Origin: a phage | DNA: 51,960 nucleotides | Strand: one strand, 5' to 3' | Sequence record: PZ000615.1 | Shown: piece by piece, positions 1 through 51,960 of the stretch | Layout: each line of letters opens with the position of its first letter | How positions within the stretch are numbered: position 1 is the stretch's first letter | Notes under the pieces: model-generated | Databases searched by the model: none | The model's input: only the letters and a program-made list of their open reading frames with translations | What the model was told of the DNA's origin: nothing | Position numbers and translations under genes: made by a program

Positions 1-355
1 CGTTCGAGTCAAATCTCAGGTCAAATCGGCAATAGCTTGCGCGAAATCCTTTGCACTTATTCCGGACGTAATCGCGATGAATAGCCATGGCACCGGACAC
101 GGAAATCATACCACGCTTGCGCCATTCGTAAAGTGTGGCGTGAGAGATCTTAATGGCCTTGACAAGGGCGGCGGGTGAGCCGTAGTATTCAATCACCTTT
201 TCGAGGCGATGCGCTAATCCGGCCTTTACCTCATCCTTCAGGACGTAATAGCCAGTTGGTTTCTTGCGCTCTTTCTTATCAGCTCCGCGTGAAGTCCCGT
301 TATTACCGTTGAGAGAACGTTTGTCTACCGCGCCGGATTTTGTCAGTTTCGTCAT
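1..355 (-). CDS. Partial CDS (start codon in window, 3' end beyond window edge): putative helix-turn-helix transcriptional regulator
   Basis: Minus-strand open frame from ATG at 355-353 with GAGGA Shine-Dalgarno upstream, no stop before position 1 (hence absent from ORF track); translation contains HTH-like segment ISHATLYEWRKRGMISVSGAMAI; divergent from helicase operon. Confidence 0.4.
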   Translation of the reverse strand, partial: MTKLTKSGAVDKRSLNGNNGTSRGADKKERKKPTGYYVLKDEVKAGLAHRLEKVIEYYGSPAALVKAIKISHATLYEWRKRGMISVSGAMAIHRDYVRNKCKGFRASYCRFDLRFDSN

Positions 356-367
356 GATATTTTCCTC

Positions 368-412
368 AATAGCACTTTTTGTTAAACCAGTTGTCTTGTT
401 GAGTGTTATTAT
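368..412 (+). promoter_or_regulatory. Promoter-like cassette (palindromic element + -10-like hexamer)
   Basis: AATAGCACTTTTTGTTAAA 368-386; TATTAT 407-412, 22 nt after TTGTTA; upstream of helicase. Confidence 0.4.
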
Positions 413-450
413 ATCGGAATATTACTGTAAACGTAAGAGATAAATGCGCT

Positions 451-2484
451 ATGACTATGAGTATTCAAAAGCAAATTGCCGCTCTTGATCCTGAGTACAT
501 GAAGAGGGTTAAGAGTCGATTCACGTTTGGCGATCTGGTTCCTTATGACTACCAGGTTGTCATGTACGGCGAGACGGCAAAGAGGATCGCCAATTACGAA
601 CATCCTTTCTACATCAAGGCGTCAGTGTCAGCAGGTAAGACCGTAGGTTTTGCCATGGTTGCTGCTCAATGCCAGGTCATGAATCTGCCTATGCTCATTC
701 TTGCTCGTCAGGCTGAGATTGTTCAGCAGGACAGCGAGGAACTTTCAAACTTTGGCGTGAAGAACTCCGTTTACTGCGCAGGGCTTAACACCAAGTCTGC
801 ATACTTCCCGATAGTAGTCGGATCTGAGGGTTCTGTTGCTAATGGCTTGGACAAGGCTCTTGCTGACTTTTATCCTATGGTTGTCGGCATTGATGAATGC
901 CATCAGGTAGACTGGGAGGACTTAGCTGAGGCCATTGAGAACAATGAATCAAGGGATCAGATGTCACGAGCGAAAGACAAGCCTTATCGCGTCAACGAGC
1001 ATCACGTGGCGGAGGATTACAAATTTCATGACTTCGATGTCGTCGAATATGGTACAGGGCGAGCACAGTACACAATCATCATCATGGAATTAATGCGTCG
1101 TTGCCGTGAGCGGTACGGTCGAGAGCTGAGAGTTTTCGGAATGACTGGATCAGAGTTTCGCGGCGTGGTTCCTATCCTGGTTGAAGATAAAAAGCATCGT
1201 GGTTTCTGGCGTGAGCAGGTCACTGACATCAACACATCTTACCTTGTTGATTTCGGCTCTGTTGTTCCGACAATATTTGGTGGCACTGACGGACTCAAGT
1301 ATGACCTTGATGAGTTCAAGGCATCCAGTCAGGATGGAACTGCTGATTTCGGCGCGAAAGAAATGAAAGCCATGGAGAAGAAAATTCATGAGTCAGCCAG
1401 CTTAACCAAACAGATCATGACCAAGGTTGCAGAAATGGCACAGACCAGGAACGCCGTACTGATAACGTGCGCGGGTCAGCGTCATTGTAAGGAGGCGGCT
1501 GAAGCGTTGCCACCTGGTAGCACTTACGCAATCATCACCGAAAAGACTAACGCCAAGAAGCGACAGCAGATCTTGGATGACGTAAGGGCGGGTAAAATAA
1601 AATACACCTTCCAGGTTATGGCTTTGACAACTGGCGTCAACGTTCCAAACTGGGACTTTAGCGTCATACTCCGCAAGATAGGGAGCTTGACACTCCTGAT
1701 CCAGTTGCTTGGGCGCGGGATGCGATTACTCAAAAAGCAACAGATTGAAATGGGTATGGTCAAAGAGGATCATCTCGTCTGGGACTTTGCCGGAACAATG
1801 GATGAACTCGGACAGCTTTACTTTGATCCGATTCTGGAGCAGTACCAATATCAGAGAAAAGGAGACCGCATCAAAGACCAGGAAAAATGCCCTATCTGTG
1901 GGACAATGAACAGTGGATTTGCTCGTCGCTGTATGCACCGAGACGAACACGGAAACCGTTGTGAGTATTTCTGGAAGTCTCAGATCTGCTCTGACATTGT
2001 CGACAAGCGAACCAACGAGATCATAAAGAAAGGTTGCGGAACCGAAAATGATGTGGTAGCAAGGGTATGCCGTTGCTGTGACGCTTCTCTAATCGATCCC
2101 AACGAGAAGCTATCCGGCAAGATGTACACGAAAAATGATTGGTGTGACGTTCTTGACTTCAAGGTCGGCATGACCAAGAGCCAAACCGGAATACTTTATC
2201 ATTACCGACTCAGGGACGCCGTAGGGGTTGAGTTTGACGCCGTGGAGAAGTTCTTCCCTGAGAGCGATAACAAGATCTGTAAAACGCTCTGGCGGTCAAA
2301 GGGGGTTACTCCTCACGTAGTCGGAAAGGACAACCGCAATTTACTCGGTCTGACAAAAAACGCTGTCAAGATTTTTAGCATGAAACACCTCATACTCTCA
2401 CCAATCCGAGTTACTCACCGGAAAAATGGGAAGGGTGAGGACATTATTAGCCGCAAAGACTTTGGAGGGGAAATTGATAACTGA
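451..2484 (+). CDS. SF2 (DEAD/DEAH-type) ATP-dependent helicase with C-terminal Cys-rich zinc-ribbon region
   Basis: Track ORF 403..2484; first ATG at 451; Walker A SAGKT, Walker B/DEAH-like GIDECHQ, C-terminal CPICG...RRC...RCCD cysteine clusters. Confidence 0.75.
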   Translation: MTMSIQKQIAALDPEYMKRVKSRFTFGDLVPYDYQVVMYGETAKRIANYEHPFYIKASVSAGKTVGFAMVAAQCQVMNLPMLILARQAEIVQQDSEELSNFGVKNSVYCAGLNTKSAYFPIVVGSEGSVANGLDKALADFYPMVVGIDECHQVDWEDLAEAIENNESRDQMSRAKDKPYRVNEHHVAEDYKFHDFDVVEYGTGRAQYTIIIMELMRRCRERYGRELRVFGMTGSEFRGVVPILVEDKKHRGFWREQVTDINTSYLVDFGSVVPTIFGGTDGLKYDLDEFKASSQDGTADFGAKEMKAMEKKIHESASLTKQIMTKVAEMAQTRNAVLITCAGQRHCKEAAEALPPGSTYAIITEKTNAKKRQQILDDVRAGKIKYTFQVMALTTGVNVPNWDFSVILRKIGSLTLLIQLLGRGMRLLKKQQIEMGMVKEDHLVWDFAGTMDELGQLYFDPILEQYQYQRKGDRIKDQEKCPICGTMNSGFARRCMHRDEHGNRCEYFWKSQICSDIVDKRTNEIIKKGCGTENDVVARVCRCCDASLIDPNEKLSGKMYTKNDWCDVLDFKVGMTKSQTGILYHYRLRDAVGVEFDAVEKFFPESDNKICKTLWRSKGVTPHVVGKDNRNLLGLTKNAVKIFSMKHLILSPIRVTHRKNGKGEDIISRKDFGGEIDN

Positions 2485-2902
2485 TAAAGGCGATTACCTT
2501 GAATATTACGAGCGCGATCCAAGCGACACCAGAAAGGAGGAGGCGCACCAAAACGATAGCGCCTCTTGGGTTAAGTATCACTATCCGGAAATAATTTTCT
2601 GGCACACGGTCAACGAGGGTAAGAAAACAATCACCCAGGCAGACCGAGATCAGAGAGCTGGATTATTGAAGGGGGTGAGCGATAACGTATTCCTGAATGG
2701 AGTTTGTTACAAATTCCCGTTTGGAGCCATTGAGCTTAAGCGCGTCAATAAGAGCGGAAAGGGGGCAGCGTCACCAGTCAGCGATGAACAGAAAGCATAT
2801 CTCAAGCGCGTTCGTTCTGCTGGAGGTTTCGCCGCCGTCGCTTACGGGTTCGAACAGTTCAAGCTGGCTTTCCTTGATATGATAGGGAAACAGCACGAAT
2901 AG
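2426..2902 (+). CDS. VRR-NUC-like (PD-(D/E)xK) nuclease
   Basis: Track ORF; motif region FWHTVNEG...GVSDNVFL...GAIELKRVNKSGKG...EQKAYL resembles VRR-NUC; start uncertain (59-nt overlap with helicase). Confidence 0.5.
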   Translation: MGRVRTLLAAKTLEGKLITDKGDYLEYYERDPSDTRKEEAHQNDSASWVKYHYPEIIFWHTVNEGKKTITQADRDQRAGLLKGVSDNVFLNGVCYKFPFGAIELKRVNKSGKGAASPVSDEQKAYLKRVRSAGGFAAVAYGFEQFKLAFLDMIGKQHE

Positions 2903-2933
2903 CTAAAACAGCCGGAAGGGAATCCGGTATTAT
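2889..2933 (+). promoter_or_regulatory. Promoter-like cassette (variant element)
   Basis: CAGCACGAATAGCTAAA variant; hairpin CCGGAAGGGAATCCGG in spacer; TATTAT 2928-2933; upstream of dam. Confidence 0.35.
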
Positions 2934-2960
2934 CATCTCAACTTAAACAGGAGATTGATT

Positions 2961-3695
2961 ATGAAAGACGTTGCAGACAAAGATACTCACGACGCTTTTG
3001 TCTCATTTGAGCAGATTGAGCGCGAAAACTTCATTACCAACGCGCTTGTTCCTGGGTGCGGTCATTATTCAGCAGTCAAGCCGGATACTTACTACCAGGT
3101 AACTGGCAACCGCTACGCCGGAAGCAAGACACCTGACATCGTTCGTGACCTTTGGGCTACAGATCCAGAAGTGATTGAGTTCATGGAGAAGCGTTTCGGC
3201 AAGTATGATCTTGACGCGGCGGCAAGCGAACAAAACGCGGTCTGTGAAAAGTTCTACGACGAAAAGACCGACTGCCTGAAACGCTGGTGGGGCAAGAACA
3301 AACACGTTTGGCTTAACCCTCCGTACTCACATCCGGACGTCTTTGTCAAAAAGGCAATTGAGCAGATGGAGCATGGAAACCAGATTGACATGCTGCTGCC
3401 TGGTGACAACTCAACCGCATGGTTTGCCGAAGCGCGTCGGAATGCTGCTGAGATTATCTGGATCGAGGGAGATATTGAAACCGACATCGACGGAACTGAG
3501 TACGCCCGAACCGGACGACTTTCTTTCATCTCGGCTCTCACCGGAAAGCCAGTTGACGGAAACAACAAAGGCTCTGTGATCTTTATCATGCGAGAGCTGA
3601 AAGAAGGTGAGAAACAGAAAACTCACTACATCCCAATTACTGAAATTTGCCCAGGCGTGAGCCGCAAGCGTGCTAAAAAACGGAGCGTAAAATAA
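2961..3695 (+). CDS. dam: DNA N6-adenine methyltransferase (phage Dam type)
   Basis: Track ORF 2955..3695 starts at TTG; ATG at 2961 preceded by CAGGAG; catalytic motif WLNPPYSH (NPPY). Confidence 0.8.
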   Translation: MKDVADKDTHDAFVSFEQIERENFITNALVPGCGHYSAVKPDTYYQVTGNRYAGSKTPDIVRDLWATDPEVIEFMEKRFGKYDLDAAASEQNAVCEKFYDEKTDCLKRWWGKNKHVWLNPPYSHPDVFVKKAIEQMEHGNQIDMLLPGDNSTAWFAEARRNAAEIIWIEGDIETDIDGTEYARTGRLSFISALTGKPVDGNNKGSVIFIMRELKEGEKQKTHYIPITEICPGVSRKRAKKRSVK

Positions 3696-3928
3696 TGAGT
3701 AACTTCAACATTAAATACCTTACAAAGTCTGAAAAGTGGGCTTTATATCGCGCTCTGGTTGTTCTGGTTCTTATTGAGTCTGGATATAACAAAGACCATT
3801 TCGAGCTTGCTGATTCTCTTGATATGTCATTTGAGGAGATCGAAAGCATCCCTTATGACCAGTGGAAAGCCTTGATCATGAAAGACCTGCACGAGATGAT
3901 CGCAGATTGTCCGGAGGACTTTGGCTAA
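3695..3928 (+). CDS. Hypothetical protein
   Basis: Track ORF; TAATG start/stop overlap with dam. Confidence 0.5.
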   Translation: MSNFNIKYLTKSEKWALYRALVVLVLIESGYNKDHFELADSLDMSFEEIESIPYDQWKALIMKDLHEMIADCPEDFG

Positions 3929-4170
3929 TGGATATTCGCGAGGGTAGAGCGGCAGTATGGGAGCACGCAAAGGAATGCGGGATTGATGAAGATATAGCAC
4001 GAATTGCTAAACATTTCGACATCAAAGAGATTAATATCTTCACTCCTGGCGACGGCGGCAAGCTTACATATTTAAACGAACGCCCTCGCAAATTTCACAA
4101 GATAGCGGTTGCAGCGAAATCAGAAAAAACGCTTGACCAATACCTTAAAGAGGCAAGAGGCAAGAAATGA
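3928..4170 (+). CDS. Hypothetical protein (contains an internal copy of the promoter element)
   Basis: ATG at 3928 overlapping upstream stop (TAATG); track ORF 3862..4170 has an upstream non-ATG extension. Confidence 0.4.
   Translation: MDIREGRAAVWEHAKECGIDEDIARIAKHFDIKEINIFTPGDGGKLTYLNERPRKFHKIAVAAKSEKTLDQYLKEARGKK
3993..4037 (+). promoter_or_regulatory. Promoter-like cassette located inside a coding region
   Basis: TATAGCACGAATTGCTAAA then TAATAT at 4032-4037 with the same 22-nt spacing; inside ORF 3928..4170. Confidence 0.3.
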
Positions 4171-4421
4171 ATTTACCAGGCTTGAACTTTGACGAAACAG
4201 TTTACTCCCTTACGTGGAGAGGCAATATCAAGTTCCGTGAGATTCCATTCTCTGACTGGTTGCCTCCCGATCACAAGGATGTCATTTGTTACGGAAACGG
4301 TCAGGTATTTGAGGCTTATTTTTCTCCTCTATCTGGTTTCATGGTTCCGTCAGAAAACTCCACGGCTCATTGTGCTTTTGAGCCATGCGAGCTTGATTAC
4401 TGGTTGAAAGAGGTGGAGTAA
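4167..4421 (+). CDS. Hypothetical protein
   Basis: Track ORF; ATGA overlap with upstream gene. Confidence 0.5.
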   Translation: MNLPGLNFDETVYSLTWRGNIKFREIPFSDWLPPDHKDVICYGNGQVFEAYFSPLSGFMVPSENSTAHCAFEPCELDYWLKEVE

Positions 4422-4501
4422 TGCGATACGCTTTGATCCCGTTGGCGACACTAATTGCAGTTGTCGCACTCTTTCAAACCATCATGATTTACAACTAAGG
4501 A
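4421..4501 (+). CDS. Small hydrophobic peptide (26 aa), possible membrane protein
   Basis: ATG at 4421 overlapping upstream stop; translation MRYALIPLATLIAVVALFQTIMIYN; below track length cutoff. Confidence 0.3.
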
Positions 4502-4507
4502 ATCACC

Positions 4508-5644
4508 ATGCAACAGAAGATTACAGACGAACAATTGATCGCTGAGCGCGAATCCGGCAAAACTCAGCGTCAGATCGCTCAAGAGTACGGAATGAACATC
4601 CGAACCATCGAGCAACGTTGCGCACGCCTTGCAAAGAAAGGCCATGGTCACGGAAACAAGCACGTGTCTGTTCACGTTCCAGAAGGTTTCGCCGTAAAGG
4701 GAACCTCCACCATGATTCGCGGCAACGGCGAGGAGGTTGTTCGTTGGGTTAAGACCGACCAGGACAAAGAAAAAATGGCGGCAATGATGGACGCTGCTAT
4801 CGAGGCTTTCTGTGAGGAAATCCCACGAGCAACTCCACAAGAAAACAAGCTTGATGGAAAGTTTGTTGAGGGTCAGCTAGCTCTATATCCGGTATTTGAT
4901 CTGCACATTGGCGCTATGGCTCATAAGCACGAATGCGGTGAAAACTACTCAACCGACATCTCTGAGAAAGTCCTTAAGGACTTCTTTGAATACGCTGTTG
5001 AGATTTCACCTCATGCAGAAAAGGCCGTTCTTTTAATCGGCGGTGACTTCTTGCACTCTGACGGATTGGACGCGGTGACACCTGCTAGCGGTCACGTTCT
5101 GGATCAGGACTCGCGCTACGCTAAGCTTGTTCACGTAGCTATCCGATCTGTTCGTCGTGCTGTTTCGAAAATGCTGGATAAGCACAATGAAGTTGAGATC
5201 CAGATTATCGAAGGGAACCACGACCAGGCCGGAATGATCTGGCTGCGCGCTTCAATGGCGGCATTCTATGAAGATGAGCCGCGAGTGAATGTCGACGTTA
5301 GCCCTATGATCCTACACCGGACAAAGTGGGGTAAAACGCTATTGGGTTATACTCACGGTCACACCATGAAGAAAGCCGAAACCCGACTCTCAGCCATGGC
5401 GACAGATTTCCGTGAAGAGTTCGGAACAAGCAAGTACATTTACACGCACTCCGGACACTGGCACCATCAGACAATCACTGAGCACAGCTTAGGCATTGAC
5501 GAGGTTCACGGTCAGCTCGGAGCTAAGGACGCATACGCAGCTCGCGGCGGCTGGCGCTCATATCGTCAGGCGGCTGTCATTGTCTACTCCAAAGAGTTTG
5601 GCGAAATCGGGCGCTTTGTGTATCGCCCAGAAATGAGCAAGTAA
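4508..5644 (+). CDS. Calcineurin-like metallophosphoesterase with N-terminal HTH domain
   Basis: AAGGA SD before ATG 4508; motifs DLHIG (DxH), GGDFLHSDG (GDxxD), EGNHDQ (GNHD/E), HSGHWHH (GHxH); N-terminal QRQIAQEYGMNIRTIEQR HTH-like. Confidence 0.65.
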   Translation: MQQKITDEQLIAERESGKTQRQIAQEYGMNIRTIEQRCARLAKKGHGHGNKHVSVHVPEGFAVKGTSTMIRGNGEEVVRWVKTDQDKEKMAAMMDAAIEAFCEEIPRATPQENKLDGKFVEGQLALYPVFDLHIGAMAHKHECGENYSTDISEKVLKDFFEYAVEISPHAEKAVLLIGGDFLHSDGLDAVTPASGHVLDQDSRYAKLVHVAIRSVRRAVSKMLDKHNEVEIQIIEGNHDQAGMIWLRASMAAFYEDEPRVNVDVSPMILHRTKWGKTLLGYTHGHTMKKAETRLSAMATDFREEFGTSKYIYTHSGHWHHQTITEHSLGIDEVHGQLGAKDAYAARGGWRSYRQAAVIVYSKEFGEIGRFVYRPEMSK

Positions 5645-5691
5645 AACCAACAAGGGGCGGCTTTCGCCCCTAACCATAAGGAATCACACCG

Positions 5692-6207
5692 ATGATTTTT
5701 GAGCCTCACTATGAAGCGCCTCGCGTCGTTATTTTTGACTATGACGGAACGCTATCCGATGGAACTCACCGTTTGCACCTGCTGCCAACGAAAGACCAAC
5801 ACTTAACTGAAACATGGATTCCGTTTAATGCGGCCTGTGTTTATGATTCTCCAATCCGTGACACAATTGACGTGATGAATGCAATGTATGACGCAGGATT
5901 TTACGTCATCATTCTGACTGGTCGAAGTGATCACGTTTACGATGAGTCAGTAAAATGGCTGAAAGATAACGGCGCTCGTTACCATCATATGGAGATGCGA
6001 AAGCAGACCGACAATCGCAGAGACACAATCATCAAAGAGGAATACTTGCGCGGCATCGGCCTTGAAAACATCGTTGCAGCCTGGGACGACAGCCCGAACG
6101 TTATTGAGCATTTCCGCAACCTTGGGATTACCGTTTACCAGGTTTTCGATTACGGCGACAAGCTTCACAGTCGCACAGACTTAAAATCTCACGGAGTAGA
6201 AAAATAA
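5692..6207 (+). CDS. HAD-superfamily phosphatase (nucleotidase / polynucleotide 3'-phosphatase-like)
   Basis: N-terminal VVIFDYDGTLSDG (DxDGT motif); AAGGA SD. Confidence 0.6.
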   Translation: MIFEPHYEAPRVVIFDYDGTLSDGTHRLHLLPTKDQHLTETWIPFNAACVYDSPIRDTIDVMNAMYDAGFYVIILTGRSDHVYDESVKWLKDNGARYHHMEMRKQTDNRRDTIIKEEYLRGIGLENIVAAWDDSPNVIEHFRNLGITVYQVFDYGDKLHSRTDLKSHGVEK

Positions 6208-6788
6208 TGATTATCATTTTGAACGCACCAGCCGGAGCCGGAAAAGACACCATTCAGCAAGCAATTGCGGAGCTGCATGAGGTGTCACAGCTCAGCTTTA
6301 AAAAGCCTATGTTCGCTATGGCTAATGCCATGCTTGGCGATCTGGGGTTCATGGAATTCATGGACGCCTACAACAACCGCGAGCGAAAAGAAAAGCCACT
6401 TGAATTGCTTCACGGCTCAAGCCCTCGGCAGTTCATGATCTGGCTGAGTGAGAGCGTTATTAAACCTCACTTTGGCGACAAGCATTTTGGTAATCTGCTT
6501 TATGACGATTACATTATGCACGAGAATGACGGCTACTATGTCGGAGTTGTCAGCGACGGCGGGTTTGAGAGTGAGACGATTGCTCTGATCGATACTGGAG
6601 TTCCGGTTCGTCTTGTTCGACTTCATCGTGACGGCTACTCGTTTGCCGGAGACTCACGCGATTATGTCAGTCTGCCGCTCTACGCTAATAGCCCTACGTA
6701 TGACTACCAAGAGTTTGACGTTCAGTTAACTGAAGGTTTGCCAGTTGTGGCGGCGCTGGATATTCTCTCAATGGTCGGGTTGAAATAG
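6207..6788 (+). CDS. P-loop kinase, deoxynucleoside monophosphate kinase-like
   Basis: N-terminal IIILNAPAGAGKDT (GxxxxGKD/T P-loop as in phage dNMP kinases); TAATG coupling to upstream gene. Confidence 0.55.
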   Translation: MIIILNAPAGAGKDTIQQAIAELHEVSQLSFKKPMFAMANAMLGDLGFMEFMDAYNNRERKEKPLELLHGSSPRQFMIWLSESVIKPHFGDKHFGNLLYDDYIMHENDGYYVGVVSDGGFESETIALIDTGVPVRLVRLHRDGYSFAGDSRDYVSLPLYANSPTYDYQEFDVQLTEGLPVVAALDILSMVGLK

Positions 6789-6828
6789 CACGAATTGCTA
6801 AAACTTGCGCAACGGAATGCGCTATTAT
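6784..6828 (+). promoter_or_regulatory. Promoter-like cassette
   Basis: AATAGCACGAATTGCTAAA 6784-6802 (contains stop TAG of upstream gene); hairpin GCGCA-ACGGAA-TGCGC; TATTAT 6823-6828. Confidence 0.4.
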
Positions 6829-6867
6829 CTTTTCAACGAAACGAAACACCCAAACAGGAGAAACACC

Positions 6868-6972
6868 ATGAAAAACGCAATCAACTACATCTTATCTACT
6901 GCTGGCGGCGTCCTGGTTGTTGGCTTTATGATTTGGGTTGTAACCTTAGCATCTAACTTTAACGGGTTCTAA
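6868..6972 (+). CDS. Small membrane peptide (34 aa)
   Basis: GGAGAAACACC-ATG; translation MKNAINYILSTAGGVLVVGFMIWVVTLASNFNGF with one hydrophobic helix; below track cutoff. Confidence 0.35.
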   Translation: MKNAINYILSTAGGVLVVGFMIWVVTLASNFNGF

Positions 6973-6973
6973 A

Positions 6974-7174
6974 ATGTCAAAATCAATCGCTGTAAAATGC
7001 ATTCGCAACGATTCTAAAACACTGCCTTTCGCTGTTAATGGCGTATATAACGCGGAGGATATCGGCGGTCAGTATAAGATCAGCTATATGACAGGCGCTT
7101 ATACTTCTGACTTTATTCACGCGCCGTTAAATGGTCACTATCTGGAATTTATTCCGGTGGACATTCAGAAGTAA
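6974..7174 (+). CDS. Hypothetical protein
   Basis: Track ORF, followed by hairpin terminator. Confidence 0.45.
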   Translation: MSKSIAVKCIRNDSKTLPFAVNGVYNAEDIGGQYKISYMTGAYTSDFIHAPLNGHYLEFIPVDIQK

Positions 7175-7193
7175 AATCAACACTTTCCATTGC

Positions 7194-7217
7194 GGGAGCC
7201 TTTAGGCTCCCTTTTTG
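7194..7217 (+). terminator. Rho-independent terminator
   Basis: GGGAGCC-TTTA-GGCTCCC followed by TTTTT. Confidence 0.6.
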
Positions 7218-7286
7218 CGTTGTTTCATTCCTTCCTCCATTCGGTTATTATTGAACCAACTTTCCCAACTAACCAAGGCTAACGCT

Positions 7287-7502
7287 ATGAGAGACTTTAT
7301 TAACTCTATCGCTGGCACTGGCGGCGGCGTTACCCTTGGCGGCGCGGCGGCTGGTCAGCTTATCATTGCCGGAATAGGCTTAATCATCATGACAGCTTTC
7401 GGAGCCTGGGGTGCATATCTGCGCTGGAAGGACTCAAAAGCACTACACAAGGCACTAGCCAACGGCGACATCAAAGAGGCCGTCAGGATCAGGAGTCAGT
7501 GA
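7287..7502 (+). CDS. Putative holin/pinholin (71 aa)
   Basis: ATG at 7287 inside track ORF 7215..7502; Gly/Ala-rich hydrophobic segment [33 protein letters not shown] then charged C-tail; immediately upstream of endolysin. Confidence 0.5.
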
Positions 7503-7503
7503 T

Positions 7504-7986
7504 ATGAGCAACGTTTTAAAATCCACTCTGACGGGCGTTATGCTCGTCACTGCTGGTCTACTATCTCAGCTTGAGGGTACGCATTACACGCCTTACATCG
7601 ACATCGCTGGCGTCCCAACCGTCTGTGAAGGGATTACTGGTAAGGATGTAATCTGGGGCAAGAAGTACACGCGGCGCGAGTGCGATAAGCTGTTAGAGAA
7701 GCATATCGCTGTTGCTGCTAAGGCAGTTGACGGAGCCGTTAAGGCTGAAATCCCCGACACCATGAGAGCGGCTCTGTATAGCTTCACATTCAACGCTGGT
7801 CAAGGGGCTTTCCGTTCGTCCACCCTGTTACGTTTAACGAACCAGGGGCGCTTATGGGAGGCTTGCGGCGAGCTGAATAAGTGGGTTTACTTCTACAACC
7901 CAAAAACCGGAAAGAAAGAGGTTGCGAAAGGCCTGAAAAACCGACGCGCCGTTGAATATCAATATTGCGTTAAGGATCTGAAATGA
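7504..7986 (+). CDS. SAR-type endolysin (lysozyme, GH24-like)
   Basis: N-terminal weakly hydrophobic signal-anchor-release segment [15 protein letters not shown] followed by lysozyme motif [16 protein letters not shown]; AGGAG SD. Confidence 0.7.
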
Positions 7987-8390
7987 AAAAGACAATCATC
8001 GCTTGTTGCGTATCTCTGGCTTTAATCGTATCTGGTTGCTCGGCTACGTCTGCTCTGACTGGTCTAATCGGCAGCAAGCCGGATGTCACAGCACAGGCCG
8101 GAGCCGAAAACACAAAACAGACTCTCGGACTGAACAGCAAGGTTGACCAATCCAGCAAGTCGGACAACACGATTAAGGATTCAGCCGTCGGCTCTGTTGA
8201 TAGCTCCAACGGCAAACGAGTTAACGCCTCAAGCATCACGGCGGATATGATCAAGGCAGACAAGATTGAGATCAGGAATAATGAGGCTTACGTGTGGGAA
8301 ATGGAGGCAGGGATGTTTGTCGTTGGCCTAATGGCGGGCGCTCTCGCAGTTACCATCTACGCGACACGCAGAAAGAACAAAGGAGCCTAA
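7983..8390 (+). CDS. Unimolecular spanin (lipoprotein signal + C-terminal TMD)
   Basis: N-terminal lipobox LIVSGC, C-terminal [24 protein letters not shown] overlap with endolysin; followed by terminator. Confidence 0.65.
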
Positions 8391-8404
8391 CGGCTCCTTT
8401 TTTT
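8382..8404 (+). terminator. Rho-independent terminator after spanin gene
   Basis: GGAGCC-TAAC-GGCTCC followed by TTTTTTT. Confidence 0.6.
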
Positions 8405-8565
8405 ATTCGTACAACTTGACGTGAAGGATACAAACCCCATCCTCATCATTAAGACCATGCTCAAAGTGACCGCTAGCCCTCATGCTGGTCGTCAACATTG
8501 ACAGCAGGGCGCAATTCAAACCCTCCCCGCTTATCCGGTTCACAGCCACACACTCAACGATTGAG

Positions 8566-8952
8566 TCAATTACTGTTTGAGCTTCCACGTATGGATCTGG
8601 CTCTTTCAATTTCGTGCCTCCTGAATAGATATTCGTCATCAAGCTTTCCGATGTTCATCATCTCTTTCATGTAAAGGCTCTCGCTTGCTTCCAGTGAATG
8701 CAGCTCAAAGTCAAACGGCCTGCTCTCTTTGTTCTTTACCCAAGCCTTTCCGCCCGACATATCCAGGTAGCCAAGCGTGCAAAGGCGCGGAATGAACTCA
8801 CGACCGACACAGGCGGCGAACTGCTTAGGAGTAACTCCGGCGCTCCTGGCTAATCGCTCACACTCGCGATGACCGAACACAAATGTTGATAACTCCTGGC
8901 GGGTAAATTCCCGCCGTGACTCTGCGAACCGATACAGATCAAGAATGAACAT
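8566..8952 (-). CDS. Hypothetical protein
   Basis: Track ORF; adjacent to stop of 526-aa gene; overlapped at 3' end by alternative-frame ORF 8403..8642. Confidence 0.4.
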   Translation of the reverse strand: MFILDLYRFAESRREFTRQELSTFVFGHRECERLARSAGVTPKQFAACVGREFIPRLCTLGYLDMSGGKAWVKNKESRPFDFELHSLEASESLYMKEMMNIGKLDDEYLFRRHEIERARSIRGSSNSN

Positions 8953-8954
8953 GA

Positions 8955-10535
8955 TTACCCCAGTAAGCGCGGGTTAACGTAAACGTCATCACCAATCAGG
9001 CAGACGTAACCTAATTCCTCAAGCTTTGGCAGCAGGTGATCACGAATGCGCTTTGTGACTCCAGACTGACCAAAGAAAGGTTTGATCTTGCGTACACCCT
9101 CATAGATTGAGCGGAACTTGATCACGCCTTTAGCGTTCTTGCCACGCTTGACGATGAAGTCAACGAGAACCCTCATCTCAGCATCGTCACCAGCATGACC
9201 AGCAGAGTTAGCTGATGAGAGATAAGTTTTGCTCAGCTCATAGAACATCGCAACAGCCTCTTGCATCGTGTCAAGGTCAACCGTCTTTGACTTCTGAGGG
9301 TTTGAGTTCTCACTCGACCAATTCCGGATCACGTGGATAACCGACGCAAGGCGAATCGCCTGTTTGTCAAACTTACCCATCGCACCGCGCAGCATCGTGT
9401 GAGAATACTTCCCACCATCCGCCAAGTGTGGCTCCATCTCCTGGCGTGCTCGGTTGAGATACTTCATCGCAGCCGCTCCCACCTTGAGCTTAATATCGCT
9501 CTCACTCATGATTTCGTGGATCAGCTTGTAGTATTTGGCGACAAGCTCTGAATCAATCGGGGTGTAAGTGCTTTCGCCTTTCTCATCGACGAACTTACGA
9601 CGACCCAAGTAAGACTCCTCACGAACCAGCAAGAAACGCTCCGATACACCGATACCACGCGAACCAGCCGCCATGATACCTTCTATCGTTTCGTCCTGAG
9701 CGATAACCGCAATCGCCCCCATAGCTACAAAGCTCATGTTGTTGTCAGCATTCGCACGAGCGATGGATACGTGACCGCTATCCCAGGCTTTAAGCACAAG
9801 TTCACTGTTCGTCTTGCGGCTCGCGTCCTGGTATGTCATGCCGAGCAATGAGTTGATACTCGTTGCCTCATCCGATATCACCGAGAAGTTGCCTTGTCGG
9901 TTGTTGATTCGAGCCAAGCCCTCCGGCGTGGTGTCGGATACAGGAAACACGATGTCACACATCTTTTCGAGTTTCTCCTCCAGATCCTCAAGCTCCTCGT
10001 AGAGGGATGCCATATCAGCTTTAGACTTCTCCCCCTTGAGTTCGGTCTTACACGCTGAGATCTTAGCCATTAAGCGTTTGCGCTCTTTCTTGCGCAGCTC
10101 GTTAAGGCGGTCAACCTCTGCGATCATTGGTTTGATTGCCATTGAGTTAATGGCTGATTTACCTGTCGATGGTGGCTGACTGGTTACGACGTAAAGCGCC
10201 GTTGGCTGATCTGTCCCGTGGTAGTCTACAGTGAATCGACCAAGCATAGCAGCAGACACGCACGCAAGAAAATGCATGTAAGCCGATGACTCTGGGAACT
10301 GAACAGAACGCGCCGCGTTTGCCGAAAGCTTTCCGACGATATCCAGATCGTTACCGAGAGAGATCACAGGATATTTGTCATTGCCGCCGTCAACGTCTTT
10401 AACCTCCGTCCAAAACGAGGACGAATGACGATACCCGTTAGCCTTTATTGCAACGCGCAGAGGTGAGATCCCCTCATTTTCTGCGATCACAATAATCTGC
10501 TGTGGCGTCATGGTCTGTTGCATATGGTCAAACAT
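8955..10535 (-). CDS. Large hypothetical protein with P-loop-like motif and coiled-coil segment; possibly replication-associated (DUF3987-like by recollection only)
   Basis: ATG with AAGGAG SD; PSTGKSA P-loop-like, SVISDEAT Walker-B-like, Glu/Lys-rich coiled coil ELEDLEEKLEK. Confidence 0.55.
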   Translation of the reverse strand: MFDHMQQTMTPQQIIVIAENEGISPLRVAIKANGYRHSSSFWTEVKDVDGGNDKYPVISLGNDLDIVGKLSANAARSVQFPESSAYMHFLACVSAAMLGRFTVDYHGTDQPTALYVVTSQPPSTGKSAINSMAIKPMIAEVDRLNELRKKERKRLMAKISACKTELKGEKSKADMASLYEELEDLEEKLEKMCDIVFPVSDTTPEGLARINNRQGNFSVISDEATSINSLLGMTYQDASRKTNSELVLKAWDSGHVSIARANADNNMSFVAMGAIAVIAQDETIEGIMAAGSRGIGVSERFLLVREESYLGRRKFVDEKGESTYTPIDSELVAKYYKLIHEIMSESDIKLKVGAAAMKYLNRARQEMEPHLADGGKYSHTMLRGAMGKFDKQAIRLASVIHVIRNWSSENSNPQKSKTVDLDTMQEAVAMFYELSKTYLSSANSAGHAGDDAEMRVLVDFIVKRGKNAKGVIKFRSIYEGVRKIKPFFGQSGVTKRIRDHLLPKLEELGYVCLIGDDVYVNPRLLG

Positions 10536-10610
10536 CTTTTCTCCTTAGTGGCGGTGAATAGTACACCGCCGATCATAAAACACTATCAGTCAAAAAGCCA
10601 GTTGGGGCGA

Positions 10611-11027
10611 TTACAAATATTTCGCTTCAAAAGTTGTTCCGTCAGCAATGCTAAAACCTACATCCTCGCGGTACAGGTTCCAGGGGCAACCGTCCTCATC
10701 AAAGATCAGACCAGCCACACCGCCAAGCGCTCGACCGGAATCCACCTGGTAACGCTTGCCAACCTTAAATGATTTCTTCATTGGGTTTTTGTGATCAAGC
10801 GACATGCACTTGAGGGTTTTGGTTTTCAGCTCAACGAACGTTGCAGCAACGACGCCATTACTTGAGATGAAGATTTCACCACTCACGCCAACCGACAGGA
10901 CAATCTTTTCCTTGCCCTTGCCAACGGTCACATTACCCTCGTCATCAACCTTTGCCTTTACCATATGGTTAGCGTTAAAAGCTTTGGTCAGTGACATTGT
11001 GCATTTCAGTTTGATTGATTTAGACAT
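10611..11027 (-). CDS. Hypothetical protein
   Basis: Track ORF. Confidence 0.5.
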   Translation of the reverse strand: MSKSIKLKCTMSLTKAFNANHMVKAKVDDEGNVTVGKGKEKIVLSVGVSGEIFISSNGVVAATFVELKTKTLKCMSLDHKNPMKKSFKVGKRYQVDSGRALGGVAGLIFDEDGCPWNLYREDVGFSIADGTTFEAKYL

Positions 11028-11038
11028 TTCTATGTTCC

Positions 11039-11200
11039 TTATGCAAAGTTTTTGAATTTACGAGCGCGGCGCTCCGCTATGATTCGATCCGACACATAGT
11101 GATCAACTCGGCTATCATTGAACTTTGTCACGATATCATCAACCACAAAGATAGCAAGCGGGAGGATAACGGAGATTGCCATGATGATTAAGATGATCAT
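11039..11200 (-). CDS. Small membrane protein (53 aa)
   Basis: Minus-strand ATG at 11200; translation MIILIIMAISVILPLAIFVVDDIVTKFNDS... with N-terminal TM helix; below track cutoff. Confidence 0.35.
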   Translation of the reverse strand: MIILIIMAISVILPLAIFVVDDIVTKFNDSRVDHYVSDRIIAERRARKFKNFA

Positions 11201-11236
11201 TTGTCGTTCCTTTGTGCGTTTCGTTTCGATGGAGCT

Positions 11237-11281
11237 AATATAACAAAACCCGCCGGAGCGGGTTTATCAAAAAGTGCTATT
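11237..11281 (-). promoter_or_regulatory. Promoter-like cassette (minus orientation) overlapping terminator hairpin
   Basis: Minus strand AATAGCACTTTTTGATAAA, hairpin CCCGCTCCGGCGGG in spacer, TATATT 22 nt after TTGATA; upstream of small membrane ORF. Confidence 0.35.
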
Positions 11282-11960
11282 TTCGATTAGCCTGGAAAAC
11301 TGCACGAGCGAAACCGCGAGGTGTGAGTGACCGTAACTGCTTGGTCTTTGATGACTTGCCTCCGAGGAACTTCCATCCCCAGAAGAACCAGACACCCTCA
11401 TCTTTAGGCAGTTCCATCTTAACTGGCTCCTTGAACCCGTTACCGCACCAGATACAGGTTTTCTTTGTGTACCCATCTCGCAACGGCATTTTAGGATGCC
11501 AGGAACCCTCATCAGCTCCTACGTAATATCCGAAATCGCGAGGGTGGAAATAAAAGTTCGGCTTGCCTAACTTGTCCTCGTTCGACATCTTCCCTACAGG
11601 ATTCTCAATCATCCATGGAATATCAAGTTCCTGGCCTATGTTCTTAACCACTTTCGCACACTCAAGAGCGTAAGCCATTTCATCCTCCTCGCGGAAGTGC
11701 TTAGCGCCGGAATGAGCAAACAGCGTGCAATCAGGGAACCCAAAGATGATGTCAGGGCGCGGAATGCCAAGCAGATCACACTTGATAAGAAAATCCTTAT
11801 CGATCCACATATTGACGTAACGAACCAGAGGGTGATTCATCTTCACGGCGTACTCACCATGATTTCCAGAGTCGGCGTTGAAGCAATACACCGTGTGACC
11901 ATGCTCAGCCCAAGGCAACCCCATAATGCCGGATCCGTCAAAAAGCGACCATACAATCAT
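11277..11960 (-). CDS. Compact DNA cytosine-C5 methyltransferase-like protein
   Basis: Motif I SLFDGSG (FxGxG), motif IV GFPDCTLFAHSG (catalytic Cys), motif VI WMIENPVG (ENV); only 227 aa; stop codon TAG lies inside promoter element copy. Confidence 0.55.
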   Translation of the reverse strand: MIVWSLFDGSGIMGLPWAEHGHTVYCFNADSGNHGEYAVKMNHPLVRYVNMWIDKDFLIKCDLLGIPRPDIIFGFPDCTLFAHSGAKHFREEDEMAYALECAKVVKNIGQELDIPWMIENPVGKMSNEDKLGKPNFYFHPRDFGYYVGADEGSWHPKMPLRDGYTKKTCIWCGNGFKEPVKMELPKDEGVWFFWGWKFLGGKSSKTKQLRSLTPRGFARAVFQANRK

Positions 11961-11969
11961 CTCACCACC

Positions 11970-12206
11970 TCACCAAAAAGGAACACATTCTTTGCAAGCG
12001 CCCGTCAACCTGCACTCGTCGTTACAATACGTCATGCCGTCATCGGCAACCATCGTCGGAACTACAGCTCCGCTCTCTGCGATCACATCCATATCACCAA
12101 GAGCGTCATCAAGCGTGATCTCTTGCGTTGCTACCTTCTCAGCCCACTCCGGATCTAATCCAGCCTTGCGAGCTTCATAATAACGGAATCTCTCTGAACG
12201 GTTCAT
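11970..12206 (-). CDS. Hypothetical protein
   Basis: Track ORF. Confidence 0.45.
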   Translation of the reverse strand: MNRSERFRYYEARKAGLDPEWAEKVATQEITLDDALGDMDVIAESGAVVPTMVADDGMTYCNDECRLTGACKECVPFW

Positions 12207-12526
12207 TTTTTATTCGCCTCTCTTAATTTTGCCGCGCATGATTTGCAGCACGTCTTGCCCCATCCGCGAGCAAGGTCTGAATTCCTTACCGGATATACCT
12301 TATCGCAACCTGGAGCCTCGCATTTCTTAAGCTTTCCAGCAGTGCGCTTTTTAAACTCATCAACCTGATTTGATTGCTCGGCCTTGCGCCAAAACTGTTG
12401 GATTGTTGCGATTTGCTCCCCGTCCTCATTAACCAAAATAAGGACTGATTTTGATTCGCTGGCGATCACATCGCAATGATGGGAGTCGCCATTTATTTCA
12501 ATCAGAACGCGATCACCAGCTTTCAT
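12203..12526 (-). CDS. Hypothetical protein with C-terminal Cys cluster (zinc-ribbon-like)
   Basis: Track ORF; C-terminal CEAPGC...CCKSC. Confidence 0.45.
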   Translation of the reverse strand: MKAGDRVLIEINGDSHHCDVIASESKSVLILVNEDGEQIATIQQFWRKAEQSNQVDEFKKRTAGKLKKCEAPGCDKVYPVRNSDLARGWGKTCCKSCAAKLREANKK

Positions 12527-12756
12527 TATTTCACCTCGGAAATGATTGGGAGCATTTCATTAACCAAACGGATAGCTGACTCAATGCCAACGCGCTTAAT
12601 TCCCGTTTCGTTATTCTTGCACAAAATAACGCTACCGATAGTTGAGCGGGTAATTACCAGGCGCTTAACGTTGTGGCCTTTGCTCGTGCGAATATCAACG
12701 GAGCCGTTAACAGCCACTTTATTCATAATTTCGGTCACGCTAAATTTGTTGTTCAT
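12526..12756 (-). CDS. Hypothetical protein
   Basis: Track ORF. Confidence 0.45.
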   Translation of the reverse strand: MNNKFSVTEIMNKVAVNGSVDIRTSKGHNVKRLVITRSTIGSVILCKNNETGIKRVGIESAIRLVNEMLPIISEVK

Positions 12757-12789
12757 TTCATTACCTTACTGTTTTGTTGGATTGAGTAA

Positions 12790-12836
12790 AGCTTAACGCC
12801 TTTCTCGTTATTTGTCTTTAGCAATTTGTGCTATTT
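12790..12836 (-). promoter_or_regulatory. Promoter element copy (minus orientation), weak -10
   Basis: Minus strand AATAGCACAAATTGCTAAA; hexamer at the expected position is TTAAGC (poor -10). Confidence 0.25.
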
Positions 12837-13194
12837 AATCGCGGGTAGTCTTGCCGTCGAAAGCTCTGAATTTAAAGTTCACAGTCGAGTTATAATGCGC
12901 TCGTGAATATCCGTCTGGGAAGTTAAAACCAGGCTCAATCTCACCGACGAAACATATAAAGTCACCGTTGTGATTGCTCAGATTAATACCACCATCAGCC
13001 AGGCTTAATTTAATCAAGTTGGCATTGTCTGCTGCCTTATAACCCTGAGGAAAGAATCGATCACACGCCGCTATAATCTCAGCTTTCTGCAACTCCAATA
13101 TCTCAGAGGTTGCTCTCTTTACGGCGTCAGTTACAGATCTCACAGGTTCAACCGGAGCGTAATATCGGGAGATGCTTACGTTTACATTTTTCAT
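12835..13194 (-). CDS. Hypothetical protein
   Basis: Track ORF. Confidence 0.45.
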   Translation of the reverse strand: MKNVNVSISRYYAPVEPVRSVTDAVKRATSEILELQKAEIIAACDRFFPQGYKAADNANLIKLSLADGGINLSNHNGDFICFVGEIEPGFNFPDGYSRAHYNSTVNFKFRAFDGKTTRD

Positions 13195-13430
13195 TCAACC
13201 ACCTCAAATGTTGCAACGCCGAGAATTGCCAGGCCGCGAGGCCAGCGAGTTAGAGCTATCCATCCGGAGCCGTGTTTATGCTCGCGATCAGCTCCAGTGA
13301 TAACGAACTCATTCGGGACTGTTTTGCCGTTAATAACCAAATCGGCAGCTTCGTACACCGAACCCTTTTTGAATGGAGTCAAGACCTTTTTGTCAGACGA
13401 CTCAATTACGTTTGAGCATTTTACTTTCAC
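13191..13430 (-). CDS. Hypothetical protein
   Basis: Track ORF, overlaps neighbours by 4 nt. Confidence 0.45.
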   Translation of the reverse strand: MKVKCSNVIESSDKKVLTPFKKGSVYEAADLVINGKTVPNEFVITGADREHKHGSGWIALTRWPRGLAILGVATFEVVE

Positions 13431-13678
13431 AGTTTTCGCCCCTCGTCAATAAAGCATTCCAGAAATACGCTCTTATCTTCCAAGTCGAGCGATGAGTGAT
13501 TCAGCCACTCAATCACAGTGCCGAGCTGAACATTGTCAGCGTAAGCCTGACGCCCTTCATTGCAGAGGTCAACCGAGTTAACAACCGGAGCCTCGACGGT
13601 GATTGTGTCGGCGTGAACTTCCCAGGCTGATCCAAGGATGCAAGCTGTTGCGATGATGATTGCAGTGATGCGTTTCAT
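13427..13678 (-). CDS. Small secreted/periplasmic protein (signal peptide)
   Basis: N-terminal MKRITAIIIATACILGSAWEVHA signal-peptide-like; first gene after a promoter element copy. Confidence 0.5.
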   Translation of the reverse strand: MKRITAIIIATACILGSAWEVHADTITVEAPVVNSVDLCNEGRQAYADNVQLGTVIEWLNHSSLDLEDKSVFLECFIDEGRKL

Positions 13679-13707
13679 GATGCGTTCTCCTCTGTTTCGT
13701 TGAGATA

Positions 13708-13752
13708 ACTATACCAAAGCCAGCCCCAGGAGTTTTAGCAATTCGTGCTATC
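13708..13752 (-). promoter_or_regulatory. Promoter-like cassette (minus orientation)
   Basis: Minus strand GATAGCACGAATTGCTAAA then TATAGT after 22 nt; upstream of secreted-protein gene. Confidence 0.4.
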
Positions 13753-13810
13753 TGAAAAGGCGGCGCGGAACATCCGCCCTTAATGTTTTTGACCAGTCAG
13801 AGCGTCGACG

Positions 13811-13969
13811 TTACTTTGCGTCATGCTCCTGTACCTCTGCGTAATAGTTAATCTCGTGATCGATTTCATGCTCTCGCTTTCGGGCGTCTGCCTCATCAAG
13901 CCAAACGCTATCAATCCAAGAGTCACCGCCTGACCAATTCTCATTCTTTGTTACGATCCAGACTTTCAT
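13811..13969 (-). CDS. Small acidic protein (52 aa)
   Basis: ATGA start/stop overlap with upstream gene 13966..14382; translation MKVWIVTKNENWSGGDSWIDSVWLDEADARKREHEIDHEINYYAEVQEHDAK; below track cutoff. Confidence 0.3.
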   Translation of the reverse strand: MKVWIVTKNENWSGGDSWIDSVWLDEADARKREHEIDHEINYYAEVQEHDAK

Positions 13970-14382
13970 GACAGTTCCTCCGGATGATACATTTTCTCGC
14001 GACGAATCTTGACATCAGCAATTCGATCCATTGTCGATTCAATGTGATGAACGGATGAGATCGCACGTTGCCATAACTTAAGATGACGATCCCATACGAA
14101 CGACATCCCAGAAATGACAGCAAAAGGATAACCGCGCTCTGAATGGTACAGCACGCCAGGGTATTCAATTTTCATCATGCTCTCAATGCGCTTGATCGCG
14201 TAGTTGATGAAGCAAGCCTGGCCGTTAGCGTTTCCGGTCGTGTAGGTATTGCGCCACACGATTTCCCAGTCCCGATATGCAACAACAACCTCAGTACGCC
14301 CGATTGAGTTGTGGTTACGCTGCACGCTAAAGCCAGCCTCACGAGCGCGTTTCAGTGCATCCTCAAGGTGATAGTGTCTCAT
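13966..14382 (-). CDS. Hypothetical protein
   Basis: Track ORF. Confidence 0.5.
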   Translation of the reverse strand: MRHYHLEDALKRAREAGFSVQRNHNSIGRTEVVVAYRDWEIVWRNTYTTGNANGQACFINYAIKRIESMMKIEYPGVLYHSERGYPFAVISGMSFVWDRHLKLWQRAISSVHHIESTMDRIADVKIRREKMYHPEELS

Positions 14383-14386
14383 TATC

Positions 14387-14650
14387 TCAGTCCTCTACTG
14401 TGAATTTGATCGGCTCTTTGCCGTCTGCTTTACGCTGCTTGTTAACCAGTGATTCGAACTTACTCATGCACTCCTTCAGATCTGTAAAGGTTGACGCCGT
14501 ACCCATAACCCGATACGACTCAACGTTTTTGCCGCGAACATAGTTGATAACCTTTTTGCAGATCTTGAACTTGTCACCCTTTGCGCTTGACTCCTGAAAC
14601 ACTGCGATTGTGGTTGAGCCATGCTTGAATGCTTTAGTGATGAATGCCAT
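14387..14650 (-). CDS. Hypothetical protein (first gene of leftward early operon)
   Basis: Track ORF; AGGAGG SD; preceded by promoter element copy. Confidence 0.5.
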   Translation of the reverse strand: MAFITKAFKHGSTTIAVFQESSAKGDKFKICKKVINYVRGKNVESYRVMGTASTFTDLKECMSKFESLVNKQRKADGKEPIKFTVED

Positions 14651-14674
14651 GAGAGCCTCCTGTTTCGATGAGAT

Positions 14675-14721
14675 GATTATGACCGATTCGAGACTGATTG
14701 GTTTAGCAAAAAGTGCTATTT
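14675..14721 (-). promoter_or_regulatory. Promoter-like cassette (minus orientation), first of leftward operon
   Basis: Minus strand AATAGCACTTTTTGCTAAA; CATAAT-like hexamer ~23 nt downstream; then CATCGAAACAGGAGG-ATG. Confidence 0.4.
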
Positions 14722-14902
14722 CTTGCAGATTGTCATAATGACTATATTGTTGCTGTATTGTTCATGATCGCATAACGCCTTTGCTCATATAGCAATAGTG
14801 ATTGTTGCTGTGATAGCAAATGTGTGCGCTCATTATTGCTTGATATGCATTAAGTTGAGAGGGGTAGAGATGGTGATTCGCTGTTCGCCTGATGACTGTT
14901 GG

Positions 14903-15445
14903 AAATTTCACGGAGGATTTGGGGAGGATTACGGAGGATTTCTCGGACTCAATTAGACGAACCTTTCAGAGCTACAGCTCATCTTTCTCCATCCCTGACT
15001 TGTCTGATATGCTACGGAGGGTTGCGGAGGATTACGGAGGATTTGCAATTCGGCTCTAGCCCTTGGTGCGCGTGGCTTGCGAGAGATTTACGCCGGAAAA
15101 TGTCGATTTCTCTATGGGGGCTGGTATAGATATACATAGAGAATGATGAGAAAGTGATGTGTCCATACGCTCACAGAAAAAATCCGATAACCCAATAATC
15201 AACATAATCCTCCGTAAACTATGAAACGATACCAATATACCAATAGAGAGATATAGTAATAATATATATAAAAACCCTTATATTACATATATATATAGTA
15301 TTATTATATACTATCTATACTGATTAGCTTGGTCATAAAATGAGCTGATTTTACGGAGGATGGTTCCGGCGCAATCCTCCGCGATTTCGATAAGTGTATG
15401 ATTTGCAAGGCTGCATTTACGGAGGGTATTTTCCGCAAAACACGT
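14903..15445. repeat. Iteron/AT-rich non-coding region A (candidate origin or regulatory hub)
   Basis: Tandem CGGAGGATT-like 10-11-bp repeats at 14911-14940 and 15015-15043, inverted/extra copies at 15206-15214, 15351-15362, 15371-15384, 15415-15428; AT-rich core 15225-15330; blocks shared with region B. Confidence 0.6.
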
Positions 15446-15458
15446 AAAAACAACCCAA

Positions 15459-15503
15459 AATAGCACTTTTTGCTAAAACCGCACCCCTGGCTTTTGCTAT
15501 TAT
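15459..15503 (+). promoter_or_regulatory. Promoter-like cassette, first of rightward array
   Basis: AATAGCACTTTTTGCTAAA 15459-15477; TATTAT 15498-15503; then CAACGAAACGAAAGG. Confidence 0.4.
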
Positions 15504-15539
15504 TATCTCAACGAAACGAAAGGCACAAAGGAAAACGTC

Positions 15540-15830
15540 ATGAAACTGGTACGCGAATCTATCAAGCTTGGCACTGAGTACAACGGCAAATGGTGGTTCA
15601 CTATCGACGGCAACGACGCCGATGAGCTGGAAGCTGCTCAAGATCGCCTTTCATCAATGGAGACTGGATCTCACACTGTTAAGGCTGACGGCTCACTGAA
15701 AGCCGAGAGATGGAATGACTACTGTGACGGATGCCCTTGTTATGAAGATGGTCACTCTGCTGGATACTGGATTCCTGTCGACATGGTTCCAGCATTCAAG
15801 GCAGCATGGAAGATTGCAAAGAAAGCCTAA
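15540..15830 (+). CDS. Hypothetical protein (first gene of rightward early array)
   Basis: Track ORF; stop TAA abuts promoter element. Confidence 0.5.
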   Translation: MKLVRESIKLGTEYNGKWWFTIDGNDADELEAAQDRLSSMETGSHTVKADGSLKAERWNDYCDGCPCYEDGHSAGYWIPVDMVPAFKAAWKIAKKA

Positions 15831-15873
15831 TAGCACGAATTGCTAAACATGAGCCGGAGCAATCCGGCATAAT
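15829..15873 (+). promoter_or_regulatory. Promoter-like cassette
   Basis: AATAGCACGAATTGCTAAA; hairpin CCGGAGCAATCCGG; CATAAT 15868-15873. Confidence 0.4.
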
Positions 15874-15913
15874 AGCCCCATCGAAACGAAACAGTAGCTA
15901 CAAGGAAAAGAAA

Positions 15914-16069
15914 ATGGTACAGTTCAACATCATCGATACTGGCAACAAGGCACTCCTCGGGTTCTTCCGGTTCAAGTGTACTGGTGACGGTTTCACAGGT
16001 TACGGCAACATCGAGCTCGACGCATACCAGGAATGGGCTGAGGCTCGCTACATTGGAGATAAAGACTGA
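15914..16069 (+). CDS. Small hypothetical protein (51 aa)
   Basis: ATG at 15914 with AAGGAAAAG SD; track ORF 15806..16069 has an upstream extension that reads through the promoter element. Confidence 0.35.
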   Translation: MVQFNIIDTGNKALLGFFRFKCTGDGFTGYGNIELDAYQEWAEARYIGDKD

Positions 16070-16212
16070 TGATACATATCGGATGGTTGGTAAACGGGAC
16101 GTTCTACCCTGCTAGCGAGGCTAAGCGGGTAGACATGATCAGAGAGTTCAGGGGCGACAAGGTCGACATCGTCGAGGTTTATGCGGAGCGTTATCCATGC
16201 GTAAAATACTGA
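16069..16212 (+). CDS. Small hypothetical protein (47 aa), uncertain
   Basis: ATG overlapping upstream stop, GGAGA SD; overlaps start of next gene. Confidence 0.25.
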   Translation: MIHIGWLVNGTFYPASEAKRVDMIREFRGDKVDIVEVYAERYPCVKY

Positions 16213-16712
16213 TGGTGGCCTCATACGTGGGGCTGTTCACCCTGGCAAACGTGAACGTCGCTATGTTCGGAGTGTGGGTTACACCGTTCAACGCGCTATT
16301 CATTATTGCTGCTGATATGGTGATACGCGACAGAATCCAGTATGACGGCGGAGCGCTTGTTGCAATATTCGCCTCACTGCTTGCTGGTTCTGCAACAATA
16401 GCCATAGTTCCGGATGCAGGTCGAATAGCCATAGCGTCAAGCTTGTCCGTTGTCCTTGCTGGCCTTGCCTCTGCTGTTGCATTTAGGTTGAGGCGTGGGG
16501 ATTTCTACAGAAAGTCATATCAGGCAAATGTGATCGCTGCTGCTGTTGACTCAATCGCTTTCCCTGTGATAGCGTTCGGCTCGGTCATGATGTATGTGAC
16601 ACTCGCGCAGTTTGCAGCCAAAGTCATTGGCGCTTCTGTCATACTCTACTTAATGAAAAGGTGTTTCAATAATGACAGTTCACTTTCACGGCTCTCCAAT
16701 AACGGGCGGTAA
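16197..16712 (+). CDS. YhhQ/VUT-family-like integral membrane protein (putative queuosine-precursor transporter)
   Basis: Multi-pass hydrophobic protein; segments FNALFIIAADMVIRDRI, AFRLRRGDFYRKSYQANVIAAAVDSIAFPVIAF and QFAAKVIGASVILYLM align by eye with recalled E. coli YhhQ; alternative start 16212. Confidence 0.55.
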   Translation: MRKILMVASYVGLFTLANVNVAMFGVWVTPFNALFIIAADMVIRDRIQYDGGALVAIFASLLAGSATIAIVPDAGRIAIASSLSVVLAGLASAVAFRLRRGDFYRKSYQANVIAAAVDSIAFPVIAFGSVMMYVTLAQFAAKVIGASVILYLMKRCFNNDSSLSRLSNNGR

Positions 16713-16719
16713 GGGTGAT

Positions 16720-17493
16720 ATGATGGCTCGCGTTGCATATCGCGGCGCGGGTGCATTCGTATCTTACGCTCACCCAAAGCAGATCAACATGACCCTTGAG
16801 GTTGCTGACGCTGTATGCATAGACAACGGCGCATTCTCAAAGAAGAATACCGGACGCGAGACGGATTGGAACGGGTTTTACAACGACTTTCTCCCAAGGT
16901 TTATCGACCATCCGAAACTCAGATTCTTTGTTATTCCGGATGACATAAGCGGAGACGACCAGGAGAACGACAGGCTTATCCGTGAGCTACCAGCGCACCT
17001 TAAACACAAAGGCGCTCCGGTATGGCACTTGCACGAGAGCATAGATCGCCTTGTTCACCTGGCTAACGAGTGGGAGTATGTATGTCTTGGCTCATCAGGA
17101 GAATACTACTCAATCCGATCCCCTAAGTGGCGAGCAAGGATGGATGAGGCATTCAACGCTCTGATCTCTCGCGGGTATTCTGCTAAGCTTCACGGCCTGA
17201 GGATGCTGGATGGTCGAGTTCTTGGCAATTATCCACTTGACCAGGCCGACTCAACCAATATCGCCATTAATGCGCCAAAGTGGTTATGCAAGCACGTGCA
17301 GATGACTATAGAGGCTTGCCGGATGCAGACGCATTTCAGTAAGTGGATTGACACAACAGATCCGAAGGTAGCTCTTGATAACCTGATCTCTGCCGGAGGA
17401 ACTAAAGAGCAAATGCTATCTCAGAGGTGCGCAATCCTGAAATCGTGCATTGAGTCAGTCAAACCTCCGCATAAGTCTGACTGGTTAAAATAG
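16720..17493 (+). CDS. TGT-fold protein, putative DpdA-like DNA transglycosylase (tentative)
   Basis: Track ORF 16672..17493; probable ATG 16720 after AGGGTGA; CIDNGAF resembles TGT DSGGFQ catalytic-Asp motif, YVCLGSSGEY resembles TGT YAVGGLAVGE; no zinc CxCxxC..H motif; adjacent to YhhQ-like gene. Confidence 0.4.
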   Translation: MMARVAYRGAGAFVSYAHPKQINMTLEVADAVCIDNGAFSKKNTGRETDWNGFYNDFLPRFIDHPKLRFFVIPDDISGDDQENDRLIRELPAHLKHKGAPVWHLHESIDRLVHLANEWEYVCLGSSGEYYSIRSPKWRARMDEAFNALISRGYSAKLHGLRMLDGRVLGNYPLDQADSTNIAINAPKWLCKHVQMTIEACRMQTHFSKWIDTTDPKVALDNLISAGGTKEQMLSQRCAILKSCIESVKPPHKSDWLK

Positions 17494-17533
17494 CACTTTT
17501 TGCTAAACGCCGCCCGACGTAATCGGGCATAAT
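17489..17533 (+). promoter_or_regulatory. Promoter-like cassette
   Basis: AATAGCACTTTTTGCTAAA; hairpin GCCCGACGTAATCGGGC; CATAAT 17528-17533. Confidence 0.4.
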
Positions 17534-17562
17534 GCAGTTACACCAATCAAAGGAGCAATACC

Positions 17563-17856
17563 ATGAAAAAGAAAACCAACCTCGTTCGCGTTCGTCTGCT
17601 CACTGACGGCTATTTCCGCGACAGCGACAATCTGAAAGTATGGCTCAAGCCGCGCACCTTTCCCGTCATCGTCAACGCTGAGATCGTGAAGTCTGAAAGC
17701 GGGTTGCCAGTTTTCGCAAAAGTGCCAATGTCAGAATGCGTGGCTATCGGCATGAATCAGGAAATCTTCGGTAACGGCCTGGAAGGGTGCGGATTGTCCT
17801 GGGCGCTGCATGAGGTTGATGACTTATGCGGAAACCCTGAAGCTGAGATCCTGTAA
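17563..17856 (+). CDS. Hypothetical protein
   Basis: Track ORF; AAGGAG SD. Confidence 0.5.
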   Translation: MKKKTNLVRVRLLTDGYFRDSDNLKVWLKPRTFPVIVNAEIVKSESGLPVFAKVPMSECVAIGMNQEIFGNGLEGCGLSWALHEVDDLCGNPEAEIL

Positions 17857-18083
17857 TGGCTCGCCGTCAAGTGACCTGCAAGTGTGGGGCTTACAGTTTC
17901 CCGCATAGGTTCGGCGGCGGCAAATGTGACGGGCTTGTCATCGTGATATCGGCGGCGGGTTCGTCCCACTGCCAATATTGCCACCTGAATAATAACGGCT
18001 GTGAAGTAATAAAAGGTCAGGAGCATCCGCGAGAGTGTCCGGCTGTGATTGACTTCTGTGAATATAACGAGGTGAAATTGTGA
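17856..18083 (+). CDS. Small Cys-rich (putative zinc-binding) protein
   Basis: 10 Cys in 75 aa (CKCG...C..C...CQYC...C...C...C); TAATG coupling. Confidence 0.45.
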   Translation: MARRQVTCKCGAYSFPHRFGGGKCDGLVIVISAAGSSHCQYCHLNNNGCEVIKGQEHPRECPAVIDFCEYNEVKL

Positions 18084-18346
18084 ATCAGTTGCTGCTTGAC
18101 ATGATCATAAGCAATCTTGATGTTGAGTGCTTAGTCATTCCATCAACTATGGAGTTCGTATGTCTCGACCTCGACGGCGATGTTTACGCATACGAGGGGT
18201 CTGTTTATCGTGACGATGACGAATGGGTCAACGAACCGGATGGGGATCTACATTACATCGGAACCATCTCCGGATTCAACTGTAGCAGGGTTTGGCGTGA
18301 ATGCCTGTTCACTGCTGACCAATGGCGCGAGGCTATCAGCAAATGA
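18080..18346 (+). CDS. Hypothetical protein
   Basis: Track ORF with GTG start after GAGGTG. Confidence 0.4.
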   Translation: MNQLLLDMIISNLDVECLVIPSTMEFVCLDLDGDVYAYEGSVYRDDDEWVNEPDGDLHYIGTISGFNCSRVWRECLFTADQWREAISK

Positions 18347-18540
18347 AAACCTTCGAGAGCAAAGAGTACCACGATGAGGACGGCGACGGCTTAAGCGTTG
18401 ACTGTCATGACACTCACGTTGAGATTATGACCTGGAGCACTACAGGCTGCGGCGTATTCTCCGATCCGAAAGTCCTGCGTGAGATTGCTGCTCAACTGGT
18501 ACGCGGCGCGGAAGAACTAGAAAGGCAGGCTAATTCATGA
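18343..18540 (+). CDS. Hypothetical protein
   Basis: ATGA coupling to upstream gene; track ORF 18322..18540 has an upstream extension. Confidence 0.4.
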   Translation: MKTFESKEYHDEDGDGLSVDCHDTHVEIMTWSTTGCGVFSDPKVLREIAAQLVRGAEELERQANS

Positions 18541-18803
18541 AAAAGGTTGACAAGGGTTTATCTTTCTTTGCTGCGCTGGCTATAGTGGCGGCTATCATCG
18601 GCGGAGCTACAGTGTCCGAGGGCTACAGGATTCACAAGCTGATCAACAGTGTCGATGATGACGGGAAAGTTATCTGTGCTCTGACTGGTAACGAGCGAAC
18701 GCGAACCTATCCGGTGCTGGCTGGTAAGGTAACGGTAATGCAAACAACCCAGGAACAAGAGTATTATTGCGCTCCAGGTAAATTATACTGGGTTGCGAAA
18801 TAG
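18537..18803 (+). CDS. Small protein with N-terminal hydrophobic anchor/signal
   Basis: N-terminal LSFFAALAIVAAIIGGA; stop TAG inside promoter element. Confidence 0.45.
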   Translation: MKKVDKGLSFFAALAIVAAIIGGATVSEGYRIHKLINSVDDDGKVICALTGNERTRTYPVLAGKVTVMQTTQEQEYYCAPGKLYWVAK

Positions 18804-18843
18804 CACTTTTTGTTAAACATACCCGCCGTCGTGCGGGTATTAT
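18799..18843 (+). promoter_or_regulatory. Promoter-like cassette
   Basis: AATAGCACTTTTTGTTAAA; hairpin ACCCGCCGTCGTGCGGGT; TATTAT 18838-18843. Confidence 0.4.
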
Positions 18844-18871
18844 TGTTTTAACGAAACGAAAGGAGCAAATC

Positions 18872-19105
18872 ATGAGTCATGTAATCAACCAGAGAGCTAT
18901 CAACGAAACTCACCGCCAGGTATTGTGGGCTATCTTCATCACTCGCGACGGTCAGCGCTATGCGGTGCGCGATCACGGGTTTAAATGCAACACATACGCC
19001 GAGTTAGACGGGCGTTGGGTTCACACCTCAAACCTGTCAAGCTTCTTGGTCTGGAATGGCGAGTTCCAAGGTCACGACGATATCAGCAGTCTGATCGAAG
19101 AATAG
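18872..19105 (+). CDS. Hypothetical protein
   Basis: Track ORF; AAGGAG SD; stop abuts promoter element. Confidence 0.5.
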   Translation: MSHVINQRAINETHRQVLWAIFITRDGQRYAVRDHGFKCNTYAELDGRWVHTSNLSSFLVWNGEFQGHDDISSLIEE

Positions 19106-19145
19106 CACGAATTGCTAAAACTCAATATTGGTGTTGCGCTATAGT
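19101..19145 (+). promoter_or_regulatory. Promoter-like cassette
   Basis: AATAGCACGAATTGCTAAA; TATAGT 19140-19145. Confidence 0.4.
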
Positions 19146-19175
19146 AACCCCAACAACCAATCAGAGGAAATACCG

Positions 19176-19490
19176 ATGCAAGTATTCATTAAACTCGTTG
19201 ACACCTACTACATGGCGGCTCAGGGTATGGCTGGCGTTATCGTTAAGGGTGAAACCTTAAGCTCACATCCGGATTACGCAGCAAAGTCAGGCGATTCCGT
19301 TTTTGTGGATATCCGCGATATGAGGCCTTTCATGCGTCCTGAGCATCACCATTTGTGTGACGACTGGCTCGATAAGCCGACGCGATACCTGTACACCATC
19401 CCAGGCGTGTATGACACAATGGCAACGTGCGAGGTCGTCGATAACCCGTTTGCGCACTGGAACCGCATCAAGAGCGGCGAACTACACTAA
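19176..19490 (+). CDS. Hypothetical protein
   Basis: ATG 19176 with GAGGAAA SD; track ORF 19128..19490 has an upstream extension. Confidence 0.45.
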   Translation: MQVFIKLVDTYYMAAQGMAGVIVKGETLSSHPDYAAKSGDSVFVDIRDMRPFMRPEHHHLCDDWLDKPTRYLYTIPGVYDTMATCEVVDNPFAHWNRIKSGELH

Positions 19491-19548
19491 GACGATAAAC
19501 CACCAGGGGAGAATTTACTCCCCTCACAACGCGATAGAGGGCGTTTAA

Positions 19549-19860
19549 ATGGCATCAAAAAACAACGAAATTCGACACATCCACGATCTGAAGATTTCCC
19601 CTGAGCATTTCCGAAATGTGTGCCTCGGACTTAAGACGGCAGAATACCGACGCAACGACCGGAATTTTGAGCAGTTCGATACAATCCGGCTGCGCGAGTA
19701 TGACAACGGGCATACTGGAAATGAGATCTCGGCAATTATCACCCACGTTCTGGATCTGGATGAGTTCCATGACTTCCCAGACAATGCGCCATTTGCTGGT
19801 TACGTCATGCTGTCAATCCAGTTAATCAAGGGGAGCCGGAAATGCGCAAGTATCGAATAG
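19549..19860 (+). CDS. ASCH/PUA-like (DUF3850-like) domain protein
   Basis: HDLKISPEHFRNVCLGLKTAEYRRNDRNFEQFDTIRLREYD matches recalled DUF3850 N-terminal pattern. Confidence 0.5.
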   Translation: MASKNNEIRHIHDLKISPEHFRNVCLGLKTAEYRRNDRNFEQFDTIRLREYDNGHTGNEISAIITHVLDLDEFHDFPDNAPFAGYVMLSIQLIKGSRKCASIE

Positions 19861-20054
19861 CTCTAATCGAAACAACATCCGCATTTGGCGATCCAATTAA
19901 GTGCTACGCCGTTCAGGTTCGTGTTGCTCTGTTCTGGTGGGTGACGGTTGAAACGTGCGGTCATCTCTGCCAGGCTCGCTATTGGATCAACAAGAGCGGC
20001 GCTCCACATCGCAAAGAGCATATCATTAAAATCGTGAATAGCACGAAAAGCTAA
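19842..20054 (+). CDS. Hypothetical protein
   Basis: Track ORF; GGGGAG SD; 3' end reads into promoter element. Confidence 0.4.
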   Translation: MRKYRIALIETTSAFGDPIKCYAVQVRVALFWWVTVETCGHLCQARYWINKSGAPHRKEHIIKIVNSTKS

Positions 20055-20081
20055 AACATCCAGGTGTGGTCTTGCTATAGT
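20037..20081 (+). promoter_or_regulatory. Promoter-like cassette (variant element)
   Basis: AATAGCACGAAAAGCTAAA; TATAGT 20076-20081. Confidence 0.35.
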
Positions 20082-20110
20082 GAGATCACACCAAACGAGA
20101 TGATTCGAAC

Positions 20111-20341
20111 ATGATCGTAAAGAATAAGTTGGGCGAATACCACGCGAGCGACAAGACCGTTGAGCATGGTTTCGGATGGGGCGGTGGGTTGTACTTTCGA
20201 ACCAAAACAGGAAAATGGAAGTTCAATGGCATCGGGCAACCAGTAGCGAATGCGCTGGAAGTCGAGAAGTCAGACATCAATCCGGAAACTAAACTCCCGT
20301 GGGGGTTAGATCCGTCAACTCATACAAAGGTGGAATCATGA
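20111..20341 (+). CDS. Hypothetical protein
   Basis: Track ORF. Confidence 0.45.
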   Translation: MIVKNKLGEYHASDKTVEHGFGWGGGLYFRTKTGKWKFNGIGQPVANALEVEKSDINPETKLPWGLDPSTHTKVES

Positions 20342-20655
20342 AACTCCTGTGTCTCAACTCACCAGTGAAAGGCCTCATCAAAGAGGGTAAGCGTTACGAC
20401 ATCGTTAACGAAAGCAGCAAGGCGACAACCAAGGTCATCTTTGACGAGTTCGGGGTTGCGTTCTACCTGACTCGGGTTCCTGGCTCGGCTGGTCTGTATC
20501 AAACACGAATCGGTAGCGGCGTATTCCTGTTCCGCATGGTTGACGACAGTTTTGAGAAGCATCAAAAGAAACTGCGCAACGAGCGCCGAATCGAGCTTGC
20601 GATCCTGTTTGTTGGGGTGCTTCTGGTAACTGGATACATGATGATGCAGGGGTAA
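20338..20655 (+). CDS. Hypothetical protein with C-terminal TM helix
   Basis: ATGA coupling; C-terminal LAILFVGVLLVTGYMMM. Confidence 0.45.
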   Translation: MKLLCLNSPVKGLIKEGKRYDIVNESSKATTKVIFDEFGVAFYLTRVPGSAGLYQTRIGSGVFLFRMVDDSFEKHQKKLRNERRIELAILFVGVLLVTGYMMMQG

Positions 20656-20657
20656 CA

Positions 20658-20948
20658 GTGGACGGCGAAAACATGCGCTTTTACCCTTCCCAGGCGGGAG
20701 GGGTTAAAACTCACTACATGCACGACTTGCCACCTGGCTTGACGATGAAACGCATTCGCGAGGTCGGAAAAGAGTACGCCAAGAACGCTGGCCTTGAGTT
20801 TAAGGCCAAAAAGATACGAGGACGCAACCTACTCGTGATCCGCATGAGCTTTGTTCCATGGTTGATGGATGACTTCTCGTTTGCAGATGGTGTCAAGGGT
20901 TGTCAGTGTGACGCTTGCGAGCGTTGGTATAAGGAATCAGGAAAATGA
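20658..20948 (+). CDS. Hypothetical protein
   Basis: Track ORF (GTG start after AGGGG). Confidence 0.4.
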   Translation: MDGENMRFYPSQAGGVKTHYMHDLPPGLTMKRIREVGKEYAKNAGLEFKAKKIRGRNLLVIRMSFVPWLMDDFSFADGVKGCQCDACERWYKESGK

Positions 20949-21154
20949 TTAAGCGTTTAAAGCCGATTGATATCAGGCCTGGCGATCTGGTTTATTGTGG
21001 ATGGACTGGTAAAAAGAAATGGCGTCGGGTTATCGGCGTGGAGTGTAAATCCGCCTATCGCTACAATCTGTATATGGGTGATCAATGGGCGATTAGCGCC
21101 GGATCTGCTTGCGAGTTCCTGGTGAAGTCAAATCGCAAGCCGCATGGTTTCTAA
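20945..21154 (+). CDS. Hypothetical protein
   Basis: ATGA coupling; stop abuts promoter element. Confidence 0.45.
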   Translation: MIKRLKPIDIRPGDLVYCGWTGKKKWRRVIGVECKSAYRYNLYMGDQWAISAGSACEFLVKSNRKPHGF

Positions 21155-21198
21155 ATAGCACGAATTGCTAAAACGGGATGTTCGCTGACTGGTATATT
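21154..21198 (+). promoter_or_regulatory. Promoter-like cassette
   Basis: AATAGCACGAATTGCTAAA; TATATT 21193-21198. Confidence 0.4.
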
Positions 21199-21230
21199 GT
21201 GTTCATCCCAACACGAAAGAGGAAATGAAG

Positions 21231-21467
21231 ATGGAACTAGTTAAAGTCATTGCAGCAATCATGGAAGCGATCCACAGAGATTCAGAGGCGGTTGTTGTTT
21301 TCGAAGAGTCTGAATCCAAAGGCATCAAGTCAATCACTTTTTACAGTGACAGCGAGGACGGGTTGACCGCGCACCTGATCGCATCGGCAGGGACTGGGAA
21401 GCGTGATTTTAAAAACGCTATCGGGCTTGTTGTTTATCACTCACGCGCTATCAAAGAGGTTATCTAA
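21231..21467 (+). CDS. Hypothetical protein
   Basis: ATG 21231 at better spacing from AAGAGGA than track start 21225. Confidence 0.45.
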   Translation: MELVKVIAAIMEAIHRDSEAVVVFEESESKGIKSITFYSDSEDGLTAHLIASAGTGKRDFKNAIGLVVYHSRAIKEVI

Positions 21468-21468
21468 C

Positions 21469-21981
21469 ATGAAAGAAAAATACATGCGTGCAACAGCAGT
21501 TTCATTCGTCGCGCCGTTCACAATGAACGGGTTCACAGCAGGGCGACGCTACTTTTCCAACAAGGGCGCTTATATCTTCCAGCATCGAAACGGAGATGTT
21601 TATGGCATCACGAGAACCGGAGTAACTGATGATGATGGGCAGGATCGTGTTGTCTGCCTGGTTGAGACAAGCCTTTTCAACGGTGAAACCCTGGTTGCTC
21701 GAATCGAACACGAATACGACGAAATCGCGGTGGCTCGAAAAATCAAGAGATACCGTCGCATGGCGATTAACGCCTTTGCAATGTACGCCCGTCGATGGTG
21801 GAACATGAGCAAGAAACAGGCTCGCGCCTGGGGTCGAATGCAAGCTGAGCCGTTCTTCTACAATGACGGCGACGTTGTCCCAGGAACTGTGATTCACGAC
21901 TTCATTGAGCAGTGCGATATTTGGGAAGTTGACCAGGAGCTTTTCAACGACGCTGTTTATGAAGAGATTTCATGCTGGTAA
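21469..21981 (+). CDS. Hypothetical protein
   Basis: ATG 21469 directly after upstream stop; track ORF 21403..21981 has an upstream extension. Confidence 0.45.
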   Translation: MKEKYMRATAVSFVAPFTMNGFTAGRRYFSNKGAYIFQHRNGDVYGITRTGVTDDDGQDRVVCLVETSLFNGETLVARIEHEYDEIAVARKIKRYRRMAINAFAMYARRWWNMSKKQARAWGRMQAEPFFYNDGDVVPGTVIHDFIEQCDIWEVDQELFNDAVYEEISCW

Positions 21982-22025
21982 ATAGCACTAATTGCTAATC
22001 TTGCGCGAGGTCATTTTGATATAGT
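21981..22025 (+). promoter_or_regulatory. Promoter-like cassette
   Basis: AATAGCACTAATTGCTAAT; hairpin GAGGTCA...TGACCTC spanning TATAGT 22020-22025. Confidence 0.4.
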
Positions 22026-22066
22026 GACCTCATTCAAGCAAAGCAACCAATCAGAGGAATGAACTC

Positions 22067-22795
22067 ATGAAATTATCACTCAAAGCCATCGCAACCAATC
22101 GCATCAACGGATCTGTAACCGCGTTCAAGGTGTACCCAGTGTTAAATGACATGCTGGCAAGCCTGACGGATTCCGGATACTGGTTCATCAACGATAATGG
22201 TGAGAAGCAGTTCGCACACAAAGGAATCGTTCGCGACGGTTTTAGCGATCCGAAAAAGCAATACAGTTTTGACCTTTGTTTGCAGGTCAAAACGCTGGAG
22301 GAAACTATAAAGAGTCAGATTGACAAGTCTATCCGGTATTCTTTAAAGCCAGGTGGTGATTTATACGGGGCTTTGCGTGGAGGATTCCAAGGCGGCGGAT
22401 ATGTTCGGGATTTTTCATTCAGCAATGCATCTAACGCGGCGGCAAGTGCAGTCAAGGAAATGCAATCTGTTTGCGGAATCATTGGTGACGGCACTATCAA
22501 AGTCAAGATCGGTGACTTGCGCAGCGATGAGAAAAAGGAGCGTGACGCGGCTGTTGCTGAACTTGATAAGCATCTTCCAGCATACCGACGTTCTGATAAA
22601 GGGTTTGGTCTGGTTGAAAGCATTGAGTGGATCGGCAAGCTTAACGCGGCTCACAGTTCAGACTGTCAGAAATATGAGGGTATACTTGAAGATCTTATGG
22701 AGGCGTTCGACATTCGCACCATTGACGGACTCAAGCATTTTGCCTCGAACCTGAAGCGCTCGTCTGAAATTATCGACGCTGTTCGCAAGAAATAG
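22067..22795 (+). CDS. Hypothetical protein (242 aa)
   Basis: Track ORF; GAGGAATGAAC SD; stop TAG inside promoter element. Confidence 0.5.
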   Translation: MKLSLKAIATNRINGSVTAFKVYPVLNDMLASLTDSGYWFINDNGEKQFAHKGIVRDGFSDPKKQYSFDLCLQVKTLEETIKSQIDKSIRYSLKPGGDLYGALRGGFQGGGYVRDFSFSNASNAAASAVKEMQSVCGIIGDGTIKVKIGDLRSDEKKERDAAVAELDKHLPAYRRSDKGFGLVESIEWIGKLNAAHSSDCQKYEGILEDLMEAFDIRTIDGLKHFASNLKRSSEIIDAVRKK

Positions 22796-22835
22796 CACTA
22801 ATTGCTAAAACAATGCCGGAGCAATCCGGCATAAT
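22791..22835 (+). promoter_or_regulatory. Promoter-like cassette
   Basis: AATAGCACTAATTGCTAAA; hairpin CCGGAGCAATCCGG; CATAAT 22830-22835. Confidence 0.4.
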
Positions 22836-22865
22836 GAACTCATCGAAACAAACGGAGCTATAGAG

Positions 22866-23099
22866 ATGAGCAAGGCACAATACAAACTGATTCAGATCGT
22901 AAACGTTAGTGATCGACATGATGATGACAGCTTAACACTCAAGGAGTGCGGGGTTGTTCAAGGTGAGAAGTTTTACGCCGATGTTTACGGTGGCGGCACA
23001 GCCTGGATTCGAGCCAAGCGTGACAATGCTGATAAGAGCATTCTTGCAGGTGACAACCTTTCGGTTGACTTTGGCGATTATATCGAGGTGGCAAAGTGA
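22866..23099 (+). CDS. Hypothetical protein
   Basis: Track ORF. Confidence 0.45.
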   Translation: MSKAQYKLIQIVNVSDRHDDDSLTLKECGVVQGEKFYADVYGGGTAWIRAKRDNADKSILAGDNLSVDFGDYIEVAK

Positions 23100-23389
23100 A
23101 ACTCATCTGGATTCACACCTATGAAACAGGAACGGCAACCAATCGGAAAACTGTTGAGAGCGTTCATCACGTATACAACGAGGCGCTTGAGCAGCAAACA
23201 CTGCTTGGAGGCACTGTTGAGGAGTTCCGCCAAATGCCAACGATCGCATGGTTCCGCGAGCAGTACCTACAGCAGCCAAAGCCGGAGCCGGAGTTAATCC
23301 AGGTTATGGGGCGCGGGTTGCGCGGTACAATGGCGAAATGTATCATGGTCGACTTTCACGACGGAGAGAAAAATGAAACTGACAAGTAA
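23096..23389 (+). CDS. Hypothetical protein
   Basis: Track ORF, ATGA coupling. Confidence 0.45.
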   Translation: MKLIWIHTYETGTATNRKTVESVHHVYNEALEQQTLLGGTVEEFRQMPTIAWFREQYLQQPKPEPELIQVMGRGLRGTMAKCIMVDFHDGEKNETDK

Positions 23390-23741
23390 TATGCCAAAGA
23401 ATGCTATCTACATGGTTCACACTGCTCCAAGCGTGAAAGTTGCTGGTTGCGTCCTGGTTCACTTTGACCGATACGGCGTTCCTCGCGGTCTTGTTTCCGG
23501 AACTGGTGATTCTAAGTTCTGGTTCTATCCTGATGAGATTTGGGTAAATCAAGATCTACATTGCCATATGGTGGCGAGCCATGAGCCTGATTTCCGCAAC
23601 ATCTCTCGCGGTCGAATCAAGCGGATCATTAAGCACTGGAATCGAAACGCTGACATCTGCAACAATGCAGAAGATGCGGGAGATTACACTCCAGTGATGT
23701 CCTGGTACGGCGGTTTCGTGCCAAGCCCACAAAACAAGTAA
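23373..23741 (+). CDS. Hypothetical protein
   Basis: Track ORF, GGAGAG SD. Confidence 0.45.
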   Translation: MKLTSNMPKNAIYMVHTAPSVKVAGCVLVHFDRYGVPRGLVSGTGDSKFWFYPDEIWVNQDLHCHMVASHEPDFRNISRGRIKRIIKHWNRNADICNNAEDAGDYTPVMSWYGGFVPSPQNK

Positions 23742-23807
23742 TTTTAACCATCATTTAAAGCGCCTCAATCGCATTGTGAGAGGCGCAAATTTAAGAGGTA
23801 TGATTTT

Positions 23808-24038
23808 ATGTTTGGACTGTCAGAGGCTCACTGGAACATCGTTAAACGTGCGGCTCGTGGGCTTAATGATGCAATCGGTGAGCTACCCAAAGCAGACCGA
23901 AAGAAAGAGGCTGTAGTTATCAAGGTGATCAGCAAACATCACGCTCCGGTTGAAACGTTGATTGACCGCTATAAATTTGTGTGGACGGCTGGATACCTGG
24001 CCGGACGCGTTGGTAATAAGGAGAGTGATTATGAGTAA
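23808..24038 (+). CDS. Hypothetical protein
   Basis: Track ORF. Confidence 0.45.
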   Translation: MFGLSEAHWNIVKRAARGLNDAIGELPKADRKKEAVVIKVISKHHAPVETLIDRYKFVWTAGYLAGRVGNKESDYE

Positions 24039-24228
24039 GGTCAAAGCTGGAGATCGAATCAAGTGCGTAACATCCATCATGCAAGGCTGTTTTACTGTTG
24101 GTTGTGAGTATGCGGCGGAGAAGGTTCTAAGTGGCGGGTTCGTTACGGTTTACAATGACAATGGCGATCCTACAATTCTGGATTACCCTCACGATCCGGA
24201 TTACGGAAAGTTTGAAAAAGTAGATTGA
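24031..24228 (+). CDS. Hypothetical protein
   Basis: ATG 24031 after AAGGAGAG; track ORF 23962..24228 has an upstream extension. Confidence 0.4.
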   Translation: MSKVKAGDRIKCVTSIMQGCFTVGCEYAAEKVLSGGFVTVYNDNGDPTILDYPHDPDYGKFEKVD

Positions 24229-24386
24229 CGGCATCTGCTCTGACTGGTACATTTAGAACCGTAGACGAAAGAGGCGCTTACATGCGCAACTTGCCGAGAA
24301 AGGCGACATAAAATAAATCGGGCATCCGTGAACGCGTAGACGCCAGGGGGAGTCGTAACCCCCAACCATTCAGAGGAGATTGACGA

Positions 24387-24572
24387 ATGCTCTATGACGT
24401 CAAAATCACAATTCGCAAGCTAGGCCGAGCGTGCGCCACTTGCAAGCAAGATCTTGTTGGTCAGTTTGAAGCTGACTCAGCAGAGGGAGCGGTTAAGGCC
24501 GCGAAAGATAGCGTGAGCGTCGATTGGGATACTCACCAGGCGTTAATTAACTATGTAAGGAAATCATCATGA
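24387..24572 (+). CDS. Hypothetical protein
   Basis: Track ORF, GAGGAG SD. Confidence 0.45.
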   Translation: MLYDVKITIRKLGRACATCKQDLVGQFEADSAEGAVKAAKDSVSVDWDTHQALINYVRKSS

Positions 24573-24934
24573 TCACAACTATCATCATGTGTTTAATCTT
24601 CTTTGTTTTGGGTGGCGGCTTTACGTTCGTCGTAATTGCGGCTGGTGTTACTGAGTGCGCCAAGGATGGAATCCTTGCGGCGGCTTTCTACTCAGAGAAG
24701 CGCAAGCGTTGGGAGGTGATCGGCAATTATATGACCGTCTCCGGCAAGATCGGCAATATCCTAAAATCAGAAAATGCAGCCGAAAAGCTACACTACGTTG
24801 ACCTTGATCCTAAACCCAAGGAAAACAAAGAGCCGCTTAGCAAGCGATTCAAGGTGAAGTTAGGCATCAAGCGATCTGGCAAGGGCTGGCGACTCGATAA
24901 AAATAAGTCTGCCAACTTCAAACAAAGTGAATAA
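24569..24934 (+). CDS. Membrane-anchored hypothetical protein
   Basis: N-terminal TM IIMCLIFFVLGGGFTFVVIAAGV; followed by terminator. Confidence 0.45.
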   Translation: MITTIIMCLIFFVLGGGFTFVVIAAGVTECAKDGILAAAFYSEKRKRWEVIGNYMTVSGKIGNILKSENAAEKLHYVDLDPKPKENKEPLSKRFKVKLGIKRSGKGWRLDKNKSANFKQSE

Positions 24935-24940
24935 AAACTA

Positions 24941-24963
24941 ACCCGCTACGGCGGGTTTTTTTT
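24941..24963 (+). terminator. Rho-independent terminator closing the early array
   Basis: CCCGC-TACG-GCGGG followed by T8. Confidence 0.6.
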
Positions 24964-24974
24964 CGTCTGTAATC

Positions 24975-24983
24975 TGGTATAAT
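24975..24983 (+). promoter_or_regulatory. Extended -10 promoter element (TGgTATAAT) upstream of terminase genes
   Basis: TGGTATAAT immediately after terminator T-tract, ~25 nt upstream of terminase small subunit start; no palindromic element. Confidence 0.35.
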
Positions 24984-25008
24984 CAGGCGACCAACAGAGG
25001 AGCGTAAA

Positions 25009-25539
25009 ATGAAAGACCAACGCAGCGCGAACGAGCGCATTACAGAGCGCGGCAACTTCAAAGAGTTGTACCGCAAAAAGTACGGTGACGTGATCTCCCG
25101 AACCAAGATCTTAACTCCTGAGCAGCTTTTTGATATGGGTGTCGCCTATTTCGAGTGGGCTGAGGCGAACCACATCAAGGCGGCTGAAACTGCATCCTTC
25201 CAGGGTGAGGTTAGCGAGAGCCTGGTTCACAAGGTGCGAGTGTTCACCCTCAACGGGTTTGCCCTGTATGCCGGATGCACGCTCAACACTCTCAACCGAT
25301 ACAGATCCGAACCAGCATACGCTGAGGTGATGGAGTTCATTGACTCGGTCGTGTATGAGCAGAAATTCCAGCTAGCGGCTAACGGCATCGTTAACCCTGG
25401 CTTTATTGGCAAAGATCTTGGCATCGACAAACCAGCAAACATCACCGTCGAAACCATTTCCAGCTCTCAGAGCAGCGCTATCGGAACGGTTGAGCAGCAA
25501 ATGGAACAGGCAGTTTCTAACGTTCTTGACAGCCTGTAA
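25009..25539 (+). CDS. Putative terminase small subunit
   Basis: Position immediately upstream of terminase large subunit, size 176 aa, follows terminator plus extended -10 promoter. Confidence 0.5.
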   Translation: MKDQRSANERITERGNFKELYRKKYGDVISRTKILTPEQLFDMGVAYFEWAEANHIKAAETASFQGEVSESLVHKVRVFTLNGFALYAGCTLNTLNRYRSEPAYAEVMEFIDSVVYEQKFQLAANGIVNPGFIGKDLGIDKPANITVETISSSQSSAIGTVEQQMEQAVSNVLDSL

Positions 25540-25548
25540 GGAGTTCTT

Positions 25549-27111
25549 ATGTTGCTATGGGAAGAGATGACCGCACAGGAAAAACTGGCGGTCAAGATGA
25601 TGAGCAAGCACTCATTTGAGAAGATGATCCGGATCTGGTTCCAGCTACAGCAAGCGCAGAAATTCCTGCCAAACTGGCATCACCTTTGGCTTTGTCATGA
25701 GGTAGAGGAAATTATTGCTGGTCGACGGGGTAACACGATCTTTAACGTCACCCCTGGCTCAGGTAAAACAGAGGTGTTTTCTATCCACCTTCCTGTTTAC
25801 TCAATGATAAACCTAAAGAAGATCCGAAACCTCAACATCTCGTTTGCTGACAGTCTTGTGAAACGTAACTCTAAGCGCGTGCGGGAAATCATCGCATCGA
25901 AAGAGTTCCAAGAGCTATGGCCTTGCAAGTTCGCAACATCCAAGGACGACGAAATCCAGATCCTAAACGGCGATGACAAGGTTTGGTTTGAGCTAATATC
26001 AAAGGCGGCTGGCGGTCAGATCACTGGCTCTCGTGGCGGCTACATGACGGATGGTTTTTCCGGCATGGTTATGCTTGACGATATCGACAAGCCTGATGAC
26101 ATGTTCTCAAAGGTGAAGCGCGAGCGAACGCACACGCTACTGAAAAACACCATTCGATCACGACGAATGAAGGACTCCACGCCAATCATTGCTATTCAGC
26201 AGCGATTGCACGCGCAGGATTCGACATGGTTCATGATGAATGGGGGGATGGGTATAGAGTTCGATCAGATCTCCATTCCGGCGCTGGTTACTGAGGAATA
26301 CGGCGAGTCGTTGCCTGACTGGTTAAAACCACACTTCCGAAAGGATGTGTTGGGATCTGAATCGGTAGAGATTGACGGAGTGAAGCATTACTCTTTCTGG
26401 CCTGAAAAGGAAAGCGTACATGACCTCTTGGCACTACGAGAAGCTGACCTTTACACTTTTGAATCTCAGTACCAGCAGCGACCAATCGCTCTCGGCGGCT
26501 CGGTTTTCAATGCCGAATGGTGGACTTATTACGGACACTCACTTGAGGCTCATGAGCCGTATCCTGAGAAATGGGAGTACAGATTCATCACGGCTGATAC
26601 CGCTCAGAAGAAAGGGGAGTTGAACGACTATTCCGTGTTTATCCTCTGGGGTCGCAAAGGTGATAAGGTCTACTTCATCGACGGCGTAAGGGGCAAGTTT
26701 GACGCTCCTGAGCTGAGGACTGAGTTTGAGGCGTTTGTTAAAAAGTGCTGGCGCGACAACAAAGCTCAAGGCGTGCTGAGAAAAATTTACGTGGAAGATA
26801 AAGCGAGCGGTACGGGTTTGATTCAGGATATGGAGAAGAAACTCCCGATCAAGATCACGCCGCTACAGCGAGACAAGGACAAGGTTACACGAGCGATGGA
26901 TGCTCAGCCAGTTATCAAGGCTGGTCGTGTCGTACTGCCGGAATCTCACCCTATGCTTGCCGAGTTCGTTGCGGAGCATAGCGCTTTCACGTATGATGAT
27001 ACTCATCCGCACGATGACATTGTAGATAACACGATGGATGCAGTGAATGAGGAATTGAACATTGCAAGCGATCCGGTTGCGCGAATGAAGCGTTTAGCGG
27101 GTATGAAATAA
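25549..27111 (+). CDS. Terminase large subunit
   Basis: Walker A TPGSGKT, Walker B MLDDIDKPDD, C-terminal nuclease-like acidic region; 520 aa. Confidence 0.8.
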   Translation: MLLWEEMTAQEKLAVKMMSKHSFEKMIRIWFQLQQAQKFLPNWHHLWLCHEVEEIIAGRRGNTIFNVTPGSGKTEVFSIHLPVYSMINLKKIRNLNISFADSLVKRNSKRVREIIASKEFQELWPCKFATSKDDEIQILNGDDKVWFELISKAAGGQITGSRGGYMTDGFSGMVMLDDIDKPDDMFSKVKRERTHTLLKNTIRSRRMKDSTPIIAIQQRLHAQDSTWFMMNGGMGIEFDQISIPALVTEEYGESLPDWLKPHFRKDVLGSESVEIDGVKHYSFWPEKESVHDLLALREADLYTFESQYQQRPIALGGSVFNAEWWTYYGHSLEAHEPYPEKWEYRFITADTAQKKGELNDYSVFILWGRKGDKVYFIDGVRGKFDAPELRTEFEAFVKKCWRDNKAQGVLRKIYVEDKASGTGLIQDMEKKLPIKITPLQRDKDKVTRAMDAQPVIKAGRVVLPESHPMLAEFVAEHSAFTYDDTHPHDDIVDNTMDAVNEELNIASDPVARMKRLAGMK

Positions 27112-27149
27112 ACCGAGGGGCGAAAGCCCCTCTTTAACGAGGGCTTAAT

Positions 27150-28436
27150 ATGAAGCACGTAAAATCAGACGGTTACAACCAGACGTTCGGGAATGATGAC
27201 GGCTCCGAGGGAGTTGGCATTGTTTCATTTCTTGGTACTGGTGGAGCCATTCAAGATCCGTTAGTCCAATTCTATTATGAAAACAACATTGCACGACGAA
27301 TTGTTGACGTCATCCCTGAGGAGATGGTTTCACCTGGGTTTAAGGTTAATGGCGTTAGCGATAACGACGCGTTCCAGTCGGAATGGACAGCCAAAAAGCT
27401 TGACGCTCAGATCGTAGATGCTCTCTGCTGGTCTCGCCTGTTCGGTGGCTCCGCTATCCTGGCTATGGTCAATGACCGTCGAAACCTGAAATCACCAGTT
27501 GGAGAGGGTACTCTCGAATCGGTTCGCGTTTACGACAAGACTCAGATTGAGATCTCAGAGAAGGAAACTAACCCTCGAAACGTTCGGTTTGGTCTGCCTA
27601 AGCTGTACACAATCAAGCCGGATGACGGCCTTGAATTTGACGTTCACTACAGCCGCCTACATATCCTTGACGGCGACAGAATCCCGAACAAGCTACGCAA
27701 GGAGCTTAAAGGGTGGGGTGTCAGCGTCCTATCTCCGGATCTCATCAAGGCTATTAAAGACTATTCGAACTGCCATTTCCTGGCGACTGAGTTACTGAAG
27801 CGCAAGCAACAGACCGTGTGGAAAGCAAAGGACTTGGCAGCGCTGTGTGATGATAATGAGGGCATGTACGCCGCACGTCTGCGACTGGCTCAGGTTTCTG
27901 AAAACTCCGGCGTAGGCAAGCCAGTTGGCATTGATGCAGACGATGAAGAGTACGACATCCTGAACAGCGACATCACTGGTGTGCCTGAGTTCATGACGAT
28001 GAAAATGGATCGCATTGTTGAGCTTTGCGGAATCCACGAAATCATCATTAAGAATAAGAACACTGGCGGCGTGAGCGCGAGTCAGAACACTGCATTGCAG
28101 ACGTTCTATAAGCTGATCGAGCGAAAACGAAAGGATGACTTACAACCAATCCTTGAGTTTCTCTTGGGTTTCATGCTTAATGCTGAGGAGTGGTCGGTTG
28201 AGTTTGAACCTCTGTCAATTCCGTCCGATACCGAAAAGGCGAAAATCCTCAAGGATAACGCTGACTCTGTAGAGAAGCTGGTAAATGGTCAGGTGATGGA
28301 TACGGATGAGGCTCGCGAAACCCTCGACAACATGAACCTCGGACTCAAGTTTAAGGCTGGATCTCCAAAGCTACCAACGCGAGAAGAGGTGAAGAAACAA
28401 CAGGCGCAGGAGAAAGAGAATGAGGTTGATTCCTAA
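27150..28436 (+). CDS. Portal protein
   Basis: 428-aa ORF between terminase and head morphogenesis genes; typical position and size. Confidence 0.7.
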   Translation: MKHVKSDGYNQTFGNDDGSEGVGIVSFLGTGGAIQDPLVQFYYENNIARRIVDVIPEEMVSPGFKVNGVSDNDAFQSEWTAKKLDAQIVDALCWSRLFGGSAILAMVNDRRNLKSPVGEGTLESVRVYDKTQIEISEKETNPRNVRFGLPKLYTIKPDDGLEFDVHYSRLHILDGDRIPNKLRKELKGWGVSVLSPDLIKAIKDYSNCHFLATELLKRKQQTVWKAKDLAALCDDNEGMYAARLRLAQVSENSGVGKPVGIDADDEEYDILNSDITGVPEFMTMKMDRIVELCGIHEIIIKNKNTGGVSASQNTALQTFYKLIERKRKDDLQPILEFLLGFMLNAEEWSVEFEPLSIPSDTEKAKILKDNADSVEKLVNGQVMDTDEARETLDNMNLGLKFKAGSPKLPTREEVKKQQAQEKENEVDS

Positions 28437-29172
28437 CTGGCGCTTTCCTGAATCAAGCGAGCGGCAATTAAGCCGCTCCTTACAGGAGGCAACAAGAGAC
28501 TCAGTAATCCTGATGCGTGATCGCCTTGGGTCGTTGAAGTTTGACGCCGATGAGAACGAGATCGCACAGGCCGAGGAGGATTTGGAGGCGGAAGTTTTAG
28601 CCATATTCCTTTCGGTGGCTTTCGGTCTGTACGCTATAGGCCGGACGGTTTACCGATTCAACTCCCAACAGTGGCTTGCAATTGCTATCACCTCAGGCGG
28701 CAAGGATAACGCGGCTGTTATGACTCTCGACAAGTTCGGGGCTAATGAGCAGGAGACATGGTTCAGACAGAAAATTGAATTATGGGAAGGTACGGCAAGG
28801 AACAGCGTAACGAAACTCGCAAAGGACATCGTCGCTGACTGGTCATCAAACGTCAGGGTTTCAGCGATGAAGGGCGCGAGCCGAAAAGAGGTTGACGCAA
28901 CTATAGAAAAGCGATACGCAATCTATGGGAGCTGGTCAAAGAATCGCGCTAGTGGTATCATTGGCACGTTCAACTCTATGCTGATGAAGCAAAGGCTTTA
29001 TGACGCTGGAGTCGCATTCTACATCTGGCGCGGCAAAATGGATGATCGCGAAAGGGCATCCCATATTCTACTTGAGGGCGTGAAGCGCTCAGTATTTGGA
29101 GAGGGGATTTTCCCAGGCGAGGAGTACAATTGTCGTTGTTGGGCTGTTCCATACTGGGGAGATAAAAAGTGA
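28420..29172 (+). CDS. Head morphogenesis protein (Mu F / SPP1 gp7-like)
   Basis: Position after portal; C-terminal FYIWRGKMDDRERASH...NCRCWAVPY. Confidence 0.55.
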   Translation: MRLIPNWRFPESSERQLSRSLQEATRDSVILMRDRLGSLKFDADENEIAQAEEDLEAEVLAIFLSVAFGLYAIGRTVYRFNSQQWLAIAITSGGKDNAAVMTLDKFGANEQETWFRQKIELWEGTARNSVTKLAKDIVADWSSNVRVSAMKGASRKEVDATIEKRYAIYGSWSKNRASGIIGTFNSMLMKQRLYDAGVAFYIWRGKMDDRERASHILLEGVKRSVFGEGIFPGEEYNCRCWAVPYWGDKK

Positions 29173-30302
29173 AAAAGCAACGTTATGATAGCGTAAGGGT
29201 AAAGGCTCGTTTCGATGAGAATGGTTTTCTTGTTGATACGCCTATCGTTGCGCGAATTGGTGCGCAGACCTACTACAAGGCCGACGGCACTCCGAGAGTC
29301 GAATTCCGTCCGGCATCCGAAGTTTTCAAGCCTGAGTCACTGGCTACCTATCAGGGCAAGCCGATCACTCTCGGTCACGTGACCGTAAACAGCAAGAACG
29401 CAAAGCAGGTCGTTGTTGGCTCCTGTTCCGGCGTTGGCGTTCGAGCTGATAATGGCGTTGAGGTTCCGGTAACTGTTTATGACAGTGAAGCAATCGGAAA
29501 GGCAAAGCAAAAGATCGCGGCGGAGTTGTCGGTAGGTTACACGTCTGTAGATATTGAAGAGCCTGGTTGGGGCTGTAACGAAACTGGTGAGTACATTCTC
29601 GACAAGGATAAGAATGACTCAGATCACATTCCCGCCTCATGGGTTCGATTTGATGCTCTGCAAACTGAAATCACAGTTAACCATGTTGCGATGGTTTTTC
29701 GTGGCAGGGCTGGAATTGCGAAATTAAACCTTGATAGCGAGCAAGAGTTCCCGTATGATGAACTCGTTCCTAACAAAACTGATGAGGGTTTAGAAATGAA
29801 GAAAATCAAAATTGACGGCGTTGAATATGAAGTTCCGGTTCAGGTTGCGATTGCTCTTGAGAAAGCTGACGCTGCTGTTTCCGGCATCTCTGTAAAAGTT
29901 GACGCTGCCGTTGACGCTGCTGTTGCAGTAATCACCGCCGAGCGCGATCAGTTAAAAGTGAAGGTTGACTCAATCCCTGAACTGATCAAGGCCGCTCTCG
30001 ACAAGGCGAAAACTGACGAGGCCGCACTCGTTGCCCTGGTAGCTACAGCCGCCGATTTCGGTGTTAAAGCTGACGGTATGGACGCGAAAGCGATCAAGCT
30101 GGCAGTAATCAAAGAGGCTTCAGGTATCGACGCGAGCGCAAAAGATGACGCTTATATTGATGCATCGTTTGATTTTGCTGTAAACTCTGATAAAATGGCG
30201 CAACAGCGTCTTACTGTAAACGGCAAAGAGAAAGGCGACGAGAAAGGCAAGAAGAACGACGCCGATGAGATTCCAAACCCTCAGAACCGTTTCCGTAAGT
30301 AA
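29169..30302 (+). CDS. Putative head scaffolding / prohead core protein
   Basis: GTG start overlapping upstream stop; C-terminal Ala/Lys/Asp-rich helical region; position between morphogenesis and capsid genes. Confidence 0.5.
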   Translation: MKKQRYDSVRVKARFDENGFLVDTPIVARIGAQTYYKADGTPRVEFRPASEVFKPESLATYQGKPITLGHVTVNSKNAKQVVVGSCSGVGVRADNGVEVPVTVYDSEAIGKAKQKIAAELSVGYTSVDIEEPGWGCNETGEYILDKDKNDSDHIPASWVRFDALQTEITVNHVAMVFRGRAGIAKLNLDSEQEFPYDELVPNKTDEGLEMKKIKIDGVEYEVPVQVAIALEKADAAVSGISVKVDAAVDAAVAVITAERDQLKVKVDSIPELIKAALDKAKTDEAALVALVATAADFGVKADGMDAKAIKLAVIKEASGIDASAKDDAYIDASFDFAVNSDKMAQQRLTVNGKEKGDEKGKKNDADEIPNPQNRFRK

Positions 30303-30354
30303 TACCGATCAGGGAGGTTAGCTCCTCCCTAAACTTTCCATTAAGGAGATTATC

Positions 30355-30882
30355 ATGGCTCTAATTCGTGCATCATATACAGTTCATCGTGGTCAGGCTT
30401 ACGTTGGTCAGATCGCGGATACCTCACTTTACAACATCGACGGCGCTTGCGCTGCTGACGGAGTAGTCCCGATTGGCATCCCTGTTGCAGTTCAAGAAGT
30501 TCAGCCGATTGAAGGTCACAAGGTAGTCAAGCTGGCAACTGACAACTCCCTGCCAATCCTGGGTGTAACAATTATGTCTCACTCAAACTCTCCTGCTGGT
30601 CAGTACGAGGATGGTTTGGCGGTAAACGTAATGACTCATGGCCGAGTGTGGGTTAAGGCGTCAAACGATCTGACTGAAGCTCAAGCGTCATTTGACAAGG
30701 TTGTTTCATTCGACGCTAACGGCGTTGTTACTGACGGCGGCGCGGTTAAGACTGGCTACAAATTCACTGGTGAGATCCTACAGGGTCAGCAGGAGCCAGG
30801 CGGTCAGCCGTTCAAGCTGGTTAAAATTCAGGTGCTGCAATCAGCCGCAATTCCTTCATCTGGCGGCGTGACTGGTGAGTAA
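30355..30882 (+). CDS. Putative head decoration/accessory protein
   Basis: AAGGAG SD; position directly upstream of major capsid gene; Gly/Val-rich. Confidence 0.4.
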   Translation: MALIRASYTVHRGQAYVGQIADTSLYNIDGACAADGVVPIGIPVAVQEVQPIEGHKVVKLATDNSLPILGVTIMSHSNSPAGQYEDGLAVNVMTHGRVWVKASNDLTEAQASFDKVVSFDANGVVTDGGAVKTGYKFTGEILQGQQEPGGQPFKLVKIQVLQSAAIPSSGGVTGE

Positions 30883-30888
30883 TTAATA

Positions 30889-30909
30889 GGGGGCGAAAGC
30901 CCCCTTTCT
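30889..30909 (+). terminator. Terminator/attenuator hairpin
   Basis: GGGGGC-GAAA-GCCCCC then TTTCT. Confidence 0.45.
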
Positions 30910-30926
30910 AATACCACAAATAATTG

Positions 30927-30954
30927 TTGACCGTTTAACAAAAAGTGCTATTAT
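30927..30954 (+). promoter_or_regulatory. Sigma70-like promoter (TTGACC-N16-TATTAT) with inverted palindromic element in spacer; upstream of capsid gene
   Basis: TTGACC 30927-30932, TATTAT 30949-30954; spacer contains TTTAACAAAAAGTGCTATT, the reverse complement of the early element. Confidence 0.45.
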
Positions 30955-31004
30955 GGAGCCGTGTTCAGCCAAAAGGCTCTATCAACCTAAAGAGGATAAT
31001 CATC

Positions 31005-31958
31005 ATGACGATGAAACTTGATTCATTCGAACAGAACGACATTGTAAACGGCCTCCGCAAGATGGGCGTTGAAGCAGATAAATGTGACCAGTTAGGAATT
31101 TGGACTGTTAACCAGCTCAAGCAGACGCTGAAGCGTCAATATGAGGCGATGTATCCTGAAACTTCAGCTCTCAAGCTGTTCCCAGTAACAACCGAGCTGG
31201 CTCCGACAACTACCAACTTTGAATACCTGAAGTTTGACGGCGTGGCAATGGCAAAAATCATCGCTGACTACACCGACGACCTTCCAACCGTTGAAGCGAT
31301 GTCAAGTGTCGAAACTGGTCGAGTTCACCGACTGGGTAACGCGTGGTTAATCTCCATTGATGAGATCAAAACTGGCGCGGCAATGGGTAACAGCCTGTCA
31401 GACCGTAAAGCGACTCTGGCTCGTGAAGCTCATGAAACCCTGGTTAACAAGCTGGTGTTTAAAGGCTCTCGTCCTCACAAAATCGTAAGCGTGTTCGACC
31501 ATCCGAACATTACCCGAATCACCTCCGCGCCTGGCGCTTGGGCTGATCCGGAACTGGCAAGCGAAGAGCTGACCGACCTGATCGAGAAAATCGAAACTGT
31601 TACTAACGGTCTGCACCGTGTAACCGATATCGTTATTCCTCCGTCTCAGCGTCGACTGCTGGCTAAGCGTATGCCGGAAACGACCATGACATATCTGGAC
31701 TGGTTCAAGTCTCAGAACAACGGCATCGAGATCACCTCTATTGCCGAGCTGGAAGATATCGACGGCGCTGGCACTAAGGCGGTTCTCGCTTACGAGAAAT
31801 CTCCGATGAATATGTCCATCGAGATTCCTGAGGCGTTTAACATGCTGCCTATGCAGCCGAAAGACCTGCACTTCAAAGTACCTTGCACCTCCAAAGCCAC
31901 TGGCTTGATCGTGTATCGTCCTCTGACCATGGCAATGCTCATCGGCGTAGGTAAGTAA
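31005..31958 (+). CDS. Major capsid protein (lambda gpE-like)
   Basis: ATG 31005 after AAGAGGA (track ORF 30945..31958 has an upstream extension); size, position, strong promoter upstream and strong terminator downstream. Confidence 0.7.
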   Translation: MTMKLDSFEQNDIVNGLRKMGVEADKCDQLGIWTVNQLKQTLKRQYEAMYPETSALKLFPVTTELAPTTTNFEYLKFDGVAMAKIIADYTDDLPTVEAMSSVETGRVHRLGNAWLISIDEIKTGAAMGNSLSDRKATLAREAHETLVNKLVFKGSRPHKIVSVFDHPNITRITSAPGAWADPELASEELTDLIEKIETVTNGLHRVTDIVIPPSQRRLLAKRMPETTMTYLDWFKSQNNGIEITSIAELEDIDGAGTKAVLAYEKSPMNMSIEIPEAFNMLPMQPKDLHFKVPCTSKATGLIVYRPLTMAMLIGVGK

Positions 31959-31963
31959 TCGAA

Positions 31964-31993
31964 AGCCCCTGATTAATTTCAGGGGCTTTTTTG
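31964..31993 (+). terminator. Rho-independent terminator after major capsid gene
   Basis: AGCCCCTGA-TTAAT-TTCAGGGGCT followed by TTTTTT. Confidence 0.7.
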
Positions 31994-32058
31994 TTGACTA
32001 ATCAATCCGCATAATGGTAATCTACAGACCTCAACAACAATTGACTAAGGAGTCAAAA

Positions 32059-32421
32059 ATGGCTGGTTTAACTAAAGAAGAAAAAGCAGCACGCGCAGCA
32101 GCAGCAGCGGCGGCAGCAGCAGAAACTGTAACTATCCCTGAGAATGAACTCCCTCGCGAGAATCATAAGATTGTCGTACTGGTTCACGGGCTGGTTCGCA
32201 TCGGTAAGCAGGACTTTGTTACTGACGACGTGGTTGAAATCACCGACGAGCAATTGCAATCTCAGGCGATCAAATATCTGTTCGTTAAGGGGTTCGTTGA
32301 GTTCCTGGACGCTCGCGATAAGACTCGCGAATTCGTGAAAGAAATCCGCTCCGGCAATCGAATCAAAGAGCAGCCCGAAAAGACGGTTGAAGAACTCGAA
32401 AAGGGCGCTGAGATTAAGTAA
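32059..32421 (+). CDS. Hypothetical structural-module protein with poly-Ala N-terminus
   Basis: ATG 32059 after AAGGAG; KAARAAAAAAAAE run; flanked by terminators. Confidence 0.45.
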   Translation: MAGLTKEEKAARAAAAAAAAAETVTIPENELPRENHKIVVLVHGLVRIGKQDFVTDDVVEITDEQLQSQAIKYLFVKGFVEFLDARDKTREFVKEIRSGNRIKEQPEKTVEELEKGAEIK

Positions 32422-32426
32422 CCGAA

Positions 32427-32455
32427 TGGGGCGCTACGGCGTCCCTTTTTTTTTA
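32427..32455 (+). terminator. Rho-independent terminator
   Basis: GGGGCGC-TACG-GCGTCCC followed by T9. Confidence 0.6.
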
Positions 32456-32471
32456 ACTGGAGAAAACCACA

Positions 32472-32876
32472 ATGAACGATTACCAGGAAATATTAGTTAT
32501 CATGCGCAGACTTGCTCCGCCTCTTGGTCAGGTTCCAGATGAGTTGTTGGTTGCCTGGGTTGAGCTAGCTAGCATGTTTGTATGCGGTCACAGGTTCAAA
32601 GACAAGCACGCTCACGCTTTGGCTCTGTACACGATGCACCTGATGTTTTTGGATGGTGCGATGAAAACTGAGGATGAGGACGTTGAGAGCTACTCGCGCC
32701 GAGTAACTGAATTCTCCCTGAACGGTGAATTTACTCAGCGATTCGCAAGCATCTCAAGCGAGAACCAGTCAGGGAAGGTTATACGCTCAACTCCGTGGGG
32801 TAAGATGTACGAGATCCTTAATAAAAAGATGGGCGGCGGGTTTGGTCTGATCACTGGGTTTAAGAGAGGTTGCTGA
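32472..32876 (+). CDS. Putative head-tail connector/adaptor
   Basis: Position after capsid; ~130 aa. Confidence 0.45.
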
Positions 32877-33250
32877 TGAACTACAAGCAGATTCAGAAAA
32901 TGGCTAGCGCTGGGATCAGAAACTTTTCTGACGATAACGGATGGTTTGATATCATCATTAGCGGCGGCGGGAAGAAAGTCGTTGGCGGGAAAGAGGTCAT
33001 TATTCCGGAGGAGAGAGGTATTCTCAAGGGTGCTGTTCGAGACGTTAATGATCGTGACGTAAACGGAGACTCCATCCGAGCTGGAGACAAACGCGGGTTT
33101 TTCACTTGCGATCAGGAAATAAAGCAGGGTATGCGCGTCATCATTGACGGCGAGATGTACACCGTAGTGAACGCGAGAGCCATAAAGCCAACTGGCACAG
33201 TGGTTGCTTACCGCCCTATACTCCGGCGCGTGGCGGTAGCAAATGGCTAA
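32876..33250 (+). CDS. Putative head closure / head-tail joining protein
   Basis: ATGA coupling; position. Confidence 0.4.
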   Translation: MNYKQIQKMASAGIRNFSDDNGWFDIIISGGGKKVVGGKEVIIPEERGILKGAVRDVNDRDVNGDSIRAGDKRGFFTCDQEIKQGMRVIIDGEMYTVVNARAIKPTGTVVAYRPILRRVAVANG

Positions 33251-33671
33251 CTACACCATAAAGCAGTTTCACAGCACTGTTGATGAGTGGATTAAAGCGG
33301 CTGAGAACAACCTATTCGAGGTCGTGAAAATAGCTTGCTCTGACATCCACCGCGACTTAGTTATGAACTCTCCGGTTGATACAGGGCGCTTTCGTGGCAA
33401 CTGGCAGATAACCTTTAACCGGATGCCACTGTACGCTCTAAATCAATATGACAAGGAGGGTGCTAAAACAATTGCGGAGGGTCAGCGAGCGCTTAGCCTT
33501 TTCGGTAAAGGCTCTGGCATAACGACCATCTATTTCTCCAATATGCTCATCTACGCTAACGCGCTTGAGTACGGTCATTCAAAACAGGCTCCGGCTGGCG
33601 TTCTTGGTATCGTAGCTGTCAGGCTGAGATCGTACTTTGCTAAAGCGGTGAGAGAGGCGAGGGCAAAATAA
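33243..33671 (+). CDS. HK97 gp10-like tail component
   Basis: SPVDTGRFRGNW resembles HK97 gp10 family VDTGxLRxS motif. Confidence 0.5.
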   Translation: MANYTIKQFHSTVDEWIKAAENNLFEVVKIACSDIHRDLVMNSPVDTGRFRGNWQITFNRMPLYALNQYDKEGAKTIAEGQRALSLFGKGSGITTIYFSNMLIYANALEYGHSKQAPAGVLGIVAVRLRSYFAKAVREARAK

Positions 33672-34075
33672 TGCATTACGAACTATATGAGGCTAGCGCT
33701 GAGTTTGTGGCGTCAATCATCCAGGATAGTGACAACCTTGTTGCCTGGGAGAATATCTCTTTCACTCCACCTGTAGACGGATCGGAATACTACCGATTCA
33801 ACTACAAAGAGGCTGACACGGTAACGGTATCACTTGATCGCAAGTGTGCTTACTTTGTCGGAATGGTTCAGGTCGATGTTGTGTTTGCGCCTGGCTCCGG
33901 CATTAGTGTAGCAAGAAAGTTAGCCGCCGATGTTGCAAAAAGTGCTGTCGATGGTACAATGCTTGCGACAGGTTATATTTTATCTCGTGGTGAGGTTCAC
34001 CCCGTTCAGAAATCAGACACGGGCTGGTTCATTCCGGTTCGGTTCTATGTTAGATGTGAAACAAAAGGAGCATAA
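33671..34075 (+). CDS. Putative tail terminator/completion protein
   Basis: TAATG coupling; position upstream of major tail gene. Confidence 0.4.
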   Translation: MHYELYEASAEFVASIIQDSDNLVAWENISFTPPVDGSEYYRFNYKEADTVTVSLDRKCAYFVGMVQVDVVFAPGSGISVARKLAADVAKSAVDGTMLATGYILSRGEVHPVQKSDTGWFIPVRFYVRCETKGA

Positions 34076-34076
34076 C

Positions 34077-34733
34077 ATGCACTTACCAAACGGTTCTCAA
34101 ATCTTTGTTGAAAACACTCGTGACGTTGAAGTCGCAGTGACCGAGCTAACCAACGCCAAAAACCCAGTCGCAACTGTTGCAGACGGGACAAAGTTCAAAG
34201 CTGGTGATTACGCGCTCGTGACCTTCTCCAGTTGGGCGGCTCTCACTAACCGCGTGGTTCGTATCAAGTCAGTGGCAACAAACGATCTGACTATTGAGGG
34301 TTTCGACTCCTCAGACACGAACAAATATCCGGCTGGTGCCACTGCGTCAATCGTCAAAATTCTGACCTGGGTTGAAATCCCTTGCGTTCAGGATCTGGCG
34401 CAGGAGGGTGGCGAGCAGCAGTTTTACAACTATCAGTGTCTTGCTGATGACCGTGAGCAGCAGTTGCCAACGTTCAAGTCAGCCGTGTCTCTGACGTATA
34501 CTTTTGCGCACGAATACGACAACCCGATCTATCCGGTTCTGTCGAAAGCGGAGGAGTCCGGCGAGGTAAAAGCTCTCCGCATGTTCATCCCTAAAGCGAA
34601 AGAGATGCGTATGTACTCCGGCGTTCTGTCGTTCAACGACATCCCACAGACGACCATGAACGAAATGGAAACCGTTTCGTTAGCCGTTGCTCTGAAAGGT
34701 AAATTCGAATCCGTTCCTGCTGAGGCGGTATAA
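34077..34733 (+). CDS. Major tail (tube) protein
   Basis: ATG 34077 after AAAAGGAG; position upstream of G/T chaperone pair; followed by terminator. Confidence 0.6.
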   Translation: MHLPNGSQIFVENTRDVEVAVTELTNAKNPVATVADGTKFKAGDYALVTFSSWAALTNRVVRIKSVATNDLTIEGFDSSDTNKYPAGATASIVKILTWVEIPCVQDLAQEGGEQQFYNYQCLADDREQQLPTFKSAVSLTYTFAHEYDNPIYPVLSKAEESGEVKALRMFIPKAKEMRMYSGVLSFNDIPQTTMNEMETVSLAVALKGKFESVPAEAV

Positions 34734-34738
34734 AATTA

Positions 34739-34768
34739 AGGGAGGGCGCTTGCTCTCCCTTTTCTTTT
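34739..34768 (+). terminator. Rho-independent terminator after major tail gene
   Basis: GGGAGGGCGC-TT-GCTCTCCC followed by TTTTCTTTT. Confidence 0.55.
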
Positions 34769-34814
34769 GTGTATAATCAACGCAACGAAACAACAAACCA
34801 CTGGAGTAAAACAA

Positions 34815-35141
34815 ATGGCTAAGATGAAACTCACTATCAAAAAACGTCCCGATTTCAAACTCAAGCTTGAGCTGCAAATGCCTGACACTGATGACGTTGC
34901 GGTTGTAGTCCTTGACGTTGAGCACCGCAAAGCCAAGGAGCTTGCAGATCTGTTCAATGCTCCGGATGAAAAGCGTCCTGATGATGTAACTTTCTTCAAG
35001 GAGTTCGTGAAGGGGTGGGATCTGGAGGAGGAGTTCAACGACGAGAACATTAAGGAAGTCATTGAATGGTTCCCGAACATCATGGTTACGTTCACCTATG
35101 AGTACATGAAAGCTCTCACGGGTCAGCGAGTAAAAAACTAA
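34815..35141 (+). CDS. Tail assembly chaperone (lambda gpG-like)
   Basis: Acidic ~108-aa protein upstream of tape measure; slippery heptamer A AAA AAC at its 3' end. Confidence 0.6.
   Translation: MAKMKLTIKKRPDFKLKLELQMPDTDDVAVVVLDVEHRKAKELADLFNAPDEKRPDDVTFFKEFVKGWDLEEEFNDENIKEVIEWFPNIMVTFTYEYMKALTGQRVKN
35132..35138 (+). other. Programmed -1 ribosomal frameshift slippery site (A AAA AAC)
   Basis: Heptamer X XXY YYZ in G frame, 1 nt before G stop; -1 frame reads KKLKRAVFLLHQKPPTDAEL into T ORF. Confidence 0.55.
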
Positions 35142-35158
35142 AAAGGGCTGTTTTCTTA

Positions 35159-35461
35159 TTGCACCAAAAGCCGCCAACAGATGCAGAACTTGAAGCAGCC
35201 GGATTCACCAGGGCTGACTATGAGGAAGATGAGGATAATCTCGAAGAGGTGATCTTCTCTGAAGAAATGGCGGCATCATGGGAGGTGTTTACGGCAATGT
35301 CAACGCAATGGAGATACGCTCCGAACGGAGTTATTACAGGGCTTGATTATAATACCTTTCCAATGGTGGCAAAACTCTATAAAATAGAGGACGAGGAAAT
35401 AGCCTTTGAAGATTTACGAGTTCTTGAGCGTGCCACGCTCGAAATAGCTCACAAACAATAG
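35159..35461 (+). CDS. Tail assembly chaperone T-like extension, probably expressed as G-T fusion by -1 frameshift
   Basis: Open frame in -1 relative to G with no convincing own start; continuous with G after shift at 35132-35138. Confidence 0.5.
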   Translation: MHQKPPTDAELEAAGFTRADYEEDEDNLEEVIFSEEMAASWEVFTAMSTQWRYAPNGVITGLDYNTFPMVAKLYKIEDEEIAFEDLRVLERATLEIAHKQ

Positions 35462-35499
35462 CGCTCCTCGTGGGCGCTTTTTTTATACCTGGAGGTTTT

Positions 35500-38448
35500 A
35501 TGTCTGAAAATCAAATCGCTGGCTTGAGTATGTCAGTCGACGTCTCCCAGGTGAATGAGGCGACTAAATCACTTGCCAATTTTAAACAGGCCAACAACGA
35601 GACAAAGCGAAGCGTTGAAGATCTGGCGGCGGCTGAGGCAATGGCGCGAGCCAAGGCAAAAGCCCTTAAAGAGGAGCAGGAAAATTTAGCGGCTGAAACA
35701 CTGGCGTTGAAGCGCGGCCTTGACGGTATCGTTAAGTCTATTGATCCCACGGCTGGGAAGATGCAAAAGCTCGCTGAGGCGGCAAAGCAATTAGACCGAG
35801 CCTGGGAGAAAGGGATTGTTCCTGATAAGGAGTTTTTCCGCCTTGGTGAGGTGATTGATAACCAGTCAGCGAAGTTACGCAATGCACAGCTCGCACTGAC
35901 TGAGGAAGGTCGTGCGGCGATTGAAAACTCTAAGGCCAAGCAGCGAGCAACAAGCGCGAGCAAGTCATTCCTTGATAGCTTGAGAGAGCAAGCCGAAACG
36001 ACTGGAATGAGCAAGATCGAGTTGCTCGAATACAAAGCCGCGCAGATGGGCGTAACGGCTCAAGCCGCTCCAATGATTGCAAAGCTTAACCAGCAGAACA
36101 AAGCAATGAACGTTGCAGGGTTGAGCGCCGGACGTTATCGCATGGCAATGCAGCAATTGCCAATGCAGATCACAGATGTGGTGACTTCACTTGCCTCTGG
36201 TATGCCTGTTTGGTTGGTGGCTATTCAGCAGGGCGGTCAAATTAAGGACAGCTTTGGCGGCGTAGGCAATACGTTCAAGTTACTGTTACAGCAGATCACG
36301 CCGTTACGTGTGGCGATGGTTGGACTCGTTGGGGCGATGGCTGGGATTGGGCTGTCAGCATACGACGCATACAAGGCGAACCGTCAGTTCGAAACATCTC
36401 TCATTCTGACTGGTAATTACGCAGCTACGTCAGCGGGTCAGTTATCAGAGTTGACGTCTGAGCTGAACAAGAACAGCCTTTCAACAATCGGATCTCTTGA
36501 TAAGATTGCTGGCACTCTGGCAAGCTCAGGGAAATACACTCTGAACCAGATCAAGGAGATCACGGCAGTAACGGCGGATTGGTCAGAGGTGACTGGAGAG
36601 TCAACAGATAAGATCATTGACTACTTCGACGACATCGCAAAAGATCCGGTTAAAGGTCTGGCGAAACTTAACGAGCAGTTTAACTTTTTGGATAAGGGTC
36701 AACTGACCTATATCTCGAACCTTGAGAAGACCAAAGGGAAAACGGCGGCTGTTACCGAAGCGACGAAACTGTTTGCTGATGTAATGGAAAACCGAATCGC
36801 CAAGATCGCAGACACCGCGACACCTCTTGAAAAGATGTGGACTGACATTAAGAAGTGGTCGGCTGATGCGTGGCGTTGGGTTGGAGATCATACGATTGGC
36901 GCTCTCAACCTGATAACTGACGTTGTGGCTGGTACGATTGAGCAGATCAGATACCTGATTAACTCAGGCGACATGATGATCAGTCAATTCGTGGTTGACA
37001 CTGCGAACGTCATGAGCAAGATTCCAGGAACAAGCAACTTCTTTAAGGGGATCGCAAAAGAACAGCAGCAGTTTGTTGACGATACCAAGCAGAAGAACGC
37101 AGACCTGCTAAAGAGCATTGCTGAGCGTGACGCTCGAATCCGTAAGGGTGAGATGGGGTACATTGAAGCAGCCAAGAAGCGCGGAGAAGCTGACAAGCAG
37201 TACGCCGAAACCACAAAGGACGCGGTACGGAAAGAGGCTGAGCAGTTAGCCAAAAAGAACGCGGTTCGTAAGCAAGGAGTCGCAGACGGAATCAAAGTTT
37301 CGGAACAGTACCAGGCTGAGCTACTTGCTCTTGAAGCTCAACTGAAAGTTTTGCAGGATCACAAGGCGCTTGACGATAAGATTTCACAGCAGCGTAAAAC
37401 ATACTGGAACGATGTCGCCAAATTCCAGATTCTTGAGCAAGCAGCAAAGACCAGAGCACTGACGGCGGATGAGAAATCATTGTTAGCCAACAAGTCAATC
37501 ATCCTTGCATACTCTGAGCAGAAAGCTTTGCTCGGTGATAAGATCGTAGGCCAGGAGAGAATGAACGCCTTACTTGATAAGAGCGCGAAAACAATCCTTG
37601 AGCTGGATCAGAAAATGGCATCAATGGACGCCACTAAAGGCATGGGTGACATGGCTAAGCGCCGAGCTGATGAGATTGCCAAGATGAAAGCCGACTGGGA
37701 GAAAGGCGGGGGAAGTCTTGACGACAAGGCTTATCAGGATATGGAGAAAAAGCAAGTAGAGTATTATGAGCGAGAGGATTCATTGCGCTCTGACTGGTTG
37801 GCTGGCGCTGCGAATGGATTTGCGACTTGGGCGGAGAATGCTGGTAATATGTACGCTCAGACGGGAGCTGTTGCTCAGGCGACTATGTCGGGCATGACGG
37901 ATGAGATCACGAACTTTGTTACAACTGGCAAGGCTGACTTTGCAGACTTCACGGCTAACATCCTCAAGATGATCGCCAAGATGCTTGTCCAAATGGCTTT
38001 GCTTAACGCAATGAAAGCCGCGTTTGGTGGCACTGCTTTTGGTAACATGATGGGGATGTCATCTCATGCAAACGGCGGCGTTGTTGGTAACGGGTTCGCT
38101 CGTGGCGGTTATACCGGAAACGGCGGTAAGTATGAACCAGCCGGAATTGTTCACCGTGGTGAGTTCGTTTTCACCAAGGAGGCAACAAAAAGGATTGGTG
38201 TCGCAAACCTTCACAGAATGATGCGTGGTTACGCGAGCGGCGGAGTTGTTGGTGGCTCATCCTCTGGCGGTGGCTCTGGCGGCGGTGGTGTTGTGATCGG
38301 AGTTGGCGATATCAATATCAACGGGATGGGTGGAGTCGACCAGTCAGCAGCGAAAGGAATGGAACAGGGTGTTCGTCAGGTCGTCATGGATGTGCTTAAC
38401 AGAGAGTGCAGCCAGGGCGGTAGAATTTACCAGCTTGTGAGGGGCTAA
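35500..38448 (+). CDS. Tail tape measure protein
   Basis: ATG 35500 after GGAGG; ~980 aa, helical N-terminal two-thirds, Gly-rich C-terminal region, position after G/T. Confidence 0.8.
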   Translation: MSENQIAGLSMSVDVSQVNEATKSLANFKQANNETKRSVEDLAAAEAMARAKAKALKEEQENLAAETLALKRGLDGIVKSIDPTAGKMQKLAEAAKQLDRAWEKGIVPDKEFFRLGEVIDNQSAKLRNAQLALTEEGRAAIENSKAKQRATSASKSFLDSLREQAETTGMSKIELLEYKAAQMGVTAQAAPMIAKLNQQNKAMNVAGLSAGRYRMAMQQLPMQITDVVTSLASGMPVWLVAIQQGGQIKDSFGGVGNTFKLLLQQITPLRVAMVGLVGAMAGIGLSAYDAYKANRQFETSLILTGNYAATSAGQLSELTSELNKNSLSTIGSLDKIAGTLASSGKYTLNQIKEITAVTADWSEVTGESTDKIIDYFDDIAKDPVKGLAKLNEQFNFLDKGQLTYISNLEKTKGKTAAVTEATKLFADVMENRIAKIADTATPLEKMWTDIKKWSADAWRWVGDHTIGALNLITDVVAGTIEQIRYLINSGDMMISQFVVDTANVMSKIPGTSNFFKGIAKEQQQFVDDTKQKNADLLKSIAERDARIRKGEMGYIEAAKKRGEADKQYAETTKDAVRKEAEQLAKKNAVRKQGVADGIKVSEQYQAELLALEAQLKVLQDHKALDDKISQQRKTYWNDVAKFQILEQAAKTRALTADEKSLLANKSIILAYSEQKALLGDKIVGQERMNALLDKSAKTILELDQKMASMDATKGMGDMAKRRADEIAKMKADWEKGGGSLDDKAYQDMEKKQVEYYEREDSLRSDWLAGAANGFATWAENAGNMYAQTGAVAQATMSGMTDEITNFVTTGKADFADFTANILKMIAKMLVQMALLNAMKAAFGGTAFGNMMGMSSHANGGVVGNGFARGGYTGNGGKYEPAGIVHRGEFVFTKEATKRIGVANLHRMMRGYASGGVVGGSSSGGGSGGGGVVIGVGDININGMGGVDQSAAKGMEQGVRQVVMDVLNRECSQGGRIYQLVRG

Positions 38449-38450
38449 GA

Positions 38451-38801
38451 ATGGCGTTAGAGACTTTTACCTGGTGTACGCAGGTTCAAAATAACGGAGG
38501 CGCTGGAAGCGTCTCCGACAACGTGAGAGGCATTCAATTTGGAAATGGTTTTAGACAACTGGCAACGGCTGGTCTAAATACCATCCGAAGAGAGTTCAAT
38601 ATCGTTTACGGCGGCAAGAGCTGGGAGGACGTTTACAACTTTCTAACTCGCCATACCTACAAGCCGTTTATCTGGAAAGCTCCAGATGGTAAGCTTGGCG
38701 TGTTCACGGTTAAGAGCGGCAGCATTGCAACAAGGCCGATCAAAAACGGAATGCTTGAGGTGACTTGCCAGGTCAGCGAGGAATTCACGAGCGCACGATA
38801 A
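38451..38801 (+). CDS. Minor tail protein (lambda gpM-like)
   Basis: Pattern FTW...IQFGNGFRQLATAGLN...VYGG...FL..H.YKPFIWKAPDG matches recalled lambda gpM. Confidence 0.6.
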   Translation: MALETFTWCTQVQNNGGAGSVSDNVRGIQFGNGFRQLATAGLNTIRREFNIVYGGKSWEDVYNFLTRHTYKPFIWKAPDGKLGVFTVKSGSIATRPIKNGMLEVTCQVSEEFTSAR

Positions 38802-38873
38802 GTCAAAAGGCTACCTTTCGAGGTGGCCTTTTTTATTGTACAATGTTCGAACCATTTAACAGGAGGTCTTGAC

Positions 38874-39629
38874 ATGACGCCAAATATTAGCGAAAAGTTT
38901 GTTAACTGCTTGCAGAAGCTATACCCTGGAGAGATTCTCACACTGGTGGAGGTTGACGGGACGCGGTTCGGTGCGCAGGTTTACCGATTCCACAACGAGA
39001 ACATCCAGTTCACACAGGAGGAGTTACTCCTCGCAACCTCAACCGGAACCCTGCCGGACAAGGTTATCCGGTTTAACGGTAATGAGTTCGGAGGTCGTCC
39101 GTTCGGACTTTCCGGTTTCACTATGTCGAGCGATGGAACTCCCGACAAGCCTCAGCTAACCCTGTCAAATATTGACTCTCAGGTTTCAGCCCTAATCCGA
39201 TCCTACAACGGCATGATGCAAGCCAAGGTCACTATCTGGATTATCGTTCGGGACTTGCTGAAAGACGACTGGACTGTTGACGAGGGAGATTTCCGCAAGC
39301 TGGTTTACTACGTAGAGCGGCCTAACTACTGCGATCACACACGTGCAACATTCGATCTGACATCTCCATACGATATGGATGGGATTATGATCCCAGGTCG
39401 ACTATCTCAAAGTGTTTGCTACTGGGCGCAACGCGGATGGTACAAGAGCGGAAAGGGTTGCATGTACAACGGTCAGAACGGATACTTTGACAAGGACGGG
39501 AATCAGGTATCAGATCCGTCACAGGATTATTGCCCTGGCACAGTGAACGCCTGTAAGCTCAGATACAAAGAGGGTGAGCTTGATTTCGGCGGGTGCGCGG
39601 CAGCTTCATTAGTTCGGAGGAGATCATAA
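38874..39629 (+). CDS. Minor tail protein (lambda gpL-like)
   Basis: ATG 38874 after AGGAGG; C-terminal Cys cluster CPGTVNAC...GGC as in gpL. Confidence 0.6.
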   Translation: MTPNISEKFVNCLQKLYPGEILTLVEVDGTRFGAQVYRFHNENIQFTQEELLLATSTGTLPDKVIRFNGNEFGGRPFGLSGFTMSSDGTPDKPQLTLSNIDSQVSALIRSYNGMMQAKVTIWIIVRDLLKDDWTVDEGDFRKLVYYVERPNYCDHTRATFDLTSPYDMDGIMIPGRLSQSVCYWAQRGWYKSGKGCMYNGQNGYFDKDGNQVSDPSQDYCPGTVNACKLRYKEGELDFGGCAAASLVRRRS

Positions 39630-40375
39630 TGCTACAGCCAAAAATTAACCTTCACATCTTTCAGCACGCCAATGAGGTTTACCCTAACGAGTGCGCTGGA
39701 TTGATTACGCAGAAGTCACGGGTACAGAAGTATCACAGGATCGACAACGTGAGCAAAACTCCAGAGGAGCACTGCGAACCAGATCCGCAACAGTACGGTG
39801 ATGTTGTTGTTTGGGCTGAGGGGAACGGTCACGAGATTATCGGGTTTGTTCACTCGCACACCGGAGACGGCGCAACAACTCTACCAAGCGCACACGATCT
39901 GTGTATGTGCAACGAGTTCAAAATCCCGTTCGTCATCGTCAGCATTCCGGAGGGTGACTTACGAATCGTTGAGCCAACGGACATGCCTCTGACTGGTCGG
40001 CCTTGGGCGCTTGGCTCTTATGACTGTTGGGGCTTGATCATGGCATTTCATGAACTTCACGGCGTAAAGCTGAATGACTTCAGAAAGCCATACGAATGGT
40101 GGAAAGAGGGCGAAAACCTTTACCAGGATAACTATCTTGAAGAGGGTTTTATTCCTGTTGATGGTCGTGAACCTGTGTTCGGTGATATGATCATATTTCA
40201 GCTACAATCTGAGGTGTGGAACCACGCAGGGATTTACGTCGGTGATAACCAAATCCTTCATCATGGGTTTGGGAAGTTATCGCGTCGTGATATTTACTCA
40301 GGCTGGTATCAGCAACACAACGTTATGATTTGCAGACATAAGGATCTAAAATATGACATCTCTCAAACGTATTAA
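39629..40375 (+). CDS. Tail assembly protein (lambda gpK-like; MPN/JAB + NlpC/P60-like)
   Basis: TAATG coupling; HSHTGDGATTLPSAHD JAB-like motif and downstream Cys/His region. Confidence 0.65.
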   Translation: MLQPKINLHIFQHANEVYPNECAGLITQKSRVQKYHRIDNVSKTPEEHCEPDPQQYGDVVVWAEGNGHEIIGFVHSHTGDGATTLPSAHDLCMCNEFKIPFVIVSIPEGDLRIVEPTDMPLTGRPWALGSYDCWGLIMAFHELHGVKLNDFRKPYEWWKEGENLYQDNYLEEGFIPVDGREPVFGDMIIFQLQSEVWNHAGIYVGDNQILHHGFGKLSRRDIYSGWYQQHNVMICRHKDLKYDISQTY

Positions 40376-40952
40376 GCTCACAGGGTCGTTAGGCAAACGG
40401 TTCGGTGTTTTCCATGAGCTTGCTGTTGATTCCTTCACGGAGGGCGTTCGCGCTCTGTCGTCTCAGGTTGATGGGTTCAGGGAGTTCATGAATAGCGAGG
40501 TCGGGCAACGAATGAGATTCGCCCTTTTCGTTGATGGAAAGAACATTGGACTCGCAGACGATAGCGCGTTCAAGTGTGCTCGTGAGATCAGAATCATTCC
40601 AATCCCGACAGCATCAAAGAGCGGCGGGTTGCTGAACATCGTTATCGGAGCGGCGATTATGGTTGCGGCGTTCTATACTGGCGGCGCTTCACTTGCTGCG
40701 ATGGGCGCTCTTTCCTCTGCGGCGTTTATGGCTGGCGGAGCCATGGTTCTTGGAGGTGTAACTCAGATGTTATCTCCTCAGCCTGGCGGTATGGATATGT
40801 CTCCAAAGTCAGCGTCAAACACTCCATCATACGCTTTCGGCGGGGCTATCAATACCACGGCGGCGGGTTATCCTCTCGCCCTTCCATACGGAGAGAGAAC
40901 GAACGGCGGGGCGGTTTGGTCTGCCGGATCTTACGCCGAGGACATCGCTTAA
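40353..40952 (+). CDS. Tail assembly protein (lambda gpI-like)
   Basis: Position after K-like gene; Gly/Ala-rich hydrophobic C-terminal half. Confidence 0.6.
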   Translation: MTSLKRIKLTGSLGKRFGVFHELAVDSFTEGVRALSSQVDGFREFMNSEVGQRMRFALFVDGKNIGLADDSAFKCAREIRIIPIPTASKSGGLLNIVIGAAIMVAAFYTGGASLAAMGALSSAAFMAGGAMVLGGVTQMLSPQPGGMDMSPKSASNTPSYAFGGAINTTAAGYPLALPYGERTNGGAVWSAGSYAEDIA

Positions 40953-40962
40953 TTAAGTCAAC

Positions 40963-40990
40963 GCCTCCTATGGTATAGGGGGCTTTTTTT
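40963..40990 (+). terminator. Rho-independent terminator
   Basis: GCCTCCTAT-GGT-ATAGGGGGC followed by T7; TATAAT follows at 40994-40999. Confidence 0.5.
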
Positions 40991-41026
40991 GTTTATAATG
41001 GGCGCTCTATTAACGGAGGGTCAGTT

Positions 41027-44000
41027 ATGGCTAAAATCATTTCCGCCCGTAAGGGTGGCGGCAGTAAGCCGCATCAACCTCGCGAGATGGACGACAACCT
41101 AATCTCACGCGACAAAATCAAAATATTGCTAGCGCTCTCTGATGGTGAAGTGGATGAGGGATTCACCCTGAAAGATCTGCTTTTCGATGACGTTCCGGTT
41201 GTTGCAGCCGATGGGACAGAGAACTATCAGAATGTTAGAGCTGAGTTCCGCTACGGTACGCAAGAACAATCTTACATTCCAGGGTTCACCGAGTCGAACA
41301 ACGAAATCACCGTTCAGCGTGACGTATCGACTGAAACGCCATACGTAATCAGCGTTACTAACCAAGTATTGAGCGCTATCCGAATTCGAATGATGACGGA
41401 TCGAATTGCTCACACCAAGGATAACGGCGACACCGTAGGCGCAAAAGTTGAGTATAGATTCGACATGGCTATCAACGGCGGCGCGTATGAGGAAGTGACG
41501 CGAACTGTGTTTGACGGTAAGAATACAAGCGGGTATGACCGTTCGATCAGGATCAACTTGCCGGAGAGTTACCAGCAGGTATTGATTCGAGTTGTGCGAC
41601 TTACTCCGGACGACTCAAGCGACAGGACTCAAAGCAAGTTCAGGGTTCAGAGCTACAGCGAAGTGATTGACGCTAAGTTTCGCTATCCTCTGACGGCTTT
41701 ACTGTTCGTTGAGTTTGATTCTGACCTGTTCCCGAACCAGTTGCCGACAATCTCAGTCAAGAAGAAATGGAAAAAGATTCAGGTTCCAGTGAACTACGAT
41801 CCGGTTTCCCGAACTTACTCCGGCACTTGGAACGGCATGTTCAAAACCGCATGGTCTAACAACCCTGCATGGGTTCTGTATGACCTGATCATGAATCAGC
41901 GTTACGGGCTTGATCAGAAGGAACTCGGAATTGACGTGGATAAGTGGAGCCTCTACGAGGTTGCTCAATACTGCGATCAGATGGTTCCAGATGGTCACGG
42001 TGGACAGGAGCCGCGCTACCTTTGCGATATGGTTGTTCAATCTCAGGTTGAGGCTTACCGACTGATTCGTGACGTTTGCTCTATTTTCCGTGGGATGTCG
42101 TTCTACAACGGTGAGAGCTTGTCAATCGTAATCGACAAGCCGCGAGATCCGGTTTACCTGTTCACGAATGACAACGTTGTCGACGGCGCGTTTGCCAGGG
42201 TGTTCGCTTCAGAGAAAAGCATGTACACGAGCGTTAACGTGATGTTTGATGACCGAGAGAACATGTTTAACCAGGACGTCGAGCCAGTGTTTGATAATGA
42301 GGCATCTCGCCGTTTTGGTAACAACCCGACAGACATCACGGCAATCGGATGCACGCGACGCAGTGAGGCTAACCGCCGAGGTCGCTGGATTATCAAAACG
42401 AACCTCCGGAGCACGACGGTAAACTTTGCGACTGGGCTTGAGGGCATGATTCCGATGATTGGCGATGTTATCGCAGTTTCCGATAACCATTGGCAACACA
42501 ACATCATGTATAACCTTTCCGGTCGACTGATGGAGGTTTCAGGAGTGCAGGTGTTCACGTCGTTCCGTGTCGATGCAAGGCCAGGTGATTTCATTATCGT
42601 TAACAGACCTGACGGCAAGCCACAGAAGAGAACAATCTCCCGCGTATCGTCAGACGGAAAAACGATAACGCTGAACGTAGGTTTCGGGTTTGCTGTTCAG
42701 CCTGACGCTGTTTTCGCGATTGAGCGCTCCGATCTGACGTTTGAACAATACGTTGTTACCAAGATCGAGAAGGGAGACGGCGACGAGGAATTTGTTCACC
42801 GCATCACGGCGATTGAATACGATCCGACCAAATATGACGCCATTGACTACGGTGTCGTGATTGACCAGCGACCAACAAGCATTGTTGATCCTGATCACCT
42901 GAAAGCGCCTGAAGGAATCAAGATTTCCTCTTTCTCTCGCGTAGTTCAGGGGATGAGCATTGAAACGATGGTTGTGAACTGGAATAAGGTTCAGTATGCA
43001 AACCGATACGAAATGCAGTGGCGCAAGGATAATGGCAACTGGAACAACACTCCACAAACAGCAGCAACCGAGATTGACGTTGAGGGGATTTACGCTGGTG
43101 TTTATGAGGTTCGAGTTCGCGCAGTGTCGGCAGCGGGTAACGTGTCGCCATGGTCAGAGATTGAGGTTAAATCCCTGACTGGTAAAACTGGCAAGCCGAA
43201 CAAGCCGATTAACCTCACAGCTACAGACGGTGAAGTTTTCGGTATTCGTGTCAAGTGGGGTATGCCTGAAGGATCTGGTGATACTGCTTACGTAGAGTTA
43301 CAGCAAGCTCCTGACGACAACGCCGGAGGTTATTTACCTGAGGCGGCGACTCTGGTTAGCATGGTTCCTTACCCTCAGCATGAATACTGGCACAGCGTAC
43401 TACCGAGCGGCTTCATCAACTGGTATCGCGTTCGCTCAGTGGACAAGATCGGAAACGTGTCGGACTGGACTGATTTCGTTCGCGGAATGGCTACGGATGA
43501 CGTAGACAAAATTGGCGAGGTTGTCAAGATTGAGTTTGAAGAGACGGAAGGTTTCAAGGAATTGAAAAAAACCGTTGAGGAGTTGGTTGGTCAGCTTGAC
43601 GAGCAAAGCGAAGAACTCAAAGAGACAGGCGATACCATGAAGGACTACGGAGCCAAACTCAGAGCACAGGCTGAGGCTGATATTGAGAACGCGCTAGCGA
43701 ACAACACGGATGTGATCCGGATGACCAAGGAGAACGGAAAGCGTAAGGCTGAGTTCAGATTTGCGGTTAACCTGGTTGCTACGGAGAGTGAGGCGAGAGC
43801 GGAGGCTATCACCAAGCTATCAGCACAGTTTGACGAGGATATCGGGGCGGCGGTCACTCGCATGGATCAGGCAATCGCGAAAGAAGGTGAGGCGCGAGCG
43901 AAAGCAATCGCAGATCTGAAAGCGCAGATTGACGATGAGGTAGTGGCTCAGATTACAACCGTTCAGGAGGCGCTGGCGAAGGAAACGGAAACTCGCGTCA

Positions 44001-44929
44001 CTCAGTACCAGGAAATGAGCGCCAGACTTGGTAAAGCCGAGGGTAGCATTACCAATAACGCAACGGCTATCGTGACGGAGAGAGAGGCAAGGGTTCAGCA
44101 GTACAACCAGCTCAACTCTAAGATCGACGGCAACCAGACATCAACAAATGCAAGCATCGGCAGACTTGACCAGGCAATCACGACGGAAACAAACGCTCGT
44201 GTTAGCCAGTACAACGAGCTTAACGCAAGCATCAAGGGAGTAGATACTAAGGTTGACGGGCAGGTCAAACGACTTGATCAGGCTATTGTTGATGAGCGTA
44301 ACGCGCGAGTGACTTCAATCACTCAAGTTACGGCAACGGCAAACGCGGCGCAGTCTACCGCAAACACTGCAAACGGAAAGGCAGACCAGGCTAACACTAA
44401 AGCAGGACAGGCGCAGACGACAGCTAACCAGGCACAGGCGACGGCAAGCACTAAGCTTGATGCCAACGCAAGCACTAGCGGAGCGGTAAACGCGTCTTAC
44501 ACTGTGAACCTTGGCGTTAAGATGGTTGATGGTAAGCAGGTAAACGCAGGTATGATGATCGACATTACAGGGACTACGGCGGCACCTAAGGGAAGGGTTT
44601 TCTTTAACGTTGATCAGTTTGGTGTTGGTAAAATTGCTGGCGGTAAGATTATCGCAATGCCGTTCTTTATGGAAGGTAACGCGGTATACATGCAAGCTGC
44701 ATTTATCAAGAACGGTACAATCGACAACGCCAAGATCGGGAGCTTTATCCAGTCAAACAACTACGTAGCAAACTCTGCTGGTTGGCGGCTTGATAAGAAC
44801 GGGACGTTTGTTAACTTTGGCTCTACTGCTAACGAAGGGTCAATGAAGCAGGATAACCAAACGATCACCGTAAGGGACAGGAACGCAAGGGTAAGAGTTC
44901 AGATTGGACGCATTACCGGAGTGTGGTAA
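41027..44929 (+). CDS. Central tail fibre / host specificity protein (lambda gpJ-like)
   Basis: 1300-aa ORF after I-like gene; C-terminal region with repeated coiled-coil units. Confidence 0.8.
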   Translation: MAKIISARKGGGSKPHQPREMDDNLISRDKIKILLALSDGEVDEGFTLKDLLFDDVPVVAADGTENYQNVRAEFRYGTQEQSYIPGFTESNNEITVQRDVSTETPYVISVTNQVLSAIRIRMMTDRIAHTKDNGDTVGAKVEYRFDMAINGGAYEEVTRTVFDGKNTSGYDRSIRINLPESYQQVLIRVVRLTPDDSSDRTQSKFRVQSYSEVIDAKFRYPLTALLFVEFDSDLFPNQLPTISVKKKWKKIQVPVNYDPVSRTYSGTWNGMFKTAWSNNPAWVLYDLIMNQRYGLDQKELGIDVDKWSLYEVAQYCDQMVPDGHGGQEPRYLCDMVVQSQVEAYRLIRDVCSIFRGMSFYNGESLSIVIDKPRDPVYLFTNDNVVDGAFARVFASEKSMYTSVNVMFDDRENMFNQDVEPVFDNEASRRFGNNPTDITAIGCTRRSEANRRGRWIIKTNLRSTTVNFATGLEGMIPMIGDVIAVSDNHWQHNIMYNLSGRLMEVSGVQVFTSFRVDARPGDFIIVNRPDGKPQKRTISRVSSDGKTITLNVGFGFAVQPDAVFAIERSDLTFEQYVVTKIEKGDGDEEFVHRITAIEYDPTKYDAIDYGVVIDQRPTSIVDPDHLKAPEGIKISSFSRVVQGMSIETMVVNWNKVQYANRYEMQWRKDNGNWNNTPQTAATEIDVEGIYAGVYEVRVRAVSAAGNVSPWSEIEVKSLTGKTGKPNKPINLTATDGEVFGIRVKWGMPEGSGDTAYVELQQAPDDNAGGYLPEAATLVSMVPYPQHEYWHSVLPSGFINWYRVRSVDKIGNVSDWTDFVRGMATDDVDKIGEVVKIEFEETEGFKELKKTVEELVGQLDEQSEELKETGDTMKDYGAKLRAQAEADIENALANNTDVIRMTKENGKRKAEFRFAVNLVATESEARAEAITKLSAQFDEDIGAAVTRMDQAIAKEGEARAKAIADLKAQIDDEVVAQITTVQEALAKETETRVTQYQEMSARLGKAEGSITNNATAIVTEREARVQQYNQLNSKIDGNQTSTNASIGRLDQAITTETNARVSQYNELNASIKGVDTKVDGQVKRLDQAIVDERNARVTSITQVTATANAAQSTANTANGKADQANTKAGQAQTTANQAQATASTKLDANASTSGAVNASYTVNLGVKMVDGKQVNAGMMIDITGTTAAPKGRVFFNVDQFGVGKIAGGKIIAMPFFMEGNAVYMQAAFIKNGTIDNAKIGSFIQSNNYVANSAGWRLDKNGTFVNFGSTANEGSMKQDNQTITVRDRNARVRVQIGRITGVW

Positions 44930-44935
44930 AGTATT

Positions 44936-44964
44936 GGGACTGCTAAGGCAGTCCCTTTTTTTTT
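44936..44964 (+). terminator. Rho-independent terminator after J-like gene
   Basis: GGGACTGC-TAAG-GCAGTCCC followed by T9. Confidence 0.7.
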
Positions 44965-44982
44965 ATTAGAGAGGTTTTAACA

Positions 44983-45297
44983 ATGGCTGAATATGGTGTA
45001 GCAACGTGGGACGGGAACGGGAGGCCGAACAACTATGGCATAAAGCCTGTAAGCGTAAGTGGAACTTTGCAGTTATCAAGGGGGCAGAAGTCAGGATCTT
45101 ATTCTGTAGCTGTTCCACCTGGCTGCAAGCTAACATACTTCCAAGTGTCAAATGACGCAAACTACACAACTCAGAGGAGGAAGATAAACATAAATGGTGG
45201 AAATGTGTCTATTACCGGAGTTTCAGATACTGATTATTCCGCAAACACAGAGCCAGCAATAGCGGCTTTTCTTATATTTCAGATAGAGGCTTCTTAA
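44983..45297 (+). CDS. Hypothetical protein (paralogue of next gene)
   Basis: Starts MAEYGV; low-GC segment downstream of J. Confidence 0.45.
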   Translation: MAEYGVATWDGNGRPNNYGIKPVSVSGTLQLSRGQKSGSYSVAVPPGCKLTYFQVSNDANYTTQRRKININGGNVSITGVSDTDYSANTEPAIAAFLIFQIEAS

Positions 45298-45963
45298 ATG
45301 GCTGATTATGGTGTTTTACTATCAACAACAAGCGGCGGAGTGTGGGTTACTCCAGAAAGCACACCCATAGCATTACAGGCGAAGAAAACCGCCAATTTAC
45401 AGGCAACTTCAGGATTTAACGTAAAAATATCCCACACCTTTCCAGCGGGGAAACCAGTAATACCTTTCGTTCATGTTACTGCTGAGTGCGAGATAACTTC
45501 ATCAATAAGTGGCAATGTTATAACAATTGATTTCCTTAGACCTACAGCAAATGGTGTTGCTGAGGTTTACTTCTTTAGTATATTCCCCCAAACCAAACCT
45601 CAATACGGTTTAGCTGTTTGGGATGCGGCTGGTGTTTTGGTTCTAACAAATGAAACCAAAACGCTTACAGACGTTGAGCGGATTGGCGCGCCAGGATCGG
45701 AAAGTTCAGGTTACAACATAAATGTGACAAGATCCGGAAAGTGGGCTTGCATACCTGGAATGCTTGGATTGATAACAGGAGTAATATCAACTGGTATGCC
45801 AAGGCCTTACCAGGCAATATACAAAACAATAGCCTTAAGGGAGGGGGCTAACACAAGGATAAAAGCGAGACCCCAATCAGCCCCAGGAGGTCCGATCCAA
45901 AACGTCATGTACAGCAACATGAGAAATTCCATAATGGCAATAAATGTTGCTAACTATGATTAA
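45298..45963 (+). CDS. Hypothetical protein (paralogue of previous gene)
   Basis: Starts MADYGV; low-GC; followed by terminator. Confidence 0.45.
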   Translation: MADYGVLLSTTSGGVWVTPESTPIALQAKKTANLQATSGFNVKISHTFPAGKPVIPFVHVTAECEITSSISGNVITIDFLRPTANGVAEVYFFSIFPQTKPQYGLAVWDAAGVLVLTNETKTLTDVERIGAPGSESSGYNINVTRSGKWACIPGMLGLITGVISTGMPRPYQAIYKTIALREGANTRIKARPQSAPGGPIQNVMYSNMRNSIMAINVANYD

Positions 45964-45985
45964 GCGCCTGCGGGCGCTTTTTTTG
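45964..45985 (+). terminator. Rho-independent terminator
   Basis: GCGCC-TGC-GGGCGC followed by T7. Confidence 0.55.
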
Positions 45986-46010
45986 TTTCTTACTCAATGG
46001 TACAATAGCG

Positions 46011-46029
46011 TTTAGCAAAAAGTGCTATT
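46011..46029 (+). promoter_or_regulatory. Inverted copy of palindromic element upstream of tail fibre gene
   Basis: TTTAGCAAAAAGTGCTATT (reverse complement of AATAGCACTTTTTGCTAAA) embedded in larger inverted repeat AATAGCG...GCTATT; between terminator 45964-45985 and tail fibre start. Confidence 0.3.
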
Positions 46030-46049
46030 CATAACATGAGGGCTTGACA

Positions 46050-48029
46050 ATGGCAATTTATAGAAAAGGTGAGGCATCACTCGCGGCAGACGGTACTGTT
46101 ACCGGATACGGTACGAACTGGAAAGATCAGCTTGCTCTGGTTCGAATCGGCGCGACCGTCGTATTCCTGACTGGTAACGCAATTAGCGCTATCGGGACGG
46201 TATCGGCTATCGTGTCTGAAACTCAACTTCAAACCATTCAGACTGACGGCGCTGTCGTTGCCCGTGGTAAGTATTTCATCCTACTGCATGACTCGCTGAC
46301 GGTTGACGGCCTGGCGCAAAACGTTGCTGAGACACTCCGTTATTATCAGTCACAAGAAACTGAGATTGCTGACGCGGTTGATTATTTCAGAACTTTCGAC
46401 TGGGAGAAGTTTGAGAAGATCGCGACATCGGTTAAGACCAGCGCGGCGGCTGCTAAGGTTTCAGAAACCAACGCCAAAACATCAGAGACGAACGCCAAGG
46501 CTAGCGAGAATGCGTCACTGCAAAGCAAGAACTCGGCGGCAGGTTCAGCTACGGCAGCAAAAACCAGTGAGACTAACGCAAAGACGTCTGAGACTCGCTC
46601 AAAGACTTCAGAGACTAACTCTGCTGCATCGGCTGTAACGGCAACCAACGAGGCAGACCGAGCCAAGCGTGAAGCTGATCGCGCTGCGGCGGCTAACCCT
46701 GACAACGCGTTACTGAAAGCGAATAACCTGAGTGACGTTCCGGATAAGGCGGCTGCAAGGGCTAACCTTCAAATCGATAGATTTAACCAAGACTCAACAA
46801 CTGAGACAAGGATTCTGTCTGGTGATAAGTCTCAGGCTATGATTGTGTCAACTGGTTCCACGTGGGGAGTGTACAGGTTTGGATCTGGTTGGGTTCCTCT
46901 AGAGATTGCTCAGGGCGGAACCGGAGCAAGCAATGCAGAAGGGGCAAGGAAGAGCTTGCAGTTAAGTGGTGATGACTACGTCAACTTTAATGGATTATCT
47001 TTGAAAAACCAGTTAACGATGAGTAGCAACGGGCAGCCAATTTCACCAACGCTGCTTACAAGGGTGTTTGATGCAAGTGGAAGCAACCTTCTCGGTTCTG
47101 CTGAATTGAGAGCTAACTCAAATGGTAACGTAGAACTCGTTAATAGGATTTCTGGATCGCCAAGGGCGCTGGCGCTATTCCCTGATGGTTCTGTTGCTTT
47201 TTCATCGTTTAATGGCAGATTCATAAGTCAAGGCATGGGTCTTGGGGTCGGTCGAGATATTTCTACTGGTTACGTACTCAATGCAATGAAGGATGTCATC
47301 AACAACGGAGAAACTCAGGCGTTCAGGGTTACTGGGACTGGTGGCATGGTTATTGGTGGAGTTAACTTCCAATATGCACCTTCAATGTCATTCCATTCTG
47401 GAGATGTAGTAGGGGCTTTGTGGGTTGACTACAGGACTGGTAACGCAATGACTGTTTCCGGAACAAGGTCATCTATACTTGGTAACACGACTCCAAATCA
47501 GAACGTGTTATGGGGTACTGCTAACACAACTGTTGACGCTAACGGATTTTTGAAAAGGGCATCACCAATAGTCAAGATTATGAGTAATTCATTTGAGACT
47601 AATGAAGAGTCCGAGGGCGTTTTAGTAACAAGGGTTGGAGTTGGTGAATATCTTGTTTCGGGATGTCTTGGGCTTCATTCAGATCTTGCGTGGGGTGGCG
47701 TAGATGGAGGATTTGAAGTTCCAAAAGACAGGAATGGACAGAACAAGATATGGGTTGACTATGACATGAAAGAGGATGGTTCAATTCTGGTTAAAACCTA
47801 CCACAGGGAGTATAAAGACGTTCCTGAGTTCGCCAAAAACAAGAAGGATGGTTTTGAGGATGGTCAGCCTATTGATATCCCATATGACTCATTCTTAAGC
47901 ATTCGAGTTGAAATGCCGGAGGACAGCGCATACAACAAGAGAATTAGGGAGGCCGAATCAGATGTAAGAAGCAACGCAAACAGGGAATGGTGGAGTAAAA
48001 TACACGAAACTGGTTGCGAGGAGGAATAA
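46050..48029 (+). CDS. Tail fibre protein
   Basis: ATG 46050; N-terminal repeated KTSETNAK / Ala-Ser-Thr-rich collar motif typical of phage tail fibres; divergent C-terminal domain. Confidence 0.7.
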
Positions 48030-48059
48030 AAAAAGGAGCCGTAAGGCTCCTTTTCTTTT
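48027..48059. terminator. Bidirectional terminator between convergent tail fibre and ssb genes
   Basis: A-run, GGAGCC-GTAA-GGCTCC, T-run; same stem sequence as terminator at 8382. Confidence 0.6.
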
Positions 48060-48061
48060 GC

Positions 48062-48502
48062 TTAGAATGGAATATCGTCGTCGAAATCCATCGGTGGGCT
48101 GTTTTGTGGTTTATTGCTTTGCTGCTGTTGTTGTCGTGGCTGTTGATTTCCTTTTGGCTGCTGAGGCTCACCCCATGCGCCTTGTTGCTGCTGCTGAGAT
48201 CGCTGGCTGTAGATTAGTTGAGCAAATCCGGCTGGCTGCAACGTTACGTAGGTTGTTCCGTTGTGCTCGCGAATGACTGGCTTGAGCTGATCGCACTGCA
48301 CAGAGATTGTTTTTCCTAGCTGGAACGCATCGCGATACCAGTTCATCAGGCCGTCTGTTTTCGCGTTGAAAAAGAACGTGTAGTTAGTATACTCTCGCGT
48401 CCCTTCACGGTTCTTGTACGACTCGCTAAGCTCAATGATGAATGTCGTTTCGTTGTGGATGCGCGGCTCTTTGCGGATCTCTCCGGTGATAATATGAGGC
48501 AT
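48062..48502 (-). CDS. ssb: Single-stranded DNA-binding protein
   Basis: OB-fold-sized N-terminus, Gln/Pro-rich linker, acidic C-terminal tail DFDDDIPF. Confidence 0.8.
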   Translation of the reverse strand: MPHIITGEIRKEPRIHNETTFIIELSESYKNREGTREYTNYTFFFNAKTDGLMNWYRDAFQLGKTISVQCDQLKPVIREHNGTTYVTLQPAGFAQLIYSQRSQQQQQGAWGEPQQPKGNQQPRQQQQQSNKPQNSPPMDFDDDIPF

Positions 48503-48546
48503 GGTTAACTCCTGATTGGTTGGCGGGTTTCCCCGCCTGTTTTGAT

Positions 48547-49218
48547 TTAGTCGAAGCTCTCAATATCTTGAGGCTCTGGCTGTTTTTTTGATTCAGGTTC
48601 GGATTTTACAGCATCCTTAACCTTGTTTACAGCTTTCTTTTGAACGGCTGTAAATCCACCTGCTGATCCGACAGTTAGAGCTGCCTTGCGTTTCTCATAG
48701 CGTTCCTGGATGATTGGCTTATCAACAGGGCTTGAAGCGCTCCAGGCTTTACCAAACTGCTCAGTCAACTCATCCATACTCTCACACTTGTCGAGTCGCT
48801 TGTTCCAGTCCTTGGCGCTCATCACTGCAATTTGCGCGTCATCGTCTGCCTGAGATAAACCAAGCGCAGCAACCAGGCCGTAACGACGGGCGTATGTGAA
48901 AGCAGATCCCATTCCCTGAGGGTCAGCCTTTACTACAGGGAGAACAGCCAAGTAAGAGATGAACTGACCTGATACGTGTCGTATGGTGGTTATTACGCGA
49001 ATCTCTTTGCTGTTGCTCTCTTCAGACATTGACTGCTCAATCATCAGCATCTCGCTTTCAAGCGGAGGAGTCACAGTGTCAAGAACGCTGTCAAGAGTAG
49101 CATATTTACCCTTACCAGCTCCGCCGTTAACCTTGTCTTTCAGAACCTTTACGAACTTCTGTCGCGCTCGAAAGATCGCAGGGAAAAGTTCAGTTGTAAC
49201 GTTTGATTGCATTTTCAT
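48547..49218 (-). CDS. erf: Erf-family single-strand annealing protein
   Basis: Segment GMGSAFTYARRYGLVAALGL typical of Erf family; adjacent to SSB and exonuclease. Confidence 0.6.
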   Translation of the reverse strand: MKMQSNVTTELFPAIFRARQKFVKVLKDKVNGGAGKGKYATLDSVLDTVTPPLESEMLMIEQSMSEESNSKEIRVITTIRHVSGQFISYLAVLPVVKADPQGMGSAFTYARRYGLVAALGLSQADDDAQIAVMSAKDWNKRLDKCESMDELTEQFGKAWSASSPVDKPIIQERYEKRKAALTVGSAGGFTAVQKKAVNKVKDAVKSEPESKKQPEPQDIESFD

Positions 49219-49275
49219 TATTCATGCCTTTTGTGTTTTGTAGGGTGGCAGTATATCACCGCCACCGATTAAATG

Positions 49276-50325
49276 CTATTGGTTATCTTGAGAGAAAAGC
49301 TCTTTGAATTGGTACTTCACAAACTCCGGAGTAGGGAGTTCAACTTCATCGGCGTTATTCTCATAACTAGGCCAAACGTCATTTTTTACGCACTCAGCAA
49401 ACACGTGAATGACGCTGGTGTACTGCTGACGACCAATCGTTAACTGAGCGTGGTTCATAGTGAAACCGAGTGGCAGGAAAGGCATTTTCTTTTCCTGAGC
49501 CAGGAACCGGATAACGATAGGTCGAGTCTCCTCAAACGCCGCCTTGAACAGATCCCGTTGCAATGCCATTTTCAGGTAATAGCCAAGGTTAAACGCATGG
49601 CGAGCAAATTCAGAAGGCTTAACACTCTGAGTGGTCTTGTAGTCAGTAATAACCACAATCTCCGGATGAATCTCAGGATCGTAACCGTATCGACGGATTA
49701 TGTCTGGGTCTGTGATCGTGTCGACGTGATCGAGTCTAACCTTAACCTTAACCCCGAAAATGGTTCCGAAGATTGAAATCTCACGCAATGCTGTTTTGCT
49801 GTTGATGGTTGCAGCGTGGCGCGGGATGTTCAGTAACGTCTGACGCATGTATTTGCAAGAGTCATAATCCTCAGCCTTAACGAGTTCCTTACCCTCACTT
49901 TTCGCGTTCCACTCCGCGAGCATATCCTCAAGCCACAGAACGTTTACATCAATTTCGTTCTTTGCCGCCATAACCAGCAACTCAGGATATCCCTTACCGC
50001 TAGTACCAATCAGGCCACACGCCTTTAGCTTTGACGCCAGGGCTGTTTGACTCGTGATGCAGTCTTTCAGCTCTCCAGCCATAACACCGCGAGCGTACAA
50101 GCTTTCAAACTTCTCGACCTCAAGCATCATCGTATGTGACTGAGTACCGAAAGCCAAAGCTTGAGTTTCAACTCGCTCCTTGAATTTCCAACTCGCTGGT
50201 GACTTCTCGTGAATCTCTGCGAGAGATGATCCTGATACATACTCAGAAACCCAAGTATCCTCAGCGTGATACTCATCGTTTGACATCTCCTCGTTGAGGA
50301 AATACTGAAAGCGTGGCTGTTCCAT
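49276..50325 (-). CDS. PD-(D/E)xK-type exonuclease (recombination exonuclease)
   Basis: Track ORF 49276..50388 starts at TTG; ATG at 50325 after CAGGAG; motifs RLDHVD and VITDYKT (D...D/ExK). Confidence 0.55.
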   Translation of the reverse strand: MEQPRFQYFLNEEMSNDEYHAEDTWVSEYVSGSSLAEIHEKSPASWKFKERVETQALAFGTQSHTMMLEVEKFESLYARGVMAGELKDCITSQTALASKLKACGLIGTSGKGYPELLVMAAKNEIDVNVLWLEDMLAEWNAKSEGKELVKAEDYDSCKYMRQTLLNIPRHAATINSKTALREISIFGTIFGVKVKVRLDHVDTITDPDIIRRYGYDPEIHPEIVVITDYKTTQSVKPSEFARHAFNLGYYLKMALQRDLFKAAFEETRPIVIRFLAQEKKMPFLPLGFTMNHAQLTIGRQQYTSVIHVFAECVKNDVWPSYENNADEVELPTPEFVKYQFKELFSQDNQ

Positions 50326-50355
50326 ATCTGACTCCTGTTCGTTTGTGTGTTGTGG

Positions 50356-50399
50356 AGTATACCCGATCTCATTCGTTGCGTTTAGCAAAAAGTGCTAAT
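50356..50399 (-). promoter_or_regulatory. Promoter-like cassette (minus orientation) upstream of exonuclease-erf-ssb operon
   Basis: Minus strand AATTAGCACTTTTTGCTAAA then TATACT ~21 nt downstream, then CAGGAG SD and ATG 50325. Confidence 0.4.
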
Positions 50400-50407
50400 T
50401 TTCACTC

Positions 50408-50860
50408 AACGGAGGATTGCGGAAATTTACGGAGGATTTGAAATCTGGCTCTAAGCCTTGCCACTACTGGATTTGTCGACAATCTACGCCGGAAAATGTC
50501 GATTTTCTCGCTCTATAGACACCAAAAACGCAGAAAACAGGCACAAAAAAAGATCCAATAACCCAATAATCAACATAATCCTCCGTAAATAAATAATATA
50601 CATCACATAGATAATGATAATATCTATATATATTAGACACTTACGTATATCTAAAGGTTGAAAATAGCTCATTATTTGAACGAAATTCGCGGAGGATTGA
50701 TCCGGCGTAAATTCCGCAAATTCTGTAAGTAACTGATTTTGTTGAATGCAATTGCGGAGGATTTTTTCGTGAATCTCCCGTAAATCGGCCTTGTTTAAGT
50801 TTGTTAAATCTTTTTCCGGAGGATTGCGGAGGATTGCGGAGGGTTTGCGGAGGATTTTTC
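50408..50860. repeat. Iteron/AT-rich non-coding region B, paralogous to region A
   Basis: CGGAGGATT copies at 50410-50440, 50575-50588 (inverted), 50688-50700, 50750-50765, four tandem copies 50816-50856; AT-rich core 50580-50660; shares TACGCCGGAAAATGTCGATTT and ATAACCCAATAATCAACATAATCCTCCGTAAA with region A. Confidence 0.6.
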
Positions 50861-50887
50861 CGGCGTAAAAAAACCCGCCGAAGCGGG

Positions 50888-51829
50888 TTAGTTTTTGCGG
50901 TTGATTAGGACTATCGGATCGTAAAGTGCTCGCTTGCAACCGGATTTGAATCCTGAGCGGTCATCATTTGGAATGATAACTTTCAACTCCCTGTCATCTG
51001 CCATGTATAGAGTATCAAGATCGCCTGACGCACAAGCCACTCTAAGCTCACGCTCTCCGGTATACCTGTATGCGACAATCTCAAGGTTGCTAGGCTCAAT
51101 GCACGCCCAACACTCTTGGCCTGTAGCCTCATGAACTCGGACGGCATCAAACCACGAATTAACAAGGTATATGGCTTTGTCTGTCGATCCTACCTTTATG
51201 ACTGCTCCTCTCGTGTAGTCTCTGGCATAGAACCGCTCATCGCCAAGCTCATCTATAAATAGAAGGTTGCAGTATTCATCATCAAGATCATCTCCCTGCA
51301 CGAGCTGCATCGGGAGTACGTGAAAAACGCTCTCAGCTCCATTCTCAAGGGTTTTCACGCCTACATCGAATGATTCACCTATTAGCCCCTCAAACATCGT
51401 CAGAGGCGTCTGCGCTCGCTTCTCAGTCCTATCCAGAACCGCCTGGCATTTGTCATGCTCGGCAGTAGCTCCAAAGCTGTAGCCTGGGTCTTTCGCGGCT
51501 CTCTTGTTCTGCTTGATTACATATTCCTGAGGAACCTTGCCGAGGAATCTACCGAGGATGTTAATGCATTCACTGTAAGGCTCGCCGGACAACTTCATAA
51601 GCCAGCCAATCCCTTTGTCAGCTCCGCAATTGTTGCAATAAGCCCAACCGTCACCGACCTTGTTGTCCTTTTTGTTTGTCCAACGAAATCTATCCTTACC
51701 GCCACAGTGAGGGCAGTCCTGATGCTTGCCGTTGAAGTATTTCGAGTTCAGGCCGCAAATGCTTTGGAGCGCGTCTTGCCACATGTTAGCCATGTATGGG
51801 ATCACGTCCTCCTCCTGGTACATCATCAT
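50888..51829 (-). CDS. DNA primase (zinc-ribbon + TOPRIM-like)
   Basis: N-terminal CPHCGG...RFRW...CNNCG zinc ribbon; C-terminal acidic motifs GDLDTLY and IIPNDDRSG. Confidence 0.55.
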   Translation of the reverse strand: MMMYQEEDVIPYMANMWQDALQSICGLNSKYFNGKHQDCPHCGGKDRFRWTNKKDNKVGDGWAYCNNCGADKGIGWLMKLSGEPYSECINILGRFLGKVPQEYVIKQNKRAAKDPGYSFGATAEHDKCQAVLDRTEKRAQTPLTMFEGLIGESFDVGVKTLENGAESVFHVLPMQLVQGDDLDDEYCNLLFIDELGDERFYARDYTRGAVIKVGSTDKAIYLVNSWFDAVRVHEATGQECWACIEPSNLEIVAYRYTGERELRVACASGDLDTLYMADDRELKVIIPNDDRSGFKSGCKRALYDPIVLINRKN

Positions 51830-51854
51830 TTTTCAATTCTCCAAAATAGAAACG

Positions 51855-51900
51855 GGCGCGATCATAATAACCGCGCCCGTGTGGGATTGTTTAGCTTTTA
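51855..51900 (-). promoter_or_regulatory. Promoter-like cassette (minus orientation, variant) upstream of primase
   Basis: Minus strand AATAAGCACTAAAAGCTAAA; hairpin GGGCGCGG...CGCGCCC in spacer; TATTAT; GGAGA SD. Confidence 0.35.
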
Positions 51901-51960
51901 GTGCTTATTTTACTACTCGGAGCATTTCTCGACGGTCACAGCGAGTGGTTAGAGCCTTGC

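Follow-up and report, generated by a model that had tools for sequence, protein, structure and literature searches.

Organization of the locus

The DNA analyzed here (record PZ000615.1; hereafter the window, 51,960 nucleotides in full) is a nearly complete genome of a T1-like, Eclunavirus-like phage of the Drexlerviridae, with 86% nucleotide identity to Enterobacter phage Ec_L1. Its VRR-NUC nuclease gene is flanked by genes for a RadD-like SF2 helicase and, downstream, for the Dam methyltransferase, which are homologues of T1 gp22 and gp20, respectively (Table 1). The window also encodes an Erf annealing protein, a RecE-like PDDEXK exonuclease and an SSB homologue, all at 48.0–50.4 kb; the SSB assignment derives solely from the Ec_L1 annotation, and a Pfam search with the product of that gene gave no match. 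A Cro-like protein is encoded on the minus strand at 2–355.

Table 1. Coordinates of genes and sequence features at the locus (window positions)
Feature	Position	Strand	Details
SF2 helicase gene, RadD-like, T1 gp22 homologue	451–2484	+	677 aa; Pfam ResIII and Helicase_C, phrog_16
N-terminal extension in the earlier gene model	2426–2473	+	Read as helicase 3' coding sequence only, outside the nuclease gene
Shine-Dalgarno GGAGGGG	2464–2470	+	Inside the helicase gene; ends 3 nt before TTG 2474
VRR-NUC nuclease gene, T1 gp21 homologue	2474–2902	+	TTG start, 142 aa plus TAG stop; PF08774, phrog_824
Overlap of nuclease start and helicase stop	2474–2484	+	11 nt; sequence reading, comparison across genera
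Catalytic core codons	within 2537–2791	+	E22 2537–2539, D70 2681–2683, E87 2732–2734, K89 2738–2740, Q106 2789–2791
Degenerate cassette copy	2890–2933	+	20-mer ACAGCACGAATAGCTAAAAC at 2890–2909, holding the nuclease TAG 2900–2902
Cassette spacer hairpin CCGGA-AGGGAA-TCCGG	2912–2927	+	Called on the minus strand by the promoter/hairpin scan
-10-like TATTAT	2928–2933	+	27 nt before dam ATG 2961
Dam N6-adenine methyltransferase gene, T1 gp20 homologue	2961–3695	+	Pfam PF05869, E 2.5e-60; annotations of relatives

The nuclease gene starts at a TTG codon

An earlier note on this DNA described a 158-aa product read from an ATG at 2426 to the stop at 2902 on the plus strand, with a 59-nt overlap with the helicase gene. 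An in-frame stop at 2381–2383 leaves the frame open from 2384 onward, and 2426 is indeed the sole in-frame ATG ahead of the conserved domain, with GTG 2435, TTG 2462 and TTG 2474 as further candidates. The arithmetic of a 59-nt overlap also holds, given that the helicase stop codon is TGA 2482–2484. Comparison with relatives, however, places the start at TTG 2474, 48 nt downstream of the ATG, and the overlap with the helicase gene is thus 11 nt. All five close relatives have ACG in place of the ATG at 2426, a difference that traces to a synonymous change (AAT/AAC) in an Asn codon of the helicase, and the sequence upstream of the ATG (CCGGAAAA) lacks a Shine-Dalgarno element. Between 2426 and 2473, third codon positions of the helicase account for 8 of the 10 columns that vary among close relatives; the 16 codons added by the ATG model vary at 10 of 16 amino acid positions, whereas the overlapping helicase frame varies at only 1 of 16. 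By this comparison, the 48 nt after the ATG evolve under helicase-frame constraint only. From 2485 to 2899, 88 of 120 variable columns are third codon positions of the nuclease frame. Homologues are 137–149 aa long and begin at, or a few codons from, a conserved N-terminus, ITDK(G/V)DY, and Pfam and tblastn matches from outside the closest clade start at least 16–18 residues into the longer ORF. The ATG model is therefore very improbable, and we read both the ATG and the 59-nt overlap as accidents of one genome.

The annotated starts of the relatives are the TTG equivalent to 2474, and five relatives retain the Shine-Dalgarno element as GGAGG[G/C/A]G. In the seven Drexlerviridae genera sampled, the start codon of the homologue is ATG or GTG and lies no more than a few codons from the ITDK(G/V)DY N-terminus, which is conserved across genera. 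A start at GTG 2435, a codon kept in the relatives, was considered and rejected: it has no properly spaced Shine-Dalgarno element, the residues gained are unconstrained, and its conservation is forced by conserved G-E-D codons of the helicase. The expectation that translation of the nuclease begins upstream of the helicase stop codon still holds for the revised start, which lies 11 nt before it. In other genera the two genes overlap by up to 11 nt or are separated by up to 2 nt, and in the window they are probably translationally coupled through the 11-nt overlap.

The overlap could alternatively be a site of programmed frameshifting at which some ribosomes produce a helicase–nuclease fusion. 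An open stretch of 33 codons in the nuclease frame lies within the helicase 3' end, A-rich runs occur close by (CGGAAAAATGGG), and VRR-NUC domains are joined to larger proteins elsewhere (phrog_93). Nevertheless, moving from the helicase frame into the nuclease frame takes a +1 shift, so that the A-runs, being slippery sequences of the -1 type, would not give access to it. The variable junction has no conserved slippery site, each genus has a conserved Shine-Dalgarno element and start codon, and no constraint on the nuclease frame is seen ahead of the start; we consider a frameshift fusion extremely unlikely.

The product is a VRR-NUC protein of the T1 gp21 group

The earlier assignment of the product to the VRR-NUC branch of PD-(D/E)xK nucleases is backed by profile, predicted fold and conserved residues. 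The match to PF08774 (E 8.3e-07; 29.5 bits against a curated cut-off of 23.8) spans profile positions 2–115 of 116, that to phrog_824 has an E value of 8.4e-45, and the stretch GAIELKRVNKSGKG...EQKAYL singled out previously is present in the ORF. All 120 homologues listed carry PF08774, with a single protein of 219 aa outside the length range given above. A search of NCBIfam with the nuclease returned no matching model. In a 66-sequence alignment, E22, D70, E87, K89 and Q106 are invariant; in the structural model these core residues are distributed over helix 1, strand 2 (or immediately ahead of it), strand 3 and helix 2, and they supply the catalytic acids, the ExK and the helix-2 glutamine specific to the VRR-NUC family.

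The AlphaFold model (pLDDT 86.6, pTM 0.83) has the topology alpha-beta-(short helix)-beta-beta-alpha-beta-alpha. The best Foldseek match is 4qbl (probability 1.0; TM 0.63/0.72), followed by 4qbn, 4qbo and FAN1. A PDB sequence search with the 142-aa protein found only a chance match to ketol-acid reductoisomerase, and a search with the 66-sequence profile found nothing, so fold comparison was needed to tie the protein to solved VRR-Nuc structures. The tie to characterized enzymes comes from Pfam and the predicted fold, at about 20% identity. The insertion between beta1 and beta2 (residues 41–70) is modeled with a pLDDT of only 64–70; the model places a single helix in this segment, at residues 53–61, and not the two-helix insertion of FAN1.

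Both phrog_824 and the position directly 3' of a gp22-like helicase gene place the protein in the T1 gp21 group. Members of this family (Rtp54, Shelby gp56, tunus gp77 and Ec_L1 gp02, all in phrog_824) are 55–94% identical to the window's protein, equal in length and likewise situated between a gp22-like helicase and Dam. Rtp54 is annotated as 'similar to gp21 of phage T1', and many members as 'VRR-NUC domain-containing protein' or 'endonuclease'; some relatives were already labeled VRR-NUC on HHpred or Phyre matches to 4QBL (including PMC7868345), and in the closest relatives, Ec_L1 and Phc, the gene is labeled 'hypothetical protein'. This is an ordinary T1-like phage gene that has been annotated before. 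The Eclunavirus clade, which includes the window, differs from the rest of the family in its TTG start (ATG or GTG elsewhere), its 11-nt helicase overlap and a gene end three codons later than in the other T1 gp21 homologues.

A helicase precedes the nuclease in other phages

The helicase matches the NCBIfam RadD model (NF053632) with an E value of 7e-54 and 183 bits, far under the equivalog cut-off of 720, so we call it RadD-like SF2 and not RadD. E. coli RadD (YejH), which acts on recombination intermediates (PMC8887467, PMC10238739), resembles it in being an SF2 protein with a Cys-rich C-terminal part. Neighboring helicases in relatives are annotated as similar to T1 gp22. That helicase and VRR-NUC genes form a recurring pair, as had been proposed, is borne out: the order helicase then VRR-NUC is conserved in all seven Drexlerviridae genera sampled and in four phages beyond the family (Dibbivirus PSKM, Skatevirus seszw, Klebsiella phage BUCT610 and Yersinia phage vB_YenM_22), in three of which the pair is followed by exonuclease or recombinase genes, two of these with an SSB gene as well.

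Comparison with characterized VRR-Nuc proteins and proposed function

Our results are most consistent with a model in which the T1 gp21 homologue at 2474–2902 is a dimeric, Mg2+-dependent, structure-selective VRR-NUC endonuclease that resolves recombination and replication branches, a reading to which we give a probability of roughly 0.7. Our analysis shows the gene and where it starts, along with family membership, fold, residue conservation and synteny; dimerization, the substrate and the function in vivo are inferred. The closest structural counterpart is psNUC, a stand-alone VRR-Nuc protein of Psychrobacter (PDB 4QBL; PMC4103454), described by Pennell et al. in 2014 and only about 18–21% identical to the phage protein; its dimer and junction cleavage were shown by experiment, whereas the phage protein is known from sequence and a model. 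The phage protein additionally has a conserved N-terminal beta-hairpin (residues 2–11), a region in which D4, Y8, E10 and Y12 are invariant. A short helix between beta1 and beta2 occurs in a subset of VRR-Nuc proteins, including psNUC (PMC4103454). The phage-encoded stNUC and saNUC (PDB 4QBN and 4QBO) are minimal, at about 92 aa, with neither the N-terminal hairpin nor the beta1–beta2 insertion. Archaeal Hjc/Hje and bacterial RecU resolvases belong to other families and lack the VRR-Nuc glutamine that hydrogen-bonds the catalytic lysine (PMC4103454).

In this model, TTG 2474 would be translated from the GGAGGGG ribosome-binding site within the last codons of the helicase gene. Like the single-domain VRR-Nuc proteins of solved structure, which are dimers that cleave four-way junctions symmetrically (PMC4103454), the product would most likely form a homodimer. 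E22, D70 and E87 would bind Mg2+, with Q106 positioning K89, and the enzyme may introduce paired nicks across Holliday junctions and also act on nicked three-way junctions and forks. Branches arising from the phage's Erf, RecE-like exonuclease and SSB homologue, and from replication, would thereby be cleared, leaving concatemers packageable.

T1 degrades host DNA, and to our knowledge no gene has been assigned to this activity; a literature search on the subject found nothing. This background counts toward a reading in which the same fold does another job, as a flap, fork or non-specific nuclease rather than a canonical Holliday-junction resolvase, whether in host DNA degradation or in the processing of stalled forks or 5' flaps. 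VRR-Nuc domains do serve as non-resolvases in FAN1 and in the T6SS TseV effectors. Symmetric, ligatable cleavage of four-way junctions is known only for psNUC, stNUC and saNUC, two of the three characterized VRR-Nuc proteins are weak, partly non-specific nucleases in vitro (the non-specific activity being that of stNUC and saNUC), and stNUC also cleaves nicked three-way junctions and 3' flaps (PMC4103454). Against another job, the nearest fold is that of psNUC, which behaves as a canonical resolvase, and the conserved neighbors are helicase and recombination genes rather than host-takeover genes. The FAN1 VRR-Nuc domain belongs to a monomeric, multi-domain 5'-flap nuclease in which a two-helix insertion, with helices of about 10 and 18 residues, obstructs the dimer interface (PMC4103454); the phage model has one short helix of 9 residues there. 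On balance, we judge a role of this kind unlikely. A weapon or counter-defense nuclease akin to the toxic T6SS effectors is far less plausible still. VRR-Nuc domains act as antibacterial toxins in TseV effectors (PMC9635880), but the phage protein carries neither a PAAR nor a delivery domain, no immunity gene lies next to its gene, and the latter occupies a strictly conserved core-genome site across genera, between the helicase gene and Dam or recombination genes.

A more ambitious extension of the branch-resolving model, which we regard as doubtful, is that helicase and nuclease form a physically and translationally coupled branch-migration and resolution machine. If so, the pair would be the phage equivalent of RuvAB-RuvC or archaeal Hjm/Hel308-Hjc, a cassette conserved in T1-like phages and in several unrelated lineages of siphoviruses and myoviruses, and the weak TTG together with the 11-nt overlap would keep the nuclease scarce relative to the helicase.

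The main value of our analysis is a correction: the gene is best annotated as 2474–2902, with a TTG start and a 142-aa product, a VRR-NUC nuclease and putative Holliday-junction resolvase. T1-like phages thereby gain a candidate branch-resolving enzyme alongside their Erf/RecE-type recombination genes. We found no biochemical or genetic data in the literature for T1 gp21 or its close homologues, and study of the group by biochemistry and knockout would fill a real but small gap.

A repeated cassette upstream of dam

The earlier note had placed the nuclease stop codon within a dam promoter cassette. The stop does lie inside a repeat, in the right arm of the cassette in the Eclunavirus clade and in the left arm in other T1 gp21 homologues; the promoter, however, had been inferred, and a sigma-70 consensus scan of 2300–3100 returned no promoter, only the hairpin at 2912–2927. 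The cassette occurs 13 times in the window and 15 times in phage Ec_L1, and in its layout A-TAGCA-CGAAT-TGCTA-AAAC is followed, after a spacer of exactly 18 nt, by a -10-like hexamer. The distance between TTGCTA/TAGCTA and that hexamer is 22 nt, as compared with the canonical sigma-70 spacing of 16–18 nt. Because the -10 element recurs in this fixed geometry in 352 instances, the cassette remains likely, as judged from its sequence, to be a non-canonical or activator-dependent promoter. A first pattern proposed for the cassette, CCGG-N8-CCGGTATTAT, was discarded because its 7 matches, only one of them exact, did not significantly exceed the 2.1 expected; the true repeat is the 20-mer located 5' of this pattern. 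Literature searches found nothing on the cassette sequence and nothing relevant on promoter motifs of Drexlerviridae. The palindromic cassette is conserved to the base in divergent genera, and it is probably more interesting than the nuclease gene.

Identity and proposed role of the nuclease

The analysis establishes the gene model, family, predicted fold, catalytic residues and synteny of the phage nuclease; by inference as to dimer, substrate and in vivo role, the protein is most likely an endonuclease that needs Mg2+, works as a homodimer and is selective for DNA structure. Its membership of the VRR-NUC family, noticed earlier from the sequence, is confirmed by a profile search in which Pfam VRR_NUC (PF08774) matched over nearly its whole length with 29.5 bits against a curated cut-off of 23.8 (E = 8.3e-07). 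In PHROGs, the match is to phrog_824 (E = 8e-45), whose function is unassigned. Sequence-only searches of the PDB with the nuclease returned nothing relevant, and the link to the solved VRR-Nuc structures therefore rests on the Pfam match and the predicted fold.

An AlphaFold model made from a 66-sequence alignment of homologues (mean pLDDT 86.6, pTM 0.83) opens with a hairpin, followed by helix 22–36, strand 41–43 and a short helix, 53–61, and continues with strands 71–74 and 83–89, helix 104–115, strand 119–124 and helix 126–141. The residues invariant in the alignment include D4, Y8, E10 and Y12, which form the confidently modelled N-terminal beta-hairpin, as well as E22 in helix 1, D70 immediately before strand 2, E87-x-K89 in strand 3 and Q106 in helix 2. 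VRR-Nuc proteins have a conserved Gln that forms a hydrogen bond with the catalytic Lys (PMC4103454). The best Foldseek matches in the PDB were six chains of 4QBL (probability 1.0, TM 0.63/0.72), followed by 4QBN, 4QBO and FAN1. Pennell et al. 2014 (PMC4103454) described 4QBL, 4QBN and 4QBO as psNUC, stNUC and saNUC, respectively. According to that study, single-domain VRR-Nuc proteins dimerize and make symmetrical cuts in four-way junctions, and FAN1 stays monomeric, its dimer interface being blocked by an insertion of two helices. The modelled phage protein and psNUC both have one short helix between beta1 and beta2.

In vivo, the nuclease would resolve Holliday junctions and related branches left by Erf/RecE-type recombination and by replication, ahead of packaging. 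Coupled translation, initiated at a weak TTG codon, would keep its synthesis in step with that of the helicase. The main rival is that the enzyme has another substrate preference, for flaps, forks or bulk DNA. Many relatives already carry the labels 'VRR-NUC domain-containing protein', 'endonuclease' or 'putative Holliday junction resolvase'. The record of phage Shelby cites an HHpred match to a Psychrobacter resolvase, and the genome papers for phages HCF1 and 2019SD1 make the same match. With tblastn, the gene was found in 1,122 phage records. It is an ordinary, widely annotated phage gene, and the family call is correct.

Gene model and start codon

The earlier note had the nuclease begin at its only in-frame ATG, inside the helicase gene. 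The frame is indeed open over 2426–2902 (158 aa from that ATG), with an upstream stop at 2381–2383 and candidate starts at ATG 2426, GTG 2435, TTG 2462 and TTG 2474; the helicase gene terminates in TGA 2482–2484. ATG 2426 is rejected on four lines of evidence. The triplet is ACG in Enterobacter phage Ec_L1, phage Phc and three metagenomic relatives, where the overlapping helicase Asn codon is synonymous (AAT in the window, AAC in these five). In an ungapped comparison of five sequences, the window and four relatives, 8 of the 10 variable columns in 2426–2473 are third positions of helicase codons (second positions in the nuclease frame); read in the helicase frame, 1 of 16 amino acids differs, and read in the nuclease frame, 10 of 16 do. 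Beyond the helicase stop, 88 of the 120 columns that vary in these sequences are at nuclease-frame third positions, and only 19 of 138 nuclease residues vary. The annotated start in Ec_L1 and Phc is the TTG equivalent to 2474, which gene callers also picked in the metagenomic contigs; GGAGGGG precedes it at 2464–2470, and one relative has a GTG start after GGAGGAG. The homologues of seven other Drexlerviridae genera use an ATG or GTG start, placed at a conserved N-terminus or a few codons before it (for example, MITDKGDYLE, MAITDKGDYLE, MNITDKVDYIE and VITDKGDYLE; in DTL, MEFRVKITDKVDY); the counterpart of this N-terminus in the window is the stretch of residues that follows TTG 2474.

Homologues are 137–149 aa long in 119 of the 120 listed database entries. 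Because of the start-codon evidence, these lengths and the conserved N-terminal residues, we assign the gene to 2474–2902 (142 aa), which reduces the previously overstated helicase overlap to 11 nt. From genus to genus, this junction varies between 11 nt of overlap and a gap of 2 nt. The conserved property is that the genes closely adjoin, not a set extent of overlap, which suggests that the two are co-transcribed and translationally coupled. One homologue (P0105, on a contig of 1,334 nt) has 219 aa instead of about 140, and its extra length may come from a wrongly called start or from fusion to the 3' end of the helicase.

Genomic context

Over the first 6 kb, the window matches Ec_L1 and Phc at full length with 86% and 85.5% nucleotide identity, respectively; both are classified in Drexlerviridae, genus Eclunavirus (T1-like siphoviruses). 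As judged from its length (51,960 bp versus 51,894 bp for Ec_L1) and the same starting point, the window appears to be in effect the complete genome of an Ec_L1-related phage, and the Ec_L1 gene map could therefore be used as a guide. The two are collinear over the 6 kb compared, yet only about 86% identical there. The usual criterion for species is 95%, by which the window probably represents a new Eclunavirus species. Three predicted genes lack a Pfam match at E <= 0.001: 4508–5644 (DNA repair exonuclease/phosphoesterase in relatives), 11280–11960 on the minus strand (DNA methyltransferase) and the SSB homologue.

The nuclease gene is flanked by an SF2 helicase gene upstream and a Dam methyltransferase gene (PF05869, E = 2.5e-60) downstream; the nuclease homologue Rtp54 is annotated as similar to T1 gp21, and the helicase and Dam on either side of it as similar to gp22 and gp20. 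The suggestion that helicase and VRR-NUC form a recurring pair holds beyond Drexlerviridae, with the same order in Dibbivirus PSKM, Skatevirus seszw, Klebsiella phage BUCT610 and Yersinia phage vB_YenM_22. In seszw and BUCT610, a small hypothetical gene separates the pair from downstream exonuclease, recombinase and SSB genes; the pair is followed by a recombination protein and exonuclease in vB_YenM_22, and by exonuclease VIII in PSKM. The partner helicase is classed by sequence as RadD-like: it matches the NCBIfam RadD model with E = 7e-54, yet scores far under the equivalog cut-off. RadD of E. coli works on recombination intermediates (PMC8887467, PMC10238739). The C-terminal third of the phage helicase has a Cys-rich, zinc-finger-like region (CPICG...CxxxxxxxxxC...CRCC).

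Features of the window
Feature	Position	Strand	Basis
Helicase gene	451–2484	+	ResIII + Helicase_C; phrog_16
Nuclease gene	2474–2902	+	TTG start, relatives' annotation, conserved N-terminus, codon-position variation
SSB homologue gene	48065–48502	-	Ec_L1 annotation only; no Pfam match
Erf protein gene	48550–49218	-	Window scan
RecE-like PDDEXK exonuclease gene	49279–50388	-	Window scan
Cassette copies	2890, 3994, 6785, 15460, 15830, 19102, 20038, 21155, 21982, 22792	+	
Cassette copies	12834, 13751, 14719	-	

The repeated cassette

As the earlier note held, the nuclease stop codon lies inside a repeated element upstream of dam. There are 13 copies in the window and 15 in Ec_L1; those of the window all lie within 2890–22792, oriented with the genes they precede, and none is in the structural-gene half of the genome. 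Each cassette (about 45 nt) consists of A-TAGCA-CGAAT-TGCTA-AAAC, exactly 18 nt and a -10-like hexamer, with TAGCA-N5-TGCTA forming a perfect 5-bp inverted repeat. At least 120 stretches of T1-like contigs (IMG/VR) contain the exact 20-mer, and the hexamer, at a fixed offset in 352 distinct instances, is mostly TATAGT, CATAAT, CATACT, TATAAT or TATTAT. The element is promoter-like. A sigma-70 consensus scan of 2300–3100 called no promoter, and the distances within the element are at odds with a canonical -35 hexamer. With the palindrome centred about 30 nt upstream of the hexamer, the geometry may be that of an activator site overlapping the -35 region; as it departs from canonical sigma-70, a dimeric regulator may bind there, its site centred near -41.5. 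A literature search found no publication with the cassette sequence.

The nuclease gene ends at the left-arm TAG in seven other genera. Members of the Eclunavirus clade have CAG at that place, and their stop is a TAG that arose in the right arm (TTGCTA to TAGCTA); this shift lengthens the nuclease by Gln-His-Glu and degrades both half-sites of the dam-proximal cassette. The left-arm TAG is often the stop of the upstream gene, as for the ORFs ending at 6788 and 22795 (sites 6786–6788 and 22793–22795), so that the ends of reading frames interlock with regulatory sites.

In several cassettes, the spacer just upstream of the hexamer holds a GC hairpin (2912–2927, 6808–6822, 15852–15865 and 22814–22827; also in relatives). 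Its stems differ between copies and phages (CCGGA/TCCGG, GCGCA/TGCGC, CCCGGC/GCCGGG) in a way that looks compensatory, and it could be a terminator for the upstream unit nested in the next promoter. A second conserved motif, YCCCAT/CTCAWC-GAAAC(GAAAC), lies about 5–20 nt downstream of the hexamers (for example, 6835–6850 and 15880–15895), appears in the consensus of the 352 instances (CCCCATnnAAAC) and could represent a conserved leader at the 5' end of the transcripts. One copy (3994–4013, hexamer TAATAT), kept in Ec_L1, lies inside a small coding ORF (3919/3928–4170) and may be an internal promoter.

Follow-up and report, generated by a model that had tools for sequence, protein, structure and literature searches.

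A candidate class II marbox-type promoter read in frame within a conserved small gene of a T1-like phage

The window, a stretch of 51,960 nucleotides analyzed at its full length (sequence record PZ000615.1), represents a T1-like siphophage of the Drexlerviridae and is collinear with Enterobacter phage Ec_L1 (genus Eclunavirus), with ~86% nucleotide identity. The locus under study is gp05, a small gene in a unit that extends from the Dam gene to gp09. It carries a cassette consisting of a repeated element and a −10-like hexamer, and other cassettes of this type stand before the Dam gene and at the end of the unit. The PNK gene and gp09 follow gp07 as further distal genes. The features of the unit are as follows.

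2890–2933, plus strand: closest cassette on the upstream side, preceding the Dam gene (ACAGCACGAATAGCTAAAA, spacer with hairpin, TATTAT)
3695–3928, plus strand: gp04 coding sequence (PHROG 2676), adjoining gp05 with zero intergenic gap
3928–4170, plus strand: gp05 coding sequence, 80 amino acids (PHROG 2817, match E = 1.1e-30), carrying the cassette
4167–4421, plus strand: gp06 coding sequence (PHROG 4596), first gene past the predicted start, preceded by a GAGG Shine–Dalgarno of its own
4508–5644, plus strand: gp07, DNA-repair exonuclease/phosphoesterase (PHROG 704, E = 2.5e-156), downstream in the operon of gp06
6785–6828, plus strand: next downstream cassette, at the end of the Dam–gp09 unit (marbox, GCGC hairpin, TATTAT)

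The initial annotation had offered two options for ORF 3928–4170: a genuine coding sequence with a dual-use internal promoter, or no real gene at all. The second option would make the cassette an ordinary intergenic promoter; nothing more than the unusual location speaks for it, and we regard it as almost certainly wrong. Besides the PHROG 2817 match, tblastn found homologues of gp05 in 848 phage records, from phages of Escherichia, Klebsiella, Shigella, Salmonella, Citrobacter and Enterobacter as well as from the unrelated, non-Drexlerviridae Erwinia phage PEp14. The gene is annotated in phages Ec_L1 and Phc, and the window's product is 98.8% identical in amino acids to that of Ec_L1. In the family-wide alignment, the N-terminal two-thirds are conserved (with G6, W11, G18, I23, I26, F30 and P53 invariant), and the balance of synonymous and nonsynonymous changes is that of a coding sequence under purifying selection on the protein. 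Both the start and the stop overlap the neighboring genes. The claim of a nongene is thus refuted, and that of a genuinely coding ORF stands. The function of the protein is less clear: an AlphaFold2 model based on a 6-sequence alignment was of low confidence (pLDDT 59.8), and the single Pfam match, DUF7334, was below threshold. With this model and this match as the only leads, we considered and set aside the idea of gp05 as an autoregulating DNA-binding protein.

Within gp05, the sequence is as the initial annotation described it, with the 21-mer ATAGCACGAATTGCTAAACAT at 3994–4014 and TAATAT at 4032–4037. Read in frame, the 21-mer gives I-A-R-I-A-K-H, and the 15-nt core of the element, GCACGAATTGCTAAA, occupies 3997–4011. 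The cassette consists of the following parts.

3994–4012, plus strand: marbox-type element ATAGCACGAATTGCTAAAC, codons I23–K28 and the first base of H29
4012–4031, plus strand: spacer of 20 nt from core to hexamer, coding for HFDIKEI, hairpin absent
4032–4037, plus strand: −10-like hexamer TAATAT in codons Ile35-Asn36-Ile37, a 4/6 match with T−12, A−11, A−8 and T−7 present
4042–4046, plus strand: predicted transcription start window, placed by the −10 geometry 5–9 nt past the hexamer

The element points in the direction of the gene but sits 67 nt into gp05, with the start codon at 4167 a further 173 nt away, and in this it departs from the family norm of an intergenic site ~76 nt upstream of a start codon. 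A search for a hidden overlapping ORF ~76 nt past the internal promoter showed that none exists. The cassette had been called full, and this holds for the perfect core and the canonical offset of the hexamer but not for the remaining parts: the G at −14 (found in 17 of the 20 copies in the window), the spacer hairpin, the tcA start context and the ACGAAAC leader are all absent. The predicted fold of the 4012–4031 spacer has an MFE of −1.4 kcal/mol (z = −1.0), compared with −7 to −12 kcal/mol in eight intergenic copies. The hexamer matches TATAAT at 4/6 positions vs. 5/6 in typical copies, TG is absent before it, and no purine preceded by C is found at the expected start. A TTGACA-like hexamer was not found 16–18 nt upstream of TAATAT, and a sigma-70 scan called no promoter there. 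Of the complete cassettes in the window, the intragenic one is the weakest, and the 4/6 hexamer together with the missing G−14, start context and leader counts against reading it as a promoter.

The element belongs to a repeat family. With up to three mismatches allowed, the 21-mer matches the window 8 times against 0.00 expected; the 16-mer core TAGCACNNNNTGYTAA gives 20 matches at up to one mismatch (0.40 expected), and the element followed by 20 nt and TAnnnT gives 9, including 3997–4037 (0.02 expected). The copies share the consensus aAATAGCAC(ttt/gaa/taa)TTGCTAAAc, then ~17 variable bases, a near-invariant G and tATaaT, the hexamer beginning 21 nt past the 16-mer in the aligned copies. 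The spacing called canonical in the initial annotation is indeed so, with a 5/6 hexamer exactly 20 nt past the 15-nt core in 16 other copies and at 19 nt in one. On the 3′ side of the hexamer, a conserved tcA (the A 7 nt past the hexamer) and the leader ACGAAAC(GAAA) are found in most intergenic copies, and eight intergenic copies have a GC-rich hairpin in the spacer. Beyond the cassettes of the Dam–gp09 unit, the copies are as follows.

369–387, plus strand: marbox copy, intergenic, before the helicase gene
11262–11280, minus strand: marbox copy in the leftward early operon
12816–12834, minus strand: marbox copy with a weak −10 (TTAAGC)
13733–13751, minus strand: marbox copy
14701–14719, minus strand: marbox copy
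15460–15478, plus strand: marbox copy
15830–15848, plus strand: marbox copy, in frame giving the IARIAKH extension of ORF 15806
17490–17508, plus strand: marbox copy
18800–18818, plus strand: marbox copy
19102–19120, plus strand: marbox copy inside the spurious ORF 18985
20038–20056, plus strand: marbox copy
21155–21173, plus strand: marbox copy
21982–22000, plus strand: marbox copy, TAAT subtype
22792–22810, plus strand: marbox copy, TAAT subtype
50380–50398, minus strand: marbox copy with TATACT at 19 nt
30951 and 46028, minus strand: two late-region copies, antisense to genes, without a good −10

Since TAG and TAA close the other two forward frames, an element that lies in a reading frame always reads IARIAK. 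Two further ORFs of the window had been described as spuriously extended at the N terminus by the repeat, and both contain the peptide. This description holds for ORF 15806–16069, where LIARIAKH precedes the probable start ATG at 15911; ORF 18985–19260, with RIARIAK, is no extension but a wholly out-of-frame spurious ORF across an intergenic cassette.

The same repeat has been reported before. A 2024 re-annotation of phage TLS described a 21-nt direct repeat, aaATAGCACnnnTTGnTAAAA, in 21 copies, 18 of them intergenic, oriented along transcription and placed ~76 nt upstream of a start codon; the other 3 lay "wholly within genes" (PMC11447400). The authors also saw it in T1, Rtp and Rogue1, found only three sigma-70-like promoters in the TLS genome and left the role of the repeat between a stoperator, an enhancer-binding site and an UP element (PMC11447400). 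The subtypes (TTT, GAA and AAA/TAA), the orientation and the distance to the start codon are alike in the two phages, and the TLS repeat and the element here are the same. The intragenic sequence GATATAGCACGAATTGCTAAAC agrees with the core of aaATAGCACnnnTTGnTAAAA, and its sole departure, a T for A two bases before TAGCAC, arises because the Asp codon forces a T. The TLS study set the intragenic copies aside and tied the repeat neither to a hexamer at a fixed −10 position nor to a marbox (PMC11447400).

The marbox is the asymmetric site to which the AraC-family activators MarA, SoxS, Rob and RamA bind as monomers, and the repeat fits it, a likeness that the initial annotation had not recognized. 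The pattern 5′-gcannwwntgnnaaa-3′ used by the Grainger laboratory (PMC12052159) has 17 zero-mismatch sites in the window against 0.81 expected, and all 17 are copies of the phage repeat. All 20 copies fit the older 19-nt form AYnGCACnnWnnRYYAAAY (PMC3709825) with at most one mismatch, and eight of them, including 3994–4012, fit it with none. The element at 3994–4012 shows no mismatch to AYNGCACNNWNNRYYAAAY or to GCANNWWNTGNNAAA, and its agreement with the asymmetric consensus extends to 12/12 specified positions, including A1, Y2 and the AAAY that lie outside the palindrome. Sites mapped in Salmonella by ChIP-seq, among them GCACAAATTGCTAAA, GCACTATTTGCTAAA, GCATTTTTTGCTAAA and GCACATTTTGTTAAA, are the same as, or near-identical to, variants of the phage repeat.

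The arrangement around the element resembles class II marbox promoters, in which a forward box lies over the −35 position with its center near −41, followed by a canonical −10 and with no −35 hexamer (PMC12052159). The copy at 3994 is in the forward orientation, with GCAC upstream and AAA proximal to the −10, and its center falls at about −40/−41 if transcription starts 7–8 nt past the hexamer. We measured the gap between the 15-nt core and the −10 in four Escherichia coli K-12 promoters (micF, nfo, inaA and sodA) and found it to be 20 nt in all four, and the phage cassettes have the same gap, the intragenic one included, save for one copy with 19 nt. By these comparisons, the repeat agrees with a MarA/SoxS/Rob class II promoter in sequence, in orientation and in spacing, and we infer that a protein of this type would bind it. 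The host class II promoters (micF, nfo, inaA, sodA, fumC and lpxC P2) share the marbox, the forward orientation and the −35-less geometry. The phage sites differ in being nearer to the consensus (0–1 mismatches vs. 1–3 or more in micF, nfo, inaA and sodA), in belonging to a virulent phage and not to a stress regulon, and in their density of ~20 copies in 52 kb; many have a GC-rich spacer hairpin, the copy at 3994 lies inside a coding sequence, and the role of an activator is putative.

Other known signals were compared with the element and rejected. The sigma-54 (−24/−12) consensus is TGGCAC-N5-TTGCW, with GG and GC 10 bp apart; the repeat has AG in place of GG and a gap of 3 nt vs. 5 between CAC and TTGC, and a sigma-54 promoter would leave the conserved −10 hexamer 22 nt downstream without a role. 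Taking TTGCTA as a sigma-70 −35 hexamer gives a spacer of 22 nt in essentially all copies vs. the usual 16–18, and the sigma-70 scan was negative. An UP element, one of the ideas of the TLS paper, is unlikely because GCAC and GC are invariant in the repeat and UP elements are A/T-rich. The known sites for CRP, FNR, IHF, Fis and ArcA do not fit, and the T4 MotA box (TTTGCTTTA at −30) would be at the wrong position, with no such domain flagged by Pfam in the ORFs.

The cassette might instead be read by a phage factor, or by some host protein outside the MarA/SoxS/Rob/RamA set, in which case the match to the marbox would be a resemblance; such a reader is itself compatible with an internal promoter. 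The core TAGCA-N5-TGCTA is near-palindromic, a form suited to a dimeric HTH protein; dozens of small uncharacterized proteins are encoded by the phage, and the N terminus of gp07 gives a weak match to an HTH. It is also biologically awkward for a virulent phage to depend on stress activators that are in short supply: unstressed cells contain little MarA and SoxS and keep most of their Rob sequestered, and it would be surprising for such a phage to lean on MarA/SoxS/Rob for nearly all of its early promoters. Against a different reader stand the match at all 12 specified asymmetric positions, some of them beyond the palindrome, the strictly forward orientation relative to the −10 and the spacing shared with the four host class II promoters. 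A phage-encoded activator of the AraC type was rejected, as the Pfam scan of the 61 nonstructural ORFs of the window detected no AraC-family domain, although remote homologues could escape such a scan. We consider a different reader unlikely, while granting it a real share of the probability. Motifs with TG or G−14, as in an extended −10, are frequent in the intergenic copies, so these may fire with little need of an activator.

To study the constraint on the intragenic cassette, we compared 94 homologous loci from annotated phage genomes and IMG/VR, representing 86 distinct gene sequences; four more loci, taken from assemblies, entered a separate comparison. DIA[RLKVM]I[AS]K is an ancestral peptide whose codons vary freely in most lineages. 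In the group of phage Henu8, for example, IARIAK is encoded by ATA GCC AGG ATA GCR AAA (GCG in Henu8 itself), with 3–4 mismatches to the element. Three protein clades (Eclunavirus, K50/PHB17-like and "IFDLADVSII") that are ~45–55% identical outside the motif contribute 19 distinct gene sequences with the codons ATA GCA CGA ATT GCT AAA. Synonymous diversity among these 19 is zero, in part by construction, as their selection by the 16-mer fixes some sites of the element; the sites left free by this selection, namely the third bases of CGA and AAA and the T at −12, are nevertheless the same in 19/19. The −12 T is the third base of an Ile or Val codon. Across the same 19 sequences, the amino acid is also invariant at 24 other codon columns, and the pairwise synonymous diversity at each of these is 0.11–0.71.

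A similar contrast was seen among closer relatives. In seven Eclunavirus-like sequences, 3/25 sites of the marbox and hexamer are variable vs. 84/193 elsewhere (P = 0.0015, kinship ignored), and at third positions the numbers are 2/8 vs. 47/65 (P = 0.013, kinship ignored). Between the window and its most divergent relative (L098, 69% amino acid identity), the corresponding differences are 1/25 vs. 73/193 (P = 0.0002, kinship ignored). One locus (L100) has replaced Arg with Leu by a change from CGA to CTA, so that its element is no longer of the GAAT but of the TAAT subtype, which is just as canonical. This region is also the most conserved stretch of the gp05 protein, which accounts for part of the local conservation.

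The marbox and the hexamer occur together. TAnnAT is found 20 nt downstream in 14/14 haplotypes with at most one mismatch to the 15-nt marbox core and is absent in 24/26 haplotypes with two or more mismatches, the two exceptions both being 2-mismatch haplotypes (naive Fisher test, P = 5e-9). The distribution of mismatches is patchy and strictly bimodal, with haplotypes at either 0–1 or at least 3 and just two intermediates with 2. In a crude tree built from columns outside the cassette, the positive lineages fall into at least three to four separate clades (Eclunavirus, K50/IFDLADV, the T1 clade and L067), with negative lineages interleaved. This is the pattern predicted by selection on a bipartite DNA signal, and the codon comparisons show that the cassette is under DNA-level constraint atop the protein constraint in several clades. 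Neither conservation of the peptide nor gene conversion by other copies, whose spacers are unrelated, would predict such a pattern. The initial annotation had named synonymous-site conservation across related phages as a way of checking its dual-use promoter; the frozen synonymous sites of the element and the co-occurrence of the −10-like hexamer in several clades give that proposal comparative support.

The same data bear on the idea that the intragenic element is a functionless accident, a peptide whose codons can by chance spell the repeat, with the identity kept by gene conversion or shared ancestry. The peptide is older than the element, and PEp14 and many other lineages have the former without the latter; with one open frame only, any in-frame copy must read IARIAK, and ~1/216 of the codon combinations for IARIAK yield the 16-mer. 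An accident is hard to reconcile, however, with a hexamer that covaries with the marbox although none of the other copies could have donated it or the spacer, or with codons that are frozen across clades in which other synonymous sites are near saturation. It would also not give a strictly bimodal distribution of mismatches, and we judge it improbable.

A further alternative is that the marbox is a protein-binding site without a promoter, where the bound protein would block or attenuate transcription that comes from the Dam promoter, or would serve in titration or an architectural role, with TAATAT being incidental. Stoperator and enhancer-site roles were floated by the TLS authors (PMC11447400), marbox-only copies without a good −10 exist in the window (the antisense copies at 30951 and 46028), and the intragenic hexamer is weak. 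We consider this rather unlikely, given that TAnnAT accompanies every near-consensus intragenic marbox at the class II offset in at least three to four clades and is gone where the marbox is gone, and that the synonymous T at −12 is invariant (19/19). Moreover, for every other copy in the direction of its gene, the distances to a −10 hexamer and to a start codon are fixed.

Weighing these alternatives, we hold it on balance probable, though far from assured, that 3994–4037 is a dual-use class II marbox-type internal promoter written in frame into the conserved gene gp05. A monomeric AraC-family activator would bind the marbox at about −41, in the usual place of the −35 hexamer; the candidates are the host proteins Rob, MarA and SoxS, or RamA in Enterobacter, and such host activators would be the simplest readers because no AraC-type protein is recognizable in the phage. 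Bound at 3994–4012, the activator would recruit sigma-70 RNA polymerase to TAATAT, and transcription would start at ~4044 and proceed through gp06, the exonuclease gene, the PNK gene and gp09, and would stop at the hairpin of the cassette that follows (6807–6822). The 5′ untranslated region would extend to 4166 and comprise the last ~125 nt of gp05, which would stay untranslated because this part of the gene has no in-frame Met. The hairpin-free spacer would suit read-through by polymerase coming from the Dam promoter (2890–2933), so that the gp05 transcript is completed.

In other Drexlerviridae (12 other loci by tblastn), the homologue of gp04, the small gene following Dam, lies 5′ of an intergenic cassette, and this cassette and a small ORF separate it from gp05. 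The segment is absent from Eclunavirus, and because no cassette is then left 5′ of gp05, the internal cassette is the only one of its type in the 3.9 kb from 2890 to 6785. Its solitary position between these two makes it plausible that the internal promoter boosts the distal genes of the operon, and in the Eclunavirus lineage this is probably its role. Compensation for a lost intergenic promoter was considered as a general account and is weakened by the other clades: most lineages with an intragenic cassette have also kept the intergenic one 310–350 nt upstream, and a sister lineage (L019) has neither.

Taken across the family, the results suggest a wider picture, which we put forward tentatively as possible but somewhat short of probable: early transcription of Drexlerviridae would run from ~20 near-consensus class II marboxes per genome, hijacking MarA/SoxS/Rob/RamA and tying phage expression to host stress, and in several clades the promoter would in addition have entered a coding sequence by way of synonymous choice on a preadapted IARIAK. 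The role of the T1-like 21-nt repeats was left open in the 2024 TLS paper, and the marbox reading makes the question experimentally simple. In the literature searched, we found no transcript, start-site or binding data on T1-like phages, nor, in a search that did not extend to the original T1 genome paper, any link of marboxes to these phages. If the picture is true, a common family of enterobacterial phages that is widely used in therapy cocktails would be tied to the regulon of intrinsic antibiotic resistance, which includes tolC, the gene encoding the TLS receptor. The cassette also flags sites that would be destroyed by genome recoding or codon optimization of such phages.

The cassettes may be compared with the promoter-early stem-loop (PeSL) elements that Arbiol et al. 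reportedly described in 2010 as mobile regulatory cassettes of T4-type phages. These too combine a short repeated early promoter and a stem-loop and flank many small accessory ORFs of the early region, but they differ in sequence, are plain sigma-70 early promoters with no activator site and have the stem-loop outside the promoter. The copy in gp05 resembles the intragenic promoters of compact phage and bacterial genomes in that an in-frame promoter would be kept through synonymous codon choice. Unlike the usual intragenic promoters, the one predicted at 3994 is a member of a stereotyped multicopy family, and it is because of this membership that the constraint can be read from codon usage across clades. 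The intragenic copy would provide a clean natural example of dual coding, with the constraint visible in the codons themselves.

In a close relative (L100, Logan SRR3712204 contig, 1096-1111), a CGA to CTA change replaced Arg25 of gp05, the small conserved gene with an in-frame promoter cassette, by Leu. The same substitution kept the marbox, the asymmetric MarA/SoxS/Rob-type consensus element, and switched its subtype from GAAT to TAAT; the DNA signal stays canonical while the protein changes. Shigella phage Shfl1 of the T1 lineage (L010, 1489-1674) carries an intact gp05 homologue, unannotated in its GenBank record, with a one-mismatch marbox and TAGCAT. A distant PEp14-like homologue, 47% identical to gp05 (A3 alignment), was found on a 61.7-kb contig from a genome outside Drexlerviridae (L099, Logan SRR31572243). 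This homologue is without a marbox, and the genes around it include some that encode anti-defence domains of Acb2/Tad1-hairpin and Tad2-like type.

Among the cassettes of the window, 8 of 20 were found to contain a GC-rich hairpin (dG of -7 to -12 kcal/mol) in the 20-nt spacer that separates the marbox from the -10. On its 3' side the hairpin is immediately followed by the T-rich -10 region. The hairpins differ in sequence among the eight cassettes.

Cassettes with spacer hairpins
2908-2927
6807-6822
11243-11261, (-) strand
15848-15867
17508-17527
18818-18837
22810-22829

One of these hairpins was called by the terminator scan of the window, and in the related phage TLS a spacer hairpin of the same kind is terminator T62 by ARNold (PMC11447400). 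The hairpin cassettes look like combined terminator-promoter insulators that separate the small early genes.

For some small genes, the annotated or longest-ORF start lies within or 5' of the predicted transcription start of the cassette, with better downstream starts preceded by an AGGAG Shine-Dalgarno sequence.

Affected starts
Window 6817 (Ec_L1 gp10 start 6802), downstream start ATG 6868
Window 15806, downstream start ATG 15911

As publicly annotated, Ec_L1 gp10 probably has a spurious N-terminal extension.

The late region has two perfect marboxes in antisense orientation to its genes, each pointing into the terminator hairpin of the preceding gene.

Antisense marboxes in the late region
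30933-30951, (-) strand, short gap immediately 5' of the major capsid gene (31005); poor -10, TATTAG
46010-46028, (-) strand, short gap immediately 5' of the tail-fibre gene (46050); no -10

A similar (-)-strand copy in TLS, DR7, adjoins a terminator (PMC11447400). Both marboxes might act in late promoter repression or in the production of short antisense RNA.

Arrays of CGGAGGATT-like repeats were observed in two regions, at the divergent early-region boundary (14911-15436) and near the right end (50409-50870). Each contains one copy of a 42-nt repeat (15177-15218 and 50548-50589; 95% identical). The repeats may serve as iterons, as origin elements or as regulatory sites.

The DNA-repair exonuclease/phosphoesterase gp07 has a helix-turn-helix-like segment at its N-terminal end (4508-4650), fused to the nuclease domain; Pfam matches to the segment were all sub-threshold (HTH_24, E=0.004, as well as Sigma70_r4_2 and HTH_23).

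Follow-up and report, generated by a model that had tools for sequence, protein, structure and literature searches.

The plus-strand gene at positions 4508–5644 of the window (the whole stretch of DNA that was analysed, 51,960 nt, which is an entire 52 kb T1-like Drexlerviridae genome) is predicted to encode a metal-dependent, stand-alone DNA nuclease tethered by a helix-turn-helix (HTH) domain, a reading to which we assign a probability of about 0.5. DNA as the substrate is an even call, and a role in breakdown of the host chromosome is put forward tentatively. It is more tentative still that the family of T1 gp16, TLS gp66 and Bas01_0050 supplies the nuclease responsible for host-chromosome destruction in T1-type infections, and that this nuclease generates the DNA fragments or ends sensed by the reverse-transcriptase defence DRT7. 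The caution in an earlier note on this DNA, that the function is not assignable from sequence alone, still stands.

The open reading frame opens at the first ATG, which direct reading of the sequence places 6 nt downstream of a Shine-Dalgarno motif (AAGGA, 4497–4501, plus strand), and specifies 378 aa followed by a stop codon. The joining of an HTH to a metallophosphoesterase (MPE) described in the earlier note was confirmed, with a three-helix HTH and all seven MPE metal ligands (D131, H133, D180, N237, H283, H317 and H319) in this one ORF. The binuclear MPE catalytic domain occupies residues 120–378 (4865–5641, plus strand). It contains, on the same strand, motif I (D131-L-H133, 4898–4906, invariant in A1, A2 and A4), motif II (G179-D180-F-L-H183-S-D185, 5042–5062, with D180 conserved in 100 %, H183 in 97 % and D185 in 92 %), motif III (G236-N237-H238-D239, 5213–5224), motif IV (H283-G284-H285, 5354–5362, with H285 conserved in 81 %) and motif V (G316-H317-W-H319, 5453–5464). 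The five calcineurin-like motifs noted previously are therefore present, but the second, given then as GDxxD, is of the GDxxH type. This form is also found in Mre11 and PdeM, and the motif aligns with GDFLH81 of a Pseudomonas putida MPE and GDLLHS of Thermotoga maritima Mre11. Across 117 family representatives with 29–40 % identity to the query (at most about 40 %), D131, H133, D180, N237, H238, H283 and H319 were invariant and H317 was conserved in 97 %.

The catalytic domain has the four-layer beta-sandwich fold of MPEs, with three conserved inserts at residues 134–150, 184–204 and 335–353. Only 59 residues follow motif V (46–81 across the family); as they make up the final strands of the core, no capping domain is present. 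The Pfam Metallophos profile (PF00149) gave no match to the protein even at E≤1, and hence no score at the gathering level, while 27 of the 117 relatives matched at E<0.01 (best 2.7e-5). The missing match reflects divergence rather than exclusion from the MPE superfamily. The motifs GDxVDRG and GNHE of PPP Ser/Thr phosphatases of the lambda NinI type are absent from the protein.

Structure prediction and fold comparison, as proposed in the earlier note, returned the nuclease MPEs Mre11, SbcD and PolD DP1 as the nearest folds, in a search whose query model was poorer than the pLDDT-95 model; 6NVO, the P. putida ‘Nuclease MPE’, was not among the top structural matches. Searches of PDB sequences with the single protein and two family profiles found nothing significant, the best profile matches to the MPE domain being T. 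maritima Mre11/SbcD (E 0.22) and 6NVO, in the non-significant range of E 0.2–0.3. Alignment of the family with Escherichia coli SbcD by hhalign gave a probability of 1.8 % with motif III alone aligned, a negligible similarity. PdeM (TIGR04123) was the only MPE-type NCBIfam family matched by the relatives (38 of 117, best E 1.6e-5); the protein itself scored 18.3 bits, in the motif III region only, against a curated cut-off of 150 bits. Two histidines, H183 and H238 (97 and 100 % conserved), align with His81 and His113 of 6NVO. Most MPEs share the histidine of motif III, which is therefore not nuclease-specific, and this counts against the DNA-nuclease reading.

About 118 aa precede the catalytic domain, more than the HTH-like extension of about 50 aa originally described, as the HTH is followed by a conserved beta-hairpin and helix. 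The HTH (residues ~5–45, 4520–4642, plus strand) is of the sigma-70 region 4, LuxR or HTH_23–28 type and was modelled with helices at residues 7–15, 20–26 and 31–43 (pLDDT about 95). Its signal in the single protein was weak, consisting of low-scoring Pfam and NCBIfam matches (HTH_24, E 0.004, under the gathering score), and the best PDB profile matches were to LuxR-type SsrB/EsrB (E 0.24). At the family level the HTH was solid, with matches to Sigma70_r4_2 (1.5e-9), GerE (2.4e-8) and many further HTH families. The family-specific beta-hairpin (residues 61–85) and the helix after it (residues 87–103) were placed at 4679–4816 on the plus strand from the secondary structure of the models. The hairpin carries the motif KG-S-T...G.....W-K-T, with about 96 % conservation of G74 and W80. 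Some relatives (P0170, P0254) have two copies of the hairpin, and the element is kept in a Campylobacter phage homologue that has no HTH. At least 99 residues precede motif I in all 117 representatives, and the N-terminal Pfam matches of the family are all to DNA-binding modules (HTH_1, HTH_8, sigma70_r4, GerE, ParB-HTH and NUMOD-like).

The family is already known and annotated, and the present protein is one more member. PHROG 704 was matched over its full length (E 2.5e-156; residues 3–377 on profile positions 2–389 of 390), and orthologues in this group are labelled ‘DNA repair exonuclease’, ‘phosphoesterase’ or, for TLS gp66, ‘proof-reading exonuclease’. T1 gp16 (ST16), TLS gp66 and Bas01_0050 are 63–67 % identical to the protein over the full length (63 % for Bas01_0050 and 64 % for TLS gp66, both in matching syntenic position) and have the HTH, hairpin and MPE architecture in common. 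Their genes share a position, preceded by helicase/Dam genes and small ORFs and followed by the lysis cassette. In the other phages an HNH endonuclease gene or nothing follows, whereas here genes for a PNKP-phosphatase-like and a dNMP-kinase-like protein precede lysis. The family gene looks like a core gene of the Drexlerviridae; this long-annotated status in T1-like phages had been missed by the earlier note. With more than 5,500 clusters at 50 % identity and 2,072 phage records, extending to Jersey- and K1G-like, Dhillonvirus, Vibrio, Campylobacter and roseophage groups as well as prophages, the family is among the most widespread of phage enzymes without assigned biochemistry.

The MPE gene lies within the helicase–Dam operon of the window. 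Just 3′ of its stop codon, a scan for terminator-like elements detected a GC-rich hairpin (AGGGGCG-AAAGC-CGCCCCT, 5653–5671), which is followed by a T-run on the minus strand only. Two plus-strand genes come next, encoding a HAD-type PNKP 3′-phosphatase-like protein of 171 aa (5692–6207; Pfam HAD_PNKP, 6.4e-19; PHROG 415, 1.3e-64) and a P-loop dNMP-kinase-like protein of 193 aa (6207–6788; PHROG 139, 3.4e-39), the start of the second overlapping the stop of the first (TAATG). We only infer a functional partnership of the MPE with the phosphatase-like neighbour. No ORF for a Rad50/SbcC-type SMC ATPase was present in the whole 52 kb genome, and the 79 viral loci retrieved with the sub-family alignment held no conserved partner. 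As no neighbour occurred in more than 11 of these 79 loci, an SbcCD-like two-gene system was rejected. The window yielded no ligase or Lhr gene and no hits in tRNA and Rfam scans, and there were no matches to PADLOC or anti-defence families.

Host DNA degradation is the property assigned to gene 2.5 in classical T1 genetics. It has been known in T1-type infection since 1981, with mutants that transduce at high frequency; T1 mutants defective in it are viable (PMC11447400). T1 and TLS break down the host genome and reuse its nucleotides, with no gene assigned (PMC11447400, its references 46 and 47). [quoted passage not shown] The positions of the escape mutations are not given in the text or supplement of that preprint, so full dispensability of Bas01_0050 is not proven. 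If the host-breakdown reading is true, escape on loss of the gene would follow because DRT7 would sense DNA fragments or ends made by the nuclease, with parallels in lambda Gam and, for another defence, in T2 DenA, a nuclease lost by T2 mutants that escape a defence sensing the breakdown of host DNA. The PUA-Cal-HAD paper was rejected as a source on the present gene, as it concerns T2 denA. Published Tn-seq and CRISPRi-ART phage studies included no T1-like phage, and literature searches covering T1 host-DNA degradation and essential genes of the Drexlerviridae found nothing direct.

From these observations a mechanism can be proposed. The gene appears to share a transcript with the replication genes (helicase, Dam), as part of a rightward operon of the early or middle phase that precedes the lysis cassette. 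The sigma-r4/LuxR-like HTH, aided by the conserved beta-hairpin and helix, would hold the enzyme on DNA, and the two-metal (probably Mn2+) phosphodiesterase domain would hydrolyse the DNA backbone by Mre11/PdeM-type chemistry. In this scheme the seven ligands would bind two metals, a metal-bridged water would attack, and H238, supported by H183, would act as general acid. The enzyme would work without a Rad50/SbcC-type ATPase. Of the possible roles, attack on the host chromosome is tentatively the most likely, and the downstream 3′-phosphatase and dNMP-kinase-like proteins would fit the context of nucleotide reuse in T1 and TLS. The interpretation in the earlier note is partly supported, in that its nuclease or DNA-processing reading gains independent support from the nearest folds, the PdeM matches, H183 and H238, the DNA-binding N-termini and the toxicity of the orthologue. 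This toxicity could stem from DNA binding rather than cutting, which counts against the DNA-nuclease reading. A role in host breakdown is weakened by the presence of the family in prophages and in numerous phages for which no host-DNA degradation is known, as well as by further candidate nucleases encoded in T1-like genomes, namely RecE-like and HNH proteins and that of PHROG 824.

If the protein is a nuclease that degrades host DNA, it would fill a gap left explicitly by the 2024 re-annotation of TLS, provide a lever on how often therapeutic T1-like phages transduce and give a hint at what DRT7 detects. If it is a repair-type nuclease only, the finding is ordinary.

Such a repair-type role is rather unlikely. 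Here the DNA nuclease would act on phage DNA, trimming flaps, hairpins, gaps or branched intermediates in RecE/Erf-driven recombination-dependent replication or before packaging. In favour of this role are the RecE-like, Erf-like and SSB proteins encoded by the window, the names ‘DNA repair exonuclease’ and ‘proof-reading exonuclease’ in databases, and the likeness in fold to Mre11/SbcD and PolD DP1. Among the relatives, the gene adjoins that of a NinG/Rap junction endonuclease in 11 of the 79 loci and those of a DNA ligase and a Holliday-junction resolvase in Campylobacter phage F371, neighbours that also count for a DNA nuclease in general, and many relatives have it immediately ahead of their lysis and terminase genes. 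However, no partner is conserved, the commonest neighbour being restricted to those 11 loci, and T1-like phages encode no DNA polymerase to proofread for. The toxicity of the orthologue in uninfected cells and the escape from DRT7 by its loss fit a host-directed activity at least equally well.

It is improbable that the MPE is an end-healing 2′,3′-cyclic phosphodiesterase or 3′-phosphatase that acts on broken RNA or DNA together with the downstream PNKP-type phosphatase and kinase. In bacterial Pnkp, a calcineurin-type phosphoesterase domain does end healing in RNA repair, and the present enzyme would work in like manner. The HAD PNKP-phosphatase-like gene directly 3′ and the translationally coupled P-loop kinase-like gene after it fit this role, and 3′-PO4 ends, such as the P. 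putida MPE leaves, would need a 3′-phosphatase. Yet the phosphatase and kinase genes adjoin the MPE gene in this lineage only, not in T1, TLS, NBD2 or Bas01, and this also counts against the main reading; in T1 the PNK (ST64) and P-loop (ST62) genes lie about 35 kb from the gp16 gene. The lack of a ligase gene in the window also argues against end healing, the P-loop protein matches dNMP kinases rather than polynucleotide kinases, and an HTH would be an odd targeting device for RNA ends.

It is very unlikely that the protein serves chiefly to regulate transcription, of late genes for instance, with an HTH that contacts DNA or RNA polymerase and an MPE domain that acts as a protein phosphatase or a regulatory module. 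The resemblance of the HTH to sigma-70 region 4 and LuxR would suit such a regulator, as would the location of the gene, since in T1-like phages, as in many distant relatives, the lysis and terminase genes come directly after it. In lambda, Q and the MPE-fold phosphatase NinI occupy the corresponding position before these genes. However, phages with frameshifts in the orthologue remain viable, which an essential late activator would not allow, and every catalytic residue is invariant across a great evolutionary distance, indicating that enzyme activity is what selection preserves.

Scarcely to be expected is a phosphodiesterase for cyclic mono-, di- or oligonucleotides that destroys CBASS, Pycsar, Thoeris or type III CRISPR messengers: the earlier suggestion that a cyclic-nucleotide phosphodiesterase might blunt host signalling found no support, as a DNA-binding N-terminus, needless for a hydrolase of soluble messengers, is present in 117 of 117 representatives, PADLOC and anti-defence families gave no matches, the only reported defence phenotype is sensitisation rather than protection, E. 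coli K-12 does not make these messengers, so that toxicity in it would be unexpected (cAMP hydrolysis might harm cells but is normally not lethal), and the known phage enzymes that degrade messengers have other folds (Acb1 is a 2H phosphoesterase and Apyc1 a metallo-beta-lactamase), whereas the present protein has the MPE fold.

Compared with known systems, the HTH-MPE protein forms a separate stand-alone clade near the nuclease MPEs, because it has neither a capping domain nor a Rad50/SbcC partner. Mre11, SbcD and T4 gp47 carry a C-terminal capping domain, whereas the present protein has a DNA-binding module at its N-terminus instead; the Rad50/SbcC-type partner of Mre11 and SbcD is likewise neither encoded in the window nor conserved near the relatives. 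PolD DP1 and the eukaryotic polymerase B-subunits contain an OB-fold, none of which is predicted here, and a DP1-like protein would find no polymerase catalytic subunit to bind in T1-like phages. The P. putida MPE (6NVO, PdeM) is a monomer without a capping domain in which DNA cleavage requires His81 (GDFLH) and His113 (GNHD), the latter as general acid, whereas bis-pNPP hydrolysis needs neither, and which leaves mixed 3′-PO4 and 3′-OH ends (PMC7826289). Like the present protein it is stand-alone, without capping domain or SMC partner, and the two have GDFLH and GNHD in common. PdeM, a ligase-associated, Mn2+-dependent ssDNA endonuclease, differs in its length of about 210 aa, its lack of HTH and hairpin and its place in a Lig-Lhr repair operon, and the present protein differs from it in the three inserts; that ligase-Lhr-exonuclease context is absent here, and among the homologues a ligase gene adjoins only that of the Campylobacter phage. 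A precedent is Gp48 of mycobacteriophage A10ZJ24, an MPE from a cluster A phage; expressed early and toxic to the host, it breaks down host, plasmid and linear DNA, and the phage can do without it in a permissive host (PMC12287305). With a single small MPE domain (catalytic D10, D41 and H175) and neither HTH nor hairpin, it is a functional analogue of the present protein rather than an orthologue.

The ORF at 4508..5644 (+) is a real gene of 378 aa, starting at the first ATG downstream of a stop codon with a ribosome-binding site (AAGGA) 6 nt before it, and it encodes a metallophosphoesterase (MPE) with an N-terminal helix-turn-helix (HTH), as the earlier note had recognized. Enterobacter phage Phc carries the gene with 85 % DNA and 94 % protein identity, and an identical protein was found on a 52.5-kb assembled contig. 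The surrounding genome is complete, circularly permuted and that of a T1-like siphophage (Drexlerviridae), with two helicases, a primase, RecE-like, Erf-like and SSB proteins, Dam and Dcm-like methyltransferases and lysis, terminase, head and tail modules, all of which match genes of Escherichia phage AugustePiccard (Bas01) one to one. DNA polymerase is absent from this complete genome, and a scan of the whole window found neither tRNA genes nor Rfam families.

The protein belongs to a known, uncharacterised family, PHROG 704 (T1 gp16; 'DNA repair exonuclease'), which forms a clade of its own within the MPE superfamily and is not a new kind of system. The PHROG 704 match was full length (E 2.5e-156). 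When 1.84 billion representative proteins were searched with a profile, 5,519 clusters matched at E<=1e-3 and 1,427 reached E<=1e-30, almost all of them 370–420 aa long. By tblastn, the gene was found in 2,072 phage records, including Drexlerviridae and phages of Salmonella, Klebsiella, Vibrio, Campylobacter, Flavobacterium, Rhodobacter and Ruegeria; prophage-like regions of Pseudomonas, Dyella, Bordetella and Rhizobium chromosomes and a few phage-plasmid-sized records also carried it. A full-length copy (74 % identical) is present in a 49.6 kb 'Paraclostridium bifermentans' plasmid record (CP124687.1); from its size and identity this record looks like either contamination or the genome of a T1-like phage of enterobacteria filed under a plasmid name. 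The orthologues in T1 (ST16), TLS (gp66) and Bas01 (bas01_0050) were 63–67 % identical and shared the position downstream of helicase/Dam and small ORFs and upstream of the holin. The full-length match, wide spread and synteny therefore indicate a long-annotated and probably core gene of T1-like phages, and a specialist is unlikely to find the gene itself surprising.

Alignments of 25 close relatives, 22 diverse relatives and 117 representatives with 29–40 % identity to the window protein showed the same conservation pattern. D131 and H133 (motif I), D180 (motif II), N237 and H238 (motif III), H283 (motif IV) and H319 (motif V) were invariant, and H183 (97 %), D185 (92 %) and H317 (97 %) in motifs II, II and V were nearly so. 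All seven binuclear MPE metal ligands are therefore present and strongly selected. Motif II, previously read as GDxxD, is GDFLH-S-D, matching the GDxxH form of Mre11 and PdeM. One 396-aa representative (P0121) was left out of the alignments; it has internally duplicated MPE segments and frameshift-like stretches, probably an assembly or gene-calling artefact. The Pfam Metallophos model did not match the window protein and matched 27 of 117 relatives weakly. AlphaFold2 gave a pLDDT of 76 with a shallow alignment and 95 (pTM 0.85) with the 117-sequence alignment, and three loops beside the active site (residues 134–150, 184–204 and 335–353), which are conserved above the domain average, were confidently modelled only with the deep alignment. 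Structure-library searches were made with the shallow model, and Foldseek against the PDB placed Methanocaldococcus jannaschii Mre11 first (E 1.8e-7, probability 1.0), followed by LpxH, Vps29 and Rv0805 (each probability 1.0). In the structural comparison overall, a check that the earlier note had proposed, nuclease MPEs are ahead of generic phosphodiesterases by a narrow margin only.

The region ahead of the catalytic domain spans ~118 aa rather than the ~50 aa first estimated, and in the deep AlphaFold2 model it comprises a three-helix HTH (helices 7–15, 20–26 and 31–43), a beta-hairpin (residues 61–85) and a further helix (residues 87–103). HTH matches of the window protein alone were sub-threshold (HTH_24, E 0.004; also sigma-70 region 4, LuxR-type and IS630), and among the 117 relatives the HTH was clear (Sigma70_r4_2, 1.5e-9; GerE, 2.4e-8; HTH_1 in 26 members), with occasional N-terminal matches to ParB-HTH, KorA and NUMOD-like modules. 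A DNA-binding-type N-terminus is a family-wide feature, and at least 99 residues precede motif I in all 117 representatives. The hairpin bears a family-specific motif (KG-S-T...G.....W-K-T, with G74 and W80 ~96 % conserved) and is retained in an HTH-less Campylobacter phage homologue. Some members (P0170 and P0254) carry the hairpin motif in tandem (G.ST...G....W.KT), and P0254 has an additional N-terminal ParB-like (DGHHR) domain. The duplication and the added domain make the family's DNA-targeting portion look modular.

The gene order is helicase, PHROG 824 protein, Dam, three small ORFs, MPE, HAD phosphatase and dNMP-kinase-like protein. A promoter-like site precedes the helicase (159–188) and the next good (+) terminator-like site precedes the holin (7194–7211), both by consensus match only; from these predicted signals, the MPE gene appears to share one transcript with the helicase, PHROG 824, Dam, small-ORF, phosphatase and kinase-like genes. 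Directly after the MPE gene lies a HAD PNKP-type 3'-phosphatase (5692–6207), translationally coupled through a TAATG overlap (6205–6209) to the dNMP-kinase-like P-loop protein (6207–6788). Right behind the stop codon of the MPE gene stands a GC-rich stem-loop with a 7-bp stem (5653–5671). It is followed by a T-run on the minus strand only, where there is no converging gene; instead of terminating transcription, it may act in RNA stability or processing. The PHROG 824 ORF (2426–2902, 158 aa; function not annotated) overlaps the helicase gene end. In NBD2 its counterpart bears the name 'endonuclease', and the TLS re-annotation calls the TLS counterpart (Gp59) a 'Holliday junction recombinase'; the ORF is another candidate nuclease in this operon.

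Bas01_0050, labelled a "putative nucleic acid-targeting phosphoesterase", was confirmed as a syntenic, full-length orthologue (63 % identity). It is apparently dispensable and linked to defence, with Bas1 escapers of the reverse-transcriptase system DRT7/UG10 carrying missense or frameshift mutations in it; expressed alone it is toxic in Escherichia coli, and lambda escapers of DRT7 map to gam (bioRxiv 10.64898/2026.02.16.706125). A retron sensing RecBCD inhibition (Retron-Sen3) restricts lambda and Bas01 too. These unrelated defences thus share both targets; the escape route of lambda is gam or exo, that of Bas1 from DRT7 is the MPE orthologue, and one may ask whether the MPE interferes with RecBCD or with DNA-end handling. 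According to the 2024 TLS re-annotation (PMC11447400), T1 and TLS break down the genome of the host and recycle the nucleotides, and the early gene responsible has not been identified; T1 mutants defective in this degradation are viable (cited in PMC11447400). Loss of the nuclease DenA lets T2 evade a defence that detects host-DNA breakdown. Mycobacteriophage A10ZJ24 encodes a small MPE of unrelated architecture that degrades the DNA of its host and is toxic (PMC12287305).

We put the chance that DNA is the substrate at about even; it would be cut by PdeM/Mre11-like two-metal chemistry, with the HTH and hairpin keeping the enzyme on it. The earlier interpretation is supported in part, with its nuclease or DNA-processing reading favoured. 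A role in host-chromosome breakdown is a further and tentative step (probability roughly 0.3). It fits the toxicity and dispensability of the orthologue, the viable T1 degradation mutants and defence escape by loss of function, as well as the 3'-phosphatase and dNMP kinase that follow the gene in the window genome. The niche, 45-year-old question of which T1 gene is responsible for host-chromosome degradation is now directly testable, and the evidence also points to what DRT7 might detect.

Processing of phage recombination, replication or packaging intermediates is a less likely role; distant relatives lie in a nin-like region with NinG/Rap upstream and endolysin, holin, TerS and TerL downstream, and TLS gp66 has been called a proof-reading exonuclease (PMC11447400). 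End healing together with the PNKP module is improbable; the phosphatase and kinase beside the MPE gene are lineage-specific, with none at this site in NBD2, TLS or Bas01, and their T1 homologues (ST64 and ST62) lie ~35 kb away in the left-arm early region, so the module has moved between lineages. Hydrolysis of cyclic nucleotides to counter signalling defences, also raised in the earlier note, has no positive evidence and is unlikely; neither a DNA-binding module present throughout the family nor the direction of the DRT7 phenotype agrees well with it. A transcription regulator or protein phosphatase, suggested by the Q/NinI-like gene position, is similarly hard to credit.

PdeM (TIGR04123), a ligase-associated DNA-damage-response endonuclease, was the only MPE-type NCBIfam family matched by the relatives (38 of 117, best E 1.6e-5), with all matches far under the 150-bit cut-off. 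The best PDB profile matches, Thermotoga maritima Mre11/SbcD and the Pseudomonas putida "Nuclease MPE" (6NVO), were not significant (E 0.2–0.3); 6NVO was not among the top structural matches, and hhalign of the family against E. coli SbcD gave 1.8 % probability. Unlike Mre11/SbcD, the window protein has no room for a capping domain, no Rad50/SbcC-like ORF occurs in the whole window genome, and no neighbour gene was conserved across 79 viral loci (commonest in 11). The P. putida enzyme is a monomer without a capping domain that leaves 3'-PO4 and 3'-OH ends, and its His81 (GDFLH) and His113 (GNHD), which correspond to H183 and H238 here, are needed for DNA cleavage and not for bis-pNPP hydrolysis (PMC7826289). 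In Campylobacter phage F371 (L003:3654-5951), the 317-aa HTH-less homologue has a DNA ligase directly upstream and a Holliday-junction resolvase close by, an arrangement that recalls the bacterial ligase–PdeM linkage. The window MPE is a separate stand-alone clade, a member of neither PdeM nor Mre11, and probably works like one of them.

What the first reader, a model, noticed from the sequence alone, without database searches (positions are those of the whole stretch)
7287..8390. Lysis cassette with SAR endolysin and a unimolecular spanin
There are three consecutive coupled genes. The first is a 71-aa holin-like protein. The second is a lysozyme with an N-terminal signal-anchor-release-like segment. 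The third is a 135-aa protein with both a lipoprotein signal (LIVSGC) and a C-terminal transmembrane helix, instead of a two-component Rz/Rz1 pair. This is the phage T1-type u-spanin arrangement and supports T1-like affiliation.
Basis: partly seen in the sequence, partly recalled or inferred. Interest (0 to 1): 0.4.

Follow-up and report, generated by a model that had tools for sequence, protein, structure and literature searches.

The report
T1-type phage lysis cassette
These three genes are the standard cell-bursting module of a T1-like phage (membrane-hole protein, cell-wall enzyme, single-protein outer-membrane disruptor), and they closely match genes already annotated in related phages, so the finding is correct but ordinary.

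Summary
Three tightly packed + strand genes lie at 7287-7502 (71 aa), 7504-7986 (160 aa) and 7983-8390 (135 aa). They are homologues of phage T1 gp13 holin (48% identity), gp12 endolysin (61%) and gp11 (38%, E 2e-25). T1 gp11 is the experimentally defined prototype unimolecular spanin.

The 135-aa protein has a lipoprotein signal (VSGC, Cys19, Ser at +2), no periplasmic cysteine, and a C-terminal membrane helix followed by RRKNK. No Rz1-like embedded ORF exists. It is the only lipoprotein-signal ORF my screen found in the window.

The endolysin is a T4-lysozyme-type muramidase with an E24/D33/T39 triad. Its closest solved structure is R21, the class II SAR endolysin. Its N-terminal segment is SAR-like but only borderline hydrophobic, so SAR behaviour and a pinholin role for the holin are inferred, not shown.

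Terminators bracket the cassette. The window is collinear with Enterobacter phage Ec_L1 (Drexlerviridae, Eclunavirus), where the same genes are already annotated.

One nuance: T1gp11-family spanins also occur in Autographiviridae, so the spanin alone does not prove T1-like affiliation.

Verdict: already known, low interest.

The parts
7194..7219 (+). Intrinsic terminator (GGGAGCC-TTTA-GGCTCCC followed by T5) ending the upstream transcription unit. It marks the 5' boundary of the lysis cassette.
   Evidence: Found by the terminator scan. It folds at -15.9 kcal/mol, z -3.4. An equivalent hairpin plus T-run lies upstream of the holin in 8 of 8 Drexlerviridae loci examined, including T1.
7220..7286 (+). 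Leader and putative promoter region of the cassette. It contains a conserved -10-like TATTAT (about 7247-7252) and the holin Shine-Dalgarno AAGG (7275-7278).
   Evidence: The TATTAT / TAAAAT-like hexamer aligns across the window, Phc, Ec_L1, NBD2 and T1. No sigma-70 consensus site passed the scan threshold here, so the promoter is inferred only.
7287..7502 (+). Holin, 71 aa, T1 gp13 family. It has a Gly/Ala-rich weakly hydrophobic N-terminal segment (about 8-23), one strong membrane helix (about 24-44) and a charged C-terminal tail. It is a probable pinholin.
   Evidence: phrog_2877 holin, E 1.5e-33, full length. 48% identity to T1 gp13. Hydropathy. A 71-aa start is seen in T1 and in 9 of 10 cluster members. 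Published annotation of the T1 and TLS homologues as class II pinholins is itself predictive.
7504..7986 (+). Endolysin, 160 aa. It is a GH24 / T4-lysozyme-type muramidase with an E24-x8-D33-x5-T39 triad and an N-terminal SAR-like segment (K6, then [17 protein letters not shown], no Cys).
   Evidence: Pfam PF00959, E 3.8e-34. 61% identity to T1 gp12. Best solved structures are R21 (3HDE/3HDF, E 5e-37) and RrrD (4ZPU). Triad residues are invariant in the alignment. N-terminal hydropathy and composition.
7983..8390 (+). Unimolecular spanin, 135 aa, T1 gp11 family. Signal peptide [18 protein letters not shown], lipidated Cys19, Ser20 at +2, a Cys-free periplasmic segment of about 88 residues, a C-terminal TMD at about 107-128, and the cytoplasmic tail RRKNKGA.
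   Evidence: phrog_1804 Rz-like spanin, E 6.1e-47. T1 gp11 match at E 2e-25 over the full length. G18, C19 and S20 and the PDVTAQxGAENxKQ motif are conserved in 11 homologues. The same architecture is present in all 11. The AF2 single-sequence run models helices only at the two ends.
8379..8407 (.). Bidirectional intrinsic terminator (AAAGGAGCC-TAAC-GGCTCCTTT followed by T7). It overlaps the spanin stop codon and lies between convergent genes.
   Evidence: The scan finds it on both strands. It folds at -17.3 / -17.6 kcal/mol, z -5.6 / -5.2. T1 has an annotated terminator at the equivalent position, 43966-43988.

Best explanation
This is the lysis cassette of a T1-like siphophage (Drexlerviridae, Eclunavirus-like). 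It forms its own terminator-bracketed transcription unit encoding holin, endolysin and unimolecular spanin.

Proposed mechanism, with shown and inferred steps marked:

(a) The 160-aa muramidase is exported by the host Sec system through its weakly hydrophobic N-terminal segment. It stays tethered to the inner membrane with catalytic Glu24 held at the membrane surface, and so is inactive. This is inferred from its similarity to R21 and from its N-terminal composition.

(b) The 71-aa holin accumulates in the inner membrane. At a programmed time it triggers and collapses the proton-motive force. Small holes would suffice because the enzyme is already outside. This is inferred; the protein is homologous to T1 gp13, not to the S21 pinholin.

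(c) Depolarisation releases the N-terminal segment. It refolds as the first helix of the lysozyme fold, and the enzyme degrades the murein. This is inferred.

(d) The 135-aa spanin is lipidated at Cys19 and sorted to the outer membrane (Ser at +2). Its C-terminal helix stays in the inner membrane, so one polypeptide of about 88 periplasmic residues threads the murein mesh. This topology is shown at sequence level.

(e) Once the murein is gone, the spanin is free to move and collapse. It fuses the inner and outer membranes and releases the virions. This is inferred from the published T1 gp11 work: gp11 complements the lambda RzRz1 lysis defect and needs its lipobox Cys.
For: Homology to T1: all three experimentally anchored or annotated T1 lysis genes are matched in the same order. 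PHROG lysis families match at E 1e-33 to 1e-48.

Endolysin: closest to the R21 SAR endolysin structures, with an invariant E/D/T triad. The N-terminal segment has a basic residue followed by about 17 moderately hydrophobic, G/A/S/T-rich, Cys-free residues in all 8 Drexlerviridae homologues.

Spanin: the lipobox Cys, +2 Ser/Ala, C-terminal TMD plus basic tail, and Cys-free periplasmic segment of 80-102 residues are present in 11 of 11 family members. There is no other lipoprotein-signal ORF in the region or the window.

Transcription unit: terminators flank the cassette, and the upstream one is conserved in 8 of 8 relatives.

Annotation and literature: the nearest genome, Ec_L1, annotates the same genes as holin, endolysin and Rz-like spanin. 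T1 gp11 complements RzRz1, and members of its family sit in pinholin / SAR-endolysin cassettes (PMC6139136). The T1 module is described as pinholin + SAR endolysin + u-spanin (PMC13164509; PMC11447400). Lysis by a Drexlerviridae homologue, 57_3Lys, is azide-sensitive, i.e. Sec-dependent (preprint).
Against: The SAR-like segment is only borderline hydrophobic: best 17-residue mean Kyte-Doolittle 1.63 versus 2.29 for R21/RrrD. It carries a single basic residue (K6) and lacks the linker R21 has between the anchor and the catalytic Glu.

I could not run SignalP, TMHMM or LipoP.

The holin has no detectable similarity to the S21-type pinholin EssD (E 1.5). Its putative first helix is very Gly-rich. 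The T1 GenBank record calls gp13 a single-TMD holin, while the TLS paper predicts two TMDs.

The beta-rich periplasmic fold reported for the gp11 family could not be confirmed. The single-sequence AF2 model had pLDDT 55 and no structure in the periplasmic part.

No experiment exists for these particular proteins.
Confidence: 0.88

Rival explanations
1. The cassette is holin-endolysin-spanin, but the endolysin is not SAR-type. Its N-terminal segment would simply be the buried first helix of a cytoplasmic lysozyme, and the holin would be a canonical large-hole holin that lets it out.
For: Borderline hydrophobicity (1.63). Only one basic residue. The hydrophobic stretch abuts the catalytic Glu directly, so part of it must be the alpha-1 helix equivalent. 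The T1 record describes a single-TMD holin.
Against: The segment is 8-13 residues longer than the N-terminus of the soluble homologues P22 gp19 and T4 lysozyme (alignment offsets). It has no acidic residue. Its character is conserved while its sequence drifts. The closest structural relative is a proven SAR enzyme. A related Drexlerviridae enzyme shows Sec-dependent lysis.
Confidence: 0.1
2. The endolysin N-terminus is a conventional cleavable Sec signal peptide. The enzyme would then be secreted as a soluble periplasmic protein rather than anchored and released.
For: It has an n-region / h-region layout. Small residues occur after the hydrophobic core (T16-A17-G18, S21) that could fit a -3/-1 rule (sequence). 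A preprint reports that SignalP calls a signal peptide in a homologue.
Against: Cleavage near residues 18-21 would leave only 3-6 residues before catalytic Glu24 and remove the alpha-1 helix equivalent of the T4-lysozyme fold (inference). Constitutively active periplasmic muramidase would lyse cells prematurely. There is no AxA motif.
Confidence: 0.05
3. The 135-aa protein is an outer-membrane lipoprotein with another role, for example receptor-blocking superinfection exclusion like Cor or Llp, and not a spanin.
For: It is a small phage lipoprotein. No Pfam family covers it.
Against: It is a full-length homologue of T1 gp11, which complements RzRz1. It has a C-terminal inner-membrane anchor that Cor/Llp-type lipoproteins would not need. 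It is translationally coupled to the endolysin as the last cassette gene. No other spanin candidate exists in the window.
Confidence: 0.02

Closest known systems
Phage T1 lysis cassette (gp13 holin, gp12 endolysin, gp11 u-spanin; NC_005833 42878-43982)
   Same: Same three genes in the same order, with tight coupling. A terminator sits before and after. The same flanking genes are present: a DUF7244 gene upstream, and a convergent small gene plus helicase downstream. Identities are 48% / 61% / 38%.
   Different: Sequence divergence is moderate, and the spanin C-terminal TMD is not conserved in sequence. In the window, polynucleotide kinase, dNMP kinase and a 34-aa membrane ORF lie upstream where T1 has an HNH endonuclease.
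Enterobacter phages Ec_L1 (NC_042122, Eclunavirus) and Phc (MZ669808) lysis genes
   Same: Nearest relatives: 86-87% nucleotide identity over the cassette, and proteins 90-97% identical. They are already annotated as holin, endolysin and Rz-like spanin in Ec_L1.
   Different: These are allelic differences only. The Ec_L1 holin is annotated 12 codons longer from a TTG, which looks like a mis-called start. Phc leaves the spanin as 'hypothetical protein'.
Phage 21 R21 / DLP12 RrrD class II SAR endolysin (PDB 3HDE, 3HDF, 4ZPU) with the S21 pinholin
   Same: The catalytic domain is about 44% identical overall, with the same E-x8-D-x5-T triad. The N-terminal anchor is Cys-free and G/A/S/T-rich.
   Different: The anchor here is shorter and less hydrophobic, and it abuts the catalytic Glu with no TGPSGND-type linker (Glu24 versus Glu35). 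The partner holin is unrelated in sequence to S21/EssD. The spanin partner is unimolecular, not RzpD/RzoD-type.
Lambda Rz/Rz1 two-component spanin
   Same: Same job (outer-membrane disruption as the last lysis step) and the same position as the last gene(s) of the cassette.
   Different: One polypeptide carries both anchors. There is no N-terminal TMD, no embedded lipoprotein ORF and no periplasmic Cys.
T1gp11-family u-spanins of Autographiviridae (Klebsiella phage SU503 / KP34-like, Pectobacterium PP90, Pantoea ROV85)
   Same: Same protein family and architecture, at 31-43% identity.
   Different: Podophage genomes, with gene order spanin-holin-endolysin next to the terminase.

Membership tests
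T1 gp11 unimolecular spanin family | N-terminal lipoprotein signal with a lipobox and an invariant Cys | tested here: met
   MKK + hydrophobic core + V-S-G-C19. G18 and C19 are invariant in 11 homologues. LipoP itself was not available.
T1 gp11 unimolecular spanin family | Outer-membrane sorting signal (residue +2 is not Asp) | tested here: met
   Ser20. The +2 residue is S or A in 11 of 11 members.
T1 gp11 unimolecular spanin family | C-terminal transmembrane helix followed by a basic cytoplasmic tail | tested here: met
   Residues 109-125 have mean Kyte-Doolittle 2.15, and the tail is [10 protein letters not shown]. AF2 models helix 101-133, with its best pLDDT of 75-77 there. TMHMM was not available.
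T1 gp11 unimolecular spanin family | Sequence homology to T1 gp11 (Kongari 2018 family criterion: 40% identity over 40% of length, clustered) | tested here: met
   The direct match is 38% identity, E 2e-25, full length, just under 40%. It links through damhaus (47% to the window, 40% to T1). phrog_1804 matches at E 6e-47.
T1 gp11 unimolecular spanin family | No cysteine in the periplasmic domain | tested here: met
   Cys occurs only at positions 8, 9 and 19. There are 0 periplasmic Cys in 11 of 11 members.
T1 gp11 unimolecular spanin family | Periplasmic domain with a short helix followed by four or more beta-strands | tested here: inconclusive
   Single-sequence AF2 gave pLDDT 55 and no secondary structure for residues 30-100. 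No MSA-based model or JPred run was made.
T1 gp11 unimolecular spanin family | Encoded in a lysis cassette next to the endolysin, with no two-component spanin present | tested here: met
   ATGA overlap with the endolysin gene. No other lipoprotein-signal ORF in the region or the window.
T1 gp11 unimolecular spanin family | Complements the lambda RzRz1 lysis defect; function depends on the lipobox Cys | not testable with these tools
   Shown for T1 gp11 only (PMC6139136).
Class II (R21-type) SAR endolysin | T4-lysozyme-type catalytic domain with an E-x8-D/C-x5-T triad | tested here: met
   PF00959 E 3.8e-34. E24, D33 and T39 are invariant. Best PDB hits are R21 3HDE/3HDF.
Class II (R21-type) SAR endolysin | N-terminal weakly hydrophobic, G/A/S/T-rich transmembrane segment preceded by positive charge | tested here: met
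   K6 is followed by [21 protein letters not shown] content is 39%. The best 17-residue mean Kyte-Doolittle is 1.63, versus 2.29 for RrrD. The simple Hessa-scale sum (scale values recalled from memory) is +2.9 versus +0.15 kcal/mol. The feature is met, but at the low end.
Class II (R21-type) SAR endolysin | No Cys in the SAR segment (distinguishes it from the class I P1 Lyz type) | tested here: met
   No Cys in residues 1-23.
Class II (R21-type) SAR endolysin | Sec-dependent export, no signal-peptidase cleavage, and release on membrane depolarisation | not testable with these tools
   The only support is indirect: azide-sensitive lysis by the Drexlerviridae homologue 57_3Lys in a preprint.
Pinholin (S21 type, class II holin) | Two TMDs, the first weakly hydrophobic and able to leave the membrane | tested here: inconclusive
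   There is one strong TMD (25-41, Kyte-Doolittle 2.2) and a Gly/Ala-rich segment (11-27, Kyte-Doolittle 1.1, 65% G/A/S/T), with no polar loop between them other than Q24. The literature disagrees on one versus two TMDs.
Pinholin (S21 type, class II holin) | Sequence homology to S21 / EssD | tested here: not met
   BLASTP E 1.5. It may work like a pinholin, but it is not a member of the S21 family. It belongs to the T1 gp13 family (phrog_2877).
Two-component spanin (Rz/Rz1) | An i-spanin with an N-terminal TMD, plus a separate, overlapped or embedded o-spanin lipoprotein ORF | tested here: not met
   A six-frame lipobox scan of 7200-8700 finds only the 7983 ORF itself. The alternative-frame ORFs inside it (8003-8146, 8143-8250) have no lipobox. 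A whole-window scan finds no other candidate.

The most novel reading that the evidence does not exclude
The T1-type endolysin may represent a compact variant of SAR regulation. In it, the membrane anchor and the first helix of the lysozyme fold would be the same residues: there is no linker, and catalytic Glu24 sits flush with the anchor. Membrane residence would then literally withhold part of the fold.

In addition, the neighbouring DUF7244 (SH3-like) gene and the 34-aa membrane ORF (6868-7174) might be auxiliary lysis factors, even though a terminator separates them from the cassette.

Neither idea is excluded by my data, and neither is tested.
Probability: 0.15. Interest if true: 0.4.

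Novelty: already known. Interest (0 to 1): 0.07.

Why it matters
It matters little beyond correct annotation. It fixes the functions and start codons of three genes in this phage genome. It confirms the genome as Drexlerviridae-like. It also adds one more sequence to the T1 gp11 u-spanin family, whose fusion mechanism is still unresolved.

The practical value is for annotation. The close relative Phc still lists its spanin as 'hypothetical protein'. Ec_L1 probably has a mis-called holin start.

Tried and rejected
- AF2 of the spanin without an alignment: pLDDT 55, so the periplasmic domain was uninformative. I did not use it for a fold search.
- I chose not to spend a 13-CPU-hour homologue search to build an MSA for a better model. 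Family membership was already settled by direct homology to T1 gp11.
- The J Virol 2018 paper on T1 gp11 localisation (PMC6206483) is not held. I relied on the BMC Bioinformatics paper and a review instead.
- The sigma-70 promoter scan found nothing between the upstream terminator and the holin start. Only a conserved -10-like hexamer is visible.
- The in-frame upstream TTG at 7251 (the Ec_L1-style 83-aa holin) and the TTG at 7215 (95 aa) were rejected as starts. Neither has a Shine-Dalgarno motif, the one at 7215 overlaps the terminator tail, and T1 plus 9 of 10 cluster members start at the 71-aa Met. There is no dual-start motif of the lambda or phage 21 kind: no second Met near the N-terminus.
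- A 25-aa minus-strand ORF (8387-8464) with a 'TSSC' motif was rejected as an Rz1-like gene. Its mature peptide would be 8 residues, its lipobox is atypical, and it overlaps the terminator.
- NCBIfam gave no above-threshold family for any of the three proteins.

Full report
OBSERVATION

- 7287-7502, 71 aa: [71 protein letters not shown].
- 7504-7986, 160 aa.
- 7983-8390, 135 aa.

The holin stop is one base from the endolysin ATG. The endolysin stop and the spanin start share ATGA. Each start has a Shine-Dalgarno-like purine run 6-8 nt upstream.

These are genes, not chance ORFs. PHROG profiles for holin (E 1.5e-33), endolysin (E 1.2e-48) and Rz-like spanin (E 6.1e-47) match essentially full length. 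Pfam Phage_lysozyme matches the second protein at E 3.8e-34.

WHAT THE WINDOW IS

The cassette is 86-87% identical in DNA to Enterobacter phages Ec_L1 and Phc. The first 25 kb of the window are collinear with Ec_L1 from base 1, at 85.7% identity and 84% coverage.

Ec_L1 is classified as Drexlerviridae, genus Eclunavirus. Its RefSeq record already annotates the equivalent genes as holin, endolysin and Rz-like spanin.

The exact endolysin and spanin sequences are not in the 15-billion-protein collection. The exact holin occurs only in unnamed assembly contigs of about 52 kb. So this is an unnamed close relative of known phages, not a new kind of thing.

COMPARISON WITH T1

I fetched the T1 genome and compared directly:
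- Holin versus gp13: 48% identity, E 6e-24.
- Endolysin versus gp12: 61% identity, E 4e-73.
- The 135-aa protein versus gp11: 38% identity over the whole length, E 2e-25.

Gene order and neighbourhood are the same in T1. A small DUF7244 gene lies upstream, then holin, endolysin and spanin, then a terminator, then a convergent small gene and a helicase.

T1 gp11 is the prototype unimolecular spanin. It complements the lambda RzRz1 lysis defect, and a lipobox Cys-to-Ser variant was included in that test. Its family was the largest of 13 u-spanin families and sits almost always in pinholin / SAR-endolysin cassettes (PMC6139136).

THE SPANIN

The N-terminus is MKK, a hydrophobic core, then V-S-G-C19 with Ser at +2, which is an outer-membrane sorting signal. 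The only cysteines are at positions 8, 9 and 19, so the mature periplasmic part has none.

Residues 109-125 form the most hydrophobic stretch (mean Kyte-Doolittle 2.15) and are followed by [10 protein letters not shown].

I aligned 11 family members: the window, Phc, Ec_L1, NBD2, DanielBernoulli, Klebsiella phage KL, damhaus, T1, SU503, PP90 and ROV85. G18, C19, S20 and the motif P-D-V-T-A-Q-x-G-A-E-N-x-K-Q are conserved. All 11 have the same architecture: a lipobox, S or A at +2, a Cys-free periplasmic segment of 80-102 residues, a C-terminal TMD and a basic tail.

A segment of about 88 residues, if extended, is long enough to cross the periplasm. This is my inference.

A six-frame search of 7200-8700 for lipobox-bearing ORFs found only this ORF. 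The two alternative-frame ORFs inside it have no lipobox. My heuristic found no other lipoprotein-signal ORF in the whole 51,960-base window.

The one family feature I could not confirm is the beta-rich periplasmic fold. A single-sequence AlphaFold run gave pLDDT 55 and modelled only the two terminal helices.

THE ENDOLYSIN

It is a T4-lysozyme-type (GH24) muramidase with the E24-x8-D33-x5-T39 triad, invariant in nine aligned sequences.

The closest solved structures are the phage 21 SAR endolysin R21 (3HDE, 3HDF; E about 5e-37) and its prophage twin RrrD (4ZPU).

Before the catalytic Glu lie 23 residues: MSNVLK, then [17 protein letters not shown]. There is one basic residue, no acidic residue and no Cys, and 39% of the residues are G/A/S/T. 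The best 17-residue mean Kyte-Doolittle is 1.63.

The seven other Drexlerviridae homologues show the same pattern, with values of 1.55-1.93. RrrD reaches 2.29. T4 lysozyme has only 10 residues before its Glu, and no such segment (the T4 sequence was taken from memory).

So a SAR-like segment is present and conserved in character, but it sits at the weak end. Unlike R21, there is no linker between it and the catalytic Glu.

I infer that the same residues serve as the membrane anchor and, after release, as the first helix of the fold. That arrangement would keep the tethered enzyme inactive.

The published annotation of T1 gp12 as a SAR endolysin is itself predictive. The only functional hint I found is azide-sensitive lysis by a related Drexlerviridae enzyme, in a 2026 preprint.

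THE HOLIN

It belongs to the T1 gp13 family (phrog_2877). It has one strong TMD (about 24-44), preceded by a Gly/Ala-rich weakly hydrophobic stretch and followed by a charged tail.

That layout resembles the phage 21 pinholin, whose first helix is also too weak to score in my window analysis. There is no sequence similarity to EssD/S21, however (E 1.5).

Sources disagree on one versus two TMDs. 'Pinholin' is thus a reasonable functional guess, not a family membership.

The 71-aa start is supported by T1 and by 9 of 10 members of its 90% cluster. Ec_L1's 83-aa annotation from an upstream TTG looks like a mis-call.

TRANSCRIPTION CONTEXT

A strong hairpin plus T-run lies at 7194-7219 (-15.9 kcal/mol, z -3.4). 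A bidirectional hairpin plus T-run at 8379-8407 overlaps the spanin stop (-17.3 kcal/mol, z -5.6). Together they bracket the cassette.

An equivalent terminator sits just upstream of the holin leader in all eight Drexlerviridae loci I looked at, T1 included.

No consensus sigma-70 promoter passed the scan in the 67-nt leader. A -10-like TATTAT is conserved.

OUTSIDE THE REPORTED COORDINATES

The 66-aa ORF at 6974-7174 is a DUF7244 protein (E 3e-25) and a homologue of T1 gp14. A 2026 paper describes this SH3-like protein as a 'shell' component next to the lysis module in 188 of 522 Drexlerviridae. The paper notes that it rarely co-occurs with the polynucleotide kinase and dNMP kinase genes, which are both present here.

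In this window, and in relatives, the terminator separates it from the holin. It is therefore at best loosely part of the module.

A 34-aa single-TMD ORF (6868-6972, AGGAG Shine-Dalgarno) is coupled to it and matches no family.

QUALIFICATION OF 'SUPPORTS T1-LIKE AFFILIATION'

A tblastn search with the spanin finds 1,169 phage records. These include Autographiviridae podophages (Drulisvirus SU503, Phimunavirus PP90, Bonnellvirus ROV85), where the order is spanin-holin-endolysin beside the terminase.

The spanin alone is therefore not diagnostic. The full gene order, the synteny and the genome-wide collinearity are.

VERDICT

This is the well-described T1-type lysis cassette in a close relative of annotated Eclunavirus phages.

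The SAR and pinholin mechanisms remain sequence-based inferences. Nothing here would surprise a phage-lysis specialist.

Interest is about 0.07. Novelty: already known.

Noticed in passing
window 6974-7174 (+): A 66-aa DUF7244 / SH3-like protein, homologue of T1 gp14 (Pfam E 3e-25). A 2026 paper proposes it as an accessory of the Drexlerviridae lysis module. Here an intrinsic terminator separates it from the holin gene.
   Followed up: partly
window 6868-6972 (+): A 34-aa single-transmembrane ORF (MKNAINYILSTAGGVLVVGFMIWVVTLASNFNGF) with an AGGAG Shine-Dalgarno. Its stop is one base from the DUF7244 start. It has no Pfam or PHROG match. It is conserved in Ec_L1 and Phc, where it is annotated as 51 aa from an earlier start.
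   Followed up: partly
window 7194-7219; L002 (T1) about 42781-42812; L004-L007, L011, L001: A hairpin plus T-run terminator lies immediately upstream of the holin leader in 8 of 8 Drexlerviridae loci examined. It is not annotated in the T1 record. The lysis cassette therefore looks like its own transcription unit across the family.
   Followed up: partly
L001 (Ec_L1) 3149-3400: The RefSeq holin of Ec_L1 is annotated as 83 aa from an upstream TTG. T1, Phc, the window and 9 of 10 cluster members are 71 aa. This is probably a mis-called start.
   Followed up: yes
window 7983-8390 and alignment A1: NCBIfam NF037952 'bacteriophage spanin2 family' gives weak, sub-threshold hits (best E 4.6e-7, about 24 bits against a cutoff of 80) to 8 of 11 T1gp11-family u-spanins. 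It does not hit T1 gp11 itself. I could not establish what that family contains.
   Followed up: partly
L008 (SU503), L009 (PP90), L010 (ROV85): T1gp11-family u-spanins also occur in Autographiviridae podophages, in the order spanin-holin-endolysin next to the terminase. The Pantoea phage ROV85 copy is annotated only as 'hypothetical protein'.
   Followed up: partly
window 5692-6788 (+): Polynucleotide kinase/phosphatase (5692-6207) and a dNMP kinase-like P-loop protein (6207-6788, phrog_139 E 3e-39) lie upstream. The KanT1 paper says these kinases co-occur with the DUF7244 gene in only seven Drexlerviridae genomes.
   Followed up: no
whole window: My lipoprotein-signal heuristic found only one such ORF in 51,960 bases: the spanin. 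No Cor-like superinfection-exclusion lipoprotein of the T1 type was picked up. I did not check whether one exists with an atypical signal.
   Followed up: no
window 8403-8952 (-): Two convergent small genes lie downstream: 8403-8642 (phrog_9539) and 8566-8952 (phrog_2794). Both are of unknown function, and as listed they overlap by 77 nt. The start of the downstream one (8403-8642) is therefore probably later than the TTG given; its PHROG match begins at residue 18.
   Followed up: no

Follow-up and report, generated by a model that had tools for sequence, protein, structure and literature searches.

One stem at three predicted terminators of a T1-like phage: a small family-wide stem set as the probable source

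Introduction

When the same terminator stem stands at distant sites of one phage genome, either the terminator has been copied from site to site, or each site has acquired its stem separately from a set that the phage family shares. This question is raised by a GGAGCC/GGCTCC hairpin that follows the spanin gene, and recurs between the tail fibre and ssb genes, in a 51,960-bp stretch of phage DNA, the whole of which was analysed here and is referred to as the window. A sequence-only reading had described these as two terminators with the same stem, had taken both to mark boundaries between converging transcription units, and had proposed that they may be a reused module. Features of this kind, Rho-independent terminators that bound the transcription modules of T1-like phages, are already known from the family genome papers and have been described in silico (PMC11447400). 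We refer to the hairpins as terminators A, B, and C, in the order of their positions, and treat termination as predicted.

Results

Gene blocks around the hairpins

The window is complete-genome-sized and represents a T1-like siphovirus, Eclunavirus-like within Drexlerviridae. Its nearest relatives are the Enterobacter phages Ec_L1 (NC_042122) and Phc (MZ669808) of the genus Eclunavirus, with a lysis region ca. 87% identical to that of the window. The genes next to the hairpins are as follows.

6974–7174, + strand: ORF of 66 aa upstream of the holin gene and co-directional with it
7287–7502, + strand: holin gene, upstream of the spanin gene
7504–7986, + strand: endolysin gene, upstream of the spanin gene
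7983–8390, + strand: unimolecular (T1 gp11-type) spanin gene (PHROG 1804, Rz-like spanin, E = 6e-47)
8403–8642, − strand: ORF of 79 aa, function unassigned (PHROG 9539, E = 1.5e-29)
46044–48029, + strand: tail fibre gene (PHROG 1591, E = 2e-118)
48062–48502, − strand: ssb gene with C-terminal DDDIPF (PHROG 44, E = 1.8e-12)

The spanin gene is the last of a lysis cassette ordered holin-endolysin-spanin, and its translation has a lipobox at the N-terminus and a transmembrane segment at the C-terminus. The 79-aa ORF converges on it, and the GAA-TAA end of this ORF adjoins the T-run of terminator B. The tail fibre gene also ends in GAA-TAA, which adjoins the A-tract of terminator C, and the ssb gene converges on the tail fibre gene with its stop codon 8 nt before the extended stem of C. 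The ORF map and the PHROG matches agree with the spanin, tail fibre, and ssb genes that had been named from the sequence.

Three hairpins with the same stem

An exact search of the whole window for GGAGCC-N(3-8)-GGCTCC returned three matches, at 7195–7210, 8382–8397, and 48035–48050. The letters at 8382–8404 (GGAGCC TAAC GGCTCC TTTTTTT) and 48027–48059 (TAA AAAAA GGAGCC GTAA GGCTCC TTTTCTTTT) agree with the description of one 6-bp stem with different 4-nt loops. The sharing of the stem was thus correctly read, but the count of two was not, since a third copy lies at 7195–7210 (GGGAGCC TTTA GGCTCCC TTTTT). The hairpins with their extensions and folding energies are as follows.

7194–7216, + strand: terminator A, GGGAGCC-TTTA-GGCTCCC (7194–7211) followed by T5 (7212–7216); −15.9 kcal/mol
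8379–8404, + strand: terminator B, AAAGGAGCC-TAAC-GGCTCCTTT (8379–8400, core 8382–8397); −17.3 (+) and −17.6 (−) kcal/mol
48028–48059, both strands: terminator C, AAAAGGAGCC-GTAA-GGCTCCTTTT (48031–48054, core 48035–48050); −16.6 (+) and −18.4 (−) kcal/mol

Stem lengths are 7, 9, and 10 bp when the A:U extensions are counted, with 5–6 G:C pairs, and the folding energies correspond to z = −3.3 to −5.7 against shuffles. A U-tract stands directly 3′ of each hairpin: U7 in B(+), where the hairpin runs into T7 (8398–8404) and then AT; U7-AU in C(−), the ssb transcript; U4CU4 in C(+), the tail-fibre transcript; and U5 in A(+). The consensus GC(U)7RU has been proposed as a criterion for strong terminators in a 2026 preprint (bioRxiv 10.64898/2026.05.29.728758). 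B(+) and C(−), with U7 followed by AU, are close to it; both read CC(U)7AU, so that −10C, U7, and RU are present and −11G is absent, the dinucleotide before the U-tract being CC rather than GC. A and C(+) fit less well. A scan of the whole window against Rfam gave no family match.

Because the three hairpins are stable, carry U-tracts, and stand at the ends of gene blocks, they have the anatomy of canonical Rho-independent terminators: a GC-rich hairpin of 7–10 bp, a tetraloop, and a U-tract at the ends of transcription units, with no essential difference. Their assignment as predicted Rho-independent (intrinsic) terminators is supported by this anatomy together with the comparative evidence given below, from which we infer termination itself. 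Host RNA polymerase would use all three as intrinsic terminators; while the polymerase pauses on the U-tract, the nascent RNA behind it would fold into the hairpin, and the transcript would be released.

The three sites differ in their setting. C lies between convergent genes and both strands read a hairpin followed by a U-tract, in line with the earlier description of 48027–48059 as bidirectional. It would separate a rightward tail-fibre operon from a leftward ssb-erf-exo operon and, judging per-strand strength from the U-tracts, would be strongest for the leftward transcript (CC-U7-AU). B would end the holin-endolysin-spanin transcript and would likewise be strongest on the + strand (CC-U7-AU). 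On the − strand, B forms the same hairpin with a broken U-tract (UUUGUUCUUUC), which is weak; because of this interruption, B is convergent but asymmetric at best as a bidirectional terminator. With symmetric A-tracts and T-tracts, B and C resemble known bidirectional terminators between convergent genes. A is located between the co-directional ORF at 6974–7174 and the holin gene at 7287–7502, and would on the + strand stop or attenuate transcription entering the lysis cassette. The view that the stem marks converging boundaries therefore holds for B and C, but the stem is not restricted to such boundaries.

Extent of the likeness between sites

If the terminator is a reused or mobile module, gene conversion or illegitimate recombination has placed copies of the hairpin at further sites, or the hairpin was kept as a microhomology linker. 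We consider this unlikely. The closest likeness in its favour is between B(+) and C(−), on opposite strands, where 29 of 31 positions are identical (AAAGGAGCCTWACGGCTCCTTTTTTTATTC). The stem and three A:U pairs account for part of this stretch, and U7 with AU and the TTA from the converging TAA stop for the rest; the likeness ends with the terminator consensus, and the flanks beyond it are unrelated, which argues against copying, as do the loops, which differ at all three sites. No composite cassette was found either: the hairpins come without a sigma-70-like promoter (no promoter-like site was detected within ca. 150 nt of any of the three) and without the ATAGCAC-N3-TTG-N-TAAA repeat that is abundant elsewhere in the window. 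Membership of the hairpins in that repeat system was considered and rejected, none of the 20 repeat copies (0/20) being adjacent to a hairpin.

In dinucleotide-shuffled sequences, 0.01 copies of GGAGCC-N(3-8)-GGCTCC were expected against the three observed, and none of 100 shuffles reached three. Since terminators are not random sequence, this null is unsuitable for stem sharing; it was dropped and replaced by a family census of terminator stems.

Stem turnover at orthologous sites

Eighty Drexlerviridae loci were retrieved by their helicase gene together with flanks of 10 kb, a sampling blind to the hairpins, and sites A, B, and C were placed in them by tblastn of the neighbouring proteins. 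A hairpin was present at essentially every orthologous position of all three sites. The GGAGCC stem was found at A in 3/76, at B in 9/73, and at C in 28/71 loci, being the commonest stem at C; the sample includes many Webervirus and Tunavirus loci, and shared ancestry inflates these frequencies.

In Ec_L1 and Phc, the hairpin at A is invariant and site B is conserved, with one loop base different in Phc, where the stop codon TAA becomes TAG. At C, these two phages have other hairpins, GCCCCC-ATAT-GGGGGC and CCCCGC-GATAG-GCGGGG (AAAGCCCCC-ATAT-GGGGGCTTT and AAAACCCCGC-GATAG-GCGGGG with their extensions). At the position of A, other relatives form hairpins with different stems, for example GGGAACCT/GGGTTCCC in Webervirus. 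Compensatory double-sided changes were found in 4 of 9 pairs at B and 7 of 9 pairs at C in alignments limited to equal-length sequences with 4-nt loops. Of the alignment cells, 96–98% were paired, which is partly true by construction because the alignments were anchored on already-detected hairpins; with the same anchoring, none of 500 shuffles reached the observed covariation score. These sequence comparisons indicate that structure, not sequence, is conserved at the sites among relatives.

The conservation of structure bears on a further explanation, in which a factor from the phage or its host (RNase III, the ribosome, or an RNA-binding protein) recognises the GGAGCC/GGCTCC helix or the Shine-Dalgarno-like AAAGGAG arm of this helix, the sequence being kept for co-regulation. 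The identical 6-bp core at three sites, the resemblance of the 5′ arm AAAGGAG to a ribosome-binding site, and a gene annotated as 'RNA-binding protein' in Ec_L1 could be cited for it. However, relatives keep the structure and change the sequence at every site (GGAGGC, GGGGCG, GGCGGC, CCCCGC, and others), Ec_L1 and Phc have no GGAGCC at site C, the loop sequences vary, the arm is not followed by a start codon at ribosome-binding distance, and Rfam returned no match. A recognition element is thus very unlikely.

Copying within genomes would tie the stems of different sites together. GGAGCC occurred at C in 3/7 genomes with GGAGCC at B and in 20/57 without it, and the three genomes with GGAGCC at both sites compare with ca. 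2.5 expected. The stems of B and C were accordingly independent across the family (Fisher p = 0.69 for all loci, 0.39 for unique hairpin triples, a test with few independent lineages), which argues against the module. GGAGCC at A was, in favour of it, always accompanied by GGAGCC at B (3/3; Fisher p = 0.0015), but this association is based on two lineages, and in these the A sites appear to be homologous by descent (GGAGCCTTT in both).

One locus in the sample (L137, IMGVR_UViG_2706796100_000001), with a helicase 66% identical to that of the window, has four GGAGCC/GGCTCC hairpins in 22 kb, at 1779, 6017, 15913, and 17129, including all three sites orthologous to A, B, and C. These four copies count for a module, and both they and the co-occurrence at A and B may point to a degree of homogenisation within genomes.

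A small set of stems in the family

The family loci contained 384 terminator-like hairpins, in which GGAGCC was the second commonest core and the effective number of cores was ca. 18. For the window, with its 14 strict terminator-like hairpins, this repertoire predicts ca. 5 same-core pairs; nine were seen, made up of ACCCGC four times and GGAGCC three times. Site A was scored in the census as core GGGAGC (the form with a 6-nt loop) and is counted here as the third GGAGCC copy. Against the family's own stem set, the stem sharing in the window is about as expected.

The ACCCGC/GCGGGT stem forms four terminator-like hairpins, at 11246–11265, 18819–18840, 24940–24957, and 50872–50889, with loops CGGA, CGTCGT, TACG, and CGAA. 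Together, ACCCGC and GGAGCC supply the stems of half of the 14 strict terminator-like hairpins.

The hairpin is also widespread outside the family. At least 120 viral contigs contain the 22-nt AAAGGAGCC-N4-GGCTCCTTT; the matches listed have 47 different loops, and about 100 of the contigs listed are unrelated to Drexlerviridae. After removal of the copy by which a contig had been selected, GGAGCC was still the top core among the other terminators of the matches listed (5/77). That it remains the commonest core in the unrelated phage contigs listed fits a generally popular stem, and could also be cited for a module.

The explanation that best joins these results is that A, B, and C are ordinary intrinsic terminators whose stems come from a small family set, with no intragenomic copy, and we regard this as probable. 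The shared stem is attributed to a small family-wide set and to separate histories of the sites because the stems of B and C are independent, the relatives have other stems at C, and the hairpin is widespread. The set in Drexlerviridae would comprise stems with purine-rich 5′ arms (GGAGCC, GGAGGC, GGGGCC, and GGGGC) in addition to CCCCGC and ACCCGC. Each site would have drifted within this set by compensatory substitutions, or would have been replaced along with neighbouring gene modules, and the presence of the same member at A, B, and C in this genome would be happenstance. The proposal of a terminator copied within the genome fares poorly against the independence of B and C, the C-site stems of Ec_L1 and Phc, and the stem of phage W011D described below.

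Spanin stop codon in the loop of terminator B

The converging stop codons of the spanin gene and the 79-aa ORF are 12 nt apart. Because of this narrow gap, the 5′ arm of B codes for the last three spanin residues, K-G-A, and the TAA stop (8388–8390) lies inside the loop. The distant phage W011D has the identical AAAGGAGCC-TAAC-GGCTCC at its spanin end (AAAGGAGCCTAACGGCTCC after the spanin, identical to the window), although its lysis genes are only ca. 69% identical to those of the window, and the spanin terminator is thus old. Site B is fixed by descent as well as by its coding for K-G-A-stop, a further point against a mobile hairpin.

The layout extends through the family. The spanin stop overlaps the terminator loop in 71 of 73 Drexlerviridae loci (L134–L213) despite stem turnover, the stems at these sites including GGAGCC, GGAGGC, GGGGCG, GGCGGC, and AGCCCC, and the last spanin residues of relatives (K-G/E/A-A) are likewise coded by the 5′ arm. 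In all of the distant genera examined, the end of the spanin gene forms a hairpin whose loop holds the stop codon, and the stems vary: AAGGAGGC-GTAA-GCCTCCTT in T1, AAAGGGGC-GTAAT-GCCCCTTT in Webervirus, and AAGGCGGC-ATAA-GCCGCCTT in Tlsvirus.

In E. coli, termination fell from ca. 90% to less than 10% when the stop codon was shifted from 28 bp to 5 bp ahead of the terminator (PMC4824070), and termination points usually lie 25–75 nt past the stop codon (PMC12207403). At B, the distance from the stop codon to the termination point is ca. 15 nt, closer than this usual range. Hairpin formation should be impeded by a ribosome that halts in the loop, which makes the efficiency of B on translated transcripts uncertain. 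The layout could make termination at B(+) translation-sensitive, or else could simply reflect compaction.

As a refinement of ordinary intrinsic termination, and not exclusive of it, B may be a translation-gated rather than a constitutive terminator, a reading that we hold to be quite unlikely. A ribosome finishing the spanin gene would cover the loop and both arms, so that termination would occur only when the leading ribosome lags; gating would then adjust how much transcription continues antisense to the converging genes, or how well the 3′ end of the lysis mRNA is protected. The retention of the stop in the loop through stem turnover, the loss of termination with a stop codon 5 bp away, and the short spacing at B relative to the usual one are all consistent with gating. 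Genome compaction explains the layout equally well, given the 12 nt between the converging stops. The next gene lies at a greater distance in several subgroups, yet the stop is still in the loop, which may reflect historical inertia or function. The spanin end offers a tidy test case for translation interfering with termination.

Possible tail-fibre exchange at site C

The C-terminal module of the tail fibre (ca. 46750–48029) has no DNA-level homology to Ec_L1, Phc, or L190, a locus of the family sample with a helicase 94% identical to that of the window, and megablast found no DNA relatives of the tail-fibre 3′ module. By tblastn, its nearest protein relatives are 47–49% identical and belong to Tunavirus and Vilniusvirus phages of E. 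coli and Klebsiella. This pattern suggests that the C-terminal half of the tail fibre is a replaced host-range module.

Hairpin C lies at the edge of this module. In L190, homology with the window breaks at ca. 46750 in the tail fibre gene and resumes exactly at 48029, including the hairpin; in Phc, it resumes at 48055, directly after the hairpin. Klebsiella phage HazelMika, which has a related tail-fibre C-terminal module (47% aa identity), has the same stem after that gene, and SA30RD and Chapo, other relatives of the module, have a CCCCGC stem. As a trace of where hairpin C came from, these stems are suggestive and not decisive.

The breakpoints adjoining C (48029 in L190, 48055 in Phc) and the stem on the tail-fibre side in HazelMika favour the linker form of the module explanation, which resembles the promoter-early stem-loops (PeSL) of T4-type phages: tail-fibre 3′ ends would be exchanged with the help of the adjacent Erf and exonuclease genes. 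Breakpoints at gene ends are expected anyway, since only recombinants with intact genes survive. The linker idea arises because GGAGCC, the commonest stem at the ssb/tail-fibre junction in Drexlerviridae, is common to phages with unrelated tail-fibre modules. In its fullest form, the GGAGCC hairpin would be a microhomology linker of ca. 22 bp for swaps of host-range (tail-fibre 3′) modules through Erf and exonuclease, a counterpart of PeSL shuffling that lacks the promoter. As a separate matter, the spanin stop in the loop might make the end of the lysis transcript depend on translation. These are speculations to which we give little credence.

Comparison with known systems

Shuffling through PeSL has been documented for T4-type phages (PMC2839356), and this precedent lends the module explanation some plausibility. 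Like PeSL (PMC2839356, Arbiol et al. 2010; PMC4122927, Comeau et al. 2014), the GGAGCC hairpins are short terminator stem-loops recurring at module boundaries, and they could in principle offer microhomology for modular shuffling. PeSL, on the other hand, combine a strong sigma-70-like promoter with the stem-loop, are numerous in hyperplastic regions, and have demonstrated recombination between copies, whereas the GGAGCC hairpins have no promoter attached and their identity is limited to ca. 30 nt of generic terminator consensus.

The 'transcriptons' of T1, TLS, and SU57 belong to the same family, depend on host polymerase for transcription, and have intergenic hairpins predicted by ARNold or TransTerm. 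Their genome papers give terminators genome by genome with no stem comparison between sites or genomes, and in the available portions neither a family-wide stem census nor the spanin stop-in-loop layout is mentioned. For SA30RD and Chapo, terminators are annotated at the same tail-fibre/ssb junction. Our literature search found no transcript 3′-end mapping for any member of Drexlerviridae.

The results are of little importance beyond annotation. A, B, and C can be annotated confidently as predicted intrinsic terminators that would bound the lysis cassette and stand between the late tail-fibre operon and the leftward recombination operon. They also give a general caution: because phage families draw on a small stem set, identical short terminator stems in one phage genome need not mean duplication. 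The compact AAAGGAGCC-N4-GGCTCC-U7, widespread in phages, could serve as a small bidirectional terminator part.

Other repeats in the window

The ATAGCAC-N3-TTG-N-TAAA repeat is present in 20 copies in the window against 0.4 expected. It corresponds to the 21-nt direct repeat of unknown function reported in TLS, T1, and Rtp (PMC11447400). Its copies include the following.

369–386, 3994–4011, 6785–6802, 15460–15477, and 15830–15847, + strand: ATAGCAC-N3-TTG-N-TAAA repeat
17490–17507, 18800–18817, 19102–19119, 21155–21172, and 22792–22809, + strand: same repeat
11263–11280, 12817–12834, 13734–13751, 14702–14719, 30934–30951, 46011–46028, and 50381–50398, − strand: same repeat

The copies at 30934 and 46011 are on the − strand in the rightward late region and appear opposite to the local gene direction. 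Part of the copies belong to a composite unit of ca. 62 nt that occurs seven times (6784–6845, 15459–15520, 15829–15890, 17489–17550, 18799–18860, 21981–22042, and 22791–22852). It consists, in order, of the ATAGCAC...TAAA repeat, a hairpin with a copy-specific stem, an ATAAT/TATTAT-like hexamer, and a mostly conserved tail (AACGAAACGAA or a variant). With its conserved motif and variable stem-loop, this unit looks more PeSL-like than the GGAGCC terminators do. The hairpins at 15853–15868 and 22815–22830 are identical including the loop (GCCGGA GCAA TCCGGC) and lie inside two copies of the unit that are 82% identical to each other.

Two regions ca. 35.4 kb apart, 14919–15218 and 50409–50867, both contain clusters of tandem repeats of the type TT(G/A)CGGAGGATT. 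They share near-identical stretches of 42 nt (95%; 15177–15218 and 50548–50589) and 24 nt (96%; 15086–15109 and 50482–50505), and from their sequence they resemble arrays of iteron-type or regulatory repeats, of which the genome would have two.
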